NCBI GenBank assembly: GCA_965645245.1
Contig: OZ287087.1
Coordinates: 248,001 to 312,000, forward strand
DNA from: Massalongia carnosa
Lineage: Eukaryota
DNA length: 64,000 nt
Reading direction: 5' to 3'
In this document: in pieces, positions 1-64,000 of the stretch
How the letters are laid out: each line of letters starts with the position of its first letter
Numbering within the stretch: the stretch's first letter is position 1
Program-made: the position numbers and the translations under genes
Notes under the pieces: model-generated
The model's database searches: none
Seen by the model: the letters and a program-made list of their open reading frames with translations, nothing else
Told to the model about the DNA's origin: nothing

Positions 1-101
1 TGTTTTGTTGATAATGTCGAGCGAATTGCGACGCACATGAGCCTTGGTGTAAGAGTCAGACCTGGCGATTATCAGACACCAGGCCTAGGGATATGTGACA
101 A

Positions 102-562
102 TGTGAAGACACTAATGATTTGCTATACTAATATACTAAAAGAAGTATGTAGGTAAAGCGGAAGACTAATCGTTGAAGATTGCATCTCCCTCGAGCAGCC
201 TCCTTATATACCCGGACCGAAGCCCTTGACCCTCTGGGCCCTTGATACTGTAACTATCTTGACCGCCCATTACTCCTACCGGATAAGCCGGCTAAACACT
301 CTGCTGACTGCATCGTGGACACTGTGCTGACTGTATCGTAGACACTGTGCTGACTGTATCGTGGACACTGTGCTGACTGTATCGTACCATTCGCTCACTA
401 ATCGTACGAGCATCCTCGTATATCTCGATCGCTCGTACTATACTCTCGGCAGTAGATACCAGCCGCGTAACGCAGACCAACTGCTTTCCATATGACTAAG
501 CCTAGCCGTAGAACTAAGCCCCGCTTAGTTAGCTTAGCCCTTATTCCTTCTATGCCCTGACA
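102..562. mobile_element. Putative solo LTR / LTR remnant
   Basis: Starts TGTGAAG and ends CCCTGACA, the same 8-nt end as the chromovirus LTRs at 3930 and 10079. Non-coding, with an internal minisatellite. No TSD seen. Confidence 0.35.
295..386. repeat. Minisatellite, 4 x 23 bp (GACACTGTGCTGACTGTATCGTR)
   Basis: Units at 295, 318, 341 and 364; the first is slightly diverged. Confidence 0.9.
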
Positions 563-2650
563 CTTGGATAAATGGTGGCGTTCTTGTATGATCAACAGTC
601 ACAACTCGAAAAGGGTCTTTAGAGGCAATGAATGATTTAATGAATTGAGTGTGAGAACCTATATTATAGCAGTAATTAGCAACAGGTATCAGACTGAGAA
701 CCAACCGGAGACTCAAAATAAAATTAGAAACGTACCTTTAATATCTAAAGAGTAATTTCCAGAATCTTCACTTTCATCTAAGCGTTTCAACCCACTAGCT
801 ATATTAATCTTATTATATAATGAAGATTTACAGTAGTTAAATAACAAGCCGGAATACAATGTACAATGTCTTTTATGAGATCAATATCTGTGATGATAAC
901 TGATATCTCAAACAAACAGGTTTTTGAATGATTGAAGAAATACAAAAGTAGACTACATGAAAGATGTTGTGATCTGTTACACTCAATGTGGTGTTGTCAC
1001 ATGTTTAGAAGAACACCGAATTATTCATTGAAAAATGAAATCTCTAACGGCGTGACTTTTACATTCTTCCGTTTTCATCTTATCTTACAATATCGGGAAT
1101 AACAAAAATCGAAAACGGAGATAATTCACCTCGTAAGTCAACATCTTAATCTCTATTTTCAAGTCTCTCATTCACTTCTACATCTTCAAGCTTTTCTCAA
1201 TCTCAAGATTCATCAAGATCCACAACAATCGAGAAATCTTATCATGTCTGATCATGGTCCTGCAGCACCGTTGATCTCCTCCAATCCTTTCAACAACATT
1301 GTAACTGTCAGCTGGAGAAAATCGCCCTGTTATTCGAAGCCTATCGTGAACTGTTGAAGCAATCAGACGAAAATCCAGAGCTTAACAAATTCGTTGAGAA
1401 TAAGATTCGGTGACATAGTTTTGCTGCGCTTGTCACTTAATGAATTGAAGTTAAAAACATGACCTACAAGATACGAGTACAATCCTCGGAAACAAGCTGA
1501 TTGTCCGCAGGTACCATTTATCCACGAATATGTGAAGGATGTTATCGGGAGCGAAATCCGAAATAGCTTCGTCCAATTGCAAGACGAACGAAAATCCCGA
1601 AGTTGGAAGTCTAGTCAATGGCTTCGTAAAGCTAGATTTTCTTTCGTGAATCTCGACAGATGTGATAAACGCAGCTCCGTCAAATCGTTCCGACATCGCG
1701 AAGTTCGCTTTGCAGGGCTTGTCTTGGACATAACAAACTCTTAGAAAGGCAAAGATTCGCCTGAACTCGCTCGGGATTATATTGATGAATCAGGTGGACA
1801 TGATACGCGTGGTCGTGGGACTAATATTGATTATCGAAAGTCCAAGCTGGCCCAAGTGTTGGCTTGGCAAATGAAAATCGTCGCAAACGGCGGAGCGGGA
1901 ATCTAACGTAAAATAAAAACCGTCAATCAAGATTAAATGGAAATCTCGACGAAGTTCGCTAACGAGGATATAGACCTTTCGAATTGAAACCGGTGCGGCA
2001 AGCGAAGGAGCTCTCATCTTTCCTTGAAAGACCTCGCATCAACAAAGCTCCTCGCTCTCGACGATGAAGACGCCGCGGTGGAAATCTCATTTAATCTACT
2101 GGCCGGATTGTTGGCCGAAGTCGAAACACTCTATGATTTGGAACAAAACAGTTCGGCGCTACTGATATGGAGTTCCGCGGTGAGTGGAGGCTACAATCCA
2201 ATGTGCCAGATCGCGAGGAGGTCGAGGAGGGCCACGACGACAACGATAACGACAACAACAACAACAACAACAACGGTCAAACCTGGGAGGATGATGAGGA
2301 TAAGTAATATGAAGCTAATATGTACTGGGGCGGAGAGCAGAAAGGGATTCGCAAAACTCAATCAATAGTCCCCAATCTCCTGCTTCTCATCTTGTGGTTT
2401 CTAGAATAACTAATTCAAATCGGGGATGCCTGAATGCCTTTCCCTCTCGCTTCATACTGACTAATCTTTCTCCCAAGTTATCACTGCGGAACAGCTTGAT
2501 TTCCGACAAGAGAGGTAGCTGTACACCTGCGAGCGGGATCAATCATTCTTTCCTTTTTATATCAGCGTGCTCAGTTCCCTAGATAACGGATGTGATTTAC
2601 CCTGCTCTTGGGCTGCTGTAGAGACGATGTATCATGACGAGAAGTGGGTA

Positions 2651-3749
2651 TCACGCGGGTGACAAAATTAAATTTACACCAAAATTTCTACCCCACCAAA
2701 ATCATCGGACTTTTTATCCACCATCCATCATCTTAAATAATCATGAATCGATCAACCACTCCACTTCTTGATATTACAGGCCTGGAGTCGAAGTTCCTAC
2801 GCCTAATAAGGCAAAAATTCAAGCAGCTGTAGAATTTTGCGAAGCAATGGGAATATCTTATTATAAGGAAGACGTTTTTCATGTGTTCAATGCTTCAAGA
2901 CAACAAGGCTACAAATATCTTTGCAGCAAATCTTCACGAAGACATCATAATAATCTCGATATATCAGAGCAGCGGGGTCGAAATCTATCATAACATCTCA
3001 ACAAATACGAGAAATGGAGCGAATTCTTGAGACCGAAGGCATTGAAGCACGAGTTTTAACTTGGGAAAATTGGGCTACGAAGTGGGCTTGGATTGTAGTG
3101 GTCGCACTGTTTAAAGAGCGATGGGTATGATGGTTTATCATAAGTGTGTTTCTTGTAGAAAGGGCTGGGTCAATAAGAAAACAGCCGCTCATTGAGTCAG
3201 TTGGGCAACTGTCATGCTTGAGAAATATCCTGAGTCGGAGGATTGACATCCTGTACGATTCAGCGCTGAGGTTCATTTCGGCTGGGGTCCCCAAGGAAAA
3301 CTACGAATCAGACGAAAACCTGGAGAAAGATATTGTCAAAATTTTATTCAAGAAGAAAATGAACCAGATGAGAAGGACAAAAAGCGTCATCATTGCTGGG
3401 CTGCGGTGGGATACAATTTTAAATCAGATATCTTTTTCTACGATGTTTCGGGTAACACCAACGGAAAGATGAGTCAAAAGGCCTACATCGAGCAGATATT
3501 GAATCCGATTGTTCTTCCATGGCTGCAAACGGGTTAGAGGTTCGTTTTAGAAGGAGATGGTGATTCAGGTCATGGACCAGGCAAATCGAATATCGTACGC
3601 ACCTGGAAGGAGAAAAATAAGTTGAATCATTATTTCAATTGTGCTTCATCTCCTGATCTGTCTCCAATTGAGAATTGCTGGCAGCCTGTCAAACAACATC
3701 TTCGAAAATATCCTCATTGGGATGATACAACTACTAAAGAGTTGATTTA
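2651..3749 (+). mobile_element. Degenerate Tc1/mariner (DDE) transposon, right part lost at chromovirus LTR
   Basis: TA followed by TIR start CACGCGGGTGACAAAAT, shared with 13352. Frameshifted transposase remnants RFS(A)[35 protein letters not shown]. Confidence 0.8.
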
Positions 3750-3990
3750 TGTAAGGAAGCTGTCGTCGATTCTAATCAACCGCTATTAAACCAAAATTTA
3801 TCTACAAAAGAAGAAAAGAATTATTGTGCGCGACTCGATAGAAATATCTGCACCGAGTGTCGCGCTAGCCTCGTGTGCTCCCGTGATCCCCACTTCCATC
3901 TCAGCCTTATGTCAGGCTAGGACCCTGACACTATCCCCCCTCTTCTATTGGCGAGGTCTCCGAAGCGCTAAGTGGCAGGCGCCCTGCCAG

Positions 3991-6900
3991 CTAGCCTGAT
4001 TCTTGATTATCATCTATTTTTGTTAGATCATCTGGTGGTTTGGGTTTCTGTGGGTGTTCTCGATGGTATTGGAGGATTTTGTCCTTTGAATTCTTGAAGT
4101 CTGTCCATGGTTGCCAGTAAGGGTTCGCGTTCCATTCGTCCCAGTTTCCCACGAACGTGGCTTTGTATTGAACTCCGAATTTTCTTGTCTCACGGCAGTC
4201 TACTACTTCTAGGACTTCCCATTCTTCATGTGATTCTTCCTCATCGTTTCCTGTTATCGAGATAGGTGGGCCTGGCGGAAGAACTTGTCCTGGGAAAGGG
4301 TCGGACGGCGCGAGGTGGAGTTTCCATGGATGAAAGATTGGTGTAAGTCCTACGTTCCTTAATTGGTCTGGAATGTCTAGTTCGTATGCCTTATTATCGA
4401 TAATTCTGATTATCTTCCATGGGCCTGCGTTTTTGAATCCTAGAGACCTGCTCGAGCGCTCGGATGCAAAATGTTTAGCATTAACATATACTATGTCTCC
4501 TACCTTGTATTCTGGATGCGGCTGGCGATCTTTGTTCGCATGCCGCGCTTGATCTTCTTGAGCCCATGCTAACTGATCTCTTAGCCATGTTCGCATTGCT
4601 TCCTGACGTTCTATAATCTTATCGGAGTGTAATACTTCGGCCTTGCCTTTTCCTTCATAGTGGCCTGGTGGTTCTATCCCACTCCGCGGGTTAAAGCCGT
4701 GATCCGCGAAGAAAGGTGTCATTCCGGTTGAGACGTTTACGTGATTGTTGGCGGCGAATTCTGCGTCTGCTAGGTAATCTACCCAGTTGTCTTGAGTATA
4801 ATTGACGTAGGCTCTGAGGTAATTCTTCATTACTTTGTTGGCGTTCTCTGTCTGACCGTCTGTCTCTGGATGATGCGCTGACGAAATCTTGATTTTTATC
4901 CCGTATCTTTCGCAGACTCTTTTCCACAAGTGTGCTGTTAATTGACTTCCTCTATCATTAACCGTGGATATAGGAAACCCATAAGACGAGAATAATCTTC
5001 GAGCCATAGCATCCATTAATTCGTCCGTAGAAAGAGATGTTAAAGGTTCGTATAAACGTCTTTTTGTCAAACGATCTATGACTACCAATATGTGCTGGTA
5101 GACTCTATTTCGTCTGCGGCATTCGGGAAGGAATTCGATGAAGTCCAATGAAATATCTGTCCATTTTCTGTTCGGTATAGGAAGAGGATTCAATAAACCT
5201 TGCTTTTTATCGTTATACGCTTTAGACCTTCGGCAGACAGAGCAGTTCACCGCATATCGTTTGCAATGATCTTTCATTTCAAACCAGAAGTAGTTTTCTC
5301 TCATGATTTGATACATGCTTTTATATCCTGGATGGCCTTGTAAGGACGGTTCGTGATGTTTCTTTAAAAGATATAACTGTAAGGGCTCATGGTTTGGGAT
5401 ATATAATCTTCCGTTGACATATAGCTTGTGATCTTCCAGCTTAAGGTCTCCCATGGCTAGCTTTATCCCTCTTTTTATGAGGTTTAGTGGGAGTTTTCTT
5501 AATTCCTTTCTTTTTGCTGATATTATGTCTTGGACTACTTCGTCGTTTTCATAAGCTTCTTCTATATGTTCTTCTAGAGATTTTTCTTCTATCTCTCTGC
5601 CTTCATTTGCGACGAGACCTTGTTCATTGTCGGCCCTCTCTGTCCTTTCTGAGATGTCCTCTTCGGTGGTTTCGCTTTGATTATCATGATCTTCGTTCTC
5701 GTCGTTGATACTGGTGTTTGCTGTATTTGTACAAAAAACCACGGATAACGCTTTTCGTACGTCGTCGTCTAATTGATGCTCTTGCAACAATGTTTGAAAT
5801 TGATGTTGCTGACGACTATCTTCCAATCCCTTTGGAAGATCCTGAGACCGGCGGGTTAATGTGTCTGGTTTCTCACCTTGTTTTCCTGGCCTATACGTGA
5901 TCTTGAAATTGAATTCCGATAGGAATTCCGCCCATCTGGCTTGCCTGCGGTTCAGTTGCTTTGTTGTCATGAAGTGTTCCAAGTTCTTATGATCCGTGTA
6001 AACCTTTACTGGTTTATCTGGGGCTGCACTGGCAATCTCGGGTCGCCAGACCTCAAAGCTTTTTACGATGGCTAAGAGTTCTTTGTCGTATATCATATAA
6101 TTACACTCGGCGGGTGTCATCTTTTTAGAGAAGTAAGCCACCGGTTTCAATACTCCATCGTGCATCTGAGAGAGGACCCCGGCGCTGACGAAATCTGAGG
6201 AATCCGTCTCTACCCAGGTCTCTAAAGCAGGGTCATAATGTGCTAACACTGGTGCTGTAGTGAATGCCTCCTTCAAATCTTCAAAGGCTCTCTGACAGTC
6301 CTCTGACCAAATAAATGTATTATACTTGGTTCTTTTCTTTCCCGACTTTGTGGTAATTTGCTCGCCTTTGGTTAGTTCAGTTAATGATCTCGTTCTTTGC
6401 GAGAATTTTGATATAAATCTCCGATAGAAATTCGCAAAATCTAAGAATGCTTGTACGTCTTTTACGGATTCTGGTGTTGCCCATTTTAAAACCGCTTCGA
6501 TTTTTTCGGGATCCATTTTTATTCCATCGGTGGTGACTATCAGTCCGAGATACTTTACTTCCGTCACTGAGAATTTACATTTGTCGATGTCGACTTGAAG
6601 TCCTCGTTCTTGCAATCTCTTTAGAACCTTTAAAACTTGTCCCGAATGTTCCTCTTCATTTCCGCTATAAATCAAGACGTCGTCTAAATATGCCGTGCAA
6701 AAGACGTCCAGATATTCTCGAACGGTATCGTTTATAAAGCTCTGAAAGGTTCCCGGAGCATTGCATAAACCGAAGGGCATTACTAGATACTCGAATTGGC
6801 CGTATCTTGTATTAAACGCGGTGAGCCATTCATGACCCTCTTTTATTCTCATACGATTGAATGCGGAGATAACATCTAGCTTCGTGAACTTCTTGGCTTG

Positions 6901-7989
6901 TGAAAGCTTTCCGAGAGTCTCATTGATTAATGGAATAGGATATCGATTTTTTATTGTAATCGAATTCAAGGCACGGTAGTCTACGCAAAACCTCAGTCCC
7001 CCTCCAGGTTTTCTAACCAACAGGACCGGAGCAGCTGCACTCGAGGAGCTCGGGCGGATGAAACATTTTCCTAGATGTTCATTGATATATTTCTTCACCG
7101 CTTCCATTTCTTGTTCGGACATAGGTTTGTAATTTCTTACATAAGGAGGTTTTTTTCCTTCTTCGAGGTTTATTTGATGATCCTCCTTTCGATGCTTGGG
7201 TAATTCGTCAGCTTTATGTTTCATGAAGACTTCTATCACGCTGTGATATGCCACGGGAACTCTTTTCAATAGCTCCTCGCGAGTGTACTCGGGTTTTCCC
7301 TTCATGAACTTGTCGTAATCTCCTGATGTTACAGCCCCAGTGGTTGTCGCACAACAGGCTTTGGTCTTCTCTTGAGGAATCCACAGATATCCTTCATGAT
7401 CCTTCTTTTTAGCCATGCGAAAGAAGTGCTTCGCGTTAACTGGGAGAACTTCTATGTCCCCCTTTGGCTCAATCCTGTCTTTGACCTTGCTACCTATGGC
7501 AAACTCGGTGCAAGTTATCCCCCGTGTGAGACATCCTTTTTCTAAACAATCTGAAGAGTTGAACTTCATAGTTCGCTCTTTCCAGTTAATACTCGGGTTG
7601 TGGGTTTGTAGCCACCCATCCCCTAAAATAAGTGAGTACGTATCAAGTTTTGCTAAATAGCACCGGACTTGTTCTTCATGATCTCCGATCTTTATCTCGA
7701 TCAGAGCAGCTTTGGTGAGAAGTTGGACTATTTCTCCGTTACCCAGAGTAAGTTTCACCTTCTTGTCCAGTTTGAAGGTGCTTAATTTATGAATACGCGC
7801 AAAGGATTCGTCAATGAGTTCGGCTTCACTTCCATTATCGACAAATAAACGGGTTTTAATCCCAGCTATGCTAGTTTTAAATACTAAATGCTTGCCCTCG
7901 ATTTTCTTTTCAGTATCGCGGACAGCACAAGTAGAGACCCTAACACTCTTTATTTCAGCTTCACCGTTCTCATTAACAACATCCCCCTC
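3991..7989 (-). CDS. pol: Gypsy Pol: aspartic protease, RT, RNase H, integrase, chromodomain
   Basis: The frame stays open upstream of the listed ORF to a TAA at 7990-7992 and includes protease LFVDNGS. Also YLDD RT motif, ETDSSD RNase H, HH..H..CSVC plus DFI..DRG..E integrase, and C-terminal EEWEVLEVVD chromodomain. Confidence 0.92.
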   Translation of the reverse strand, partial: EGDVVNENGEAEIKSVRVSTCAVRDTEKKIEGKHLVFKTSIAGIKTRLFVDNGSEAELIDESFARIHKLSTFKLDKKVKLTLGNGEIVQLLTKAALIEIKIGDHEEQVRCYLAKLDTYSLILGDGWLQTHNPSINWKERTMKFNSSDCLEKGCLTRGITCTEFAIGSKVKDRIEPKGDIEVLPVNAKHFFRMAKKKDHEGYLWIPQEKTKACCATTTGAVTSGDYDKFMKGKPEYTREELLKRVPVAYHSVIEVFMKHKADELPKHRKEDHQINLEEGKKPPYVRNYKPMSEQEMEAVKKYINEHLGKCFIRPSSSSAAAPVLLVRKPGGGLRFCVDYRALNSITIKNRYPIPLINETLGKLSQAKKFTKLDVISAFNRMRIKEGHEWLTAFNTRYGQFEYLVMPFGLCNAPGTFQSFINDTVREYLDVFCTAYLDDVLIYSGNEEEHSGQVLKVLKRLQERGLQVDIDKCKFSVTEVKYLGLIVTTDGIKMDPEKIEAVLKWATPESVKDVQAFLDFANFYRRFISKFSQRTRSLTELTKGEQITTKSGKKRTKYNTFIWSEDCQRAFEDLKEAFTTAPVLAHYDPALETWVETDSSDFVSAGVLSQMHDGVLKPVAYFSKKMTPAECNYMIYDKELLAIVKSFEVWRPEIASAAPDKPVKVYTDHKNLEHFMTTKQLNRRQARWAEFLSEFNFKITYRPGKQGEKPDTLTRRSQDLPKGLEDSRQQHQFQTLLQEHQLDDDVRKALSVVFCTNTANTSINDENEDHDNQSETTEEDISERTERADNEQGLVANEGREIEEKSLEEHIEEAYENDEVVQDIISAKRKELRKLPLNLIKRGIKLAMGDLKLEDHKLYVNGRLYIPNHEPLQLYLLKKHHEPSLQGHPGYKSMYQIMRENYFWFEMKDHCKRYAVNCSVCRRSKAYNDKKQGLLNPLPIPNRKWTDISLDFIEFLPECRRRNRVYQHILVVIDRLTKRRLYEPLTSLSTDELMDAMARRLFSSYGFPISTVNDRGSQLTAHLWKRVCERYGIKIKISSAHHPETDGQTENANKVMKNYLRAYVNYTQDNWVDYLADAEFAANNHVNVSTGMTPFFADHGFNPRSGIEPPGHYEGKGKAEVLHSDKIIERQEAMRTWLRDQLAWAQEDQARHANKDRQPHPEYKVGDIVYVNAKHFASERSSRSLGFKNAGPWKIIRIIDNKAYELDIPDQLRNVGLTPIFHPWKLHLAPSDPFPGQVLPPGPPISITGNDEEESHEEWEVLEVVDCRETRKFGVQYKATFVGNWDEWNANPYWQPWTDFKNSKDKILQYHREHPQKPKPPDDLTKIDDNQESG

Positions 7990-8021
7990 TTAGAGTCCTT
8001 GATCGCGAGTTTGATCAAGGA

Positions 8022-9679
8022 CTAAGCTTTCCCCGAGTCCGATTCAGAACCGGAATCGGTTTCTATTGTTTTCATGGCGTTTAGTTTCCTCTTTTTGTGC
8101 TGAGGACAGATTGAATCGCTTCCCCGATGTTCCGATCCCCTGCAAGCCCAGCATCTACCCTGGGCGGACAGGGTTTCCCGATCATCGTTCTCCAATTTTT
8201 TTGGATTCGGGTCTGGATCGTACCAAGCACCTGTTCAACCTGTTGGTTTCACGATCGTCGGGGCGGGTTTGGTGCTCGGGCGATCCTCGATTTTCTTGAT
8301 TTGATGAGAGGGGGAGTATGAAGACTTTCCCTTAGTTGATTGTCCTCCCAAGAAGTTGCTCCCTTTGCCGGCGTTCTTTGACGGGAGTTGTTTCTCGGGG
8401 CGAGGGAAGTGTTGGGCGACATCCTTTCGGCGATCCTCGATTCTCCGAGCCTCGTCCAATAGGGGACGGAATTCCGTGAAGACCGAACCCATCAACGAGC
8501 TGGAGATGCTCGGTTTCAATGTCACGAGGAATTTCTCGATTCTCTCGTCGACAGGGGTCTTCGCCCTTTGCCAGAGCTTGAAAATGCGGTGATAGTACTC
8601 GCTCACGCTCTCGCCTCCTTTCATGGTAATGGCGATCAGTTCCTTCTTGGCATCTCGGCTTTGCAGATGAATCCCCATGTAATGTTCGATTTCCTCGAAC
8701 AAGGCGTCGATAGTGAGGGAATCCCCCGTGTCGGCTACCCAAGAATGCATGGCTCCAAAGATCGGAGCCTCCATCTGTGACAACGCATATCCGACCTTCT
8801 CGCTCTCATCGGCATACAATGGTGAGTCAGTTTTCAATTTGTTTCGAATAGAATAAGCCCATGGGCTATATTCTTCAGGGTCCTCGCCTCTCAGGGGCTT
8901 ACTAGGTTTGATCCCCCGGGGACGCCAGTTCTGGGGATTTGATGCAGTGTTTTGGGTACCAACAGTATCTTCTCGTTGATAGCGGGTATTATTCTCCGCG
9001 GCTCTGCGAACGAGCGTTTCCTTCTCTTCTTGCAATCTATCTTTGGCTGACAGAGCCTGTTCCAACTCTATCTCCTTATGTGATAGTTCCTCTTGAGCTA
9101 GAAGAATTTGATGTTCCCCTTCTTCTATTTCGGTTACAAAACACTCCGCTTGTTGCTTGTATCGCCTGTTTATTCTCTTTTCCGCGATGCGTTTCTCGTC
9201 GGCATCTCGAAGAGAGAGACACTTCTCATAAAGCGTTTTATCATATTCGATTGCCTTGGAAATGAACTCGTACCAACGAGGACCCTCTCTGTCATCCGAG
9301 ATCACATCTCGAAATTCTTCGAATTTTCGGACTCTATATCTCGTTGGTTGTCCCATTGCCCCTTTCTCATAATATGGATGCTCCGAGATGTTTATCTCGC
9401 GAGACAACTCCCTATCCTTGCCCAATCCGTCCTAGGGTTATCATTCGGTGCCGCTTCAATCGTCGGCATTGTTCGTTTGTCTGAAGAGAGTTCGGGGTCC
9501 TCGAACGCTCCTGGCATGCTATTGCTTGATCGGACTGAGTGGCGGGATAAGGAACGTGCGCGGGTGTTAAAAGCTGGGCCAGTATTTTTGTCCCCTCGAG
9601 GGGCTCCGGCTTTTCTGGCCGTCATTGGGGTTTTCGAACTCATGGCGGCGTTCTGGAATGGAGATCGGTTCGGATACAC
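8022..9679 (-). pseudogene. gag: Gypsy Gag, interrupted by a frameshift (~9400) and a premature TGA (8235)
   Basis: Retrotrans_gag-like region (ESVSEYYHRIFKLW). Downstream of the TGA the frame continues with zinc knuckle CWACRGSEH...C and ends SGKA*. Confidence 0.8.
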
Positions 9680-10079
9680 ACGAGCGATCAGTCTTGAATC
9701 TACTAGGACGGGTCTTTACCCAACTTGAAATTTTTTGGAAATTATCAATCGGATCCGCACGATTGATTGATCTGGAAGATGCTGAAACAGGCTTTCACCC
9801 TATCTGGAAATTGTCTGGAACGGGTGTCTACCCCAAGAGAGTTCTGATAAGATGGTAGATAAATTGTGTAAGGAAGCTGTCGTCGATTCTAATCAACCGC
9901 TATTAAACCAAATTTATCTACAAAGAGGAAAAGAGAAATTACTGTGCGCCCTTGACGAAGATATTATCACCGTGGGTCGCGCTAGTGCACGTGCTCCCGT
10001 GATCCCCCTTTCCCTCATAACTGGCGCTAAGCATGTTCATTGAACCTCCTAAGCCCTATGTCAGGCTAGGACCCTGACA

Positions 10080-13000
10080 TACAATGCAGACCTACTAGAT
10101 ATACGGGATTTCCCGGTGAAACGCCGAACCCGGTGAGAACGCCGAAATTTCTAATTTTCGGCACTTTGCTATTTTTTGCTACCATGCGACAACCACCACG
10201 ATTGATACACTGAAGCTTTGGTAAAATGTACATAGAAGGTGTCCATTTTGATGTATTGAAAAAAATTCTATTCGCCAAAATGATTTGGCTTTCGCACCTC
10301 TCTCCCCCTAGATGTACGAGAAATTATCATTTCCACTCCACCAACCACCTCGACATCATCACTTTGCTCCTGGGACTGCTTTCGACACTTTGGCACCTGC
10401 TTTGGCCCTGTAGATGTCGATTTCAACCTCATCGATAATTTAGAAGGCTTAGTACTTGCGTTTTTCAATTCGTTTTGGGCCTGCTTTTCGACCGCTTTAG
10501 CCTGCCTCGCCTCCTCGATCAATCGTTTTTTTTCTACAGCAACTAGGACCCGTTCTTGCTTTTCTTTTTCCTTCAGCGACTTGTTAAAAACTAATTGTGC
10601 CCGTTTTTCAGCGAGATCCTGTTGCCGTCGTGTCTTTTCGTCATCTTTTGAAGCCTGATAGGCTCTGGCCGCTGCCACCCTACCCGGACTGAAAAATTGA
10701 GGCCCAGAATCTTCTTCACCTAGCAAATTCAGGCGTTTACCACGTTTGCGTCGTTTTTTTTCCTCTTTAAGTGCCTCGCATAGGCCCCTAATTACGTGTT
10801 GATCAATAGAACGATTAGCTGCGAGACGCTCATTTGCAACAAATATCTTGGACAACAAAACTCTATTTGGCTCTTTTACGTAGGCTTTTTGTATGCGACG
10901 AACCGCCCGTCCCGTCATAGGTTCTCGGGTGCTTGTGTGCCGTTAGGTTTCTCCTCTGGTGAAGGCGATTTGGTGATTTTATCTAGTAGGATGTTTGGAT
11001 TGTACGGCCATATGCCTGTCTTCTCAAACCCAGAGATTATGTTCTTTTCATTGAAGGCCTTCTGCCAGGCAGGCCAAAAAACACGCCAGAAGACTCTTTT
11101 TGATATGTTCACTGTGCCCAATGAGTTAAACATCATATCATTGAGGCCATTCGTATAACACCGGGCCAGGGGGGCAAACAATGAAATATCTAGGGGTTGC
11201 AACCGGTGCGTAGTATGCGATGGTAGAATCATCAATAGAATTCGTAGTTCATCGCATTTATTGATGAATTTCATATTGACGTAGCTAGAATGACCATCCA
11301 CCACCAGCAACCGCCTTCTATGCCCCATATGCTTCGTACATCGTTCAAAAACACGCTCAAGCCAGTTCAGACCAAGCAGGTCACAACTCCATCCATTGGA
11401 GGAGACCGCGAAGAAAGCTTGCTGATCTACACTCCAAACCATGTATCCTGAAGTGTCTTTGAATCGCCTCTACAGATCAGCGCGGGTGGTAAAGCGGTAC
11501 CGTTTGCGCATATGCAAGCCAGTAGACTGATGAATTCATGACTTCCATCTTGACTCGCATGGGTTATGCGCCCCGATTCTAGAGCTTCAAGAGTCATTAT
11601 TCGCTTTACGGCAGAGGCCATGCCAATTAAAAAGCCCTTTTCGGCCCAATTATAGACGTTATCTGCTGTGATGTTATATTTTTCGATGCCCGCGATCAAC
11701 AAGAAATGTTGACTATTAGGCACAAATGCGACGCAATTAGGGGCAGTTATATTGTCAAAACTACGGACCTGATCATAGAATTGCTTGAATGTAGGTGCAT
11801 ACTCAGACTTTATGCGTAGACTGTCCATGTTGCGTAAATATAGACTTTTAAGTCTATCTTGATTTCGCTTAGTGAATTCTCCCGCCCAGTTCCTACCTAC
11901 TGACGACTGGATCATTTCTTCTGCCAAATTGCGCACAATTGTAGGGGTAGGAGGTATTCCTCTGTCGGTTAATCGATTGATTTGTGAGATTAGAGCCTCT
12001 TCTTGGACCGTTGTGAGGGGTTGCTTATGTGTGGATGAAGCCTCCCGTCGGGAGACCGATTGGCCTTTCCATCGCCGCCGAAGAGTACTTTCGACTAGGC
12101 CAAATTTCTTAGCAGTTGCAAGTATATTTGGTCGCTCTTGCGATTCTAAATTAGCAATTGCTTGGTCAATTGGCGCGGTGGTGGTAGTGTTATTCATGGT
12201 TGAAGAGGGTAAGGTGGTGCGGAGTAATTTTCTAAAATTCGGCGTTGTCACCGGGTTCGGCGTTTCACCGGGAAATCCCGTATGTGAAAGACCAGGCAGC
12301 AACACGAGTGCTCTAGGCTTCGTAGATGACATCAATATGCTAGCATACGGAAAAAGCACCGAAGAAAATTGCAAGACGCTAGAGGTAATTCACAAAAAAT
12401 GTGAAAAATGGGCAAGTCGACATGGCTCAGTCTTCGCTCCGAAGAAATACGAATTGATACATTTGTCAAGAAATCCGAAGAAATTCAACATGTTCACTGT
12501 TATTCAAATTGGAAATAACATCATAAAACCAAAGACAGACATCAGAATTCTAGGACTTCAAATCGATTCAAAATTGAAATGGGGTGCTCACACAAGGAAA
12601 ATCCAGGAAAAAAAAATGACAAAACAATCCAGGGCATTGACAAAAATATCCACCTCCACATGGGGCGCCACTCTTCTAAAGGCACGCCAGGTTTACACCG
12701 CCGTAGTCAGGCCGGCCATGACGTACGGCTCCACCATTTGGCACATGCCAAAAGAAATTCAAAAATCAAACGTCATCACAAACAAACTGGCTGTTATACA
12801 AAACAAACGTCTAAGAAACATAGCCGGAGCCTTCAAAGCAACGCCCATAGCTGTCCTAGAAGCAGAGACATTTATAGCCTCAATTGACATACATTTAGAT
12901 CAACTACAGGCCCAGACCAGACAACGCCTGTGTCGAAATGGTCAAAAGAGTTTCATCACAAATGCATGCAACAAAATAGCCAATAAACTTCGAGGTCGGG

Positions 13001-13350
13001 CAGGACGCAAGAGGGCCCCAGTCATCACTCCAGGAACGCTGAAATACGCCTGGCCAAGAGAATCACATCGGAGGCACATAACCCTCCAACACCGACACCA
13101 AATCCACCATGGGCCGAATCCCCCCCGAATTTCGCCCGAGAAATAGGGGAGGCACGCGCCGCTCATAACAAAATAACTGCTCAAATCAAAAAAACGACAC
13201 ACATTTGCATGGCAGGCCTCGTGGAGATCATATCAGGAACGCACACCCGTTCCCACCCCGGCACAATCAGGTTCACTCTCCAAAAAACGCATCAAATTGC
13301 ACGAAACTCTAGCCAAAGCGGAGAGCGCGCTAGCCATTCACGCTCAGAAT
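10080..13350 (+). mobile_element. Tad1-like LINE fragment (3' part of RT ORF2), interrupted by a pogo element
   Basis: Removing 10104-12282 rejoins the in-frame RT segment YNADLLDI-CERPGSNTSALGFVDD. It is followed by WASRHGSVFAPKKYELIH, ILGLQIDSKLKW, YTAVVRPAMTYGS and IAGAFKATP. Confidence 0.88.
10104..12280 (-). mobile_element. pogo/Fot1-family DNA transposon with frameshifted transposase
   Basis: ~42-bp TIRs CGGGATTTCCCGGTGAAACGCCGAACCCGGTGA, TA TSD at 10102-3 and 12281-2. Psq/CENP-B HTH and DDE_1 motifs (YNW(A)EKGF, VVDGHSS, LQPLD) spread over ORFs 11427-12374, 10915-11442 and 10268-10918. Confidence 0.93.
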
Positions 13351-13351
13351 A

Positions 13352-14242
13352 GCACGCGGGTGACAAAATAAATTGCAACGTGTAAGCGAATTTACCCCTG
13401 AATGCCCCATCAAAACACCCTCCTTTTTTTCAACTTTTTATCTCATCATCAATGTCTCGACCCAAAAAGCCTCATTATGATACTCCCACAAAGGCCAAAG
13501 TTCAAGGAGCTTATCAATTTCTCATCTCACATGCAATTCCATTCGATCCACGGGCCATTTTTCAGGAATTTGGCGTGGCCGAGCGCGCGGGCTATAACAT
13601 CATCAAAAGCGGAGCTTCTTCTCGCACACGTCACAATTCTTCTCTCGTTGAGACTCGGGGTCGAAAGCGAAAGATTAGTGATGATCAGCTGAAGGAGGCA
13701 GATCACATTCTGCAGGATCAAGATCTACAATTGGAAGGAAAACGCTACACATGGGATGCTTTAGCACAGGAGATTGGGGCCGACGTGATGGGACGTACAA
13801 TGAAGAGAACTCTTACAGCTGCCTTGAATTATCACAAATGTCTAGCCTGTGTCAAAGGGTGGCTGGCAATGGCATCAGAAGAAAGAAGAGAAGAATTTGC
13901 TACAGTTATGTTAAATAAATATCCTCGGTCCGAAGACTAGCATCGCGTACGATTCAGCGATGAGATTCATTTTGGCTACGGGCCTGAAGGACAGTTACGA
14001 ATCATTCGTAAGCCCGGAACAAGATATCGTTGGGATTGTATTCAGCATCGTGATGCACCACCTGAGAAAGATCGTAAAAGAAAGCGCTGCTGGGCAGCAG
14101 GTGGTTACAATTTCAAGTCGGATATCTACTTCTACGATGTGCCCAGCAATAACAATGGAAAAATGACTCATCAGGTGTATATTGACGCTATTCTTGATCC
14201 CGTCGTCAAGCCCTGGTTGGAGCGTGGAGATGACTTCGTACT
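13352..14242 (+). mobile_element. Truncated Tc1/mariner transposon, same family as 2651
   Basis: TA then CACGCGGGTGACAAAAT. ORF 13452-13940 continues past a TAG with VRFSDEIHFG...KPWLERGDDFVL, where it is cut by a copia LTR. Confidence 0.85.
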
Positions 14243-17200
14243 TATTGTAATAGAAGCTCTGCTGGCATAGTAAAAAGCTCACTTTTGAAACGATTGATAT
14301 TTCTATCTACCTATCTAAGGACTGTGTTTATATAGATAGAAAAACATGCCGAAAACCGTTCTCCCTATGACTCACCTTCCTGCTTCCTAGAAATCTAAGA
14401 TTGGTGATTGACTCATATCCAATTTATGACTCGATGGGAATGTTCATAGAAGTTTTGCGGTGCTTCTCGAGGTCGTTATGTGTTGCCTAATGTTCTTACC
14501 AACGCACTAATCCCAATGCGGTACCATGTGACTCTGAACACTTTACTAGGCATCAGCCGGGTGACTTTGCACATTACAACACTCCCACTGCAAAGTTGCC
14601 AGGTGAGTAATAATATCCTAAACGCCGGTTTCCAATCTGATTTTGTGTGGCCTATGTGGTCAATTTAGGTGGCCTTATGATGAAGCGTCCTCCATCTTCC
14701 TATGCCTCTCTTAGGCCTAATTTCTCGCGCAACTTTCGAAAGATAGGTGCCGCCAGTGGTTTAGTGAAGATATCTGCCACCATATCGTGAGTGGATACGT
14801 GCTGTATAGTGGCATAGTTGTCTTCAACGACCTCCCGAAGATAATGAAGCTGAATATCCATATGTTTGGACCGACTATGGTGCTCAGGGTTTTTTATCAA
14901 ATCGAGCGTACCCTGGTTGTCGCCATTTAGGATAATTGGTAGGTTCATATCTTTGGAGAAGTTCAACTCTCCGAACCATCTAGTTGCCCACACTATATCT
15001 TTTGAAGCCTGGCACATGGAAGAATACTCTGCTTCCATGGTGGATGTGACGACTGACCGTTGCCTCTTACTGGCCCATATAACTGCCCCGTTTCCTAGCA
15101 GCAGAACGTGGCCATATGATGATTTTCTATCATGGTTATCACCATACGCTGCATCAGCATAACTAGTGGGTCCGGTGTCATTGGGTTCGTAGGTAAGTGC
15201 CAAATTCGTGGTCCCATTCAGATATTTTATGAGATGGTCTACCGCGTTTCGGTGCCTAATTGCTGGATCGTGCGTATATTGACTAAGCTTTCCAACTGCT
15301 TGGGCAATGTCTGGTCGCGTGTTGATCATCAAAAACATCAAACTCCCTATCCGTTCTTGATATTCTAATTGGTTTGTCCTAGGTTCGTTGACGATGGCAG
15401 GACTGCATGCATCATAGTTGATCATAGGGGTAAGGACTGAATTTGCTTTATCCATCTTATATTTCTGCAGGAAGCTGCGAATGTAAGATGATTGGTCAAT
15501 CATTATTTTGTCTTTCTCGCGACGCATGCGAATCCCTAAGATGAACTTTGCTGGCCCTAAGTCTTTCATATTATATTCCTTTATTAGTAGAATTTTGAGC
15601 TCCTTTATGGCTGTCATGCTTTTGGAAAATATCAGAAAATCATCAACATAAAGGCTAATGATAACGTGGGTAGTGTGATTAACGAACCACAATTGTCTCC
15701 TGAGAGCGCTTTGAAACCAATGGATGTTACATAATTGGTTATCTTTTTATTCCATCCTCGGCCAGATTGTTTGAGACCATAGAGTCGTTTCAGAACGCGC
15801 AACACATGGTTCGTCAGATGTGGGGGAAGCACCAAGCCTTGGGGAGGCTCCATATAGATTTCGTCATCTAGGGAGCTTTTCAAGTATGCGTTTGGTGCGT
15901 CCATTTGCTCAATATGGAAGTTATATTTACATGCGAAAGATAGGAGCATTCGTAAAGATTCATACCTTAGGGTGGGTGAAAACGTGTCCCCATAGTCTGT
16001 CCCGGAGATTTGTTTGAAGCCCCTTGCTACTAATCGTGCTTTATAGCGGTCAACATGGTTAGTAGGGGTGTATTTCACTTTGAAGACCTATCTAGCGGTG
16101 ATGATGTTCTTATCTGCTGGTCTTTCAACATATTTCCATGTATTATTGGCGGCGAGAGCATTTAATTCGTCTTGAATAGCAACTTTCCATTTGTGATGGT
16201 CAGTGCATTGCATGGCCTGATTATATGACTGCGGCTCGTACACTTTGGATGGTTGTTTGCTATATTTGCCCGGTCCCGGTCCTTTTTGTTTCCATAAGAG
16301 TTATCGAATTCGTATCGGTTATACACATCTTTCCTGCGGTTGGAACATCTGGTAGGTGATGAAGAAGGGTCCTATTTGTCTCCTGAGTTTGGTTGTTTTG
16401 GTGCTGGGCACCTGCATCATCTTGGTGCAGATTATCCTGAGCACCTGCATCATCATCCTGATGCTGAATACCATCGCCCTGGTGCTGATCACCATTAGTA
16501 GGAACTCCCACTTGATCAGTAGTAGGGTGATTGGTTGGTGGTGACGATTCATCGTCATCGGAAGAGTCATCGTCATTTAGGACGACGGACGGGGATGATA
16601 GGCCTTTTGTAAGTAAGGATCCCCCCGGTCTTTTTTCATCAAACTTTATTGAAGTCTGAATTTCCACCTTTTTTGTTTCCACATTGTATAACCTATATTG
16701 ATTGCTTGAATGATACCCGGTGAATATTGCCTGATATGACACATTATCTAGTTTGGAGCGTTTTTCCTTTGGGACATGCACAAAAGAGACGCATCCGAAC
16801 GTACGAAGAGTGTTGATGTTAGGTCTTAGCCCGGTCCAAGACTCATTAGGCGACGTGGTGTTGGTGGTAGGTAAGAAGTTTCTGAGGTGGTTTGCTGCTA
16901 CTGCTGCTTCCCCCCAGAAAGATTGTGGCAATTTGGCCCATACCAACATAGACCTTACCATTTGAACAATGGTTCTATTGAACCTTTCGGCGACACCGTT
17001 CTGCTGGGGCGTGTATGCGGTGGTTGGCTCCATACGAATTCCTAATGGCTGAAGTTGCTCTGCGAGATATTTATACTCTTTGGCATTATCAGCACGAAAG
17101 CGAATGATTTTGAGCCCCTTTTCCAACTCGACCATTGCCTTCTAGTCTTTTATGATGCGGTATATGTCTGCCCTACTTTTCATACAGAAGAGCCAAGATT

Positions 17201-19446
17201 TTCGGGTATAGTCGTCTATCAAAGAAACGAAATAGGTATGCCCACCTAAACTGGCCTTCTTATATGGACCCCAAACGTCAGTATGTATTCTATCGAGTGG
17301 TCTATTTGCCTTCGAGAAAGGAATTTTGCTGATTGTACGGGTCATCTTAGTTAAATTGCAAATCTGGCACGGTAGGTCCAGAATTGCCTTTGAAAATTTC
17401 TTCCCTGTTGCTTGTTGAAGTCGTATATCATTGGGGTGCCCCAATCGTGTGTGCCATAACCAATATTGGGCCTCATTGGTGGCCTCATTGGTGGTCTCTT
17501 TGGGTGCTCCCACTGGATCGCTATCGATGCAGTCAGGGGTAATAGGAGGAGGAGTTTTGGGTTGAATTTCGCCGGAGGAAAGCGAGGTCAGATATGTGGT
17601 TGATTTAAAGTTTGCCGGTGGTTCGGGGCCATCTAAATCATCATTTTCATCATGGGCTTCGAGGGCCACATGAGATGTGTGGAGGAAGTACGCCCGTCCC
17701 CTAAGAATTCCGGTAGCGACCAAAGTACCATCCCTGAAAATCTCGACACCTCTCCGGTTAAGTGAAACGTTCAAACCCTTCCGATTAAGGGCTGCAATTG
17801 ATAGCAAGTTGACGTCTAGTTCAGGCACGAATAGAACGTCTGTCATCCGGATATTTTTCCAATCGATATTGGTGCAAATCGTACCTACTCCTACGGAGAA
17901 GAGTTTTTCGCCGTTTGCAATTCTAATGGTGGTCCGGTATGGCTTGATTTGGGTGAAGATCGATTTGTTGTATGTCATATGCCTGGAGGCTCCTGAGTCA
18001 ATTACCCATCCAGGTGAGTGTTGATCATCTTGCGCCATCCACGCACTATCCTCACTATCACTATTCGATTCATCCTTTGCTGCTCGTGCTGCCCCCCTTC
18101 CTCTCGGTTTGTTTTTGGACTGCTTGTTATCACTCTTTGATTTTCGGTTATTTTCTGGTCTAGGTTTCACCTCATAAGGGTGTTCTTTGACCCATTTTTT
18201 ACCTTCATCTGTGTTGTCCTGCCAGTCCCAGCAATCATTGCTATTATGCCTCTTTGGGCAATGTGAGCATTTGGGGATTGCCTTACCCTTGTTAATGGCC
18301 TTATTGGCCGTCTCGGTCTCTTGCCCATCTTTTAGTCGTTGCTCCACCCGTTTTAGGCTTTCCAGAGTCTTTTCTAATGTGGGATCACCAAGGTCTTCAA
18401 GGATGAACTTCGCGGTGCCATAAGCTGGGTCCTTAATGGCGTTCATGAGGGTCATGGCCACAGACAGATCTGATGGCTGTTCTGAAGTCTTTATATCTGC
18501 GATTTCCATCGCAAGGTTCTGCAATTCATTGGCGACCTCATCGATGGGTTGATCGACTGACATTTCATATGTATAGAATTTTCTGTGAAGCACACATATT
18601 CTGCTTTTGGCTTTGACTCCATGGACGTTCCTCAATGCTGCCCAAACATCCTTTGCGGTCTCCTTGTTCCTAACAGTGACATATTGAGACTTTTCTATAT
18701 TGCCCCTGATCCAGAGCTGTGCCTGAGTGTCATCAGTAAACCATTCCTCATAGTCTTTTGGATGGGTGACAGGGTCTGGAGAAGAAATGGCCCCGTTTAC
18801 TATCCTCCACATCCTTTTAGATTTGAGAAGAAGTTGCATGTCATCGGCCCAGGTCAGATAGTTGTTGGACCCAAGCTTCGGCTCTACTTTATAGTCTCCT
18901 TTTCGAATGGCTTTTGAATATGATCCATCAGGGGTTGTGCCCTCTTTCGCGGGGAGCTGCGGAATCGCTCTCTTTTCCAGACATGGTCCAATAATAGGAA
19001 AACTGATGGATGGAACGAAGAGAAGTATGGCTTTGAAACTTTGAAAAACAACAGAATAGATAGATTAATTTATGCGGAAGAAAAAATTGCTTTCCGGGCT
19101 CATAACCTATTGTAATTGAAGCTCTGCTGGCATAGTAAAAAGCTCACTTTTGAAACGATTGATATTTCTATCTACCTATCTAAGGACTGTGTTTATATAG
19201 ATAGAAAAACATGCCGAAAACCGTTCTCCCTATGACTCACCTTCCTGCTTCCTAGAAATCTAAGATTGGTGATTGACTCATATCCAATTTATGACTCGAT
19301 GGGAATGTTCATAGAAGTTTTGCGGTGCTTCTCGAGGTCGTTATGTGTTGCCTAATGTTCTTACCAACGCACTAATCCCAATGCGGTACCATGTGACTCT
19401 GAACACTTTACTAGGCATCAGCCGGGTGACTTTGCACATTACAACA
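14243..19446 (-). mobile_element. Ty1/copia LTR retrotransposon C1, full length but with disrupted ORF
   Basis: 339-bp LTRs 14243-14581 and 19108-19446, nearly identical. PBS 19096-19107; PPT next to 14582. Order gag - PR (WVIDSGASRHM) - IN (WHTRLGH, IHTDVWGP, RADNAKEY, NGVAER) - RT (LYVDD) - RH (YADA, DNQG, ADIFTK), broken by stops and frameshifts. Confidence 0.95.
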
Positions 19447-19721
19447 CATGGCTGTGAATTAAGTCCAGCGGGTGCTTGCCTGGTTGGATGGGGGCCCGGT
19501 GTGGTTCTACTTGGGACTGAGCGATGGCGCACGGAGGACAGGCGTCTTGGGGCGGGGGCTTGGTGAGGTCCATTCCTTTTGACATGCCAGCGAGCTTGAG
19601 AATGTTTTGATTTCCAAGATGGCCTAAACGAGCGTGCCACATTTTTATCGCCTCGCTATTAATTGCAGCGAGAGCGAGAGCGGCTTCAGAGACGTTCCAC
19701 ATGTTCAGGATATACAGATTG

Positions 19722-22189
19722 TGTAGAAGTATGAGGTTATTCATTGTTGTTATATTAATGATTCTATGACTCTACTTCTAAGGTCTGAAATCCTCCTAGT
19801 CCAGGATGCGTGCCGCATACCGGAATAGGTCTACTGTTACACGTGACCATAATAATGTCTAGCGCCATAGGTTGGTATCCAACACCCCCCCACAAGCTAT
19901 GCGCTAGTTACGTAAGAATCGCCCACGCTAACGAATCGATTTTTATCTCGTTTTTTCTGGAAGAATCAGCAGCTGTTGGTTGCATCGGTTCATTGGTAGG
20001 TTGTGGCTTCAGGATCACTCCTTCGCGACCGTCTTTCAGGCTGAGGCGAAGGCGCACCTTTCCACGGCCTGGTGAAACCCCATCTGCAGTTGAGCCTCCG
20101 ATCCGGGTAGGCTTTTCGTGGTACTCAGTCATCAAGCTTCGATCATTGCACACGTGCACGTCCGCCGCGCTGTCAACCAGCCAGGAAGCGTCTCTCGGCC
20201 CTTTGACCGCTAGCACCTTTGGTTGTCAACTTTCGCGGGACGGGGTCTCGGAAGGGCTCTCTGTCTGGCTTTGGAGGTTTTGCCTAGAGCCTTTTGTTCT
20301 CATCTGATGCAGCGAGTGTTTTGGCCGAAGTTCGGGGTATCTCAGGAAACAACGGTCTGTGTAGTGCTGTGTATTTCCCTTCTTGATGCAATCTGAGTTT
20401 GTGCAGGTCCCCGGGGGTGCTCGATTACTAGGCTTTGGTGGTTTGGAGGTGAAGAGTGCCGATTGTTTGGGTGTGCCGGATTGTCCTGGAGTTTGGTCGT
20501 TCTCTTTCCTGATTTCTGCAAACCGGATAAGCTTTTTAGTGCTCTCGGCGATGTTTGTGTTCCCCATTTTCCACTCTGTCTCCATCATAGAGACGATCCC
20601 CGAGTATTCGTTTCCCATCCCAGTGAGCAGTCCTGCCTGCAGGAGTACCTCGGCTCCTTTTGCGGGGATCTCGGAATCTGTGGGAATGAGGCCGCACACA
20701 GTGTCGTAGGCCTCTTGGTATTTGCTGCAATATTCGTGAATGTCTGTGCAGTCCGATAGTCGTAATTTGGTGGTCTCCAGGATGAGTCGCGAGATGCTCA
20801 TTAGAGAGATGTGCTGAAATTTCGTTTGTAGGGTTTCCCACATTTCCTTGGCTTCTTTGCCCTCGATAGCTGCTTGGTGTTTGGAGGCTACCGAGTTTTT
20901 GATGATGCCCTCCGCTTTGCTCAGGGAGGCTCGGTGCTCTTTAATTTCGGTGGAGAGGGCAGTCCAGAGTGCTTGGGCCGTCATTTCGGTGGGTTTGAAG
21001 CCCATGGCTATGATGTCCGATCTGACGGACTCCTTCGTTGGCTCTGGCTTTCCGGTGACTGCCCAGGCGCAGTCCTTCTGCTTGAGCTCTCCCAGAATGT
21101 AGGATCGCCATAATGTATAGTTCTCGGAGCCTTGGAGAATGATGCGGGGAGCCTTCTCCTGCTCTTCTCGTCGGTCTGACATTTTGTGGTTTTTTGGGCG
21201 AAGAGTTCTCAACGCCTTTGGGTTGTAGGAAGGTGGGTTGCCTTGTAGCTGTTGTGGTATGCGAGCGTCTTCGCTTCGTAACCTTTGGTATATGAGCAAG
21301 TTCTCCGCCTCGTAGCCTTCGGTATGTGAGCGTTCTGCTTCGTATGAGCGTCTTCGCCTCGTAGCCGTCTGGTATGTGAGCGTCTTCGCTTCGTAACCTT
21401 TGGTATATGAGCAAGTTCTCCGCCTCGTAGCCTTCGGTATGTGAGCGTTCTGCTTCGTATGAGCGTCTTCGCCTCGTAGCCGTCTGGTATGTGAGCGTCT
21501 TCGCTTCGTAACCTTTGGTATATGAGCAAGTTCTCCGCCTCGTAGCCTTCGGTATGTGAGCGTTCTGCTTCGTATGAGCGTCTTCGCCTCGTAGCCGTCT
21601 GGTATGTGAGCGTCTTCGCTTCGTAACCTTTGGTATATGAGCAAGTTCTCCGCCTCGTAGCCTTCGGTATGTGAGCGTTCTGCTTCGTATGAGCGTCTTC
21701 GCCTCGTAGCCGTCTGGTATGTGAGCGTTTGCCTCGTAGCCTTTGGTATATGAGCGTTCTACTTCGTATCCTTTCAGTACGTGGGCGTAGCACTCTTCCT
21801 ATCTATTGTGGTAGGTGGTCAGGCGCATTGGCTTGATTCCACACCGCCATTTCAGAATTGGCTCCTTTTGGTAGCCAAGTGGTCTTAACCCTCCCGCCTC
21901 ACACCATTCCTCCTTTTCGGGTAGGAAGTTCTTCGTTCTAGGTGCTTTGCTCTGGGGGGTGTGGGGTATTTGTGGCCTGTCGCTAGCGAAGATTAATGAG
22001 CTTATGCGCTGGCCGGGCTCATAACCTGTAGAAGTATGAGGTTATTCATTGTTGTTATATTAATGATTCTATGACTCTACTTCTAAGGTCTGAAATCCTC
22101 CTAGTCCAGGATGCGTGCCGCATACCGGAATAGGTCTACTGTTACACGTGACCATAATAATGTCTAGCGCCATAGGTTGGTATCCAACA
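19722..22189 (-). mobile_element. Non-autonomous Ty1/copia element C3 (gag + protease, IN/RT/RH deleted)
   Basis: Identical 163-bp LTRs 19722-19884 and 22027-22189, 5-bp TSD GATTG on both sides, PBS 22015-22026, G-run PPT next to 19885. gag from MSDRREEQEK (~21183) and protease WLVDSAADVH. Confidence 0.93.
21265..21724. repeat. Tandem array 4 x 115 bp with internal sub-repeats, in the C3 leader
   Basis: Unit starts at 21265, 21380, 21495 and 21610; a degenerate tail runs to ~21770. Confidence 0.92.
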
Positions 22190-25024
22190 GATTGTTGTCC
22201 TGGCGGCGAGCGGTGATACCATAGTTCCCGATTTGAGTTTCCTCTGGTACAATCTTCAGGGGACATCCATCTCGTTGTAATTGTCCTTGGGAGATGAGAT
22301 TTAGGCCTCCGTCCGGAACGTATAACACATCGAAAAGAGGGAACTCCCGAAGACCCTCGTTACTGGCACACCGCAACATGACGTTACCTATTCCTTTGGG
22401 AATTAATAATCCTCCAATACCTTGAATTGGGGGGGCAATCGGATGTCTTGAATGAGGTGAAGATGGAGCGATCGTGGGTAATATGTTGGCTAGTTCCAGA
22501 GTCATAGATCCAGAGCTTAGATATTTTGGTTATATCCGCGGTGGCCATGTAGGCGCAGAAGGCTCCTTTGGTTAAGTCATTGTTTCCGGTTGGCTTTTGA
22601 CTTTGACCTTGACTTTTGGAATTCCTGCGACGCTTATTGAACTTACGCTGTGAGTCTTGGTTAAGGAGGTGTGGATATTTTTCATGACACTTGCTCTCTA
22701 CGTGATAGTCCTTTCGGCAGTGGTTGCAGTACTTGATGGTCTTGGTGATGATTCGAGAATGGGCTGTTCCGGGTTGAGCTCCTGCTTGGGTTTAAGCGTT
22801 TGAACAGCTGCCATTGCGATTACGGCCTTATCGCTGGACTTGCTTGGGTTGGTCACCGTGTTTTGGAAATGCTGCATAGCCTGACTTAACGTGTGCTTCG
22901 GTTCACCCATTTCATTGAAAGGATCATGATCCTGAGCGTATCGTTGGAAATAGCTGTTGTATTCGAAGCCTAAATTGGTATGGAAGCGATAGATAAGCCA
23001 GTTTTCGTCCAGGCTTAGCTTGCTTGAGAAGGTGCGAAGCTTATTGACCTTGGCACGAAATTGGGTAACGTAGTCTGCGGGGCTGCTGCAATCCGATAGG
23101 ATAAGGTGGTCTAATTTCTGAAGGTGTCATTGAGGAATCCCGAACCGCGAGGCTTATAGTTTGACTCAAGCAGGTCCCAGGCGACGGAAGCAGTAGTATG
23201 GTCTTCTATATCGGTGTAGGCATTTCCTTCACAAGCTAATCGAAGAGCGGTGCAGGCCTTATCTTAGCCCTTTTTCCATTTGTTGAAGCCATCATTGGGA
23301 GCGTTTGGGCGTGGTGCAGCTTCGGTGTTATCACAATAGATCCAAAGATCTATCATTTTGAGGCAATCCCGCATGGCTCGTTTCCATGCTAGATGACCCT
23401 CGTGGTCCATTAGCTTAGGGATCCTATCAATAGCGCTATAGGACCCCGACCCAGAGATTTTTTCACTCATGATGGAAAGGGTTTATTGGAAGAGCTTAAT
23501 ATGGATTGTCCTTGTTAACGGACTGGCTTGAACTGGTATTTTGTTTTACCGGATTCCGACGGAGTGCTATTATAAGTGCTTGGTGGCTTGGTTCTGGCTC
23601 TTAGACCGAAAGGATCACAGTCGCTGGGCGGTTCCAGGTCCGATTTTGATGTGGACTGACCGGGAGTGACTGGAGGCTCAAGGATGATGGTACAAAGCAA
23701 TCCATTTTTTATTGATCTGTGTTATCCTCTGAGAGAAAAGCAACGATTGCCGCACTAGCCGCCTGTAATGTATGTTGAGAATCCCGTTCAAGCCTTGTTG
23801 CCGGCCTATTATTTGGTTGAGGCTCTGAGAGTCATTGGATCTCGGCAAGAGTGCCACGTAGGAATGGGGCAGTGATTGATATAACAGATCTAAATGCAGA
23901 AGCAGATGCAGGTGCAAAGATAGATTTGAGGCATTTAGTTGTGCCTTTGGGATTGATAAATCGAGAGCGTTTTTTGTTGCTCGAAGCCATAATCCTGCAG
24001 TCTTATAACTGATACGCAGATGCTGACTATGAATAGAGGGCAAAATCGATGGCAGAGAGATTGCGTTTTGTTGAAACGCGCCTGGATAATGGGAGGCAGG
24101 TTGTCTGGGACGATAAAGGTACAAGAATAAGTGCTGAATAGCTGAATATTTATTGCACTGAATAGCTACCTGATAACGACTGAATAGATAAAATACATGA
24201 GAAATCAACGCCTTATTATATCTAAAGAATATTACCCCTATTCGGCTTTGCTGACCGAACTTCGCAACTTTCGAATGTACGAAGCCGAAAGGATTGATAA
24301 TCTGATGAGGCCATTGTCGCCATGTATGTCAAAATAGCTACTATAGCTTATTCATCTTCTCGCGGTTTATCATACCGTAAAAGAGTGATTTGAAATCTCA
24401 TCCCGCCACATTAGAAATCGAAACTCGTTAAATATTCTGCGATTTCCCAGTTGAGCTTAGCTAAAAATAGTTATGCGGGAACTCAAGAAAATGCGGCAAC
24501 TTAGGAAATTCGCAACACGTTTCATCCCAATGGATGTCATATTCCCGGTTTTTTGTTGGGAATGTAGATCATCCGAGACATCGAAACGAAGTGCAAGGAG
24601 GTGCCTGTTAAAATCTTTGTTAGCGTTCGTTTAGTAAGGGGCAAAGAAGAAGCCGGGCGCCCGATAGTAGTGCTTAGCCATCTCAAACACTGCCGACTGT
24701 TTCATATGTGTCGATTTTTGTCGGATTTTTTTGTAGGAGATTATTCGCGACGGTAATTGCTTGCGACGGTAAGGAGGCTTGTGTTAGGGTAGGTAAAGTA
24801 AGACAAGCAAACATATGTAAAGAGGCGCCCTGCGGCCGGGCTCATAACCTGTCAAAAGGTAGTGTAGTAGATAGAGGATAGAACGCTTGCTATTGTTCAA
24901 TATAGTGGGAATAGCTAGATTTATAGACAATGTACGGTATGCTAGTATTAGACTAGCGATACGTCTAGCCATTAGCGTGCGCCATTCTCGTGCTGTAGAA
25001 GGTGAGTGCGGCTGAAATGAAGTA

Positions 25025-26987
25025 CCGTATTATCTGGCAAATAAGACCCTGCTTTTGGGTAAGACCCTCCCGGATATAAGACCCCGTTCAAATTGCTTAT
25101 TTCCGAACATAGGGGGTCCTGCAATAAGACCATAATTTCGAGATTTTGGGATGACAAATCATCAACAGGGCAATTGTGTGCAAAACAGTAAAAATTCTTT
25201 AAGCATCAGTAAAATCCCCTGCAAATCAATCGTCATCAACATCCATCTCAGTATCGCTATTCAAAACGGCCCCAGATTCAGCACTCAAAACATACTCCCT
25301 AACCTCAATGAGGCCTTCAGTTTCGTCATCCTTCTGCACCTCCTCGCTATTATCAGTTGTATCAGGCTCCTCTACCTCTTGTATATCCTCCTGACCGGTA
25401 GAAAGCTTCCAATCGCCTACCGTTATGCCTGGTATGTCTTTAACTGACAACTCATCATCCTCCGACCCGTCTACAGCAAGAGACAATCCCAACTTTCGAA
25501 AGGTTTGACAAATCAAAGAAGAATGCTCTAAGTGCATTTCCCTCCATGCTTGTCCCACCCATTTTGCCTTTGGATCCATTGAACTACTACTCCCGAGTCG
25601 TACTGCGTCATCTCCTTCTTGATTCGACTGCATTTTGTGCTATCTTGGCCTTTAAATATGAGAAGAGGTTTGCATCGATTAATGCCGTCAGCAGAAACAT
25701 AAATCATCAAAGTGGCTTGTCTTTTGTCCCATCCAGACCGATGTGTTTTAATCCATACAGTTTTGGCACCTTTAAAATCGTAGCATTGACCCTGCAGGAA
25801 CTCGTAAGCAATAGGAGTCTGATCCATATTGCCAATATCGCAAAGACGAAATCTTCCTCCTCCATGCAAAGGAATTTGGCCCAAAAGCGGTTGAGAATTG
25901 CGACGGTTAAAATTGTAACCACAACTGGATAATATCGCGAAAGTTCTCGGGAATCTGATATGAATCGAATGCCGTTCAATATCATCAAAAAATTAACATT
26001 TGATTATTCACCTGCTGAGCTTTTTTGGTAGGATTTCTGACAGCTATACCACACCTTCGTCTGAATCCACGAAACCAACCATTAGAGAATTTGAACTCGG
26101 CATACTCAGTCATTCTTCCGGATGCTTTAGTCACTCGATGAAGATATAATTGACCATACACCTGACGACCCTGACGAACAAACCAACGTTTATTGATTTT
26201 ACGTCCAGTGTTACGGGCTTCCATGAATAACTCCAAAAGTCGCCTTTCAAGCTCATGCTCTTTACATACACCCATAGCTTTGCTGTCTTTTCGTTTACCT
26301 TTAGGTTGAACGGCGATACTCGAACTACTTTCAATCCACTTTCTAAGCATCGTGGTAGTAATTCCAAGATTGTTGGCTGCAGCATATTTACTGATAAGCT
26401 TCATACTTCCATCCTTCTGAGACTTCCAGGTAGTTTGAGCATAGCTAATAGCAGCTAGTTTCTGCTCTCTGGTGTAGGATACTCGATGTCGAGGAGCATC
26501 ATGTTCGTCGTCAGAAATATCGCGAAGTGTGGGATGATCGGCCACCTCTCGATGCAGACGAAATTTTTTAATGATAGAAGCATTATCATTGGAACAACCG
26601 GGCATGCTAGGCATTGAAGACTGTATAAACGCTTTCTTGGGAAGTCGGGCTGAATGCAAGCTGCAAAGACTGGTGGACTTTGAATTAGGCCCAGGACGAG
26701 GCTGGTTTTGAGCCTGCATAGAATTCTGGACTTGCGAGGGAGCCATGAAATAAATCAATGAAAAGATGATAAAGGTGGATAAAATGATAAAGTGATACGT
26801 AACTGGGATACCTCCAACGCGGGCCAAACTTGATGCGCGTCTTCGTGTTTTCCCCCTGCTTCCTAAGATCTACTCCCTCATAAGATCATACCTATTTATA
26901 AGACCTGCTTATAAGACCCCGTTCCAAATGACCCTCGGGTTGACCACCCCCCTATAAGACTAGAGTCTTATTTGCCAGATAGTACGG
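25025..26987 (-). mobile_element. pogo/Tigger-type DNA transposon with defective transposase
   Basis: 23-bp TIRs CCGTATTATCTGGCAAATAAGAC (1 mismatch), TA TSD at 25023-4 and 26988-9. CENP-B HTH (FKFSNGWFRGFRRR) and IGNMDQTP DDE_1 start; later catalytic region missing. Confidence 0.9.
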
Positions 26988-27535
26988 TAGCCTGATTTGT
27001 ACATTCTAACATGCTTTAGTCAAGTGAACAAGATGCTGAATGTCTTATCGATAATCATTTAAGTGTTCAACATTTCTGTTTTTGTAGACTAAATTCATGA
27101 AAGCAAAGAGATTTGAAAGTGAAGCTATTTTTTTTTGATATTGCAAAGAGAAAGATTTGTTTCAAGGCAAAGATGAACAGATCCTAAGCCTACTAGGTAT
27201 TTTTCAGACTAGAATTTTTATCTATACATTTTTAGGTACAAGCTGATGCTCCAGAAAATCATGTTGATAACTTGAGAAAGAATGATATCGTGAGTACATT
27301 TTATTGTAATTTATTTGTGGCATTTCTCAAGTTCAAAAAGAGCTAGGTGAAAACAGTATTCGTAATACGTAATGGCAGCGAGTACATTCCCAAACTGTCT
27401 CCCATTTTCCGGACGCGGATCGCACAATCTTGGAAACAAAGTTGAAAATATAAGCAAAACAATCAGAGGAAAAAACTGAAATGTTGAAGATCAGCTGGCC
27501 ATTAGAATTCTGATCTTGGCTTGTGAGAGAGAACT

Positions 27536-30500
27536 TCATCCCACGAGTGCGGCTGGGTTCTTTGAAAAATTTTCTAGCAGTGTAATATAGCAACCCATCA
27601 TATTTTCAATATCCTCCTCCCGATACATGTACTTCTGGGCGGAGAAAGCAACAGCTTCAGTAACAGAGACTTGAAGATCCCAGGCACTTCGTGCATCGGA
27701 AATCTGGAACATCTCCATATTGACATCCCCTAACATGCTCTGTTTGTGAACGGCCGGGGTATAGCTGAAAAGAACTTGAAACAGGGGACTTTCAGTGGTC
27801 GATCTAGGGAATGTGAGGGAGTCAACCAGAACATCGAAGGGAATGCTAGAATGAGCCAATGCGGCGTAAATACTAGAGCGTGCTTTAGAGATCGTGGTTG
27901 TGAAGCTATCTGTGGCGTCAAGCGAAGCTCTGATTGGAAGCATATTCACAAAGAATCCAACGGTTTCTACATGATCGTGGTGCAAGCGATTGCTATCCGC
28001 GATGCCGATTGATAGATCTTTGGTAATTCCACCAAGAGTTTGGAATAACAAGACTTGTAGAGTAGCGGAGTAGAAATGGAATGGGGTTGACTTCAACTGC
28101 CCGCTAACATGTTTGATGCGTGTAGTGAGTTCTTCGTCTAACCATGCCCCAACGTTAAATGTATCATATCGTGTCAAAGGTTCGCGGGACTTGACAAGAG
28201 CAAAGGGAAAAAGGGGCATCGAAGGTGGTTCATCGGGATACTGGGCTTTCCAGAAGTCAATGTCATTTTGGAGATCCCGGTTGACAATGCTTTGCTGTTG
28301 TGTCGTGGTGAAATCAAGATACTGCTTCGCATCATCCACGGAGGTCAGATCTGCGCTGTATGCCGTGGCTAGATCCTTTAACATAACGTTGAGACTGACT
28401 TGGTCCATGACAATATGATGGTAGCAAAGCATAAGAATATAGGACTTTGTGGTTGGAAATATCTCAAATTTAATTGTTTCGCCCTGTTCAATATCGAATT
28501 CGTAGTTGCGGAGCCTGTCGAATTCGCCGAGTATAGCGCTCTCCTCCACGGTTTGCATTAGCTCTAGCTGCAATTTTGAAGTCCTCAGCACCCGCTGAGT
28601 TGGTTGACCAGTGATTTCGTCGGCATAGTACTGCGTACGTAACGACTCATGCCTTTGCGTAACTGCTTGAACGGCCTTTTCAAATCTTGTTATGTCAAAT
28701 GGACCGTCCAGTCTCCACGCCAGTGCAACATTGTAAGTACTCGGATCTTCTATAATGTTTGTAGCAAGAAATATGCGCCCTTGTGCATGAGACATATTCC
28801 CCTGGCGACTGAAAGAGGCATCGATAAGCTTATCACGGTTCATCATATCTGTGGTATCTGATGACGGTGTGGTAAGAGAACTTATATGCCCGTCAGATTC
28901 TGATGTAAAACTAGACGTCTCTGCGGAGTCTTGAGTAGCAGAGTCGTCAGTAGCAGAGTCGTGAGTAGCAGAGACTTGGAGGGTGGGAGTCCAAGGCATG
29001 GTCCAGGTCAATTTTCCAATAGCATCTTGACAAATTTGTGAAATCGAACTGCCACCAAGAACTCTGAGAATGGGTATATCGACATTCAACTCTTTCAAAA
29101 ACCAAGATCGAATGTCTACTGCGATCAATGAATCTATCCCGAGATCAATGATTTGAACGTTCTGGTGAATCTTGTCGAGCGGAGCCTGTAAAACAAGAGC
29201 AAGTTTGATTCTAAAGCATTCGACAAGTACAGAGACAGCCTCATCGAGAGATATTGTAGATTCAAGCTGAGTTCTGACAGGAACCATTTGGGTTACCTCA
29301 TGACTGATGACACTAGAGCTAATACTCTGGTGTATGATATGTGAAAACCTTGGATTTTCTGACCAAAGAGCAGCTAGTTCGCTTCTCTGCAGACCTGTCG
29401 TCAATAACGTACTTCGCCCTGAATCTGGACGTCCATGAATAATAGAAGCAGCAAACATTTGGTGATAAAGAGGTTCTGATATCGCGTTGAAGGCATTTGC
29501 GAGGAGAGATTTGTCAGCAAGTTCCGTTCGAGCAACATACCCAATTCCTACAATCATCCCAATTTGAATGACAGAGGCAGCTAATCCTCGCTTCCTTCGA
29601 TCCTCGGCCAGACCGGCCATGAACATACATCCTGCGCTGTAATTTGACTGTCCAGCGTTACCAACAACACTTGCTGCAGACGAAAACATGACGAAGAACT
29701 CAAGATCCTGAGCATAGAACAGCTCATCTAAATATCTGGAACCGTCAATCTTTGGCTTTATTGCTGTTTCCCAGGTCGACAAATCCATGTTTTGAAATAA
29801 GCTATCGCATAGGACCATAGCGCCATTTGCGATACCCCCCACGGGCGGCATTGTCTCGGCGATCTCATCTCGGAGGTGTTTGACAGCTTCCTTGTTGGTT
29901 ATATCATTTGCTATAACTTTGATAACAGCGCCGTCTCTAGATTGCTCCTCGATCCATTCCTTCTCAACGGCGGGATTACGGCTGGTAAGAACCAAGTATT
30001 TGACTCCACTAGCCACCATCCACTCAGCCAATGATCTTCCAAGCTCGCCGGATAAACCGAACAGGATATATGTCTTTATCGGAGAGAATAAATCCTTCGT
30101 CTCAAGAGGCCTTACCGAGACTTGAATCTGCTCTTTTTCCATCCAGTCAATAACATAAGTGTGACTGTTTGTCTTTTCTATGTCTGAAAGATTCTTGGCA
30201 TCCAAAGGGATCTCCTTTACGGTTTCAGATATCTTGGAGCGCTCAAGCGACTTTGAGCAAGCAGTTTTAAGAACCTTCTGTACTTCTCCGCTGGTACTGC
30301 TCGATTTGACTTTAGAATCATGTTCGAAAGTCGTAGCTAAAGTATGTGCAGAGCATTGATTGGGCAATGATGCTAAAATCTGATTAATGGCACCTCTTTC
30401 AGGAAATTCGCTCTCCGAAGACCTAGAGCAATCGACAAATTTCTTGATGCCTTTTGGAAGGCGAGATTTGATGCTTTTGATAGAGTCAAATTCATGAACA

Positions 30501-33500
30501 AAGATATAAGGTCTCGGGATACATCCTGATTTATCAGCCTCGTCAGTTGTGCAAATGATTTGCACTCCGATTTCGAGCCCTCGCTGTAGAATGACAGAGG
30601 CAAGCTGTGTATCTAACTTATGGAAAAGGACTGCATCTCCGGCAGTAGTCCCAGATAATACAACTTGAGCCAGGATGTGTTCTGCAGTGCAGCGCAAAAA
30701 TTCTTTTTCTCGTCCCGCAATCTCAGCATCACACTTGTATGTCCATTCTTCTCGCACCGTGATTGTCGATTGGTTTGACTCGGAAAGCGCCACCATCAAA
30801 TCCCCAGTTCTTGAATGGTTACCGAGACACACAAAGAGATATGAGTCGCCGCAAATATTTATTGAAAATGGCAACGAGAATTGAACGTCAATGTTAAAAA
30901 TCCCATACTCAGCATCAGAGAGTTGAGATGCAGGCTCTACTTGACGCAGAGGATGCTCTTCTGTCTGATGGAGAAGAGGTTCTCCTGATGTGAATTGAAT
31001 TTTGACGGGCTGGTCTTTCAGAGATACGTTTTCCATGATATTTCGTCGGGTTGAATTCAACTGATTATTAAGTGGTACGTTCGGGATCAGGCGAGGAATC
31101 ATCACAGCTCTCCCCTTTAGCGAAATTTCAGGCTCGTTTGTCCATAGATACTTTGAGTCAAGCGACTCCGCTGATACCAAGCGAAGCAAAGCGTCTACAA
31201 CCATGGCACATTCTGCGTTTTGGTAGTCAAGAACATCAAGCATTTGCAGATTTAATTGAGGGCACTCCATAAGCATTGTTCTTCCCAAACCAAGCATGGC
31301 GGTAGCATACGGGCCATCGACTCTAGTTGATGAATTAACCCAGAGAACATTTTTGGCCCGATTGAATATTTGTGCCAAGTGGTTCAGTTGGTGCTGAGTC
31401 AACTCTTTCAATACCGGTTGGTCGAGTTCTGTCATACACAGGAGAGTGAAATCATGCCCAACAGAGTTGATATCAAAGGAGTCGAGTGTCTTGAGATACT
31501 TGGCTTCATCGTTCCAGGTGTCCAAGTGTTGACAAATATTTTCGACAAATCTTGAAGTTTCAGGGTTGTTACCACCAACGACAATAAGATCTTCGATATA
31601 AGGCGCCATGAAAGAGTTCTTCAGAGGTTCTCGAACGAAATCTATTACTTCATCAACAGCTTGGCTTACCATTACAGAGAACGTCCGTTTCGTTGGTTCA
31701 TTGAGATCGTCCTTGAAACTGTCGACGCCCGAGAAACCTCTATCGCGCAACATTGAGTCCCATCGGTCCATAGAAATGGTTGGAGAGTAGCGCCTACCAT
31801 CTGATCCACCAGCCCACCAACCAGGTAGCCCAGACATGATAAGCTTCATGCGAAGTAGGTCACCCGTCACTTCGTTAAGAATGAGATAGCCTCCAGGACG
31901 TAAGAGGGATCTGACGTTGCTGATAGTCTCGGATAATTTTCGTGTAGCATGTAAGACGTTTGCTGCAATAACCATATCGAATGAACCTTCCGCAAATCCT
32001 TGAGAAGCTGGATCTTTTTCAATATCAAGCGGTTTGAAGATCACCCGTTCGTCGGCAAGGTTTCCAAGACTTTTCTTTGTCATTTCAAAGAAACCCGTTG
32101 ATATATCAGTGAAGGTATACGAGCACTTCCCATCCAATGCCTCTAGAACTCCTTTAGTTGTTCCTCCTGTCCCTCCCCCAATCTCGAGAATTCGCATGTT
32201 GGGGTAGCGGTGCACGATCTGTTTGATAAGACGTGATACAATCGCATTAACCCGTGGCGCACCTAGACCTTCCTTGTACAGCGTACCTAACATATCATCT
32301 TCTAGCATCACAGACAGCAAAGGGTCTTTGCCTGGCACGAAGGCTGGGAGAGCCTTTCCAACAGCCCTGATGAGCCTCATTTCGATTTGATTGGGGTATT
32401 TTTCAGCAACGGCGTCAATCTCCTTCTCTGTGTCATTCGCCCATTCTTCACGCAGAATCGGCTCATTACCTTCAGCAACCAAAGGGAGATAATAATCCGC
32501 AAACTCGAAGATGCGCTGATACCACCACTCGAAGCTTGCAGTCTCCTCATGTGAGAATTTTTCGCGTAAAGTACGAAGATAGTAGTATGAAGCGCGTTCG
32601 CAAGCGTCTACCAAATCAAGTTCCTCGACAAGATCCGGTCGAGAAATTTCAAGGTCAGGCGCGAGACCTGTAGAGATATCATGGTCCCAGCACGTCTCGG
32701 AGAAAAGTAAGCGATCATTTTCAGAAGTAGGTTTGGAGAAAGATGTGCAATGCAAGCCTTCCAGCTGGATTTCGAGTTTTCCATTCGATCCGAAAGCCTC
32801 CATATCGCCACTTAATGTTTTCGATGATCCCTCGCTAATTTGAGCATTGATTTCGACTATTGAGACATTCGTTTCACAAAGCATCGGATTGATGCGAAGG
32901 CGATCAATACTGACAGGGAGATACGTTGTCCAAAGTGTGCCATCACTAGGAAAGCAGAGAGCAGCAATTATTGATTGGAAACACACATCGAGTAAAGCCG
33001 GATGTACCATCAAGCCTGAGCTTGCAACCTTTCTAGTCGAAGCGCTTGCCTTCTTGCCCCTTCTTGAGATATGCTCGATTGTTCGAAACATATCCGTATA
33101 TTCGAGACCAATATCGAGCAAAGAATCGTAAAACTTCTCTGTGGTCACAGCAATTTTACTGGCTTCAACTTGGCCAGAGACTCTGCTTGGGAGTGTGTCT
33201 TCTGATGGGTTACCGAAAGTCACGTAAAGGCGACCCACTGCACACTTGTCCAGTGCACCTTTTTTTTCATCGTGGCATGAATAGCATGCGAAACTAGTAG
33301 CAATGATATCTGTATCATGATCATGATGGTTGAGGAGATTCAGGCTGAAGATGATCTCCGTTCCAGGATGATCTTCTTCCAAGGTTATTGCCTTGTGGAT
33401 TTGCAAGTCCTCGATCTCAACCAGCTTAACCGAACGTCCATGAAATAAAGTCTTAGAGGCTTCGAGAGCAAGGACTGCATAACCAGCGCCAGGGAAGAGC

Positions 33501-36500
33501 ACCTGGTTTTGGAAGCGATGCCCACGTAGCCATGGAATCTCGTTCAGCTTGAGAATATTCCGCCATCGCAGTTCATACGGTTCGAGGTCGTGGAACGACC
33601 TCACACCGAGAAGCTCATGGATTGGTTCATCTCTGTGCCGGAAATTCTTGGATATCCGTGACTCTTTCCAGTACGATTTGTCGTGATCGAAACAGTAATT
33701 TGGTAGATTTTTGAGGAGACGGAGTGTGGCGCGAGATTCAGCCTTGTCGGCAAATTCCTCTGCTACTGAGCGCGTAAAGCGGCTAAGATCCACAGCCGAG
33801 GCTCCGAGCTGCTCCCAAGTAAAGCCCAACGCCGACGAGAAGGCCACGGTGTCATTTTGATTGCGTCTCAGAAAGCTTTGGTATGGTACAGTATTTCCTG
33901 TCAAAGTCCGAATTGTTTGCGTCACGGGTCCTTTCAGCGCTGAATGCGGGCCGATCTCGAGAGCAAGGTCGTAGGGCCCAGAATGTGCGATTGCCCGCTC
34001 AATGGCTTGGGATAAGAGCACAGGATTGACCAAGTTCTCAATCCAGTACGTATCTGCCAAAGACTTCATATCGTGGCTGGCTAGGTCTATTTCTGCGTAG
34101 ACACTGGATACCCAGATTCTTTGGGTCGGTGCTTGTGGTTGTATGTTGCAACTTCGGAGAGATTGAAGATATGGTTGTACACAAGGCTGCATGTGGTGCG
34201 AATGGTATGCTTTATCAACTTTCAGCAGTCTAGCAAATGTTTTATCAGCATCGAGAAGTACTTTTATCTCGTTGATAGCTTCTGCATCTCCTGACAAGGT
34301 CACGGATGTTGGAGAGTTGCTCGCTGCAACTGCGACCCGACCCGTAAACTGTGGGCGCCGACAGATCTCGTGGCTTTCATCAAATGAGAGTCCAACAGCC
34401 ATCATGGAACCTTTCTGGCCGGACTGACCAGCACTCAGTACAGAATGAAGTCCTCGATAATATGCAATACGTATTGCGTCCATCGAGGATATAATGCCAG
34501 CTGCATACGTAGCTGCGATCTCTCCGGACGAGTGACCGATCACTGTGTGAAACGATATTCCCGTTGTCCTCAAAACATCGCATAAGGCCACTTGTATTGC
34601 TGTGCACAATGGCTGAGACAAGGCTGCCTCGCTAATACGAGAAGTTTCCTCCGTACGCTCCAATTCTTGTCTTAACGACCATAGAGGTGCATCAGGTAGT
34701 TCATCAAGTACCTTCTCGAGACTCCTAATCGAGTCAGAGAACACATGTGATCTTTTCAGGAGTTCCGTGCCCATTCTCGCCCACTGAGCACCCTGCCCAG
34801 TAAATACACCCAAGATTTTGACCGAATCATCCAAGCAATTATTTCGCGCGGCATGCGTGCCAAAAGATGATTCTGGGGAGTCTTTTACGATTTGAAGAGA
34901 GTCTCGTATCTCTGACTGCAGACTTTCAATATTGCTTCCAGAGAAGGATCTTTTGAATGGAAAGACATCTCGCCGGCTGTTCAAGGTCCACACTAGATCC
35001 ATTAAATTAACTTGGGGATTTGCGTCAAGAAAATCCGAGTAAGATCTCACTTGTGCCACAAGAGACTTGTCTGAGTTGGCAGAAAATACAAAAGGGACCA
35101 AACCGTTAGCGCGACTGGGTTCATACTTACCTGCGATGAGCGGAGTATGGTCTGATATCTCGTAACTCTCGAGAATAGCGTGGGCATTTGTACCCCCAAA
35201 TCCAAAACTGTTTACACTGGCCCTCCGTGGGCAATCTGCTGAGACATCAGGCCAAATTACTGGTGTTGTTGGAATCATGAGATTCCGTGTAAAAGGAGCA
35301 ACCTTTGGGCTTAGTGTGTTAAAAAGCATGTTCGGAGGTATGGTCTTATGCTGCAAAGCAAGCGAGGCTTTTATCAAGCCGGCGAGGCCCGCAGTTCCTT
35401 CGGTATGCCCGATAACGGTCTTAATAGAGCCGACGTAAAGGACATCATCAGACTCCATGGTTTTTTCGCTTGCACGCTCTTCACGGTTGAAAAATGCTGA
35501 GTTGATTGCTTCCGCCTCAATCGGATCTCCAGCCTGTGTTCCTGTTCCATGTGCTTATGGACGTCAGTGATTAGCCATAGCTAAACAATGTATTATACGC
35601 TTACCTTCGAAATATTGACATCTTTCAGCCTTCTTTCTACAGTCAAGTCCAGCCCGGGCATATGTGTCTCTTATCAATTGAGTCTGACTGATAGCACTTG
35701 GCATGGTGATTCCGGTGGTTTTTCCGTCCTGATTAACCCCAGTCTCTCGGATGATACATTCAATATGATCTCCATCCCGAATTGCGGCACTCAAGGTCTT
35801 CAAGATCACTGTCGCAAAACCTTCTCCACGGCCGTACCCGTCGGCACTTGAATCCCACATGCGTGATTTTCCGCTTTCCGACAGCATGTTCAGCTTTGAT
35901 TCGGATATGTAAGCTTCGGGACCAAAGATCAAGTTTGCGCCGGCAGCTACAGCCATGACGACGTTGCCGCTTCGGAGACTTTGGACGGCTTGGTGAACGG
36001 CTACAAGGGAAGACGAGCATGCGGTATCAATCGTCATAGACGGACCCCTCCAATCAAAGAAATAAGAGATCCTATTACTCATGATGCTACGAGCAGTTCC
36101 GGTTGCAGCATATCGAGGTAAGGTTTCCATATCGCGCACTTGGATGTCATAGTAGTCTCCAGCCATGAGACCAACATATACAGCGGTTTGAGAGCCTTGC
36201 ATTCCATTGATAGTAAGGCCGGCTGACTCGAGCCCCTCGTAGATCGTTTCGAGCAAGATTCTTTGCTGCGGGTCCATCGCATCCGCTTCCCGAGCGTTGA
36301 TGGAAAAGAATGAGGGGTCAAAAAGGCGAGTGTCCTCCGAAAGAAGATAGGTGTGCTTAACATTCGTGGACCCATGGTGCTCTCCAGACTCATGGAAAAA
36401 CCCGGCTGGGTTGAACCGTTCAGATGATAGAGGCGAGATAACATCTCGTGGAGCAGAGAGCAACTCCCATAGTTTTGACGGCGAGGTCGATTCTCCAGGA

Positions 36501-36562
36501 AAACGACATGCGCTTCCTACAATTGCTATTGGCTCCGACGGTGATGGTATAGAAGCTGTCAT
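27536..36562 (-). CDS. Highly reducing iterative PKS with C-terminal condensation domain (KS-AT-DH-cMT-ER0-KR-ACP-C), ~2,991 aa
   Basis: Exons 36562-35605 and 35553-27536; the 51-bp GT-AG intron 35604-35554 restores FE-AHGTGT. Motifs: KS DTACSSS/HGTGT/GHTEG, AT GHSSG/AYHS, DH HxxxxxxxxP and DVCFQ, c[20 protein letters not shown] and NYSAG, ACP GIDSL, C HHIVMD. Ends NPAALVG* with AT-rich 3' sequence and AATAAA. Confidence 0.95.
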
Positions 36563-37103
36563 TTCGAAAACTTGCAGATGAATGAGTTTTAAAGAGATCG
36601 AAATGAAGGCTGCAAAATAGACTAAAAAAACTTGGTCAGTCGATAAGGTATGTTGAAAGCTAATCGACCTTTGTTGAACTTTGAATTCTCTTGACAACGA
36701 CAGCGATGGTATTCACCATTTTATCCAAGTTTAGGTACTTATATTATAGGGATCGAATAGACTTTGCACCCCCTTAGGGTCGGCGAATTTTTTCTTGCTG
36801 TTCGGATGTTATGAAACTCATTTGAAACAGTATCATTCGGTGGCACTGTTACTCTGAACAATTGAAAAATTCGCCGATGTAATAAAGCGCCGAATTATCT
36901 CAATAATCAATTGGATAAACTGCTTACGCTATGTATAACATTGATTTGCGGTAAGGTACAAACGTCTTATGCATGTAGCAATCTTTTTACTTGAAGCTTC
37001 AACTATTAGACGATAAAAACAGTTAGGCGAAGTTTATGCTTCAACTATCTACCTATCGAACGAAATTCATTTCTAGACCAGTAATTGGACTATTCACAAA
37101 ACA
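36563..37103. promoter_or_regulatory. Bidirectional promoter shared by the PKS-C and NRPS-like genes, with CGCCGA elements
   Basis: 541-bp head-to-head intergenic region. Perfect 13-bp inverted pair TCGGCGAATTTTT (36780) / AAAAATTCGCCGA (36865); another CGCCGA at 36888. Confidence 0.65.
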
Positions 37104-40100
37104 ATGTCTACGCTGGAAGCACCAATAACGCCAACTAATCCAGATCAGTTGAATAACCTTGAGGCGTATTATTGTGACACCAAGAATAGTTTGCAGGTCT
37201 TTGAGCAAGAAGCAAGCACTGACGAAACCCAGATCGAGACTTCAAATCAACAGTCTGGGAATCACGCGCAGGAAAAACTTACTGAAGCGAGTGTCGAGGG
37301 ATTTTTAGCCGTAGACAGGTACGAAGAAGTGAAGAAATTTTGTGCCGAGTATAATGTTTCGACAACTCAAGCACTTGTTGCAGCTTTTCATGCCTTTCTA
37401 GTTCGTTGCACAGACGGGGAAGGCAGAAATACATACACGATATACGAATGTACTCAAGGGACATTCGCTGAGGGCTATTCATTGGAGATGTGTGATAATC
37501 TCCCCGAAAGCTTCAACGTTTTGATCCAGAATTCGAAGTCCCTTAGTCACCGCATGCGCGGGACTAAGACGACTCCTGGAAATTGCAAGTTGCTGTACGT
37601 ATTCAATGATAAACCCCTTGGCAGATCTATTTCGCTAATGTCTTCTCAGTTCCCAAGAGCTTATCTCGTCAAGCCTGTGGAACCTGGTTGTTGCTGATAA
37701 TGTCATTTTGGAAACCATTGGTAGTCCAAAGAAGGGTTTGAAACTACGCCTTACTTTCGAGTCAGAAGCGTACGAAACAGAGGAAATGAAACGCTCCATG
37801 GATAATTTTCTTGGTTTTTGGTCCAACATTATTGCAAGTCCCCACCAGTCGCTTCTCATGGTTCCTTTATGCGGGGACAAGGAGATCTCGATACAGCGGC
37901 ACTCGTACTGGGCTGATAGTGCTTCGCCAAATTCTTGGGACAACACAACCATCATTGATATAATTCTGAAGATTGCTCGCGAATATCCACAGAATACCGC
38001 CATTATAACCTCCGATGGTATGACTTTAACATACAAAGGATTGGTTCACCGTGCGCGAGAGATTGCTCTCTGCTTGCAAGAGGCGGGAACTTCCCCTGGC
38101 GATCTAATAGGGCTCCTCTGCCGTCCGGGCCTAGATGAAATAGCCGGAATGATTGCCATACTCATGAATCGCTGCGGATATGTAGCAATGGATCCAAATT
38201 TTGCTGGTGAAAGGCTCTCATTCATGGCGAACGATGCTAAGATGCGTATAATTTTAGTCACCCCTGACATGACTACACTCGGTACAGACGTAGCCCAGAA
38301 CAGCCTGTTGTCACCACGATTATTATCATTTCCCGAGCCTTGTCCAACGGACATCCACTTCACACCACCGCCTACTTCACCACAAGATCCGTTTTACACC
38401 ATTTACACATCTGTAAGAAGTTTTGTTTTGTGGAATCTTGTTTTTGAGGAATTTTGTTTTAGTGGAAACTTTGTATTGAATGATTTTCTTTTTGCGGAAT
38501 CGTCTGTTCGTGGAATTTTCTTTTTGTGTAGTCGTTTTTTGGTGCTATCCTAAGATCTCTCTGCTAACCAGAATTCTAGGGCTCAACAGGAACTCCTAAA
38601 GGTGTAGTGTTGACACAAGCAAATACTCAGCAGATGCTGTAAGGTTTTCTCCCCAAAACTGACTAACATATTTCCCTAACTAAGTTAGGAGCACCCTCCA
38701 CCACGATTACGAATTTTCTAGGTTCGACAGATTTCTGCATCACTCCTCGATGTGTTTCGATTTATCTATTGTAGAAATATTCGCCGCTCTTACTTGTGGC
38801 GCCGCAGCATGTATCGCGAGTGCACGAATCAAAGACGATCCTGAGCCTCTTGGATATTTCATGAGGCAGGTGTCGATTACGGTTACATACTTCACACCGA
38901 CCAAATTTGTATTACTTCTGGAAGCCTGCCAGGAATATCTTCAACAATGTCAAGAGTACCGCGTTGCCTTTTTCGCTGGTGAACGACTACCTGCACGAGT
39001 GATAGAACGATTTTATAATCTTCAGCTTCGTGCAACGATTTACAACACTTGGAGCCCGAGTGAGCTCGTTGTGCAAACGACCGTTCATAAAGTTCCAAGA
39101 ATTATTGCCAATAAGACAACGAACATTCCAATTGGATTCCCTCTGGCAAACTGCGCACATTATATAGTTGACTCAAATCTCAATCCTGTCCCTATCGGAG
39201 TCGTTGGCGAGATCTGTGTAGGAGGGGCACAAGTTGGCAGAGGCTATATCAACAAACCATATGGGAGATGCGAAGCATTCATCTCGAATCCATTTGCGTC
39301 AGAAGATTACACCCGAAAAGGTTGGACTATGCTCTTCAAAACAGGCGATAGAGGTCGTTTTCTTCGCAATGGAGAATTGGAGTTCCACGGCAGAATAGCG
39401 GGCGATAAGCAAATCAAACTCCGTGGCCTTCGGATGGATCTCGGCGAGATTGAGCAAAGAATCTTTGAGGCCTCTAACTGTAATGGTCTTGCAGGACTCA
39501 AAGATGTCGCTGTTACAGCGCGTTCAATTCAAAATCGCAAAACCAAGGAAGAAAGTATGACGGATGACCGCCAGCTCATAGCATTTCTTGTTCTCACAAC
39601 TGGAGTGACCGATATGGGACAAAATTATGTGAACACAGTGCACCAACTTCTCAAGGCCCATCTTAATAGATACATGTTGCCTAATGGTTATCAAATTCTC
39701 GAGACCTTACCGGTGACTATTGGCGGTAAATTAGACACTCGAAATCTACGAAATCGTGATTTAGATCTTCTATTCCCATCAAAGATAGGTGTACAGGAGG
39801 CGGACGACGGTAGAGCGGAAGTAGTTGACCGTGTAGTCGACCCAACACTCTTAACAATCACCAGTCTTTTTCAAACCTTACTGGCTCTTGGAGAGAATTA
39901 TCAAGTGGCTCCAGATGATAATTTCTTTGCCCTTGGAGGGCAGAGCATGTTAGTCCTCCGTCTTCAAGCCAAATTAAAGACAACATTTGGAATGAAGCTT
40001 CCTTTACCTAGTCTGTTCAAGGATCCAACACCTGCGGCCATTGCGCAGTTAGTGCAAAATAAAAACCCAGATGTGTCGGCCTTTTATACAACCACCAAAA

Positions 40101-41419
40101 ATGTTGCAAATCACCAGATTGACTGGCAGTTAGAGACTACGTTACCAAGTCAGAATGAGTTCCTTGCTCCACAAAACTTCACACGCTTAACTCGATCTGA
40201 CGTTACGACGGTTTTAATCACTGGTGCAGACTCGTTTATTGGCATTCATATGATTGCTACATTTCTGTCAACAGCACACTCAATGAAAGTGTTTTTCATA
40301 GGTTCTTCTCGGGCAATAACGCTGGCCAATCTGAAGATCAGTCTAGCAAAATATCAACTCCTCGATGATACTTGGTCAAACCTTCCATCAAAATTGACAC
40401 CTATTAACGGCACTTTGGCCGAACCATACTTTGGGCTAAACGAAAAAGATTTCAAGGTCCTTGGAAGCGCACTTCATGCTATCTACCACATTGGGGGCGA
40501 AGTCTCGCTCCTAAAGTCATATTACGACCTCAAGCCTTTCAACATTTCGCCAATCCTGACGTTAATTTCGCTTGCCCACTACGGTTCCTACCTCACTGAA
40601 ATCCATTACTTGTCCACATGGAGCGTCCCCCATCTGCAAACCTGGCATGACACGCACCTTGCAAAAAGCGCCATCTCCTCTAGCGAAGAATCGACCGACC
40701 ACTTTGTGCCCTCCAGCTCCCCAACCCAAGGAGGCTATCTCAAAGCCCGCTGGGCTAGCGAAGTTCTCCTAACTCGAGCCTCTGAGCGTGGCTTTCGCGT
40801 CTCCATCTATCGGGCCTCGGCGGTAACCGCCAGTTCAGCAACAAAGGTGCCGGAACCAATGTATGATCTCTACCGCTACACAATCATTCGCATGATCCAA
40901 GTGCGGTGCATACCTGACACTCAGGTGACCTCACGTTTACCCTTCGCTGTTGATTTTATCCCGGTCAATTATCTTACCTCGACTTTGTTCCGACTCAGTC
41001 TCTCCTTCCCAGCTGCTCTTCCAATGGACAAGCACGGAGAGAAAGCACCAACGATCTACCACATCGGAAACCCTAGCCCGCTCTTACTCCACGATCTGCC
41101 ATCCCTCGTGCCTCAAATCCTTCGGCAAGATGATATCGAATTAAAAGCAGACATTCTGCCCTTGGAGGAATGGCTAGCCGCGATTGGTACGGGACTGGCT
41201 GCAGGAGAAGAGCTACGAATTGCAGCTATTCGAGAAATGTTCTGTGGAGGGCATTGTTCGTTTGCCCTTGATCAAACTAGGACAACGGCGACTTTGGCGC
41301 TCTTGGACAAGGCAGCTGAGGAGAATGAAGGAAGTGTACCAGGGGGGGTAAACTGTCGGGTTGATTGTTCTCCTGTCGGAGTGGAATACCTGAGAGCTAT
41401 GTTAGAGAACAGCTGGTGA
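37104..41419 (+). CDS. Stand-alone NRPS-like enzyme: partial C lobe - A - T - R/R*, ~1,347 aa
   Basis: Exons 37104-37594, 37650-38412, 38580-38638 and 38689-41419; GT-AG introns with CTAAY branch sites give one continuous frame. A motifs YTS-GSTGTPKG, FDLS, FAGE, GEICVGG, FKTGD, GRIAGDKQIKLRG, GGKLD. T domain FFALGGQS. Terminal SDR-like domain. Confidence 0.9.
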
Positions 41420-42047
41420 AACAGTTTCTTGTCTTGTCGATTTTTTTGAAACAGATTTTGCTCTTTATAGATCTATTTGCGTGATACGTATCCGAGCAAT
41501 TTTCATTAGATTCAATATAGATAGTTTTACACTACAGTCAATCTCAAGAATGGATTATTGATAAGAAATTTGTAAGCGATGGCAAATCGCCGAAATGTCC
41601 TCCAAGGTTAAATTCGTTACTATTTAATTCGGGCCAAATGGCAGGGCATTCCGGTGATTTCTCGTAAAAACTTTAAGATGATATCAAAATCTTGTATAAT
41701 AGCATCGTTTGACCAGGTAGATGATTGAAATTTCTCACTTTCGATGTCTAAAACTTTCATCAATCCGTCATCTTTCAAGTCATTGTCTCATAGGTTTTCC
41801 GATCCGTGATTGTTAGGCTTGTTGACTGTACGTCAAACCAAGGAACTCAGCTACATTCCTATTCTTAAAGGTTATCACTCAATCCAATTCAGTCATGCCA
41901 TGAACTTCTAGGAATGCACGTGTTCAATCATCACTAGCTATAAAAGCCCCCGCTCAATTCGCCTGAAATGTACAACAAGCTAATCCCCTTTTCTGCAACG
42001 AAGCTCATAAAATCTGGCGTAGAAATCCCATTCACGGCCTAGTTTTT

Positions 42048-43978
42048 TCATCCTCTTAGATTGGTCTTTGAGCCATCTTGATCATGATGCTTCCCGTCAT
42101 TCAGTCCTTGCGCAGTGTCTAGCGCCACATCCAGACTATAATGCTTGGTGAAGCAGCTTGCGATTAAGGCAACGCCGGAGATGGCGCATATAACGGCCCA
42201 TACGCGCTGCAAGCCAATGGCAAACGCTTGGATTAGCTGCGCTTTCTGCGGCAGATCGTGGGGCATTGTTTTGATGATCTGCACTAGAGCAGCGGCACTT
42301 TTGCTGTATGAATCGGCCTGCGGGGCGAGCAAAGGGTACGTCAAAAGGCTTTTTCTAAGCTCATTTTGGAAGACAACGCCGCCGACGGCAACGCCGACGC
42401 CCTGGCCGAACGTGCGAAAGAAAGAGAAGAGTGAGACGGCAAAAGCGATGTCGGCGGGCTTACTGGCGGCTTGTATGGCGAAGGTGAGGCCTGTAAAGAG
42501 CAGGCCGAGACCGACGCCGTTGATCAAATTGATGAAGATCCATTCCACGGTGGTGGTGTGGACATCGAGCAGGATCATGAGGCCAACGCCGACGGTGGTG
42601 ATGAGCCAGCCGGCCCAGAGCGACCAGCGGTAGACCCCAATCTTGGACACGATGATCCCACAGGCGATGGCCGTGGGGATCACGGTAAAGGATTGCGGGA
42701 ATGTGGCAACGCCAGCCATAATAGGGGAGAGATCTTTGACGGCTTCATAGTAGAGCGGGAGGAAGTAGAGGATGGACCAGAGCTAATGCGGTAATTGTTA
42801 GTTGAAGAGATTAATAGAAAAGGTTAAGGGAAACGTACTAAAACTCCATGAACGAATGATCCAATATATGTGACTATGCCCGTACGATTGCCAAACACGG
42901 AAAGCCGAATTACGGGTTCCGCAGCGATAAATTTCTCATATAGAACAAAGCTGATGAGACCGCTGGCGCCGATGACAAGAGGGACAAGGGTACGCCAGCT
43001 CGACCACGGATAGATGACACCGCCCCAGGTGAGCGGGATGATGAAGCTAGTCAGGGAAGCGATAAACAGCGCCGATCCGAGCCAGTCTATCCGGCGGAGC
43101 TTCTTCATCAGTGACTGCGGGACGAAATGAAGTCTCAGAAAGAGCGTGATCATTACGAATCCTACAGTGCATAGCGGGAGGTTGATCCAGAAAAGCCATA
43201 CCCAAGATGCTGTTCACATCATCTTTCAGCATTGTTCTAGGAACCTGATTAATCTTCCGGAATGTATAATCATACACACCTTTCTGCGCAAGGCCGCCGC
43301 CAACGAGCGGTCCCGCTACTGTTCCAATAGCCCAAATACTGTTTAGAATACCGAGCCATGCCCCTCTTTGTCGGAGCGGGATGAGATCCGTGATCAAGAT
43401 CTCATTCAGCGCTATAACGCCACCACCGCCGACCCCCTGCAACGTTCGCCCTACGATCAACACGGTGAAATTCTTCGCGACCGCAGCCACGATTGAACCA
43501 AGCGTGAAGAAAATCAAAGCGACAATGACCTGTACTCGTCCCGTCAGCGAAAAATTTTTATATATATACTAGGGAAAACGCAAAGAATATGTACAGATGC
43601 ATGAAGGGGACGACAGACCAGGGGTTTCCGGCCAAATATATGAGAAAGCGAAGCGAAGTTAGGCTGGAAGACGGTTGAGGTGAGAAGAAAAGAAGTGCCC
43701 GACCAGAAAGCTTCGATAGCCGTGCCGCCCAGGTCTTGAGAGATGATGGGGAGTGCAACGCTCAAGGAAGTCGCGTCCAGCGCGACAACGAGTATGACAG
43801 TGCACAGGCTGATGAGCGCAGAGTAGAGTCTTCGCCCCGGTTTGAAGTCGAGCTGCCTTTTGTCCGTTTCCAAGGTCATGACTTCTATAGTTGGCCTTGG
43901 GAATGCCACTTCGTCGATGTCATCATCCTTGATGCTTTCAGTTAGTTCTAACGACCTGTGGTGAGCCGGTGAGTCCAT
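42048..43978 (-). CDS. MFS drug:H+ antiporter (DHA2/14-TM type), multi-exon
   Basis: LVVALDATSLSVALP, SHIFGRKP, GRTLQGVGGGG and GPLVGG motifs, plus many TM segments. First intron 43618-43530; further introns near 43.2 and 42.8 kb not precisely mapped. Confidence 0.9.
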
Positions 43979-44289
43979 GTCGTGTGGAATGGAAGATGAT
44001 AGATATGAGGAATACGCAGCTAGGAGGTTGAATAGAAATGAGGAAGTAGACGAGGAGAAGCGGAAAGAGAAGGGAAATGCTTAGAAATTCACACTACTCG
44101 GTGTTATGGGATTCGTCTCGGATGCCATAAAATACAGGGGATCAATACATATCTACGCGTCTTAATCGGCCCGCCGACGGCTGTTTTGGGCCTTATCAAG
44201 GGGATATCATCTTGTGGCATTTTCATGCAGTCACAGCGACTATTCGACTGTTACGCTAATCTGGCAAGAGTCTAGTTAAATACATTCAT

Positions 44290-45501
44290 TCAATCCATGA
44301 GACTACAAACGAGCTTTTCGCCTCTCACATTTCCAAGCTTCAACTCTTCAATTCCACCAATAACCGCGTTCAATCCACCAGGTAAAATGTTCACCTGATG
44401 TGGCACCAAGACCCCCCTTTCAAGCAACTTCTCCGCCTTTCGAAACCATCCGACTGCAAAATTGTAGTCTCGAACATCAGCCATCCTCCTAAAGTCTCCA
44501 TCCATCACGACTTCCTTTCCAAACATTGTGAGCATCATAACCCAGTCTGTGCTCACGTTTTTACGCGTTGCTGCAACGCCCTTGGATGGCGGCTCGAGAG
44601 AGACGTATTTACCACCTTTGGGGCCAAGGGCGCTATAGCAAAGGCGCATGCTTTCAATGTCGGAAATGCAGTCTAGGACGTATTGTAATTTACCTTTGGT
44701 AAAGGCGCGGATTGCAGTGCCGTATGACACTTTGGTGTAGTCAAAAGCTTTAATGGCTCCAAGTTTCTCCATTTTCGGGAAATTAGCAGCCGAGCAAGTC
44801 ACTATGGGTATCAGGCCGGATCTTTATTGCAACTTTAGTTGATATTCTTCCTGCGAAATACGATCTTGCTTCCATTTGGATTGATGAACGAGGGATACTT
44901 ACAGCTTCGCCAACTGGAGAGCAATGGTTCCAGTTGCTGTGTTTCCGCCATGGATGAAGATGTATTGCTGAGCTGGAGAATTAATCTCCTTAGACCTCTC
45001 GCTAGGTTCAATGGGCATGGGCAGCTTCAGGCACTGATAGAGTCCAATTCCAGCAGTCATGACACCAACTGGCAAACTCGCTGCGTCGGTCATGCTCATC
45101 CCCACGCCGAGAACGGTCGGAACTAACATCACCAAGTTTGCGTCCACGGCGATGTATTCTGCAAAACTTCCCGCCCACTGTCCATCTTCTAATTTAGGAT
45201 TCAAGCCGTACAAGCACCCACATACCTTATCCCCCACGCTCACGGTAGCCGTGACGTCTTTTCCGATAGCACAAACGACACCAGAGAAGTCATTTCCTCC
45301 TACGACGCCTATAGGCGGTAGGGTATCGATCATCTTCCAGTTTGCAGGATTCAATGCAACCGCGAATACACGAACCAATACCGACTTGGGAGCGAGAACG
45401 GGCAGCGGATGTGTGTTAACAATTTCGTATTTCCCAATTGCCTTGGCAATTATAGCTTTTTGAGAAGCCGGAAGCTCTGTTTGATGGTAGGGCTGCGGCA
45501 T
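44290..45501 (-). CDS. Trans-acting enoylreductase (LovC-like MDR family), ~376 aa
   Basis: Exons 45501-44903 and 44821-44290 (intron GTAAGT...AAG). Motifs VRVFAVALNP..WK, GNDFSG, GSFAEY, HGGNTATG, TCS..NF, LDCIS, VRGEKLV. It fits the apparently inactive ER0 of the neighbouring PKS. Confidence 0.9.
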
Positions 45502-46357
45502 CGATAATATCAAATTTGATTTTTGAGGAGATGTGTTGTTCGCTTTTTCTGCCGATGGGCATGGACTCGATGATGGAATAAACTCAAGAATAACTATCGT
45601 CAATAAAGCGGAATCAGGTACAAGAATGTGACGAGCTCTGGGGGACCAAGGTTGACTCCTGACAAGCTTGTAATCTAGCGCTGCGCTGTTGATTCCAGCA
45701 TGAAAACGTGGCAGCAAATATCGGCACGTAAGTTCGGCGTAAGCAGGAAAGTACAGGAGGGCTGAGATACTGTGCCTGACCGAATCCAACGCTAACGCCT
45801 AAGAAATTTTACCGAGAAAATATGTCGCCGAATATTAATTTACGATTAATCCGCCGAACCAGAGATTAGGCTGAAACTGGGGGGAAAGAAAAACAATTAT
45901 TGAAAAACCTTGACAATAAAAGAAAACACTGGAAAATAAAACTTGAGGCAAAACAGAAACCTCACACATATCAATGAGGAAATATTTTTGGTTCATGTCA
46001 AGCATGAGACAAGAATAAACATAATTTTTTTCATGATTAGGTGTAATCATACCGTATTGATTTTGTTAAGAAAAGCATTTGATTGAACGAGTATCCTTGA
46101 CTGCATGATCGTCGATGTACATACTCCCGATGTACAATACGCAGGGAGTGGGGCACAGTCAAGTGATTAGAGTGGCTTTAATCTCGAGCTCTTTAACGTT
46201 ACAGTCGGCTATTTTGACTTTGGAAACCGCGGGGTCGACGAATGGTTGTGTCAGAATCGAGACGTCATTTAACACAAAAAACACAAAAATGGAGCTGAAA
46301 AATATCTGCGCTGAATACCCCATCGCGAGATTGCTTGTAATATGTGTTGACTTTATA

Positions 46358-48224
46358 CGGAGGCGAATCTCAAAAGTAATGATAATACGCTAAAGACTAG
46401 CGCCGTAATTTAGATTTTCCATACCGAGCCTGAAATTCTACCAACTATCTACAAATGCCATTACCAACCATCTAATCAACGTCTTTTTGGTCTGAAACTG
46501 GCTGCAGTACGAACCACCTTTTGAATGCGTGGGGGAAGGTGATTTTTCGGAGATAAAACGGCTCTTTTTCTCAATAAGGGGGGTGTCAATGGCTTCTGTG
46601 TAGGGGGCTCAGGGGTAACTGCCCTGACATTCAACGGGCTGGGTGTATCATCATTTGATTGTCTGGATGATAGTCTCGTTGACACCACAGAAGAAGAAGA
46701 AGAAGAGAAGAAGCTGGTTTTGCTGTATTACTGAGCAATTCTTCCCTCAGCTGTTGAAGTCGCATTTTTCCTTCTTTGGTCCGTCCATCAACGTCCAAAC
46801 GTCCTTCGCAATACTCATTTCCACCTTCCAATTCAATGACTTTTGCAATGTGACGTGGAATTCTTTCAATCCATGCCTGAATGTTCTCCTGAGGTATATC
46901 GTCCCAAGTGCGATGCCACATAGATTCAGCAATTAACCGAGAACTAGGAGGACCTTTGGCAGTTGTACGCCGCTTCATCCAGGGCCAGCAGGGTTCAATC
47001 ATGTTGAGATCAGGAGAATTTCCGGGCCATAAAAGACGCTCGATGCCATGACGAGAGAAGATGGGAATCTGATGCTTGGAAGCATGAGACGGAGCCTTAT
47101 CTTCCTGTACGATCATTTCAGACAATCCGGCTTCTCTTCTTTTTGCATTGCATTGCTGAGCAAAAGGAATCAGTTTTGGCAGAAGTATGAAGTTTTGATA
47201 CCGCCACCAATCCATGCCTCCTTTACCTTCTTTTCTGATCATCTTTCCATGTTCCTCATCCCATTTCCATTGCGGCTTTTTTCCTGGTAAATTGCGAGTT
47301 GAAAGACGTCTCATTCCATTGGTCAGCTCCCAATTTAATCTCTCACTGGCTTCCAATGCAGCATTCATCTCGTCAAGCTTGGTTTTGGCTTCCGCTTTTT
47401 CCGCTTTTGTCTCCGGTTTCCAGCAATGACATGGCCCCTTCCAATCGTAGGAAAAGCATCCCCAAAACATGAATTCATGAGCCCCATGCCACCTAGCACG
47501 TACGGTGGATTTCACTGGTCTTCTTCCTTCCTTGGTTGTACGCCAAATTTTGACAGCTCCGCGACGGTGACCAAGCACTATTGCTGTTTCATCTGACCAA
47601 ATAACCCGCTTCCAATCCTCCACGGTCCAGTCTTTATACAGGAGACAAAAAGCCAGTCTAGCCGCTTTCATTTCAGGAGTAAGCCCTGGTCTATACGACG
47701 GTTTGACTTTTTTATAGCCTCTTTGTTTCAGGATTCTCCACACGGTGCATCTGGACAGTCCAACTTCTCTTGCCAACTGGGCACTGGTTTTTTCACGGGC
47801 GTATCTGTCTTTTATGACTAGATCAATGACTTCATCTACTTTCTCAGTAGTAGCCTTTCTCGGTCGACCAGATTTTTCTTCATGACGGGCGTATTTACCA
47901 AGCACCTGCAAAGAAATGGTGGGATCAAATCCTCGATCCCTGGCAATGCGACGAATACGATAAATGTTGGGGACAGAATAACCTGTAGTAGCTGCAATAA
48001 ATTCAATTGAGGCCGGGGTGCAATAAGACAACGTCAAGACCTGAGCCCGCAAAGAAATATCAGCTGATTTATTGACCATGATGATGATTTGATCAAATGT
48101 TGGTTCGTAAATGATTTGGGATGAGAAAAGGGGAAAGAAAAGGGGAAAATTTGCTCGGTACGGAAAATTTAAATTACGGCACTAGCTTTTAGCGTATTAT
48201 CATTACTTTTGAGATTCGCCTCTG
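46358..48224 (-). mobile_element. Tc1/mariner DD34E transposon with intact transposase ORF
   Basis: ~72-bp TIRs (C(G/A)GAGGCGAATCTCAAAAGTAATGATAATACGCTAAA...), TA TSD at 46356-7 and 48225-6. Confidence 0.95.
46631..48079 (-). CDS. Tc1-family transposase, 482 aa
   Basis: GRPRK, HTH, WSDET, QEDKAPSH and SPDLNMIE, with 34 residues between the second D and E. Confidence 0.92.
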   Translation of the reverse strand: MVNKSADISLRAQVLTLSYCTPASIEFIAATTGYSVPNIYRIRRIARDRGFDPTISLQVLGKYARHEEKSGRPRKATTEKVDEVIDLVIKDRYAREKTSAQLAREVGLSRCTVWRILKQRGYKKVKPSYRPGLTPEMKAARLAFCLLYKDWTVEDWKRVIWSDETAIVLGHRRGAVKIWRTTKEGRRPVKSTVRARWHGAHEFMFWGCFSYDWKGPCHCWKPETKAEKAEAKTKLDEMNAALEASERLNWELTNGMRRLSTRNLPGKKPQWKWDEEHGKMIRKEGKGGMDWWRYQNFILLPKLIPFAQQCNAKRREAGLSEMIVQEDKAPSHASKHQIPIFSRHGIERLLWPGNSPDLNMIEPCWPWMKRRTTAKGPPSSRLIAESMWHRTWDDIPQENIQAWIERIPRHIAKVIELEGGNEYCEGRLDVDGRTKEGKMRLQQLREELLSNTAKPASSLLLLLLWCQRDYHPDNQMMIHPAR

Positions 48225-48281
48225 TAGAAGAAAAGTATTTGGAAGTGTACTCTATCTCTATTGAACAGTCTCTAATTCGCT

Positions 48282-50003
48282 TTACATCCTAGCTGTTTTT
48301 CTTATAAGTTTCCTGATGTTCTCCGTGTTCTCTCGTAACTTTTCAGACCTATCTTCCTTCATGACAAGGTCCATTACTTGAAGGACTGGCATTTGTGTAC
48401 CCAAGCCACCGAGTTCATTCAGATCCGGTCTCTCCAAATAGTTCTCAATCTGACTAACCATATGTAGGCTGGTTTCAACAATTATACTTATCTGAAGTGT
48501 TCCATTGTTGGATGGTTTGAAACCCCCTAATTCCAGGAATGGCAGAATCTCCGGCAGCATTAATCCATCAGGGGCGGAGAGGTAGTCCTCTAGTATTCGA
48601 ACGCAACGGGCGAAGAGGACGCTATAGACTTTTATTAGGCGATTGTAGCATGTGATAACCAGGACCATGATCGGGATATCTAATCGGAGGAGGTTTGATG
48701 AGTCTGCCCCTTTTAGCGAGTTTGAAGATGGCTCTTTTTGTAACGACGAGTGTGGCGGTGTGAGTAAATAGCTGTTCGTACTCGACGATGGAATATTTCG
48801 TGTATCTTCGTTGAAGGAATGAGCAGAGCGGGTCGGATTTGTCGATGGCCCTAGACTATCAGAGATCATAAGAATTGAGGGGGACGAAAATGGTGAGTTA
48901 GGGGAATGGTCAATCAACTGAGCTTTTAAGGATGAATGAGGCTGGACGCCAGCATAAGGGTCAGGGACAGTGGTGAAAGGTCGGCCTGTAGAGACCGGCT
49001 TGATGGACCTCAATATCTGAATTAGTTCTTCTGAGATACAAAATATTTCTCCTACAGGATTTATCCTGTCATTGGAGACATCATATGCTGCAAAGCTACC
49101 TGTAAGCTTGGGTTGCTGGGAAGAGGATGATAATGCTTTGACCAAAGAGTCGGACGAAATGACCTTCAACTGCTTAGAAAGGCGTATGATTATTTTTGAG
49201 AGTAGCACCATACATTCTTCTTTTGCATTAGAAGGCGTATTGTCTCCATATTTTCGATCGATGTCGTTAGAACCCGCTTGATGAGCCGAGAGAAAACACG
49301 GAAGAGGGCCAGAGTTCCTAGTATGAACTTTCGGGTTTTCGTGGAGCGTAGAAGACTCGCTGGAAGATGAGTTCTTGAACTGTGCGTAATCGTCGGCTGA
49401 CAAGGATGCTGGCGGTGAGCTCGGGAAATTCAAGTCGTCAAAAAGTGTGGCACCAGTTGATAAAACAAAATCTTCACTAGCATCGTCGTGTGAAAGTCTA
49501 CCGCTGTTCGATAGGATAGTATCTGTGGGGTTAAGATTGTGAGGGGAGGCATCCCCAGAAAAGAATGTCGTCTCGGATATTGATGGCGGATCCTGTTGAC
49601 ATATCTGATGTACATCAATCACATCTTCTTCATCGAAATTAGCACGCTTCTCTCTTGTTTCCTTTGATGTAACTTTACTCCATAAATTCTCATCTGAAAT
49701 GGTTCTATCATGACACGGCTTTGAAGTTTCCGTCCAGTCCATCTCTATCTCAGTTTCACATCGCTGTCGTTTTCGACTTGAATCCCCCGCGTTCGGGCGG
49801 TTTTTCTGTCTTGACGTGACTGGCGGCCGCCCTAGCTGCTCCGGAGGGCTGTATACACAGGCAACACGGGCTCGCTCACAACGAATACAAGCTTCCCCAT
49901 TTCTATGAGATGAACTATTCCGTGTGCATCGTAGCTTTTGAATATGACAACGGTCACAGGCAAATCTTTTGTATGGCTCTTCTTGATTCTGTCTTTCACC
50001 CAT
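48282..50003 (-). CDS. Zn(II)2Cys6 cluster-specific transcription factor, ~573 aa
   Basis: ACDRCHIQKLRC-x12-CIRCERARVAC immediately after ATG 50003; single open frame; Ser-rich middle region. Confidence 0.9.
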   Translation of the reverse strand: MGERQNQEEPYKRFACDRCHIQKLRCTRNSSSHRNGEACIRCERARVACVYSPPEQLGRPPVTSRQKNRPNAGDSSRKRQRCETEIEMDWTETSKPCHDRTISDENLWSKVTSKETREKRANFDEEDVIDVHQICQQDPPSISETTFFSGDASPHNLNPTDTILSNSGRLSHDDASEDFVLSTGATLFDDLNFPSSPPASLSADDYAQFKNSSSSESSTLHENPKVHTRNSGPLPCFLSAHQAGSNDIDRKYGDNTPSNAKEECMVLLSKIIIRLSKQLKVISSDSLVKALSSSSQQPKLTGSFAAYDVSNDRINPVGEIFCISEELIQILRSIKPVSTGRPFTTVPDPYAGVQPHSSLKAQLIDHSPNSPFSSPSILMISDSLGPSTNPTRSAHSFNEDTRNIPSSSTNSYLLTPPHSSLQKEPSSNSLKGADSSNLLRLDIPIMVLVITCYNRLIKVYSVLFARCVRILEDYLSAPDGLMLPEILPFLELGGFKPSNNGTLQISIIVETSLHMVSQIENYLERPDLNELGGLGTQMPVLQVMDLVMKEDRSEKLRENTENIRKLIRKTARM

Positions 50004-50336
50004 GGTACGATCGATCACGAACCAGAGCTGATGATTTTTACAAGCAGGGCATCTCGACCAAAATACGCTGGGGATATATTGAGGGACGAGGCTGACGAGG
50101 CTGAGAACATAGTGTAGCTGGTCGAGTGTAACGGTATATTTGGCGTAATCCCAACCGATGATGTGCACGCGGCGAAGTCTGTGAAGACACAGGAATGGAG
50201 GTACGAAGATCAGCAGGAGTTGAGCTAGTCGCTCCGCTGGATTCGATTGACCAACATAAGCGGAATATACCATACAGGATAAGGTCCTATCATTGCTATT
50301 TGGCCCCTGTCTTGCACGGATAAACCTTTCGTTATA

Positions 50337-50501
50337 CGGCAAATTACTGAGATGACCCCCAAATAACCTGCCTGGGGGTTATTTGGGGGTCCATTACCGT
50401 AATATACACGTAATTTTGCTTCTAGCGCTGTCACGATGACCCTCAAGAACTGTAATTAATTGAAGAGGGTCATTTGGGGGTCATTTAGAATATTGCGGCC
50501 G
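50337..50501. repeat. MITE-like foldback element upstream of the TF gene
   Basis: ATGACCCCCAAAT (50352) / ATTTGGGGGTCAT (50472) inverted pair. Internal perfect 15-bp hairpin 50354-50391 and a 9-bp stem 50436-50473. Confidence 0.55.
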
Positions 50502-51501
50502 CACAGTTAAATGGCACGCACGAGGAAAAGTCCATTGAGCATCGGCTACCCGATAAAAGCCTTGCTACTCCAAGAAAGAAGACATGATTACAGCGATAAA
50601 AACGAGCGACTAGATATCTATCTGTAGCCCGATGATCGTGCGATATCGGGGGGTCAATCATAGGTGAAGTGACTGAACCTACCAATTACAGCTCTATAAC
50701 TTTCTACTTTAAGTGCTATAGGTCAATGAAAACCCATAGAATGCTTAAACAAGGCATTTGGACTACGTGGCACTCGGGCTATCTAGCATTAACTCGAGAC
50801 TTATTTGTGCATATCTTCGTCCATCATTTCTGCATACTTATGTCTCGTTCAATCTCACTATGGTCGAATCATCAACAATGTCGCTTTATGTCGGTCAAGA
50901 GTGGGACGATAAAGATGAGACAAGACAGGCGATCACTAATTGGCTTGCAAGCAAGGGCGAGTCATGGCGTGTTGAGAAGGCCGAGAAGAATAGATATCTA
51001 GCTAAGTGCGATCATTGTGACTTTCAAATCAGAGCCAGCTTGTCCAACAAAACTGGGAGATGTAATACTTAAATGTATAAGAGCTAAGACAAGAAATACA
51101 GAAATCAGATCAGGGAAACTCACTAAAATGATCTCTCATACCTGTGCCATATCGAACCACTCCGGCCATTCAGGTAGCAATGCTGTTCAGTATTTAGCCA
51201 CCAACAAGACAAATCAAGCGCTTGTGCAATCTGATCATCGGGTTTAATCGAGGCATTTAATGACCGTCGAGACTTCCAGTCGAGGAAACAACGCAAACTA
51301 TATTGCGATGTGGCGCACAAAAGAGTTTCTCAAGATTACAGTATTAGCGTATGCAAAATGATTTGCAATTTCGCTTATGAAAACACATACCACCAACATG
51401 ACCCCACCATTCAAACTCCAAAATCTTAATTTTCCTAGATATTCCCTACACCAAAATCCTAACATATTTTTATAATTTGGTAGACATCTATAGAAATTAT
51501 T

Positions 51502-53381
51502 ATGCCTCCAAATAGACGGAGTAAAAAGGGACCAGTTAACCAAGTTTTGCCGCCGGCGCCGACTCGGGGGGGTCGTCGCCGCCAAGTTCCTGCTCGCCTA
51601 CGAAGCTCGCCCACCCCTCTTGGTCCTAACCCTCAAACCCCGCTCCAGGGTGCACGCCGTCCCCATGAGAGCCCTCCTCCTAATCCTCCTAACCCTCCTT
51701 CTCCTCCTGTCGGCGCCCGTCTTCCAGCCCCTCCATTGTTTCCTCCCTTAGATGCTCGACCTCGACCCCCCCCGGTTCCACGCCGCCCGAGTGCGCGTGA
51801 CGACCATACACCGGTATTCACCATGAAAACGCCCAAGATTCCCGGCAATACTCGCGAGGGGAAGGCGGAGCGTGTGTTATGGCGTGCACATTTGGAGAGA
51901 AGCAAGGAGGCCGCCGCGCGAGCAAGAGCGAGACGAGATAGGGAGGATGAATAATGGGAAGCGGAGGTCAATCAATTCGGGGAACCGGAAGCCCGACGAC
52001 GACGACTGGAAGAAATAGAGGTTAATAAAGAATTAGACAAATTGACTACATCGGACATTGAGGAAGATGAGGCCGAAGATCTAGTATCAGATCCTATGTT
52101 GACCGTTCATGCCAGACTTCGTGTCAATGGTAGAGTTATATGGACCTCATCGCTAGGTTCTAAAAAACGAAGCGTTTTCAGTATATGGGATTTCGAACAG
52201 ACATTGGAGACTGAAATTGAGAAAAGGAACGGGCATACTAAAGGATGGACGACGACCTCCATCGTCGTCATTATTAAGGCCATTCATAGTCTGGCCAGGA
52301 ATGTCCATCAAACCATTGATAATTATACTGAGACTGAATGGGAAATGGTTCTAATTGTCATTGATGATGAATCCCGTAAATGGAAGCCAGATATCACTAT
52401 TAAGATCGGAATTTCGATGGAAGAACCGAAGCAATCAAATCCCCCCGACATATTATTAGATGCAACTGAATCATCTACTATTATTACTACACCTACCGGC
52501 CGAAGGACTAGAACTCATCAATTATTAGAACGTCAACGAGATCAAGGTGAGATCCTTATAATGCAGGTGATTTTGATAGACAATTGGTGAATCGATGGGT
52601 TTGTCACGATGCTCGATGTACGAATCAAAATAACTTCTGTTTCGTTGATGAAGATGGGCTTCATTATGATCTTTCTCATACATTGCAAAGAGATTGGGCT
52701 AAGGCTCTCGCTCGCGGCGACATCAGTGCTTCCCTAGATAATCCACCACCAACATTATATAGGTTCATACTACGACAGGGGCCGGTGGGTCTCAACTCTA
52801 GGAAGACGAGAATACAGGAAGGACGGGAGGATTCCAGAAAAGATCGCGATGAGACGAAAAGCTTCATGGGTGAAATGATGCAATGCACAAAGCAATCGAT
52901 GGAAATGCGTATGCAGGAATCGATGATGGACCAAATGGAAAGAATGGGTTAAAGAATGAGTAATGTTCGTCGCCCCCCTCCCCCTCCTGTTTATTCTCAA
53001 CCATCATCTTCTTCGGTCCCCGAACCCATCATCCCCCCACCCCCTGGGGTACCAAGGCCTCGCTCGAAACCGTTGACTAGGTCAAGCCCCATATGCAACC
53101 CCGAGGATGAGGAGTTTGCTATGGAGGATTTCCTCAATTGGAAAGGGGAGGCATTGCAGAGTCAAAGAGCCAAGGATAGATGGAATGGGGTTAAGAAGAT
53201 TGTTCAAAACGAGATGTGGTCTTTGGAGGATTTGAGAGATATGTCAGAAACGAGCTCACATATATATAAACGGGCTATTCAACTGGGCATACCTGATGGA
53301 TGGGCACGAGCATTCAGAACTGATCTCCGTACATTCAAACCGCAATGGCGACATGGAGTTGATGAGGGGGATGTGCCATAG
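51502..53381 (+). pseudogene. Second (cargo) gene of the long-TIR element, ~620 aa when repaired, unknown function
   Basis: Consecutive ORFs 51502-51954, 52042-52590, 52584-52952 and 52956-53381, separated by single stops and one frameshift. Pro/Arg-rich N-terminus, C-x4-C-x-N-x4-C-x8-H motif, helical C-terminus. Confidence 0.65.
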
Positions 53382-53457
53382 GAAGAGGTGGGAATAATTG
53401 GCTATATAGGTAGGGTTGGAAGGGTTGGAAGGATTATGCGTTTATGGATATTCGGGG

Positions 53458-54072
53458 TTAATCGATATCTTTTTTCATGCTCGTACATGGCAGATAGCCA
53501 TCAACAGTATATGCAGGAAGAACGGTCCAATTATGACCCCTCCTAATGTCCCCCTGGTATCGAGCCGGTTGGCCAATTGGTTCGTATGCCCTCATCCTCC
53601 AACCGGTTATCTCATTGAATGCTGTTTCATCAGCGAAAACCAACTGCTCTGCAGTCACATTAAGCATGCTAGCATGCCAATTTTCCCTCAATTCTTCGTT
53701 CCTACGCCCATGTCTTTGACTTTTCTTTTGACTCCATCGCCGTTTCTTTATTTCCCTAGAAACGGTTGATTGATGCACGAATATACCCCACTCCTCCCAA
53801 AGAAACCAGACCATCTCCTTTTGTTGGGCCCATGGCTGACGATTTAGATATTCGATCAAGGAGTCGCCGGCGGCTTTAGTAATTTTGCATGCGCGACCTA
53901 GATGACGTCTTCAAGGAGCGGATATGCTACCATACATGAATAAATTCTCTTGGAAATTATAGATAGTTCGGACACTGCAATGAACCTCTTTGGCTATGGC
54001 ATCCGGTCGCCAATGAAGGAATAAATATCGAATGATTCGCGATCGCATGGATGGAGGAAGGGATTCGACCAT
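53458..54072 (-). pseudogene. IS630/Tc1-type transposase, 3'-truncated
   Basis: ATG 54072 (MVESLPPS..., HTH AIAKEVHCSVRTIY), then WFLWEEWGIFVHQSTVSR, LVFADETAF and VLPAYTVDG. Second D and E absent. Confidence 0.8.
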
Positions 54073-54243
54073 ATTGACGATTAATATATATATGTGTCTA
54101 CCAAATTATAAAAATATGTTAGGATTTTGGTGTAGGGAATATCTAGGAAAATTAAGATTTTGGAGTTTGAATTGTGGGGTCATGTTGGTGGTATGTGTTT
54201 TCATAAGCGAAATTGCAAATCATTTTGCATACGCTAATACTAG

Positions 54244-55562
54244 GCCAAAAGTCTGCGGCCCCGCACCCCACCAACATTTCAATCATTTTATTCAATCAAC
54301 AATCAACCACGTCACGATTGCTGAAATGTCTTGAAACTTTACATAATGATTACATACATACTAAACAAGAATTCCCCTAAGAATTAATTTTTAATATTTA
54401 GTATACCATCCTTCCGACGCTATACACGCTTTTATCCTCCTATTCATGCTCTCTATTAACCTCCTCATCATTTTCACATCTATCAACGTCCAGGCTTCTT
54501 CTAACGCTTTCCAAAGTACCTCACGAACAGTTTCATCACTGCCGATCACCAAATCTATGTTCGGGTTGACTTGATAGACGAGCTTTTTGAGCACATACCA
54601 AACGTGCTCGATGGGATTTAAATCAGGTGAATAGGGGGGCCAATCGATGACCTCTATGCCGTTCTCATTGAACCATTCCATCACCTTTTTAGCCTTATGT
54701 TATCCTGCATGAAAATGAGGCCCGGTTGCCAAATTCCAAGCAGATTATCGTTCAATAATTCCATATATGAGTTCGCCGAGTACCCCATCTTCTTCGCAGC
54801 AAAATCACGAGCCAATTTGTAAAGATCTGACCTGTCATCTCCCAAAAAAGCTGCCCAGACCATGACACTGACTCCTTTGCCTTTGGGGACAGGTTGTATC
54901 ATCTCTTTATTCCATTTTTCTTTCGGCAATCTGAACACCCACTGACGCTGTTTTCCTGACCCCTTTTCCACCGAGCACTCATCTGACCATATAACTCTTG
55001 ACCACTGCTCAAAAGTCCACTCACGCCGCAGCAAGCACCAATCCAATCGTTTCTTGGCCACCTCAGGCGTCAATAAAGGTCGTTTTTTAGCCACCCAGTT
55101 GGTTAAACCATACAGTTTGAGTGCCCGATAAATAGTCGTACGACTGCAGCCGAGCCCCACTTCTAGTTTGATTTGTGCATAAGTGATTCGTGGATTGATT
55201 CGTGCATGCTTGATGATATAACATCGATCGCGTTCTGACAGCACTTCAAGCCGTCCAGAACGTGATTTAGACACGCCGTCGTTGCGAATTGAGTGCTTCT
55301 GAATGGTGCTCTGCACGGTCGATTTAGTGAAATTAAGAGTCTTCCCAATCTCGGTCGGTGTGTGCCCCAACGCCTGGGCCCCAACAATCATACCACGTTG
55401 ATATGGCGTCAATTCAGTGTTACGAGGCCGATTACCACTTATGGGGGTCAAAGAAGTACGAAGCATGGTGAAATGATGAGGTGGAAGATGGGGGGTTGAT
55501 GAGTTGAAAACGCGAAATCACGAAAATTACGGGTTGGGCCGCAGACTTTTGGCACGGGACTG
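54244..55562 (-). mobile_element. Tc1 transposon with one damaged TIR and a frameshifted transposase
   Basis: Intact end ...GGGCCGCAGACTTTTGGCACGGGACTG|TA (55562); the other end lacks its first 9 bp. ORFs 54681-55466 and 54391-54684 carry WSDECS, FMQDN and WPPYSPDLNPIE. Confidence 0.9.
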
Positions 55563-56919
55563 TAAGCGGTTTGGCAATATTAAGCAAAGCTTTCAATATA
55601 TACCTGCATTCTTGTCCACATGCGAAGAACAAAACAATACACGAACAGCATGGACAAATCTGGAGCTAGATGAGAACGGGTGTTTCAAACGATATTGGGT
55701 ACTGCCAAAGGCGACTGAGCGTGCTTTTCGTCATTGTCGTTCGGTGCTTCAGTGTGAAGGTACCGCTTGCAAGACATCGGACGGGCTTGTGATCTTGTCT
55801 CTTGTTACTCAAGACGGTAACAACCAGGTATTGGAACTGGCGTGGGCATTGGTCCCAATCGAGAACAAAGATAACTGGATCTATTTTTTACGGGTAATGG
55901 CATTATATATTCGATTTCGCTCGGGACGACAAGTGGTGATTATTAGTGATCGCAACAAAGGTATCAAATTCGATTTCGCTCGGGACGACAAGTGGTGATT
56001 ATTAGTGATCGCAACAAAGGTATCAAACATGCAGTATCTGATCATTTCCCTGTCGCTTTAAGTGCTCATTGTTGCAAACATCTCGGAGACAATGTCGATT
56101 AAAAATGGAAGAAGACAATATCGGAATCTTTTCGGGGATGCGGCCAAAGCTAAAACACAGGCAAAATTCAACACTATACTCAACAGAATTAGAGCGATGA
56201 GACCTAATTGCGCGGGTTATATTGAAGACATACCTCCAGAGCAGTGGGCTGTATATGCTTTTCCTCGTCCTCGATATGGTCAATTATGTTCTAATGCTCA
56301 AGAGTCGCAAAATAATATTTGGCTGGAGGCATGTCACATGCCCGCATTGCTTTGTCTCCATCAGATTTGGAACCAATGCATGGACAAACTTTATGAACGG
56401 CACAAGCTTGGACACAAGACAGACAGAGTCACTGATTATGCCTGGAGATGGATTCAAAATGGACGGAAACAATCGGCCGAGTATACTGTTCAAAATTCTC
56501 GTCCTTTCTGCGGTATCGTCACTACTGGTACTGGAAGTCATCACATCGTGGATCTGGAAGCCAAGACGTGCACTTGTCATGATTTTCAGGATTATGAGAT
56601 GCCATGTGATCATGCCGTTGCGTTGTGTATAAAGCAAGAAAGAGAACCTGAGGATTTTGTCAGTCCCATCTTTACAATCGCTGAGTACAAGGCAACATAC
56701 CAGTCATTTTTACAACCTATTGATCTCAATGTTCTCGCAGCGGCCGATGTGAAACCACCAGAATTTGTAGTCCAGGCTGGTCGCCCAAAAATCAGACGTG
56801 AGAGAAGAAAACGATTTGATTTATCAAAGCAGAGGATGAGATGCTCAATTTTCAAGCATAACAGGCGTACATGTGATCACTCGGGACCTTCCGCGAGTAA
56901 CGTTTCTGCTACTCGTATT

Positions 56920-57072
56920 CACCCCCATTTGCAACACACCCCCATTTGCAACACACCCCCATTTGCAACACACCCCCATTTGCAACACACCCCCATTTGC
57001 AACACACCCCCATTTGCAACACACCCCCATTTGCAACACACCCCCATTTGCAACACACCCCCATTTGCAACA
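56920..57072. repeat. Subterminal minisatellite 9 x 17 bp (CACCCCCATTTGCAACA) of MULE copy 1
   Basis: Nine perfect units read directly. Confidence 0.95.
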
Positions 57073-57077
57073 CGCTA

Positions 57078-59536
57078 GTTAGTAAGTACCCCACCAAAAT
57101 CCGAAAAACCTTTATCTTTCAGCTTCACATGCCACCAAAATTGCTAGTAATTGCAAGCCAACTGATGAAGTCGGTTCGGAATAATCTGAAAATTTATTGA
57201 CCTTAAATATAACCCAATGGCTGCATCAAAAGAACTGGAATTGAGCTTTGTATGTACGTTTAAACCTCATCTTTTCACTCCCCCTCCTTTTCCTCCCCAC
57301 TTTCCAGCTGTCTGACAGCAGCAGACTGTCCTAATAACTTTCCCTTGACCAATCGATGTCCTCTAATCAACGAGGTCTTCCAGTTTGAGCTTCGAAAAAG
57401 CGATACTGTTGATCTAGAAGGCGTTGCTTGTGTTGGATCGGAGGAAGTTTTTTTAGGATGGGTCCTGAAGTCCCATCAACATCATTTGACAGATAAACTC
57501 AGGGCAAATGAACATGTGAAAGGACTATTTATACGTACAGAGACTTTTTATTGGCTAGGAGGAGGAGGATCATGCGTACGAGGCGAGTTTCTAGTTCTTT
57601 AATCAAGCCTTTGCGACGGCTTTATTGTCCTACCACTTCGACTGATGTGCATTTCTTTCATTCTATTCGCCTCCGGCTCAATCATGACATTCTTTTTTGG
57701 CAATAAATTTCCTCTCGATCGCTTCTTGATAGGACTGGGCGAGAGAAGTATGATTGAATCCGAAGGCGGAGGAAGCATCGGAGGCCTTTGAAGAGCTTTC
57801 TTGATGGGACTGCGTTGTTTTGACTCCATGAATAAATCGGGACTGAGTCTGTTGAAAGATTTCCCCAAAAGATTGAACTCTTTAGTTATTTGTTTATCAA
57901 TCTTTTCCTTTTCTTTGCTAGCTAGTTTTTGCTCTCGTTCCTCGGGAACCTCCGAATTCATGATTCTAGCAGTACAATAATGTTCCTTCGATCGATTTGC
58001 TCTCTCGTGTTTACGACGAGCAGCTACAAGAAGTTCTTCGTTTGTAATCCTAAGAAGATGACTGCTTGCCAACGCGGATTTGCAGGCCTTTCCAAGCTTG
58101 TCGAGAATCAATTGATTTGAGTCATTGTCAGTCAATTGCTCCATCAAATTATTGACTTGATCAGCATTTGCTGGAGTAAATGCCACTGAAATAGAGACAT
58201 CATTTGAACTCGCGACTGTCATTTTCGGAGGCGTAGAAGGATGAGGTGGACTAGGAAGTTTGTGAAGAACTATAGCAGGATTGAATGGAAACAACCCACT
58301 TTTGGACTAGGCATGCTGAATATTTTGAGTGGATAAAGCTCTGTTTCGAGCCTTTTGATAAAGAAGCAGAAAATCTGATTTATCAATTGAATAACCAACT
58401 CCTAGTCTAGTATACTTCTCCAGTTCCACCTGATAGGTCGTAGACAATGGATGAAAAACACCAACGTCTAAAGGCTGAAGCATGTCCGTTGAATAAGAAG
58501 GAAGACATAAAAGAATGATTTCTTTTTCCTTACAAAACTGAATCGCTTCTGAAGTAAGATGAGAAGCATGTCCATCGAGAATAAGAAGACGATAGCGACC
58601 TTTTAAACGGCTTCGTGTTTCCGGTTCAAAACACTGCTTTAAGCCAGACCTATTTCATTGTTGGTCAATCCATTCTCACTGAGAGCAATGTGACCACCTT
58701 CTTTGATAAATGAACGCCAGGCCTTTTGCTGTTGTTTACCTTTGAAAATAACCCATGGTTTAAGAACCGCTCCATTAGCAGATATACATTCGATCAGAGA
58801 AACCCATTCTCTATTACCGCATTGAGTCAATAATGCTGGTCGATCATGCTTAGAGCAAATTACTCTGAGCTTGCCCACTAGTCCCATAGCAAATCCTTTT
58901 TCATCCATATTGTAGCAGTCCTCCTCATTGAATTTATATTGATAAAATTCTTTGCGTACAGCTGAAACCATTGATTGAGCAGTTCCGCATTATGCATTAG
59001 AGCTCTTTCCTTGTCCAATGCCTGACAAAATACAGTATCCAACTCTTTATGACGGGATAAAAATTTGCTCACCCAATTGATACCCAAATCATTGCGATCG
59101 TCTCGCTTTATCAGTATTTCTAACGCCATAAAGCGAAGTTGTGTTACACGAGGAGGCCAGCCCAATGCCTCTATTTGTATTGTCCAGTTCACGAGAGCGG
59201 ATTCCTCCTCCGGAAGTAATCGCTGCTGTGATAGAGCAGCTTCTTTATGAGTTTTCGTTTCTGCAAGTCGTCTAGTAAGGGTGGAATGAATGATACCATG
59301 CTGACGGGCGATTTTTCGAACGGATGGCTTGTCTTCGAAAGCTTTAGGACCGGCTTCCCAGTCATTAAATGACTCTCTATAAGCAGTAATAGCAAGCTGA
59401 ATGCGCTCCTCTTTGGGCAGTTCGTCTGCTAAGTTCATAATGAATTAATTGAGTTGAAAATGCAGATAGAAGAGGGAGAAATGTAAAAAATTTGATACAC
59501 CGGAGTTAGCGGATTTTAATGCGGGTGCTTACTAAC
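57078..59536 (-). mobile_element. pogo/Fot1-family transposon (defective) between the two MULE copies
   Basis: Imperfect TIRs GTTAGTAAGYACCC...AAAATCCG with TA on both sides. Transposase pieces 58878-59438, 58639-58971 (YNMDEKGF), LILDGHASH/LQPLDVG near 58.5 kb, and 57599-58294. Confidence 0.88.
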
Positions 59537-59538
59537 TA

Positions 59539-61428
59539 GTTAGCGTGTTGCAAATGGGGGTGTGTTGCAAATGGGGGTGGGTTGCAAATGGGGGTGGGTT
59601 GCAAATGGGGGTGTGTTGCAAATGGGGGTGTGTTGCAAATGGGGGTGGGTTGCAAATGGGGGTGTGTTGCAAATGGGGGTGAATACGAGTAGCAGAAACG
59701 TTACTCGCGGAAGGTCCCGAGTGATCACATGTACGCCTGTTATGCTTGAAAATTGAGCATCTCATCCTCTGCTTTGATAAATCAAATCGTTTTCTTCTCT
59801 CACGTCTGATTTTTGGGCGACCAGCCTGGACTACAAATTCTGGTGGTTTCACATCGGCCGCTGCGAGAACATTGAGATCAATAGGTTGTAAAAATGACTG
59901 GTATGTTGCCTTGTACTCAGCGATTGTAAAGATGGGACTGACAAAATCCTCAGGTTCTCTTTCTTGCTTTATACACAACGCAACGGCATGATCACATGGC
60001 ATCTCATAATCCTGAAAATCATGACAAGTGCACGTCTTGGCTTCCAGATCCACGATGTGATGACTTCCAGTACCAGTAGTGACGATACCGCAGAAAGGAC
60101 GAGAATTTTGAACAGTATACTCGGCCGATTGTTTCCGTCCATTTTGAATCCATCTCCAGGCATAATCAGTGACTCTGTCTGTCTTGTGTCCAAGCTTGTG
60201 CCGTTCATAAAGTTTGTCCATGCATTGGTTCCAAATCTGATGGAGACAAAGCAATGCGGGCATGTGACATGCCTCCAGCCAAATATTATTTTGCGACTCT
60301 TGAGCATTAGAACATAATTGACCATATCGAGGACGAGGAAAAGCATATACAGCCCACTGCTCTGGAGGTATGTCTTCAATATAACCCGCGCAATTAGGTC
60401 TCATCGCTCTAATTCTGTTGAGTATAGTGTTGAATTTTGCCTGTGTTTTAGCTTTGGCCGCATCCCCGAAAAGATTCCGATATTGTCTTCTTCCATTTTT
60501 AATCGACATTGTCTCCGAGATGTTTGCAACAATGAGCACTTAAAGCGACAGGGAAATGATCAGATACTGCATGTTTGATACCTTTGTTGCGATCACTAAT
60601 AATCACCACTTGTCGTCCCGAGCGAAATCGAATTTGATACCTTTGTTGCGATCACTAATAATCACCACTTGTCGTCCCGAGCGAAATCGAATATATAATG
60701 CCATTACCCGTAAAAAATAGATCCAGTTATCTTTGTTCTCGATTGGGACCAATGCCCACGCCAGTTCCAATACCTGGTTGTTACCGTCTTGAGTAACAAG
60801 AGACAAGATCACAAGCCCGTCCGATGTCTTGCAAGCGGTACCTTCACACTGAAGCACCGAACGACAATGACGAAAAGCACGCTCAGTCGCCTTTGGCAGT
60901 ACCCAATATCGTTTGAAACACCCGTTCTCATCTAGCTCCAGATTTGTCCATGCTGTTCGTGTATTGTTTTGTTCTTCGCATGTGGACAAGAATGCAGGTA
61001 TATATTGAAAGCTTTGCTTAATATTGCCAAACCGCTTAATCTTGAGAAACTCTTTTGTGCGCCACATCGCAATATAGTTTGTGTTGTTTCCTCGACTGGA
61101 AGTCTCGACGGTCATTAAATGCCTCGATTTAACCCGCTGATCAGATTGCACAAGCGCTTGATTTGTCTTGTTGGTGGCTAAATACTGAACAGCATTGCTA
61201 CCTGAATGGCCGGAGTGGTTCGATATGGCACAGGTATGAGGGATCATTTTACTGAGTTTCCCTGATCTAATGTCAGTATTTCTTTGTCTTAGCTCTTATA
61301 CATTTATGTATTACATCTCCCAGTTTTGTTGGACAAGCTGGCTCTGATTCGAAAGTCACAATGATCGCACTTAACTAGATATCTATTCTTCTCGGCCTTC
61401 TCAACACGCCATGACTCGCCCTTGCTTG
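59539..61428 (-). mobile_element. MULE transposase pseudogene, copy 2 (inverted, 5'-truncated by an LTR)
   Basis: Reverse complement of 50948-51338 joined to 55565-57075; carries the empty TA site CAAGATTAAGCGG and the same 59-bp duplication. Confidence 0.92.
59546..59681. repeat. Subterminal minisatellite 8 x 17 bp of MULE copy 2 (three variant units)
   Basis: TGTTGCAAATGGGGGTG units; three have GGTTGC. Confidence 0.93.
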
Positions 61429-61592
61429 TATCAAAAGGCAGTATAGTAGATAGAGGATAGAACGCTTGCTTTTGTTCTATATAGTGGGAATAGCTAGATT
61501 TATAGACAATGTACGGTATCCTAGTATTAGACTAGCGATACGTCTAGCCATTAGCGTGCGCCATACTCGGTGAGTGCGGCTGAAATGAAGTA
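61429..61592 (-). mobile_element. Partial LTR of the C2 copia family
   Basis: Closely matches 24850-25024 (TCAAAAGG...GGCTGAAATGAAGTA), with a small deletion. Confidence 0.88.
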
Positions 61593-63050
61593 ATCGTGCC
61601 ACGCCTCACCCCTAGCGGGGGTGCTGGCCACCCAAATGACGTACACCACCCATATGACGTTTTTTTCGATTTTTGACTTCTACTATTCAACGATCACCAT
61701 TCAACAACACAATGCCTACCAATTATGAAGAATTGGAGCATCATATTCAGGATGCCCCTGGATGCTATTGGCGATGGCGAATACCGCTTTGCAACCGATG
61801 CTGCCGTCGCATTCAACGTCAAAGTCAGAACTCTTCAGAGACGCATTGCTGGAACCCATACTTCCTTCTTTGAACGTGAGCCTCATGGTCATGCTCTAAC
61901 TGACGATCAAAGAGGTGCAATAGTCATATATTTGACACGAACTGGATGAACTATCGATTTCTGCGCGCATCAGGCATCTGCGGGGTGCAGCAAATTACCT
62001 TCTTGCTCAGGCGAATCCTGTCGATCCTCCCCGAGTCGGACAGCACTGGCCAGCACGATTTCTAGCTCAGCACCCTCAATTTCAAAGGAGGAAGCAGACA
62101 CCTCTTGCAGTCGAAAGGAAGACCTCCCTTACAAACGATGTTGCAAAGGCTTACTTCCATGAATTTCGTCAAATTTGTCACGAGAAGGGGATCGGACCCG
62201 AAGATATTTGGAACATGGACGAGTCAGACTTTCGGATAGGCGTTGGTAGGGGTCATACTGTCATCACATTGCTTGCCAAAGGTCCTGTTCGTGTTACTGA
62301 TCCGGGTGTACGTGATCTGATCAGTGACGTTGAAAGTATTAGTGGTGGAGGAGTGACGATTCCTCCGATGCTCATCGTGCCCGGAGGTTATATTCTAAAT
62401 AAATGGGTGCAAGAAAACGACCTCGACGACGATATACTGCTTGCTACTACTTCCTCTGGGTATTCCGATGATGTTAAGGCTTATGAGTAGATACAGCACT
62501 TTGAAAAACATAGTCGGAAGACTCAGGTAGGTGGCTGGAGACTCCTCATCATGGACAATTATGGATCTCATCTTACATACGAATTTATTGAGTACTGCAA
62601 TCACAAGAATATCATCTTGTTCGGTCTTCCCCCGCATTCTACACATGTTACTCAGCCATTGGATGTGGGAATATTTCAGCCCATGAAGCACTATCATTCC
62701 GATGTAATTGAGGATGCTGTTCGACTCGGGAGCGATAATTTCAATAAACAAGACTTTTTTGCCGCTTTCACAGCCATGCGAGCAAAGGCCTTTACTAGAT
62801 CAAATCTTCTATCGGCCTTCGAACACACTGGTCTAATTCCTTACTCACCCAAGATAGTGCTAGATAAAATAAGTGGCTGGCAACCCCCTTCAAAGGAGAC
62901 ATCTCCGGACCCCTTCGGCTCGTCACCATCCTTTCAAGGCACTCCACATGGTCCTAAGCAGTTGTTTAGACGCGGAAGGGAGTTACAGAGAGGTCTAGAA
63001 GACTTTTATCTGCCCGAGGATCGTCGTAAAAAGATGGATCAATATTTTCG
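61593..63050 (+). mobile_element. pogo/Fot1-family transposon, degenerate and 3'-truncated
   Basis: HTH (AAVAFNVKVRTLQRR), WNMDESDFRIG, LIMDNYGSH and TQPLDVG, broken by a frameshift and a stop. Right TIR not seen. Confidence 0.82.
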
Positions 63051-63759
63051 TCCGAGACCTAAACGTAGGTTGTTCATAGAATAAAGACCATAGAATAAAG
63101 ACTAATTGCTAACGAATACTACAGGATTCGTTCTGGTATTTATCCTACTCACCCCAAGCCTATAGCCTTGGGAGCCTTGGAACCTTAGGAGCCTTGCAAT
63201 CCACTTCTGACCTTATCGCCTTACATCTAACCATCCCTCAGGATCCATCTACGAACTCGGCGTTCGCTGGATCATCTAGTCAGCCTCGAGCAGCCTTCTA
63301 GACCTTCCCTTGCAAGGTAGAACACTTCTACCTCCGGCTAGATCCCTCACTACATTGCTAGCCTGCCTCTAAACATAAAGTCTAGACGCCGAGGCTATGT
63401 AGCTTCATTTCGCCGTCACCACTACCAACGTAGCGGTGGAAGGTTACCTCCGACTGAATCTCTATCTACACTGCGGACCTGCCTCTAGACACAAGGTCTA
63501 GACCACAAGGTCATGTAGGTTCATTCAGCCGACATCACTACCAACGTAGCAATAAAGGTTGAAGCTGAATTTTACACCGGGGAGGCCGAGCTCAAGCTGC
63601 GTCCAGCTAGCCGTGCCTCCTGCTACAACTCTTGATCCATCAAGAGATCGAGTAGCTCCGACTAGGCCAGTAGATTCCATATAGAGTTCACGGCTTCTCC
63701 ACAGGAGTTCGCCTTACTCCATGGCAATCTACCACCACGGCCTCGACAGGTGTTTGATC

Positions 63760-64000
63760 TGTAAGCAGTCTAGAACGTAGTAACAACTAATTCGGAGTTG
63801 TGTGGCAAGGTGGCGTCGTGTCAGCCTCGACGGCTATGCGACTAAGTACTACGGCCTGGCTCATGCTAGTTAATCCCGCAACCGCCGTAGGCGATCACGT
63901 ATCCTTCTAGCGCCATCCGTATTACAATTGCCCCCCCTCTAGGACGCGAGCTCCGCCGAGCGTGTAGTGGATAGTAACGACACGTTAGGTGGGTGGTATG
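63760..64000 (-). mobile_element. Probable 3' LTR (63760-63926) and PPT of a further LTR retrotransposon extending beyond the window
   Basis: TGTAA...TTACA termini followed by ATTGCCCCCCCTCT (purine tract on minus), the same layout as at 3930. Confidence 0.55.

Follow-up and report, generated by a model that had tools for sequence, protein, structure and literature searches.

A divergent gene pair of Massalongia carnosa predicted to encode a two-protein PKS-NRPS of mixed ancestry

Two head-to-head genes in the stretch of 64,000 nucleotides analysed here (the window) appear to encode a non-covalent PKS-NRPS, in which the condensation (C) domain ending the PKS would act in trans on an aminoacyl group held by the product of the second gene (gene 2); condensation in trans is the best reading of the sequence, and we give it a probability of roughly 0.55. 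The PKS-C is the remainder of a hybrid of one lineage (lineage X) and is closest to the one-piece hybrids found in Penicillium angulare and Beauveria bassiana; gene 2 is the remainder of a hybrid of another lineage (lineage Y) that was severed between the lobes of its C domain. The pair is thus a natural cross-lineage mosaic whose halves have co-diverged afterwards.

Those who engineer PKS-NRPS and NRPS enzymes seek sites at which modules can be cut and recombined, and C and A are usually treated as an inseparable platform. At this locus evolution appears to have kept a clade-wide partnership, with C on the PKS and A-T-R from another hybrid lineage on a second protein; on the NRPS side, the cut coincides exactly with the border between the two lobes of the C domain. 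Should the proposed function hold, the pair would offer a natural model for combining PKS and NRPS non-covalently across lineages. A further pointer is to a polyketide that contains nitrogen and is as yet uncharacterised, made by fungi that probably form lichens; hybrid products of such fungi are, to our knowledge, almost unknown.

Organisation of the locus

The features of the locus are listed in Table 1. The start codons of the two genes face each other across 541 bp, in agreement with the head-to-head layout claimed in an earlier note made from the letters of the window, and this region contains a perfect 13-nt inverted repeat (TCGGCGAATTTTT at 36780-36792, with its complement at 36865-36877). 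The same note had placed a trans-acting ER, an MFS exporter and a Zn2Cys6 factor alongside; Pfam recognised all three, and the best solved match of the trans-ER was LovC (E 1.4e-22). A Tc1/mariner transposase sits between the ER gene and the regulator, and its ORF lies outside the pathway. Transposons flank the cluster on both sides.

Table 1. Positions of the genes, domains and other features in the window
Feature	Position	Strand	Remarks
PKS-C gene	27536..36562	minus	2991 aa; spliced frame with a single stop
PKS-C exons	exon 1, 36562-35605; exon 2, 35553-27536	minus	intron 35604-35554 (GT-AG); stop 27536-27538 included
KS	35327..36535	minus	PF00109 + PF02801; intron inside; DTACSS, EAHGTGT, GHTE
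AT	33836..34807	minus	PF00698, E 1e-51; motif GHSSGE
DH	32723..33619	minus	PF21089 + PF14765; His retained
C-methyltransferase (cMT)	31727..32233	minus	PF08242 and related families
KR	29552..30073	minus	PF08659, E 1.5e-51
ACP	29027..29203	minus	PF00550; GIDS serine 29129-29131
Condensation (C)	27545..28795	minus	PF00668, profile 7-440 of 456, E 4e-62; complete, both lobes
Shared upstream region	36563..37103		541 bp between the two start codons
Gene 2	37104..41419	plus	1347 aa; ATG 37104; half-C relic-A-T-R
Gene 2 exons	37104-37594, 37650-38412, 38580-38638, 38689-41419	plus	every intron GT-AG
Half-C relic (C-terminal lobe)	37281..37893	plus	aa ~60-245; 55-nt intron inside
Adenylation (A)	37969..39764	plus	PF00501 on both pieces; two introns inside
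Thiolation (T)	39857..40054	plus	PF00550, E 6.5e-10; GGQS serine 39944-39946
Reductase-like release domain (R)	40217..41416	plus	PF07993, E 2e-30; the lineage's own motifs TGADSFIG, GGYLKARW
MFS / TRI12-like transporter	42048..44080	minus	PF07690, PF06609; several exons
Trans-acting enoyl reductase, LovC-like	44290..45798	minus	PF08240, PF00107; two exons
Tc1/mariner-type transposase ORF	46631..48181	minus	516 aa; PF01498, PF13358
Zn2Cys6 transcription factor	48282..50378	minus	PF00172

Support for the assembled layout

That a one-piece hybrid was given this layout by an assembly error or an artefactual inversion has, in our view, a negligible probability. The junctions, at the 3' end of the PKS and between the head-to-head genes, were covered by contigs from four runs belonging to three studies; an independent contig of run X4 bridged positions 36497-37218. 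None of the seven sequencing runs listed for the stretch was an RNA run. Against an artefact stand also the stop residue shared by 12 independent relatives and the derivation of the two halves from different lineages, both described below. A 30,495-bp contig from a run of another study, labelled lichen metagenome, was colinear with positions 27378-42500, from which it differed at 775 positions (about 5% divergence), and the six indels listed for it, out of 24, all fell outside coding sequence. A flanking transposon as the cause of the truncation of the PKS was considered and rejected, because this diverged contig has the same stop and differs from 158 bp downstream of it.

The PKS-C gene

Pfam recognised KS, AT, DH, cMT, KR, ACP and a full Condensation domain in the PKS-C protein, giving the HR-PKS order KS-AT-DH-cMT-psiER-KR-ACP-C. 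The presence of the HR-PKS motifs and of an intact C-domain motif, as first read from the letters, was confirmed by these matches and by the motifs DTACSS, EAHGTGT, GHSSGE, GIDS and HHIVMDQ, the last at 28400-28420. In the His motif of the DH domain, Asn replaces the usual Gly. No ER family was matched by Pfam in the stretch between cMT and KR, where the psiER part gave only a weak match to PF23114, and a cis-acting ER was therefore taken as inactive or absent. In the clade to which the gene belongs, the ACP motif GIDSLIAV was retained in 13 of 13 members and the C-domain motif read HHI[IV]MDQ in all 13; its Gln replaces the Gly of HHxxxDG, a residue found in 71 of 92 hybrid C domains.

The stop codon lies two residues beyond the C-domain match and no A-T-R follows C on the chain, so that the protein is not a one-piece hybrid, in which HR-PKS and C-A-T-R share one polypeptide. 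That the PKS ends after C with no relic of an A domain, as previously claimed, was upheld by two lines of evidence. The reading frame ended at the same residue in all 12 relatives (67-79% identity, and 67-77% in the C domain), and no AMP-binding domain was found in any of these 12. When the entire 64 kb was searched by tblastn with four A-T-R modules of lineage X and two PKS parts of lineage Y, only noise (E of 0.07 or higher) was returned for relics of A-T-R or PKS outside the two genes.

Gene 2 and its half-C relic

AMP-binding, PP-binding and NAD_binding_4 were the Pfam families recognised in gene 2. The earlier note had described this gene as supplying exactly the A-T-R missing from the PKS; A, T and R are indeed all present, but HMM, tblastn and identity data showed that a relic of half a C domain precedes them. 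An HMM of hybrid C domains matched aa 60-105 and 199-239 of gene 2 (HMM positions 231-276 and 409-449 of 454), and by tblastn aa ~56-420 aligned to the C-lobe and the start of the A domain of one-piece hybrids. The relic also matched the N-terminus of P0073 (BLASTP, E 4e-12) and, weakly, the Pfam Condensation profile (positions 397-450, E 0.07). Its N-lobe and HHxxxD are missing, and gene 2 lacks the complete catalytic C domain of the NRPSs of the ThmA/ThmB type; the breakpoint lies at the boundary between the N-lobe and the C-lobe (about 191-234 of the hybrid C-domain HMM). The identity of the relic to the C-lobes of one-piece hybrids was 23-27%, compared with 42-77% among those C-lobes themselves, and its frame is open across 270 codons, a length matched by none of 20000 shuffles. 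Catalysis has apparently been lost from the relic, and scaffolding of the A domain is probably the sole reason for its survival.

The A-domain motifs YTSGSTGTPKG, FDLS, NTWSPSE, FKTGDRG and GGKLD were retained in 9 of 9 clade members, as was GGQSM of the T domain. The Asp of FDLS, which binds the alpha-amino group, is kept in gene 2 and its nearest relatives are NRPS modules of hybrids, suggesting an alpha-amino acid as substrate. The specificity code, placed by hand on the GrsA numbering, would read roughly D-L-V-Y-F-A-T-V-Q-K.

Of the two R motifs, one was retained in 9 of 9 members of the clade and the other in 8 of 8. When aligned to the R domains of MxaA and PsoA, the R domain showed two replacements, Arg for the catalytic Lys of reducing R domains and Ser for the middle Gly in the nucleotide motif; its Tyr was retained in all 8 clade members for which there were data and nearly throughout the family. 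Reductases of the A-T-R type combine the canonical nucleotide motif with a Ser-Tyr-Lys triad (PMC5667575, PMC3202784), and in the Dieckmann-cyclase R* domains of tetramate-forming hybrids the Tyr of the triad is replaced, by Leu in CpaS (PMC3202784); this signature was not found in gene 2, where the Tyr is kept.

Origin of the two genes

The earlier note had described one assembly line split into two genes. Identities and trees indicate rather that the pair was assembled from the remains of two hybrids, and a simple fission of one hybrid was rejected on the same grounds. The PKS was 55-57% identical to hybrids of lineage X in KS-AT-DH; to P0174 and P0184 its identity was 55-56% in KS-AT-DH, 52-53% in KR-ACP and 39-41% in C, whereas the corresponding values against lineage-Y loci were 32-38%, 29-31% and 26-31%. 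The opposite was found for gene 2, which was 46-61% identical to lineage Y in the A domain and 37-45% in T-R, against about 30% and 23-29%, respectively, for lineage X, whose A-T-R reached at most 31%. The entire last exon of gene 2 showed at most 30.4% identity to the best 45 longer proteins listed.

In a KR-ACP-C tree holding 91 fused sequences, the clade (support 1.0) was sister (0.97) to the fused P0395, P0174 and P0184, pointing to descent of the PKS-C from the one-piece hybrid family. In the A-T-R tree the clade (1.0) was sister (0.87) to the fused L003 group. Gene 2 carries the motifs of lineage Y (TG[VAL][DE][ST]F[IV]G and GY[FL]K[STA]RW) together with high identity to it; judged from the domain set of L003, this lineage consists of one-piece KS-AT-DH-ER-KR-ACP-C-A-T-R hybrids with a cis-ER and without cMT.

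Conservation and joint inheritance

The PKS and gene 2 have co-diverged, and the pair has been inherited jointly across a clade of at least 13 sequences. The trees of the PKS and of A-T-R agreed in how they divided the clade into two subclades, the sisters P0136 and P0137 of one tree being mirrored by the sisters P0010 and P0009 of the other. In five of the 12 relatives, homologues of the PKS and of A-T-R were found on contigs of the same size (32671, 14461, 15042, 24196 and 26726), a sign of linkage, and on a contig of 14.5 kb with both genes these must adjoin. Within the clade, identity was highest in the cMT domain (89%), reached 78% in AT, DH and the C-lobe of the C domain and 69% in its N-lobe, and was lower in psiER (62%) and the linkers (46-47%). 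A search of protein representatives with the C domain returned the entire clade as a single 50% representative (P0135). Nearly all of the best 150 matches, ranked by summed scores, in the C-domain representative search were multi-C NRPSs of bacterial type, and a protein-atlas search returned generic A-T-R clusters only.

Comparison with known systems

In its overall domain set (KS-AT-DH-cMT-psiER-KR-ACP-C-A-T-R plus a trans-ER) and in its helper genes (LovC-like ER, pump and Zn2Cys6 factor) the pair is like the one-piece hybrids TenS, CcsA, PsoA and ApdA, but here the PKS-C ends after C and A-T-R is separate, divergent and from another lineage. With LovB, ClaE and TwmB it shares an HR-PKS with a terminal C, no A-T-R on the chain and a trans-ER; it differs from them in the co-inherited A-T-R gene alongside. 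LovB and ClaE carry HRxxxDG (PMC13492342) and TwmB has Pro in place of the second His (PMC11731387, in part), whereas the C domain described here reads HHIVMDQ, with both His, and is not of the HRxxxDG type; in architecture the PKS-C matches TwmB.

Separate PKS and NRPS partners have been published, which makes the general idea less new than the first reading implied. The PKS and NRPS of acurin A, AcrA and AcrB, are reportedly encoded separately, fission of an ancestral hybrid having been proposed, and AcrB is said to carry its own C domain. Other fungal partners are ThmA/ThmB (thermolides), XyaA/XyaB and ValA/ValB, and the NRPSs ThmB, XyaB and ValB have C domains of their own (PMC11731387, in part). 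In the present pair, by contrast, the predicted working C lies on the PKS, all that its NRPS partner has of a C domain is a dead half, and the halves come from different lineages. Searches of the main texts of openly accessible papers returned no account of a PKS-C whose partner is a half-C-A-T-R protein.

Proposed mechanism and alternatives

According to our proposal, the HR-PKS and the LovC-like trans-ER would build a methylated, reduced polyketide on the ACP, while the A domain of gene 2 would load an alpha-amino acid on its own T domain. The C domain ending the PKS would then join the polyketide to the aminoacyl-T presented by the second protein, and the R-like domain would release the N-acyl-aminoacyl product. 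For this release, a reductive route (an aldehyde, and from it a pyrrolinone or an amino alcohol) is more likely than a Dieckmann cyclisation; the Arg-for-Lys replacement and the Ser in the nucleotide motif speak against the proposal at this step. The architecture, the conserved stop and motifs and the co-divergence fit a working two-protein system.

Some observations count against condensation in trans. In solved NRPS modules, C and A form a single platform, whereas here they are on separate proteins and the relic C-lobe beside A may fill the usual C-A interface. The C and T domains stem from lineages X and Y, respectively, so that they must have come to recognise each other secondarily, and the Gln replacing the Gly of HHxxxDG also speaks against this reading. 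A predicted complex of the PKS C domain with the first 163 aa of gene 2, comprising half of the relic, scored 0.00, with the fold of the partner uncertain, and carries no weight in either direction. As to precedents, laboratory-dissected ApdA modules function in trans, and so does the ApdA PKS with the CpaS NRPS, whereas CcsA's PKS and NRPS modules, when cut apart, gave no product in A. nidulans (PMC4994942, in part), so that function in trans is not guaranteed.

An amide could also be formed without transfer from carrier to carrier if gene 2 alone were an amino-acid reductase giving a free amino aldehyde or amino alcohol, onto whose amine the PKS C domain would off-load the polyketide in the manner of TwmB, which uses a free amino acid. 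PKS-C enzymes using a free amine are known from TwmB (PMC11731387, in part; PMC13492342), gene 2 combines A and T with a Tyr-retaining R but includes no working C domain, and the co-conservation would be fitted equally well. We nevertheless consider this explanation unlikely, because gene 2 descends from in-line hybrid NRPS modules, whose T domains serve a C domain, because the PKS has retained the second His that TwmB lacks, and because the R domain is without the canonical Lys. Less probable again is that the two products never meet in an amide bond, the PKS-C being of the LovB/ClaE kind, its C domain in a non-amide role, and gene 2 either serving an unrelated function or being a carboxylic-acid reductase that would act on the released polyketide. 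Where fungal PKS clusters include genes for A-T-R, these have often been interpreted as such reductases (PMC8403587, in part), and LovB-like C domains are essential yet form no amides (PMC13492342); these domains have HR, however, where HH is found here, the Asp for binding the alpha-amino group is still present in the A domain, and this domain is 46-61% identical to the amino-acid modules of hybrids.

Finally, the pair might be the decaying remnant of two broken hybrids and yield no product, as the decayed half-domain of gene 2, the transposons on both sides and the Tc1 transposase within the cluster could suggest. The chance of this seems very small to us, given that the frames of both genes are intact, that 8-13 members of the clade, at 64-79% identity, have lost none of the catalytic motifs, and that the domains evolve much more slowly than the linkers; the location of the listed indels of the diverged contig and the open frame of the relic point the same way.

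Cut sites in natural and engineered enzymes

Laboratory dissections and swaps, such as those of the ApdA PKS with the ApdA or CpaS NRPS, of CcsA/Syn2, and the 34 swaps of Kakule et al., resemble the pair in that a PKS and an NRPS of different lineages work, or were meant to work, as two parts (PMC4994942, in part). They differ in the position of the cut, which was made in the ACP-C linker so that C went with A-T-R, whereas the natural cuts lie after C in the PKS and between the C lobes in the NRPS. The XUC units of bacterial NRPS engineering are exchange units cut within the C domain, a working C being restored by joining their C-lobe to an N-lobe of foreign origin. The breakpoint of gene 2 likewise lies at the lobe boundary, with the C-lobe staying with its own A domain, but this C-lobe stands alone and has decayed, and it is the partner protein that carries a foreign C domain, in complete form.

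It is conceivable, though in our estimate doubtful, that the half-C-A-T-R cassette is a naturally portable unit. A cut between the C lobes of a hybrid's NRPS module would yield a stable protein for amino-acid loading and release, able to join non-covalently with an unrelated PKS that ends in a complete C; the relic lobe would then be kept for docking or for scaffolding the A domain. Within lineage Y, a lobe-boundary cut apparently arose on two or more occasions, in the lichen-type clade and in separately annotated proteins of 1363-1403 aa from Penicillium, Aspergillus and Xylaria.

The PKS and A-T-R genes in the window

The start codons of the PKS gene and of the A-T-R gene (hereafter gene 2) were separated by 541 bp and lay on opposite strands. 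Pfam placed KS, AT, DH, cMT, KR and ACP in the PKS, together with a full-length Condensation domain, and gave no ER family match between cMT and KR. On inspection of the sequence all the active-site motifs were there, HHIVMDQ included, and the frame terminated a few residues past the C domain. Gene 2 encoded an A domain (YTSGSTGTPKG, FDLS, GGKLD), a T domain (GGQS) and an R-like domain. The other cluster genes were an MFS/TRI12-like pump, a LovC-like ER (LovC being the best solved match, E 1.4e-22) and a Zn2Cys6 factor, with a Tc1 transposase inserted among them; besides the pump, the ER and the Zn2Cys6 factor, no further tailoring gene was found among the ORFs scanned in the window. The upstream region shared by the PKS and gene 2 contained a perfect 13-nt inverted repeat, TCGGCGAATTTTT / AAAAATTCGCCGA, with a spacing of 72 nt, whose CGG-containing arms could be candidate sites of the cluster Zn2Cys6 factor.

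Positions of the cluster genes and of the surrounding elements in the window
Feature	Position	Strand	Remarks
PKS	exons 36562-35605, 35553-27536	minus	2991 aa; 51-nt GT-AG intron
Gene 2	exons 37104-37594, 37650-38412, 38580-38638, 38689-41419	plus	1347 aa
13-nt inverted repeat	36780-36792, 36865-36877		
Gypsy element	3991-7989		
Copia	14700-19064		
High-copy repeat	25500-27200		just downstream of PKS stop
Tc5/pogo pieces	25985-26869		
Tc1/mariner-type transposase ORF	46631-48181		516 aa, apparently intact; within cluster, between ER and Zn2Cys6 gene
MULE/SWIM and DDE pieces	beyond 53000		
MULE transposase piece	55480-55998		
SWIM-finger ORF	56062-57078	plus	
SWIM-finger ORF	59532-60539	minus	
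MULE transposase piece	60603-61295		

The window is fungal and transposon-rich, and the compact cluster sits between elements. The two SWIM-finger ORFs lie on opposite strands, agree in Pfam scores and coordinates, and each adjoin a MULE piece; a Mutator-like element seems to have been duplicated here in inverted orientation. In the high-copy repeat the summed contig word depth was in the thousands, versus about 500-900 over the genes, and the ~5% diverged lichen-metagenome contig described below ceased to match the window at 27378, which is 158 bp past the PKS stop.

Over 25500-42500 the window was compared with contigs of four public runs, which came from three studies. Two runs of one organism were identical to it over this interval, a run under a second organism label gave identical pieces, one spanning 36497-37218, and a further study contributed, in a run with the label lichen metagenome, a 30,495-bp contig that was colinear with 27378-42500 and differed at 775 places in 14.2 kb. 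Of the indels in the latter contig, all six that were listed were noncoding (two past the PKS stop, one intergenic, two intronic and one past the gene 2 stop), 18 further indels not being among those listed. A search with the C-domain region gave 12 relatives (67-77% identity), whose large-exon ORFs (2487-2625 aa) all lacked an AMP-binding domain and whose PKSs ended at the same residue as that of the window in 12/12 cases. For five of them a separately found A-T-R homologue was on a contig of equal size (32671, 14461, 15042, 24196 and 26726), which we took as the same contig; on the 14.5-kb one the two genes must be adjacent, because otherwise there would be no room for both. The lichen fungi Wetmoreana, Letrouitia and Lobaria are among the named relatives of the A-T-R family. 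The separate PKS-C and head-to-head A-T-R genes described in the earlier note were confirmed.

Origin of the PKS and gene 2 from different hybrids

The window pair and its relatives formed a clade of 13 PKS and nine A-T-R sequences. The KR-ACP-C search returned 12 clade members (72-79%) and thereafter fungal hybrids only, the best non-clade matches being two Penicillium angulare one-piece proteins (42-43%). As to their A-T-R modules, none of the 45 best longer proteins listed exceeded 30.4% identity to the last exon of gene 2. The gene 2 family comprised about 90 ORFs (41-51% identity) with the common R motifs TG[VAL][DE][ST]F[IV]G and GY[FL]K[STA]RW, those of other hybrids being TGATGFLG and GYxxSKW.

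Twenty metagenome loci with the gene 2 family were examined, and in 14 of them (about 10 distinct sequences; L001/L002/L012 and L005/L006/L007 share coordinates) the gene 2 relative was the 3' part of a same-strand one-piece PKS-NRPS. Three of the others were too short to judge and three were distant NRPSs. L003 and L004 each have a single ORF (2947 and 2905 aa, respectively) that covers KS to C and enters the A domain, and the domains of L003 are KS-AT-DH-ER-KR-ACP-C-A, with a cis ER and without cMT.

These hybrids grouping with gene 2 (lineage Y) are widespread (L003, at 1080-12700, L001, L004, L005, L008, L010 and L013), are cis-ER and without cMT, and carry Arg rather than the catalytic Lys in the R domain; we know of no characterised member. 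L001, L002 and L012 are differently named metagenome records, one titled bioreactor metagenome, and, as their match coordinates and identities are identical, probably represent three samplings of one fungus. In the lineage Y locus L014 (6242-9092) a KS match (query aa 7-307) was followed almost at once by ACP-C (query aa 2315-2917), which looks like a large internal PKS deletion in a hybrid retaining C-A-T-R.

Identity of PKS and gene 2 regions to the hybrids grouping with PKS-C (lineage X: P0174, P0184, P0180) and to lineage Y loci
Region	Lineage X	Lineage Y
PKS KS-AT-DH	55-57% (57%, global alignment; 55-56%, regional comparison)	32-38%
PKS KR-ACP	43-53%	26-31%
PKS C domain	39-41%	26-31%
Gene 2 A domain	about 30%	46-61%
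Gene 2 T-R	23-29%	37-45%
Gene 2 half-C relic	no match	21-33%

The clade had support 1.0 in both trees. Its sister group by KR-ACP-C (n=13) was the fused P0395, P0174 and P0184 (0.97), and by A-T-R (n=9) it was the fused L003 together with P0017 and P0053 (0.87). Neither an X-type A-T-R remnant nor a Y-type PKS remnant was found within the 64-kb window. Region identities, trees and this absence together indicate that PKS-C is the remainder of one hybrid and gene 2 that of another. Simple fission of one hybrid was ruled out, since PKS-C sides with lineage X and gene 2 with lineage Y in both identities and trees.

The half-C relic of gene 2

Gene 2 had been described as exactly the missing A-T-R, which does not hold, because about 270 residues come before its A domain, including a relic of the C-terminal lobe of a C domain. 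The N-terminus gave a weak Pfam Condensation match to the profile end only (397-450 of 456, E 0.07), and aa 74-273 matched the N-terminus of P0073, a separately annotated relative (BLASTP, E 4e-12). Against an HMM trained on 92 hybrid C domains, such relatives matched in the C-terminal lobe only: P0077 at positions 191-451 (E 1.5e-23), P0065 at 226-452 (E 1.8e-13), and P0073 and P0064 in two fragments each. In gene 2 itself two stretches matched weakly and in colinear order, aa 60-105 at positions 231-276 and aa 199-239 at 409-449, and by tblastn gene 2 aa ~56-420 aligned to the C-lobe and A start of one-piece hybrids; neither an N-lobe nor HHxxxD was present in the relic.

Seven fused relatives were 42-77% identical among themselves in the C-lobe, versus 34-63% over the A-domain start (its first 150 aa). 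Gene 2 was as close to them at the A start (33-42%) as they were to one another, whereas its C-lobe was only 23-27% identical and had lost about 40 positions, showing by comparison that the half-C has decayed. Its frame is nevertheless open across 270 codons, with 8-21 stops in the other five frames and 0/20000 shuffles open, suggesting that the relic is probably still translated.

Co-inheritance and conservation

The PKS and A-T-R trees split the clade into the same two subclades, and the contig-linked pairs agreed; P0136 and P0137, for example, were sisters, as were P0010 and P0009. As judged from these sequences, the PKS and gene 2 are inherited as a unit and are under selection. Mean identity to the window was far higher in domains (cMT 89%; KR 88%; AT, DH and C C-lobe 78%; T 77%; ACP 74%; R 73%; A 72%; C N-lobe 69%; psiER 62%) than in linkers (46-47%). 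HHI[IV]MDQ and the ACP motif were each found in 13/13 clade PKSs, and GGQSM (9/9), TGADSF[IV]G (9/9) and GGYLKARW (8/8 with data) in the gene 2 clade. The ratio of C to KS-AT-DH identity was 0.64-0.75 for the PKS versus 0.66-1.01 in the other pairs listed, indicating that its C domain has not evolved unusually fast. The A-domain pocket of P0009 and P0010 had FDVSVEEIF and NAWGPSE, versus FDLS[IV]VEIF and NTWSPSE in the other seven members, and by these residues the branch may have changed its amino-acid substrate.

Proposed function and alternatives

The pair is conserved, of mosaic origin and probably functional as a two-protein hybrid, its NRPS partner bearing a dead half-C. The PKS and the trans-ER would build a methylated reduced chain, gene 2 would load an alpha-amino acid, as the retained Asp of FDLS suggests, the PKS-borne C domain would join both in trans, and the R-like domain would free the product. 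In the gene 2 family the R domain keeps Tyr, has Arg for Lys and bears the nucleotide motif GxxSxxG. Dieckmann-type release domains lack the triad Tyr (Leu in CpaS; PMC3202784) and reducing R domains retain Ser-Tyr-Lys (PMC5667575); for gene 2 we lean, weakly, towards reductive release. The two-component reading in the earlier note is supported in part. Its two-protein architecture stood, and conservation and intact catalytic motifs were seen besides, but the reading has to be amended for the half-C relic and the two-lineage origin, and condensation in trans is what we infer.

It is conceivable, though unlikely, that gene 2 reduces its amino acid independently and that the PKS C domain then acylates the free amine, as with TwmB, a truncated PKS-C whose second His is replaced by Pro (PMC11731387). 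It seems improbable that gene 2 is an acid reductase beside a LovB-like PKS-C. LovB and ClaE are truncated PKS-Cs with HR in the C motif (PMC13492342), and the window PKS-C, with HHIVMDQ, differs from both and from TwmB. We give very little credence to a decaying remnant, the domains and motifs being kept throughout the clade, and practically none to an artefact, since the colinear independent contig and the bridging piece showed the layout to be real.

Comparison with known systems

Acurin AcrA and AcrB are reportedly separate PKS and NRPS partners, and AcrB is said to bear its own C domain. One-piece PKS-NRPS hybrids are the rule (PMC2823734). According to PMC11731387, ThmA/ThmB, XyaA/B and ValA/B are separately encoded partners in which the NRPS (ThmB, XyaB, ValB) bears its own C domains. 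Laboratory dissections cut the ACP-C linker, which works for ApdA and fails for CcsA (PMC4994942). A PKS-C paired with a half-C-A-T-R protein, or a natural cross-lineage pair, was not found described in the literature searched, subscription papers and supplements apart.

Finally, four NCBI-annotated proteins of 1363-1403 aa, from Penicillium viridicatum, P. malachiteum, Aspergillus felis and Xylaria sp. FL1042, were also half-C-A-T-R and fell in a different lineage Y subclade of the A-T-R tree, beside the fused L001. Provided that these proteins are correctly modelled, the half-C cut would have arisen at least twice.
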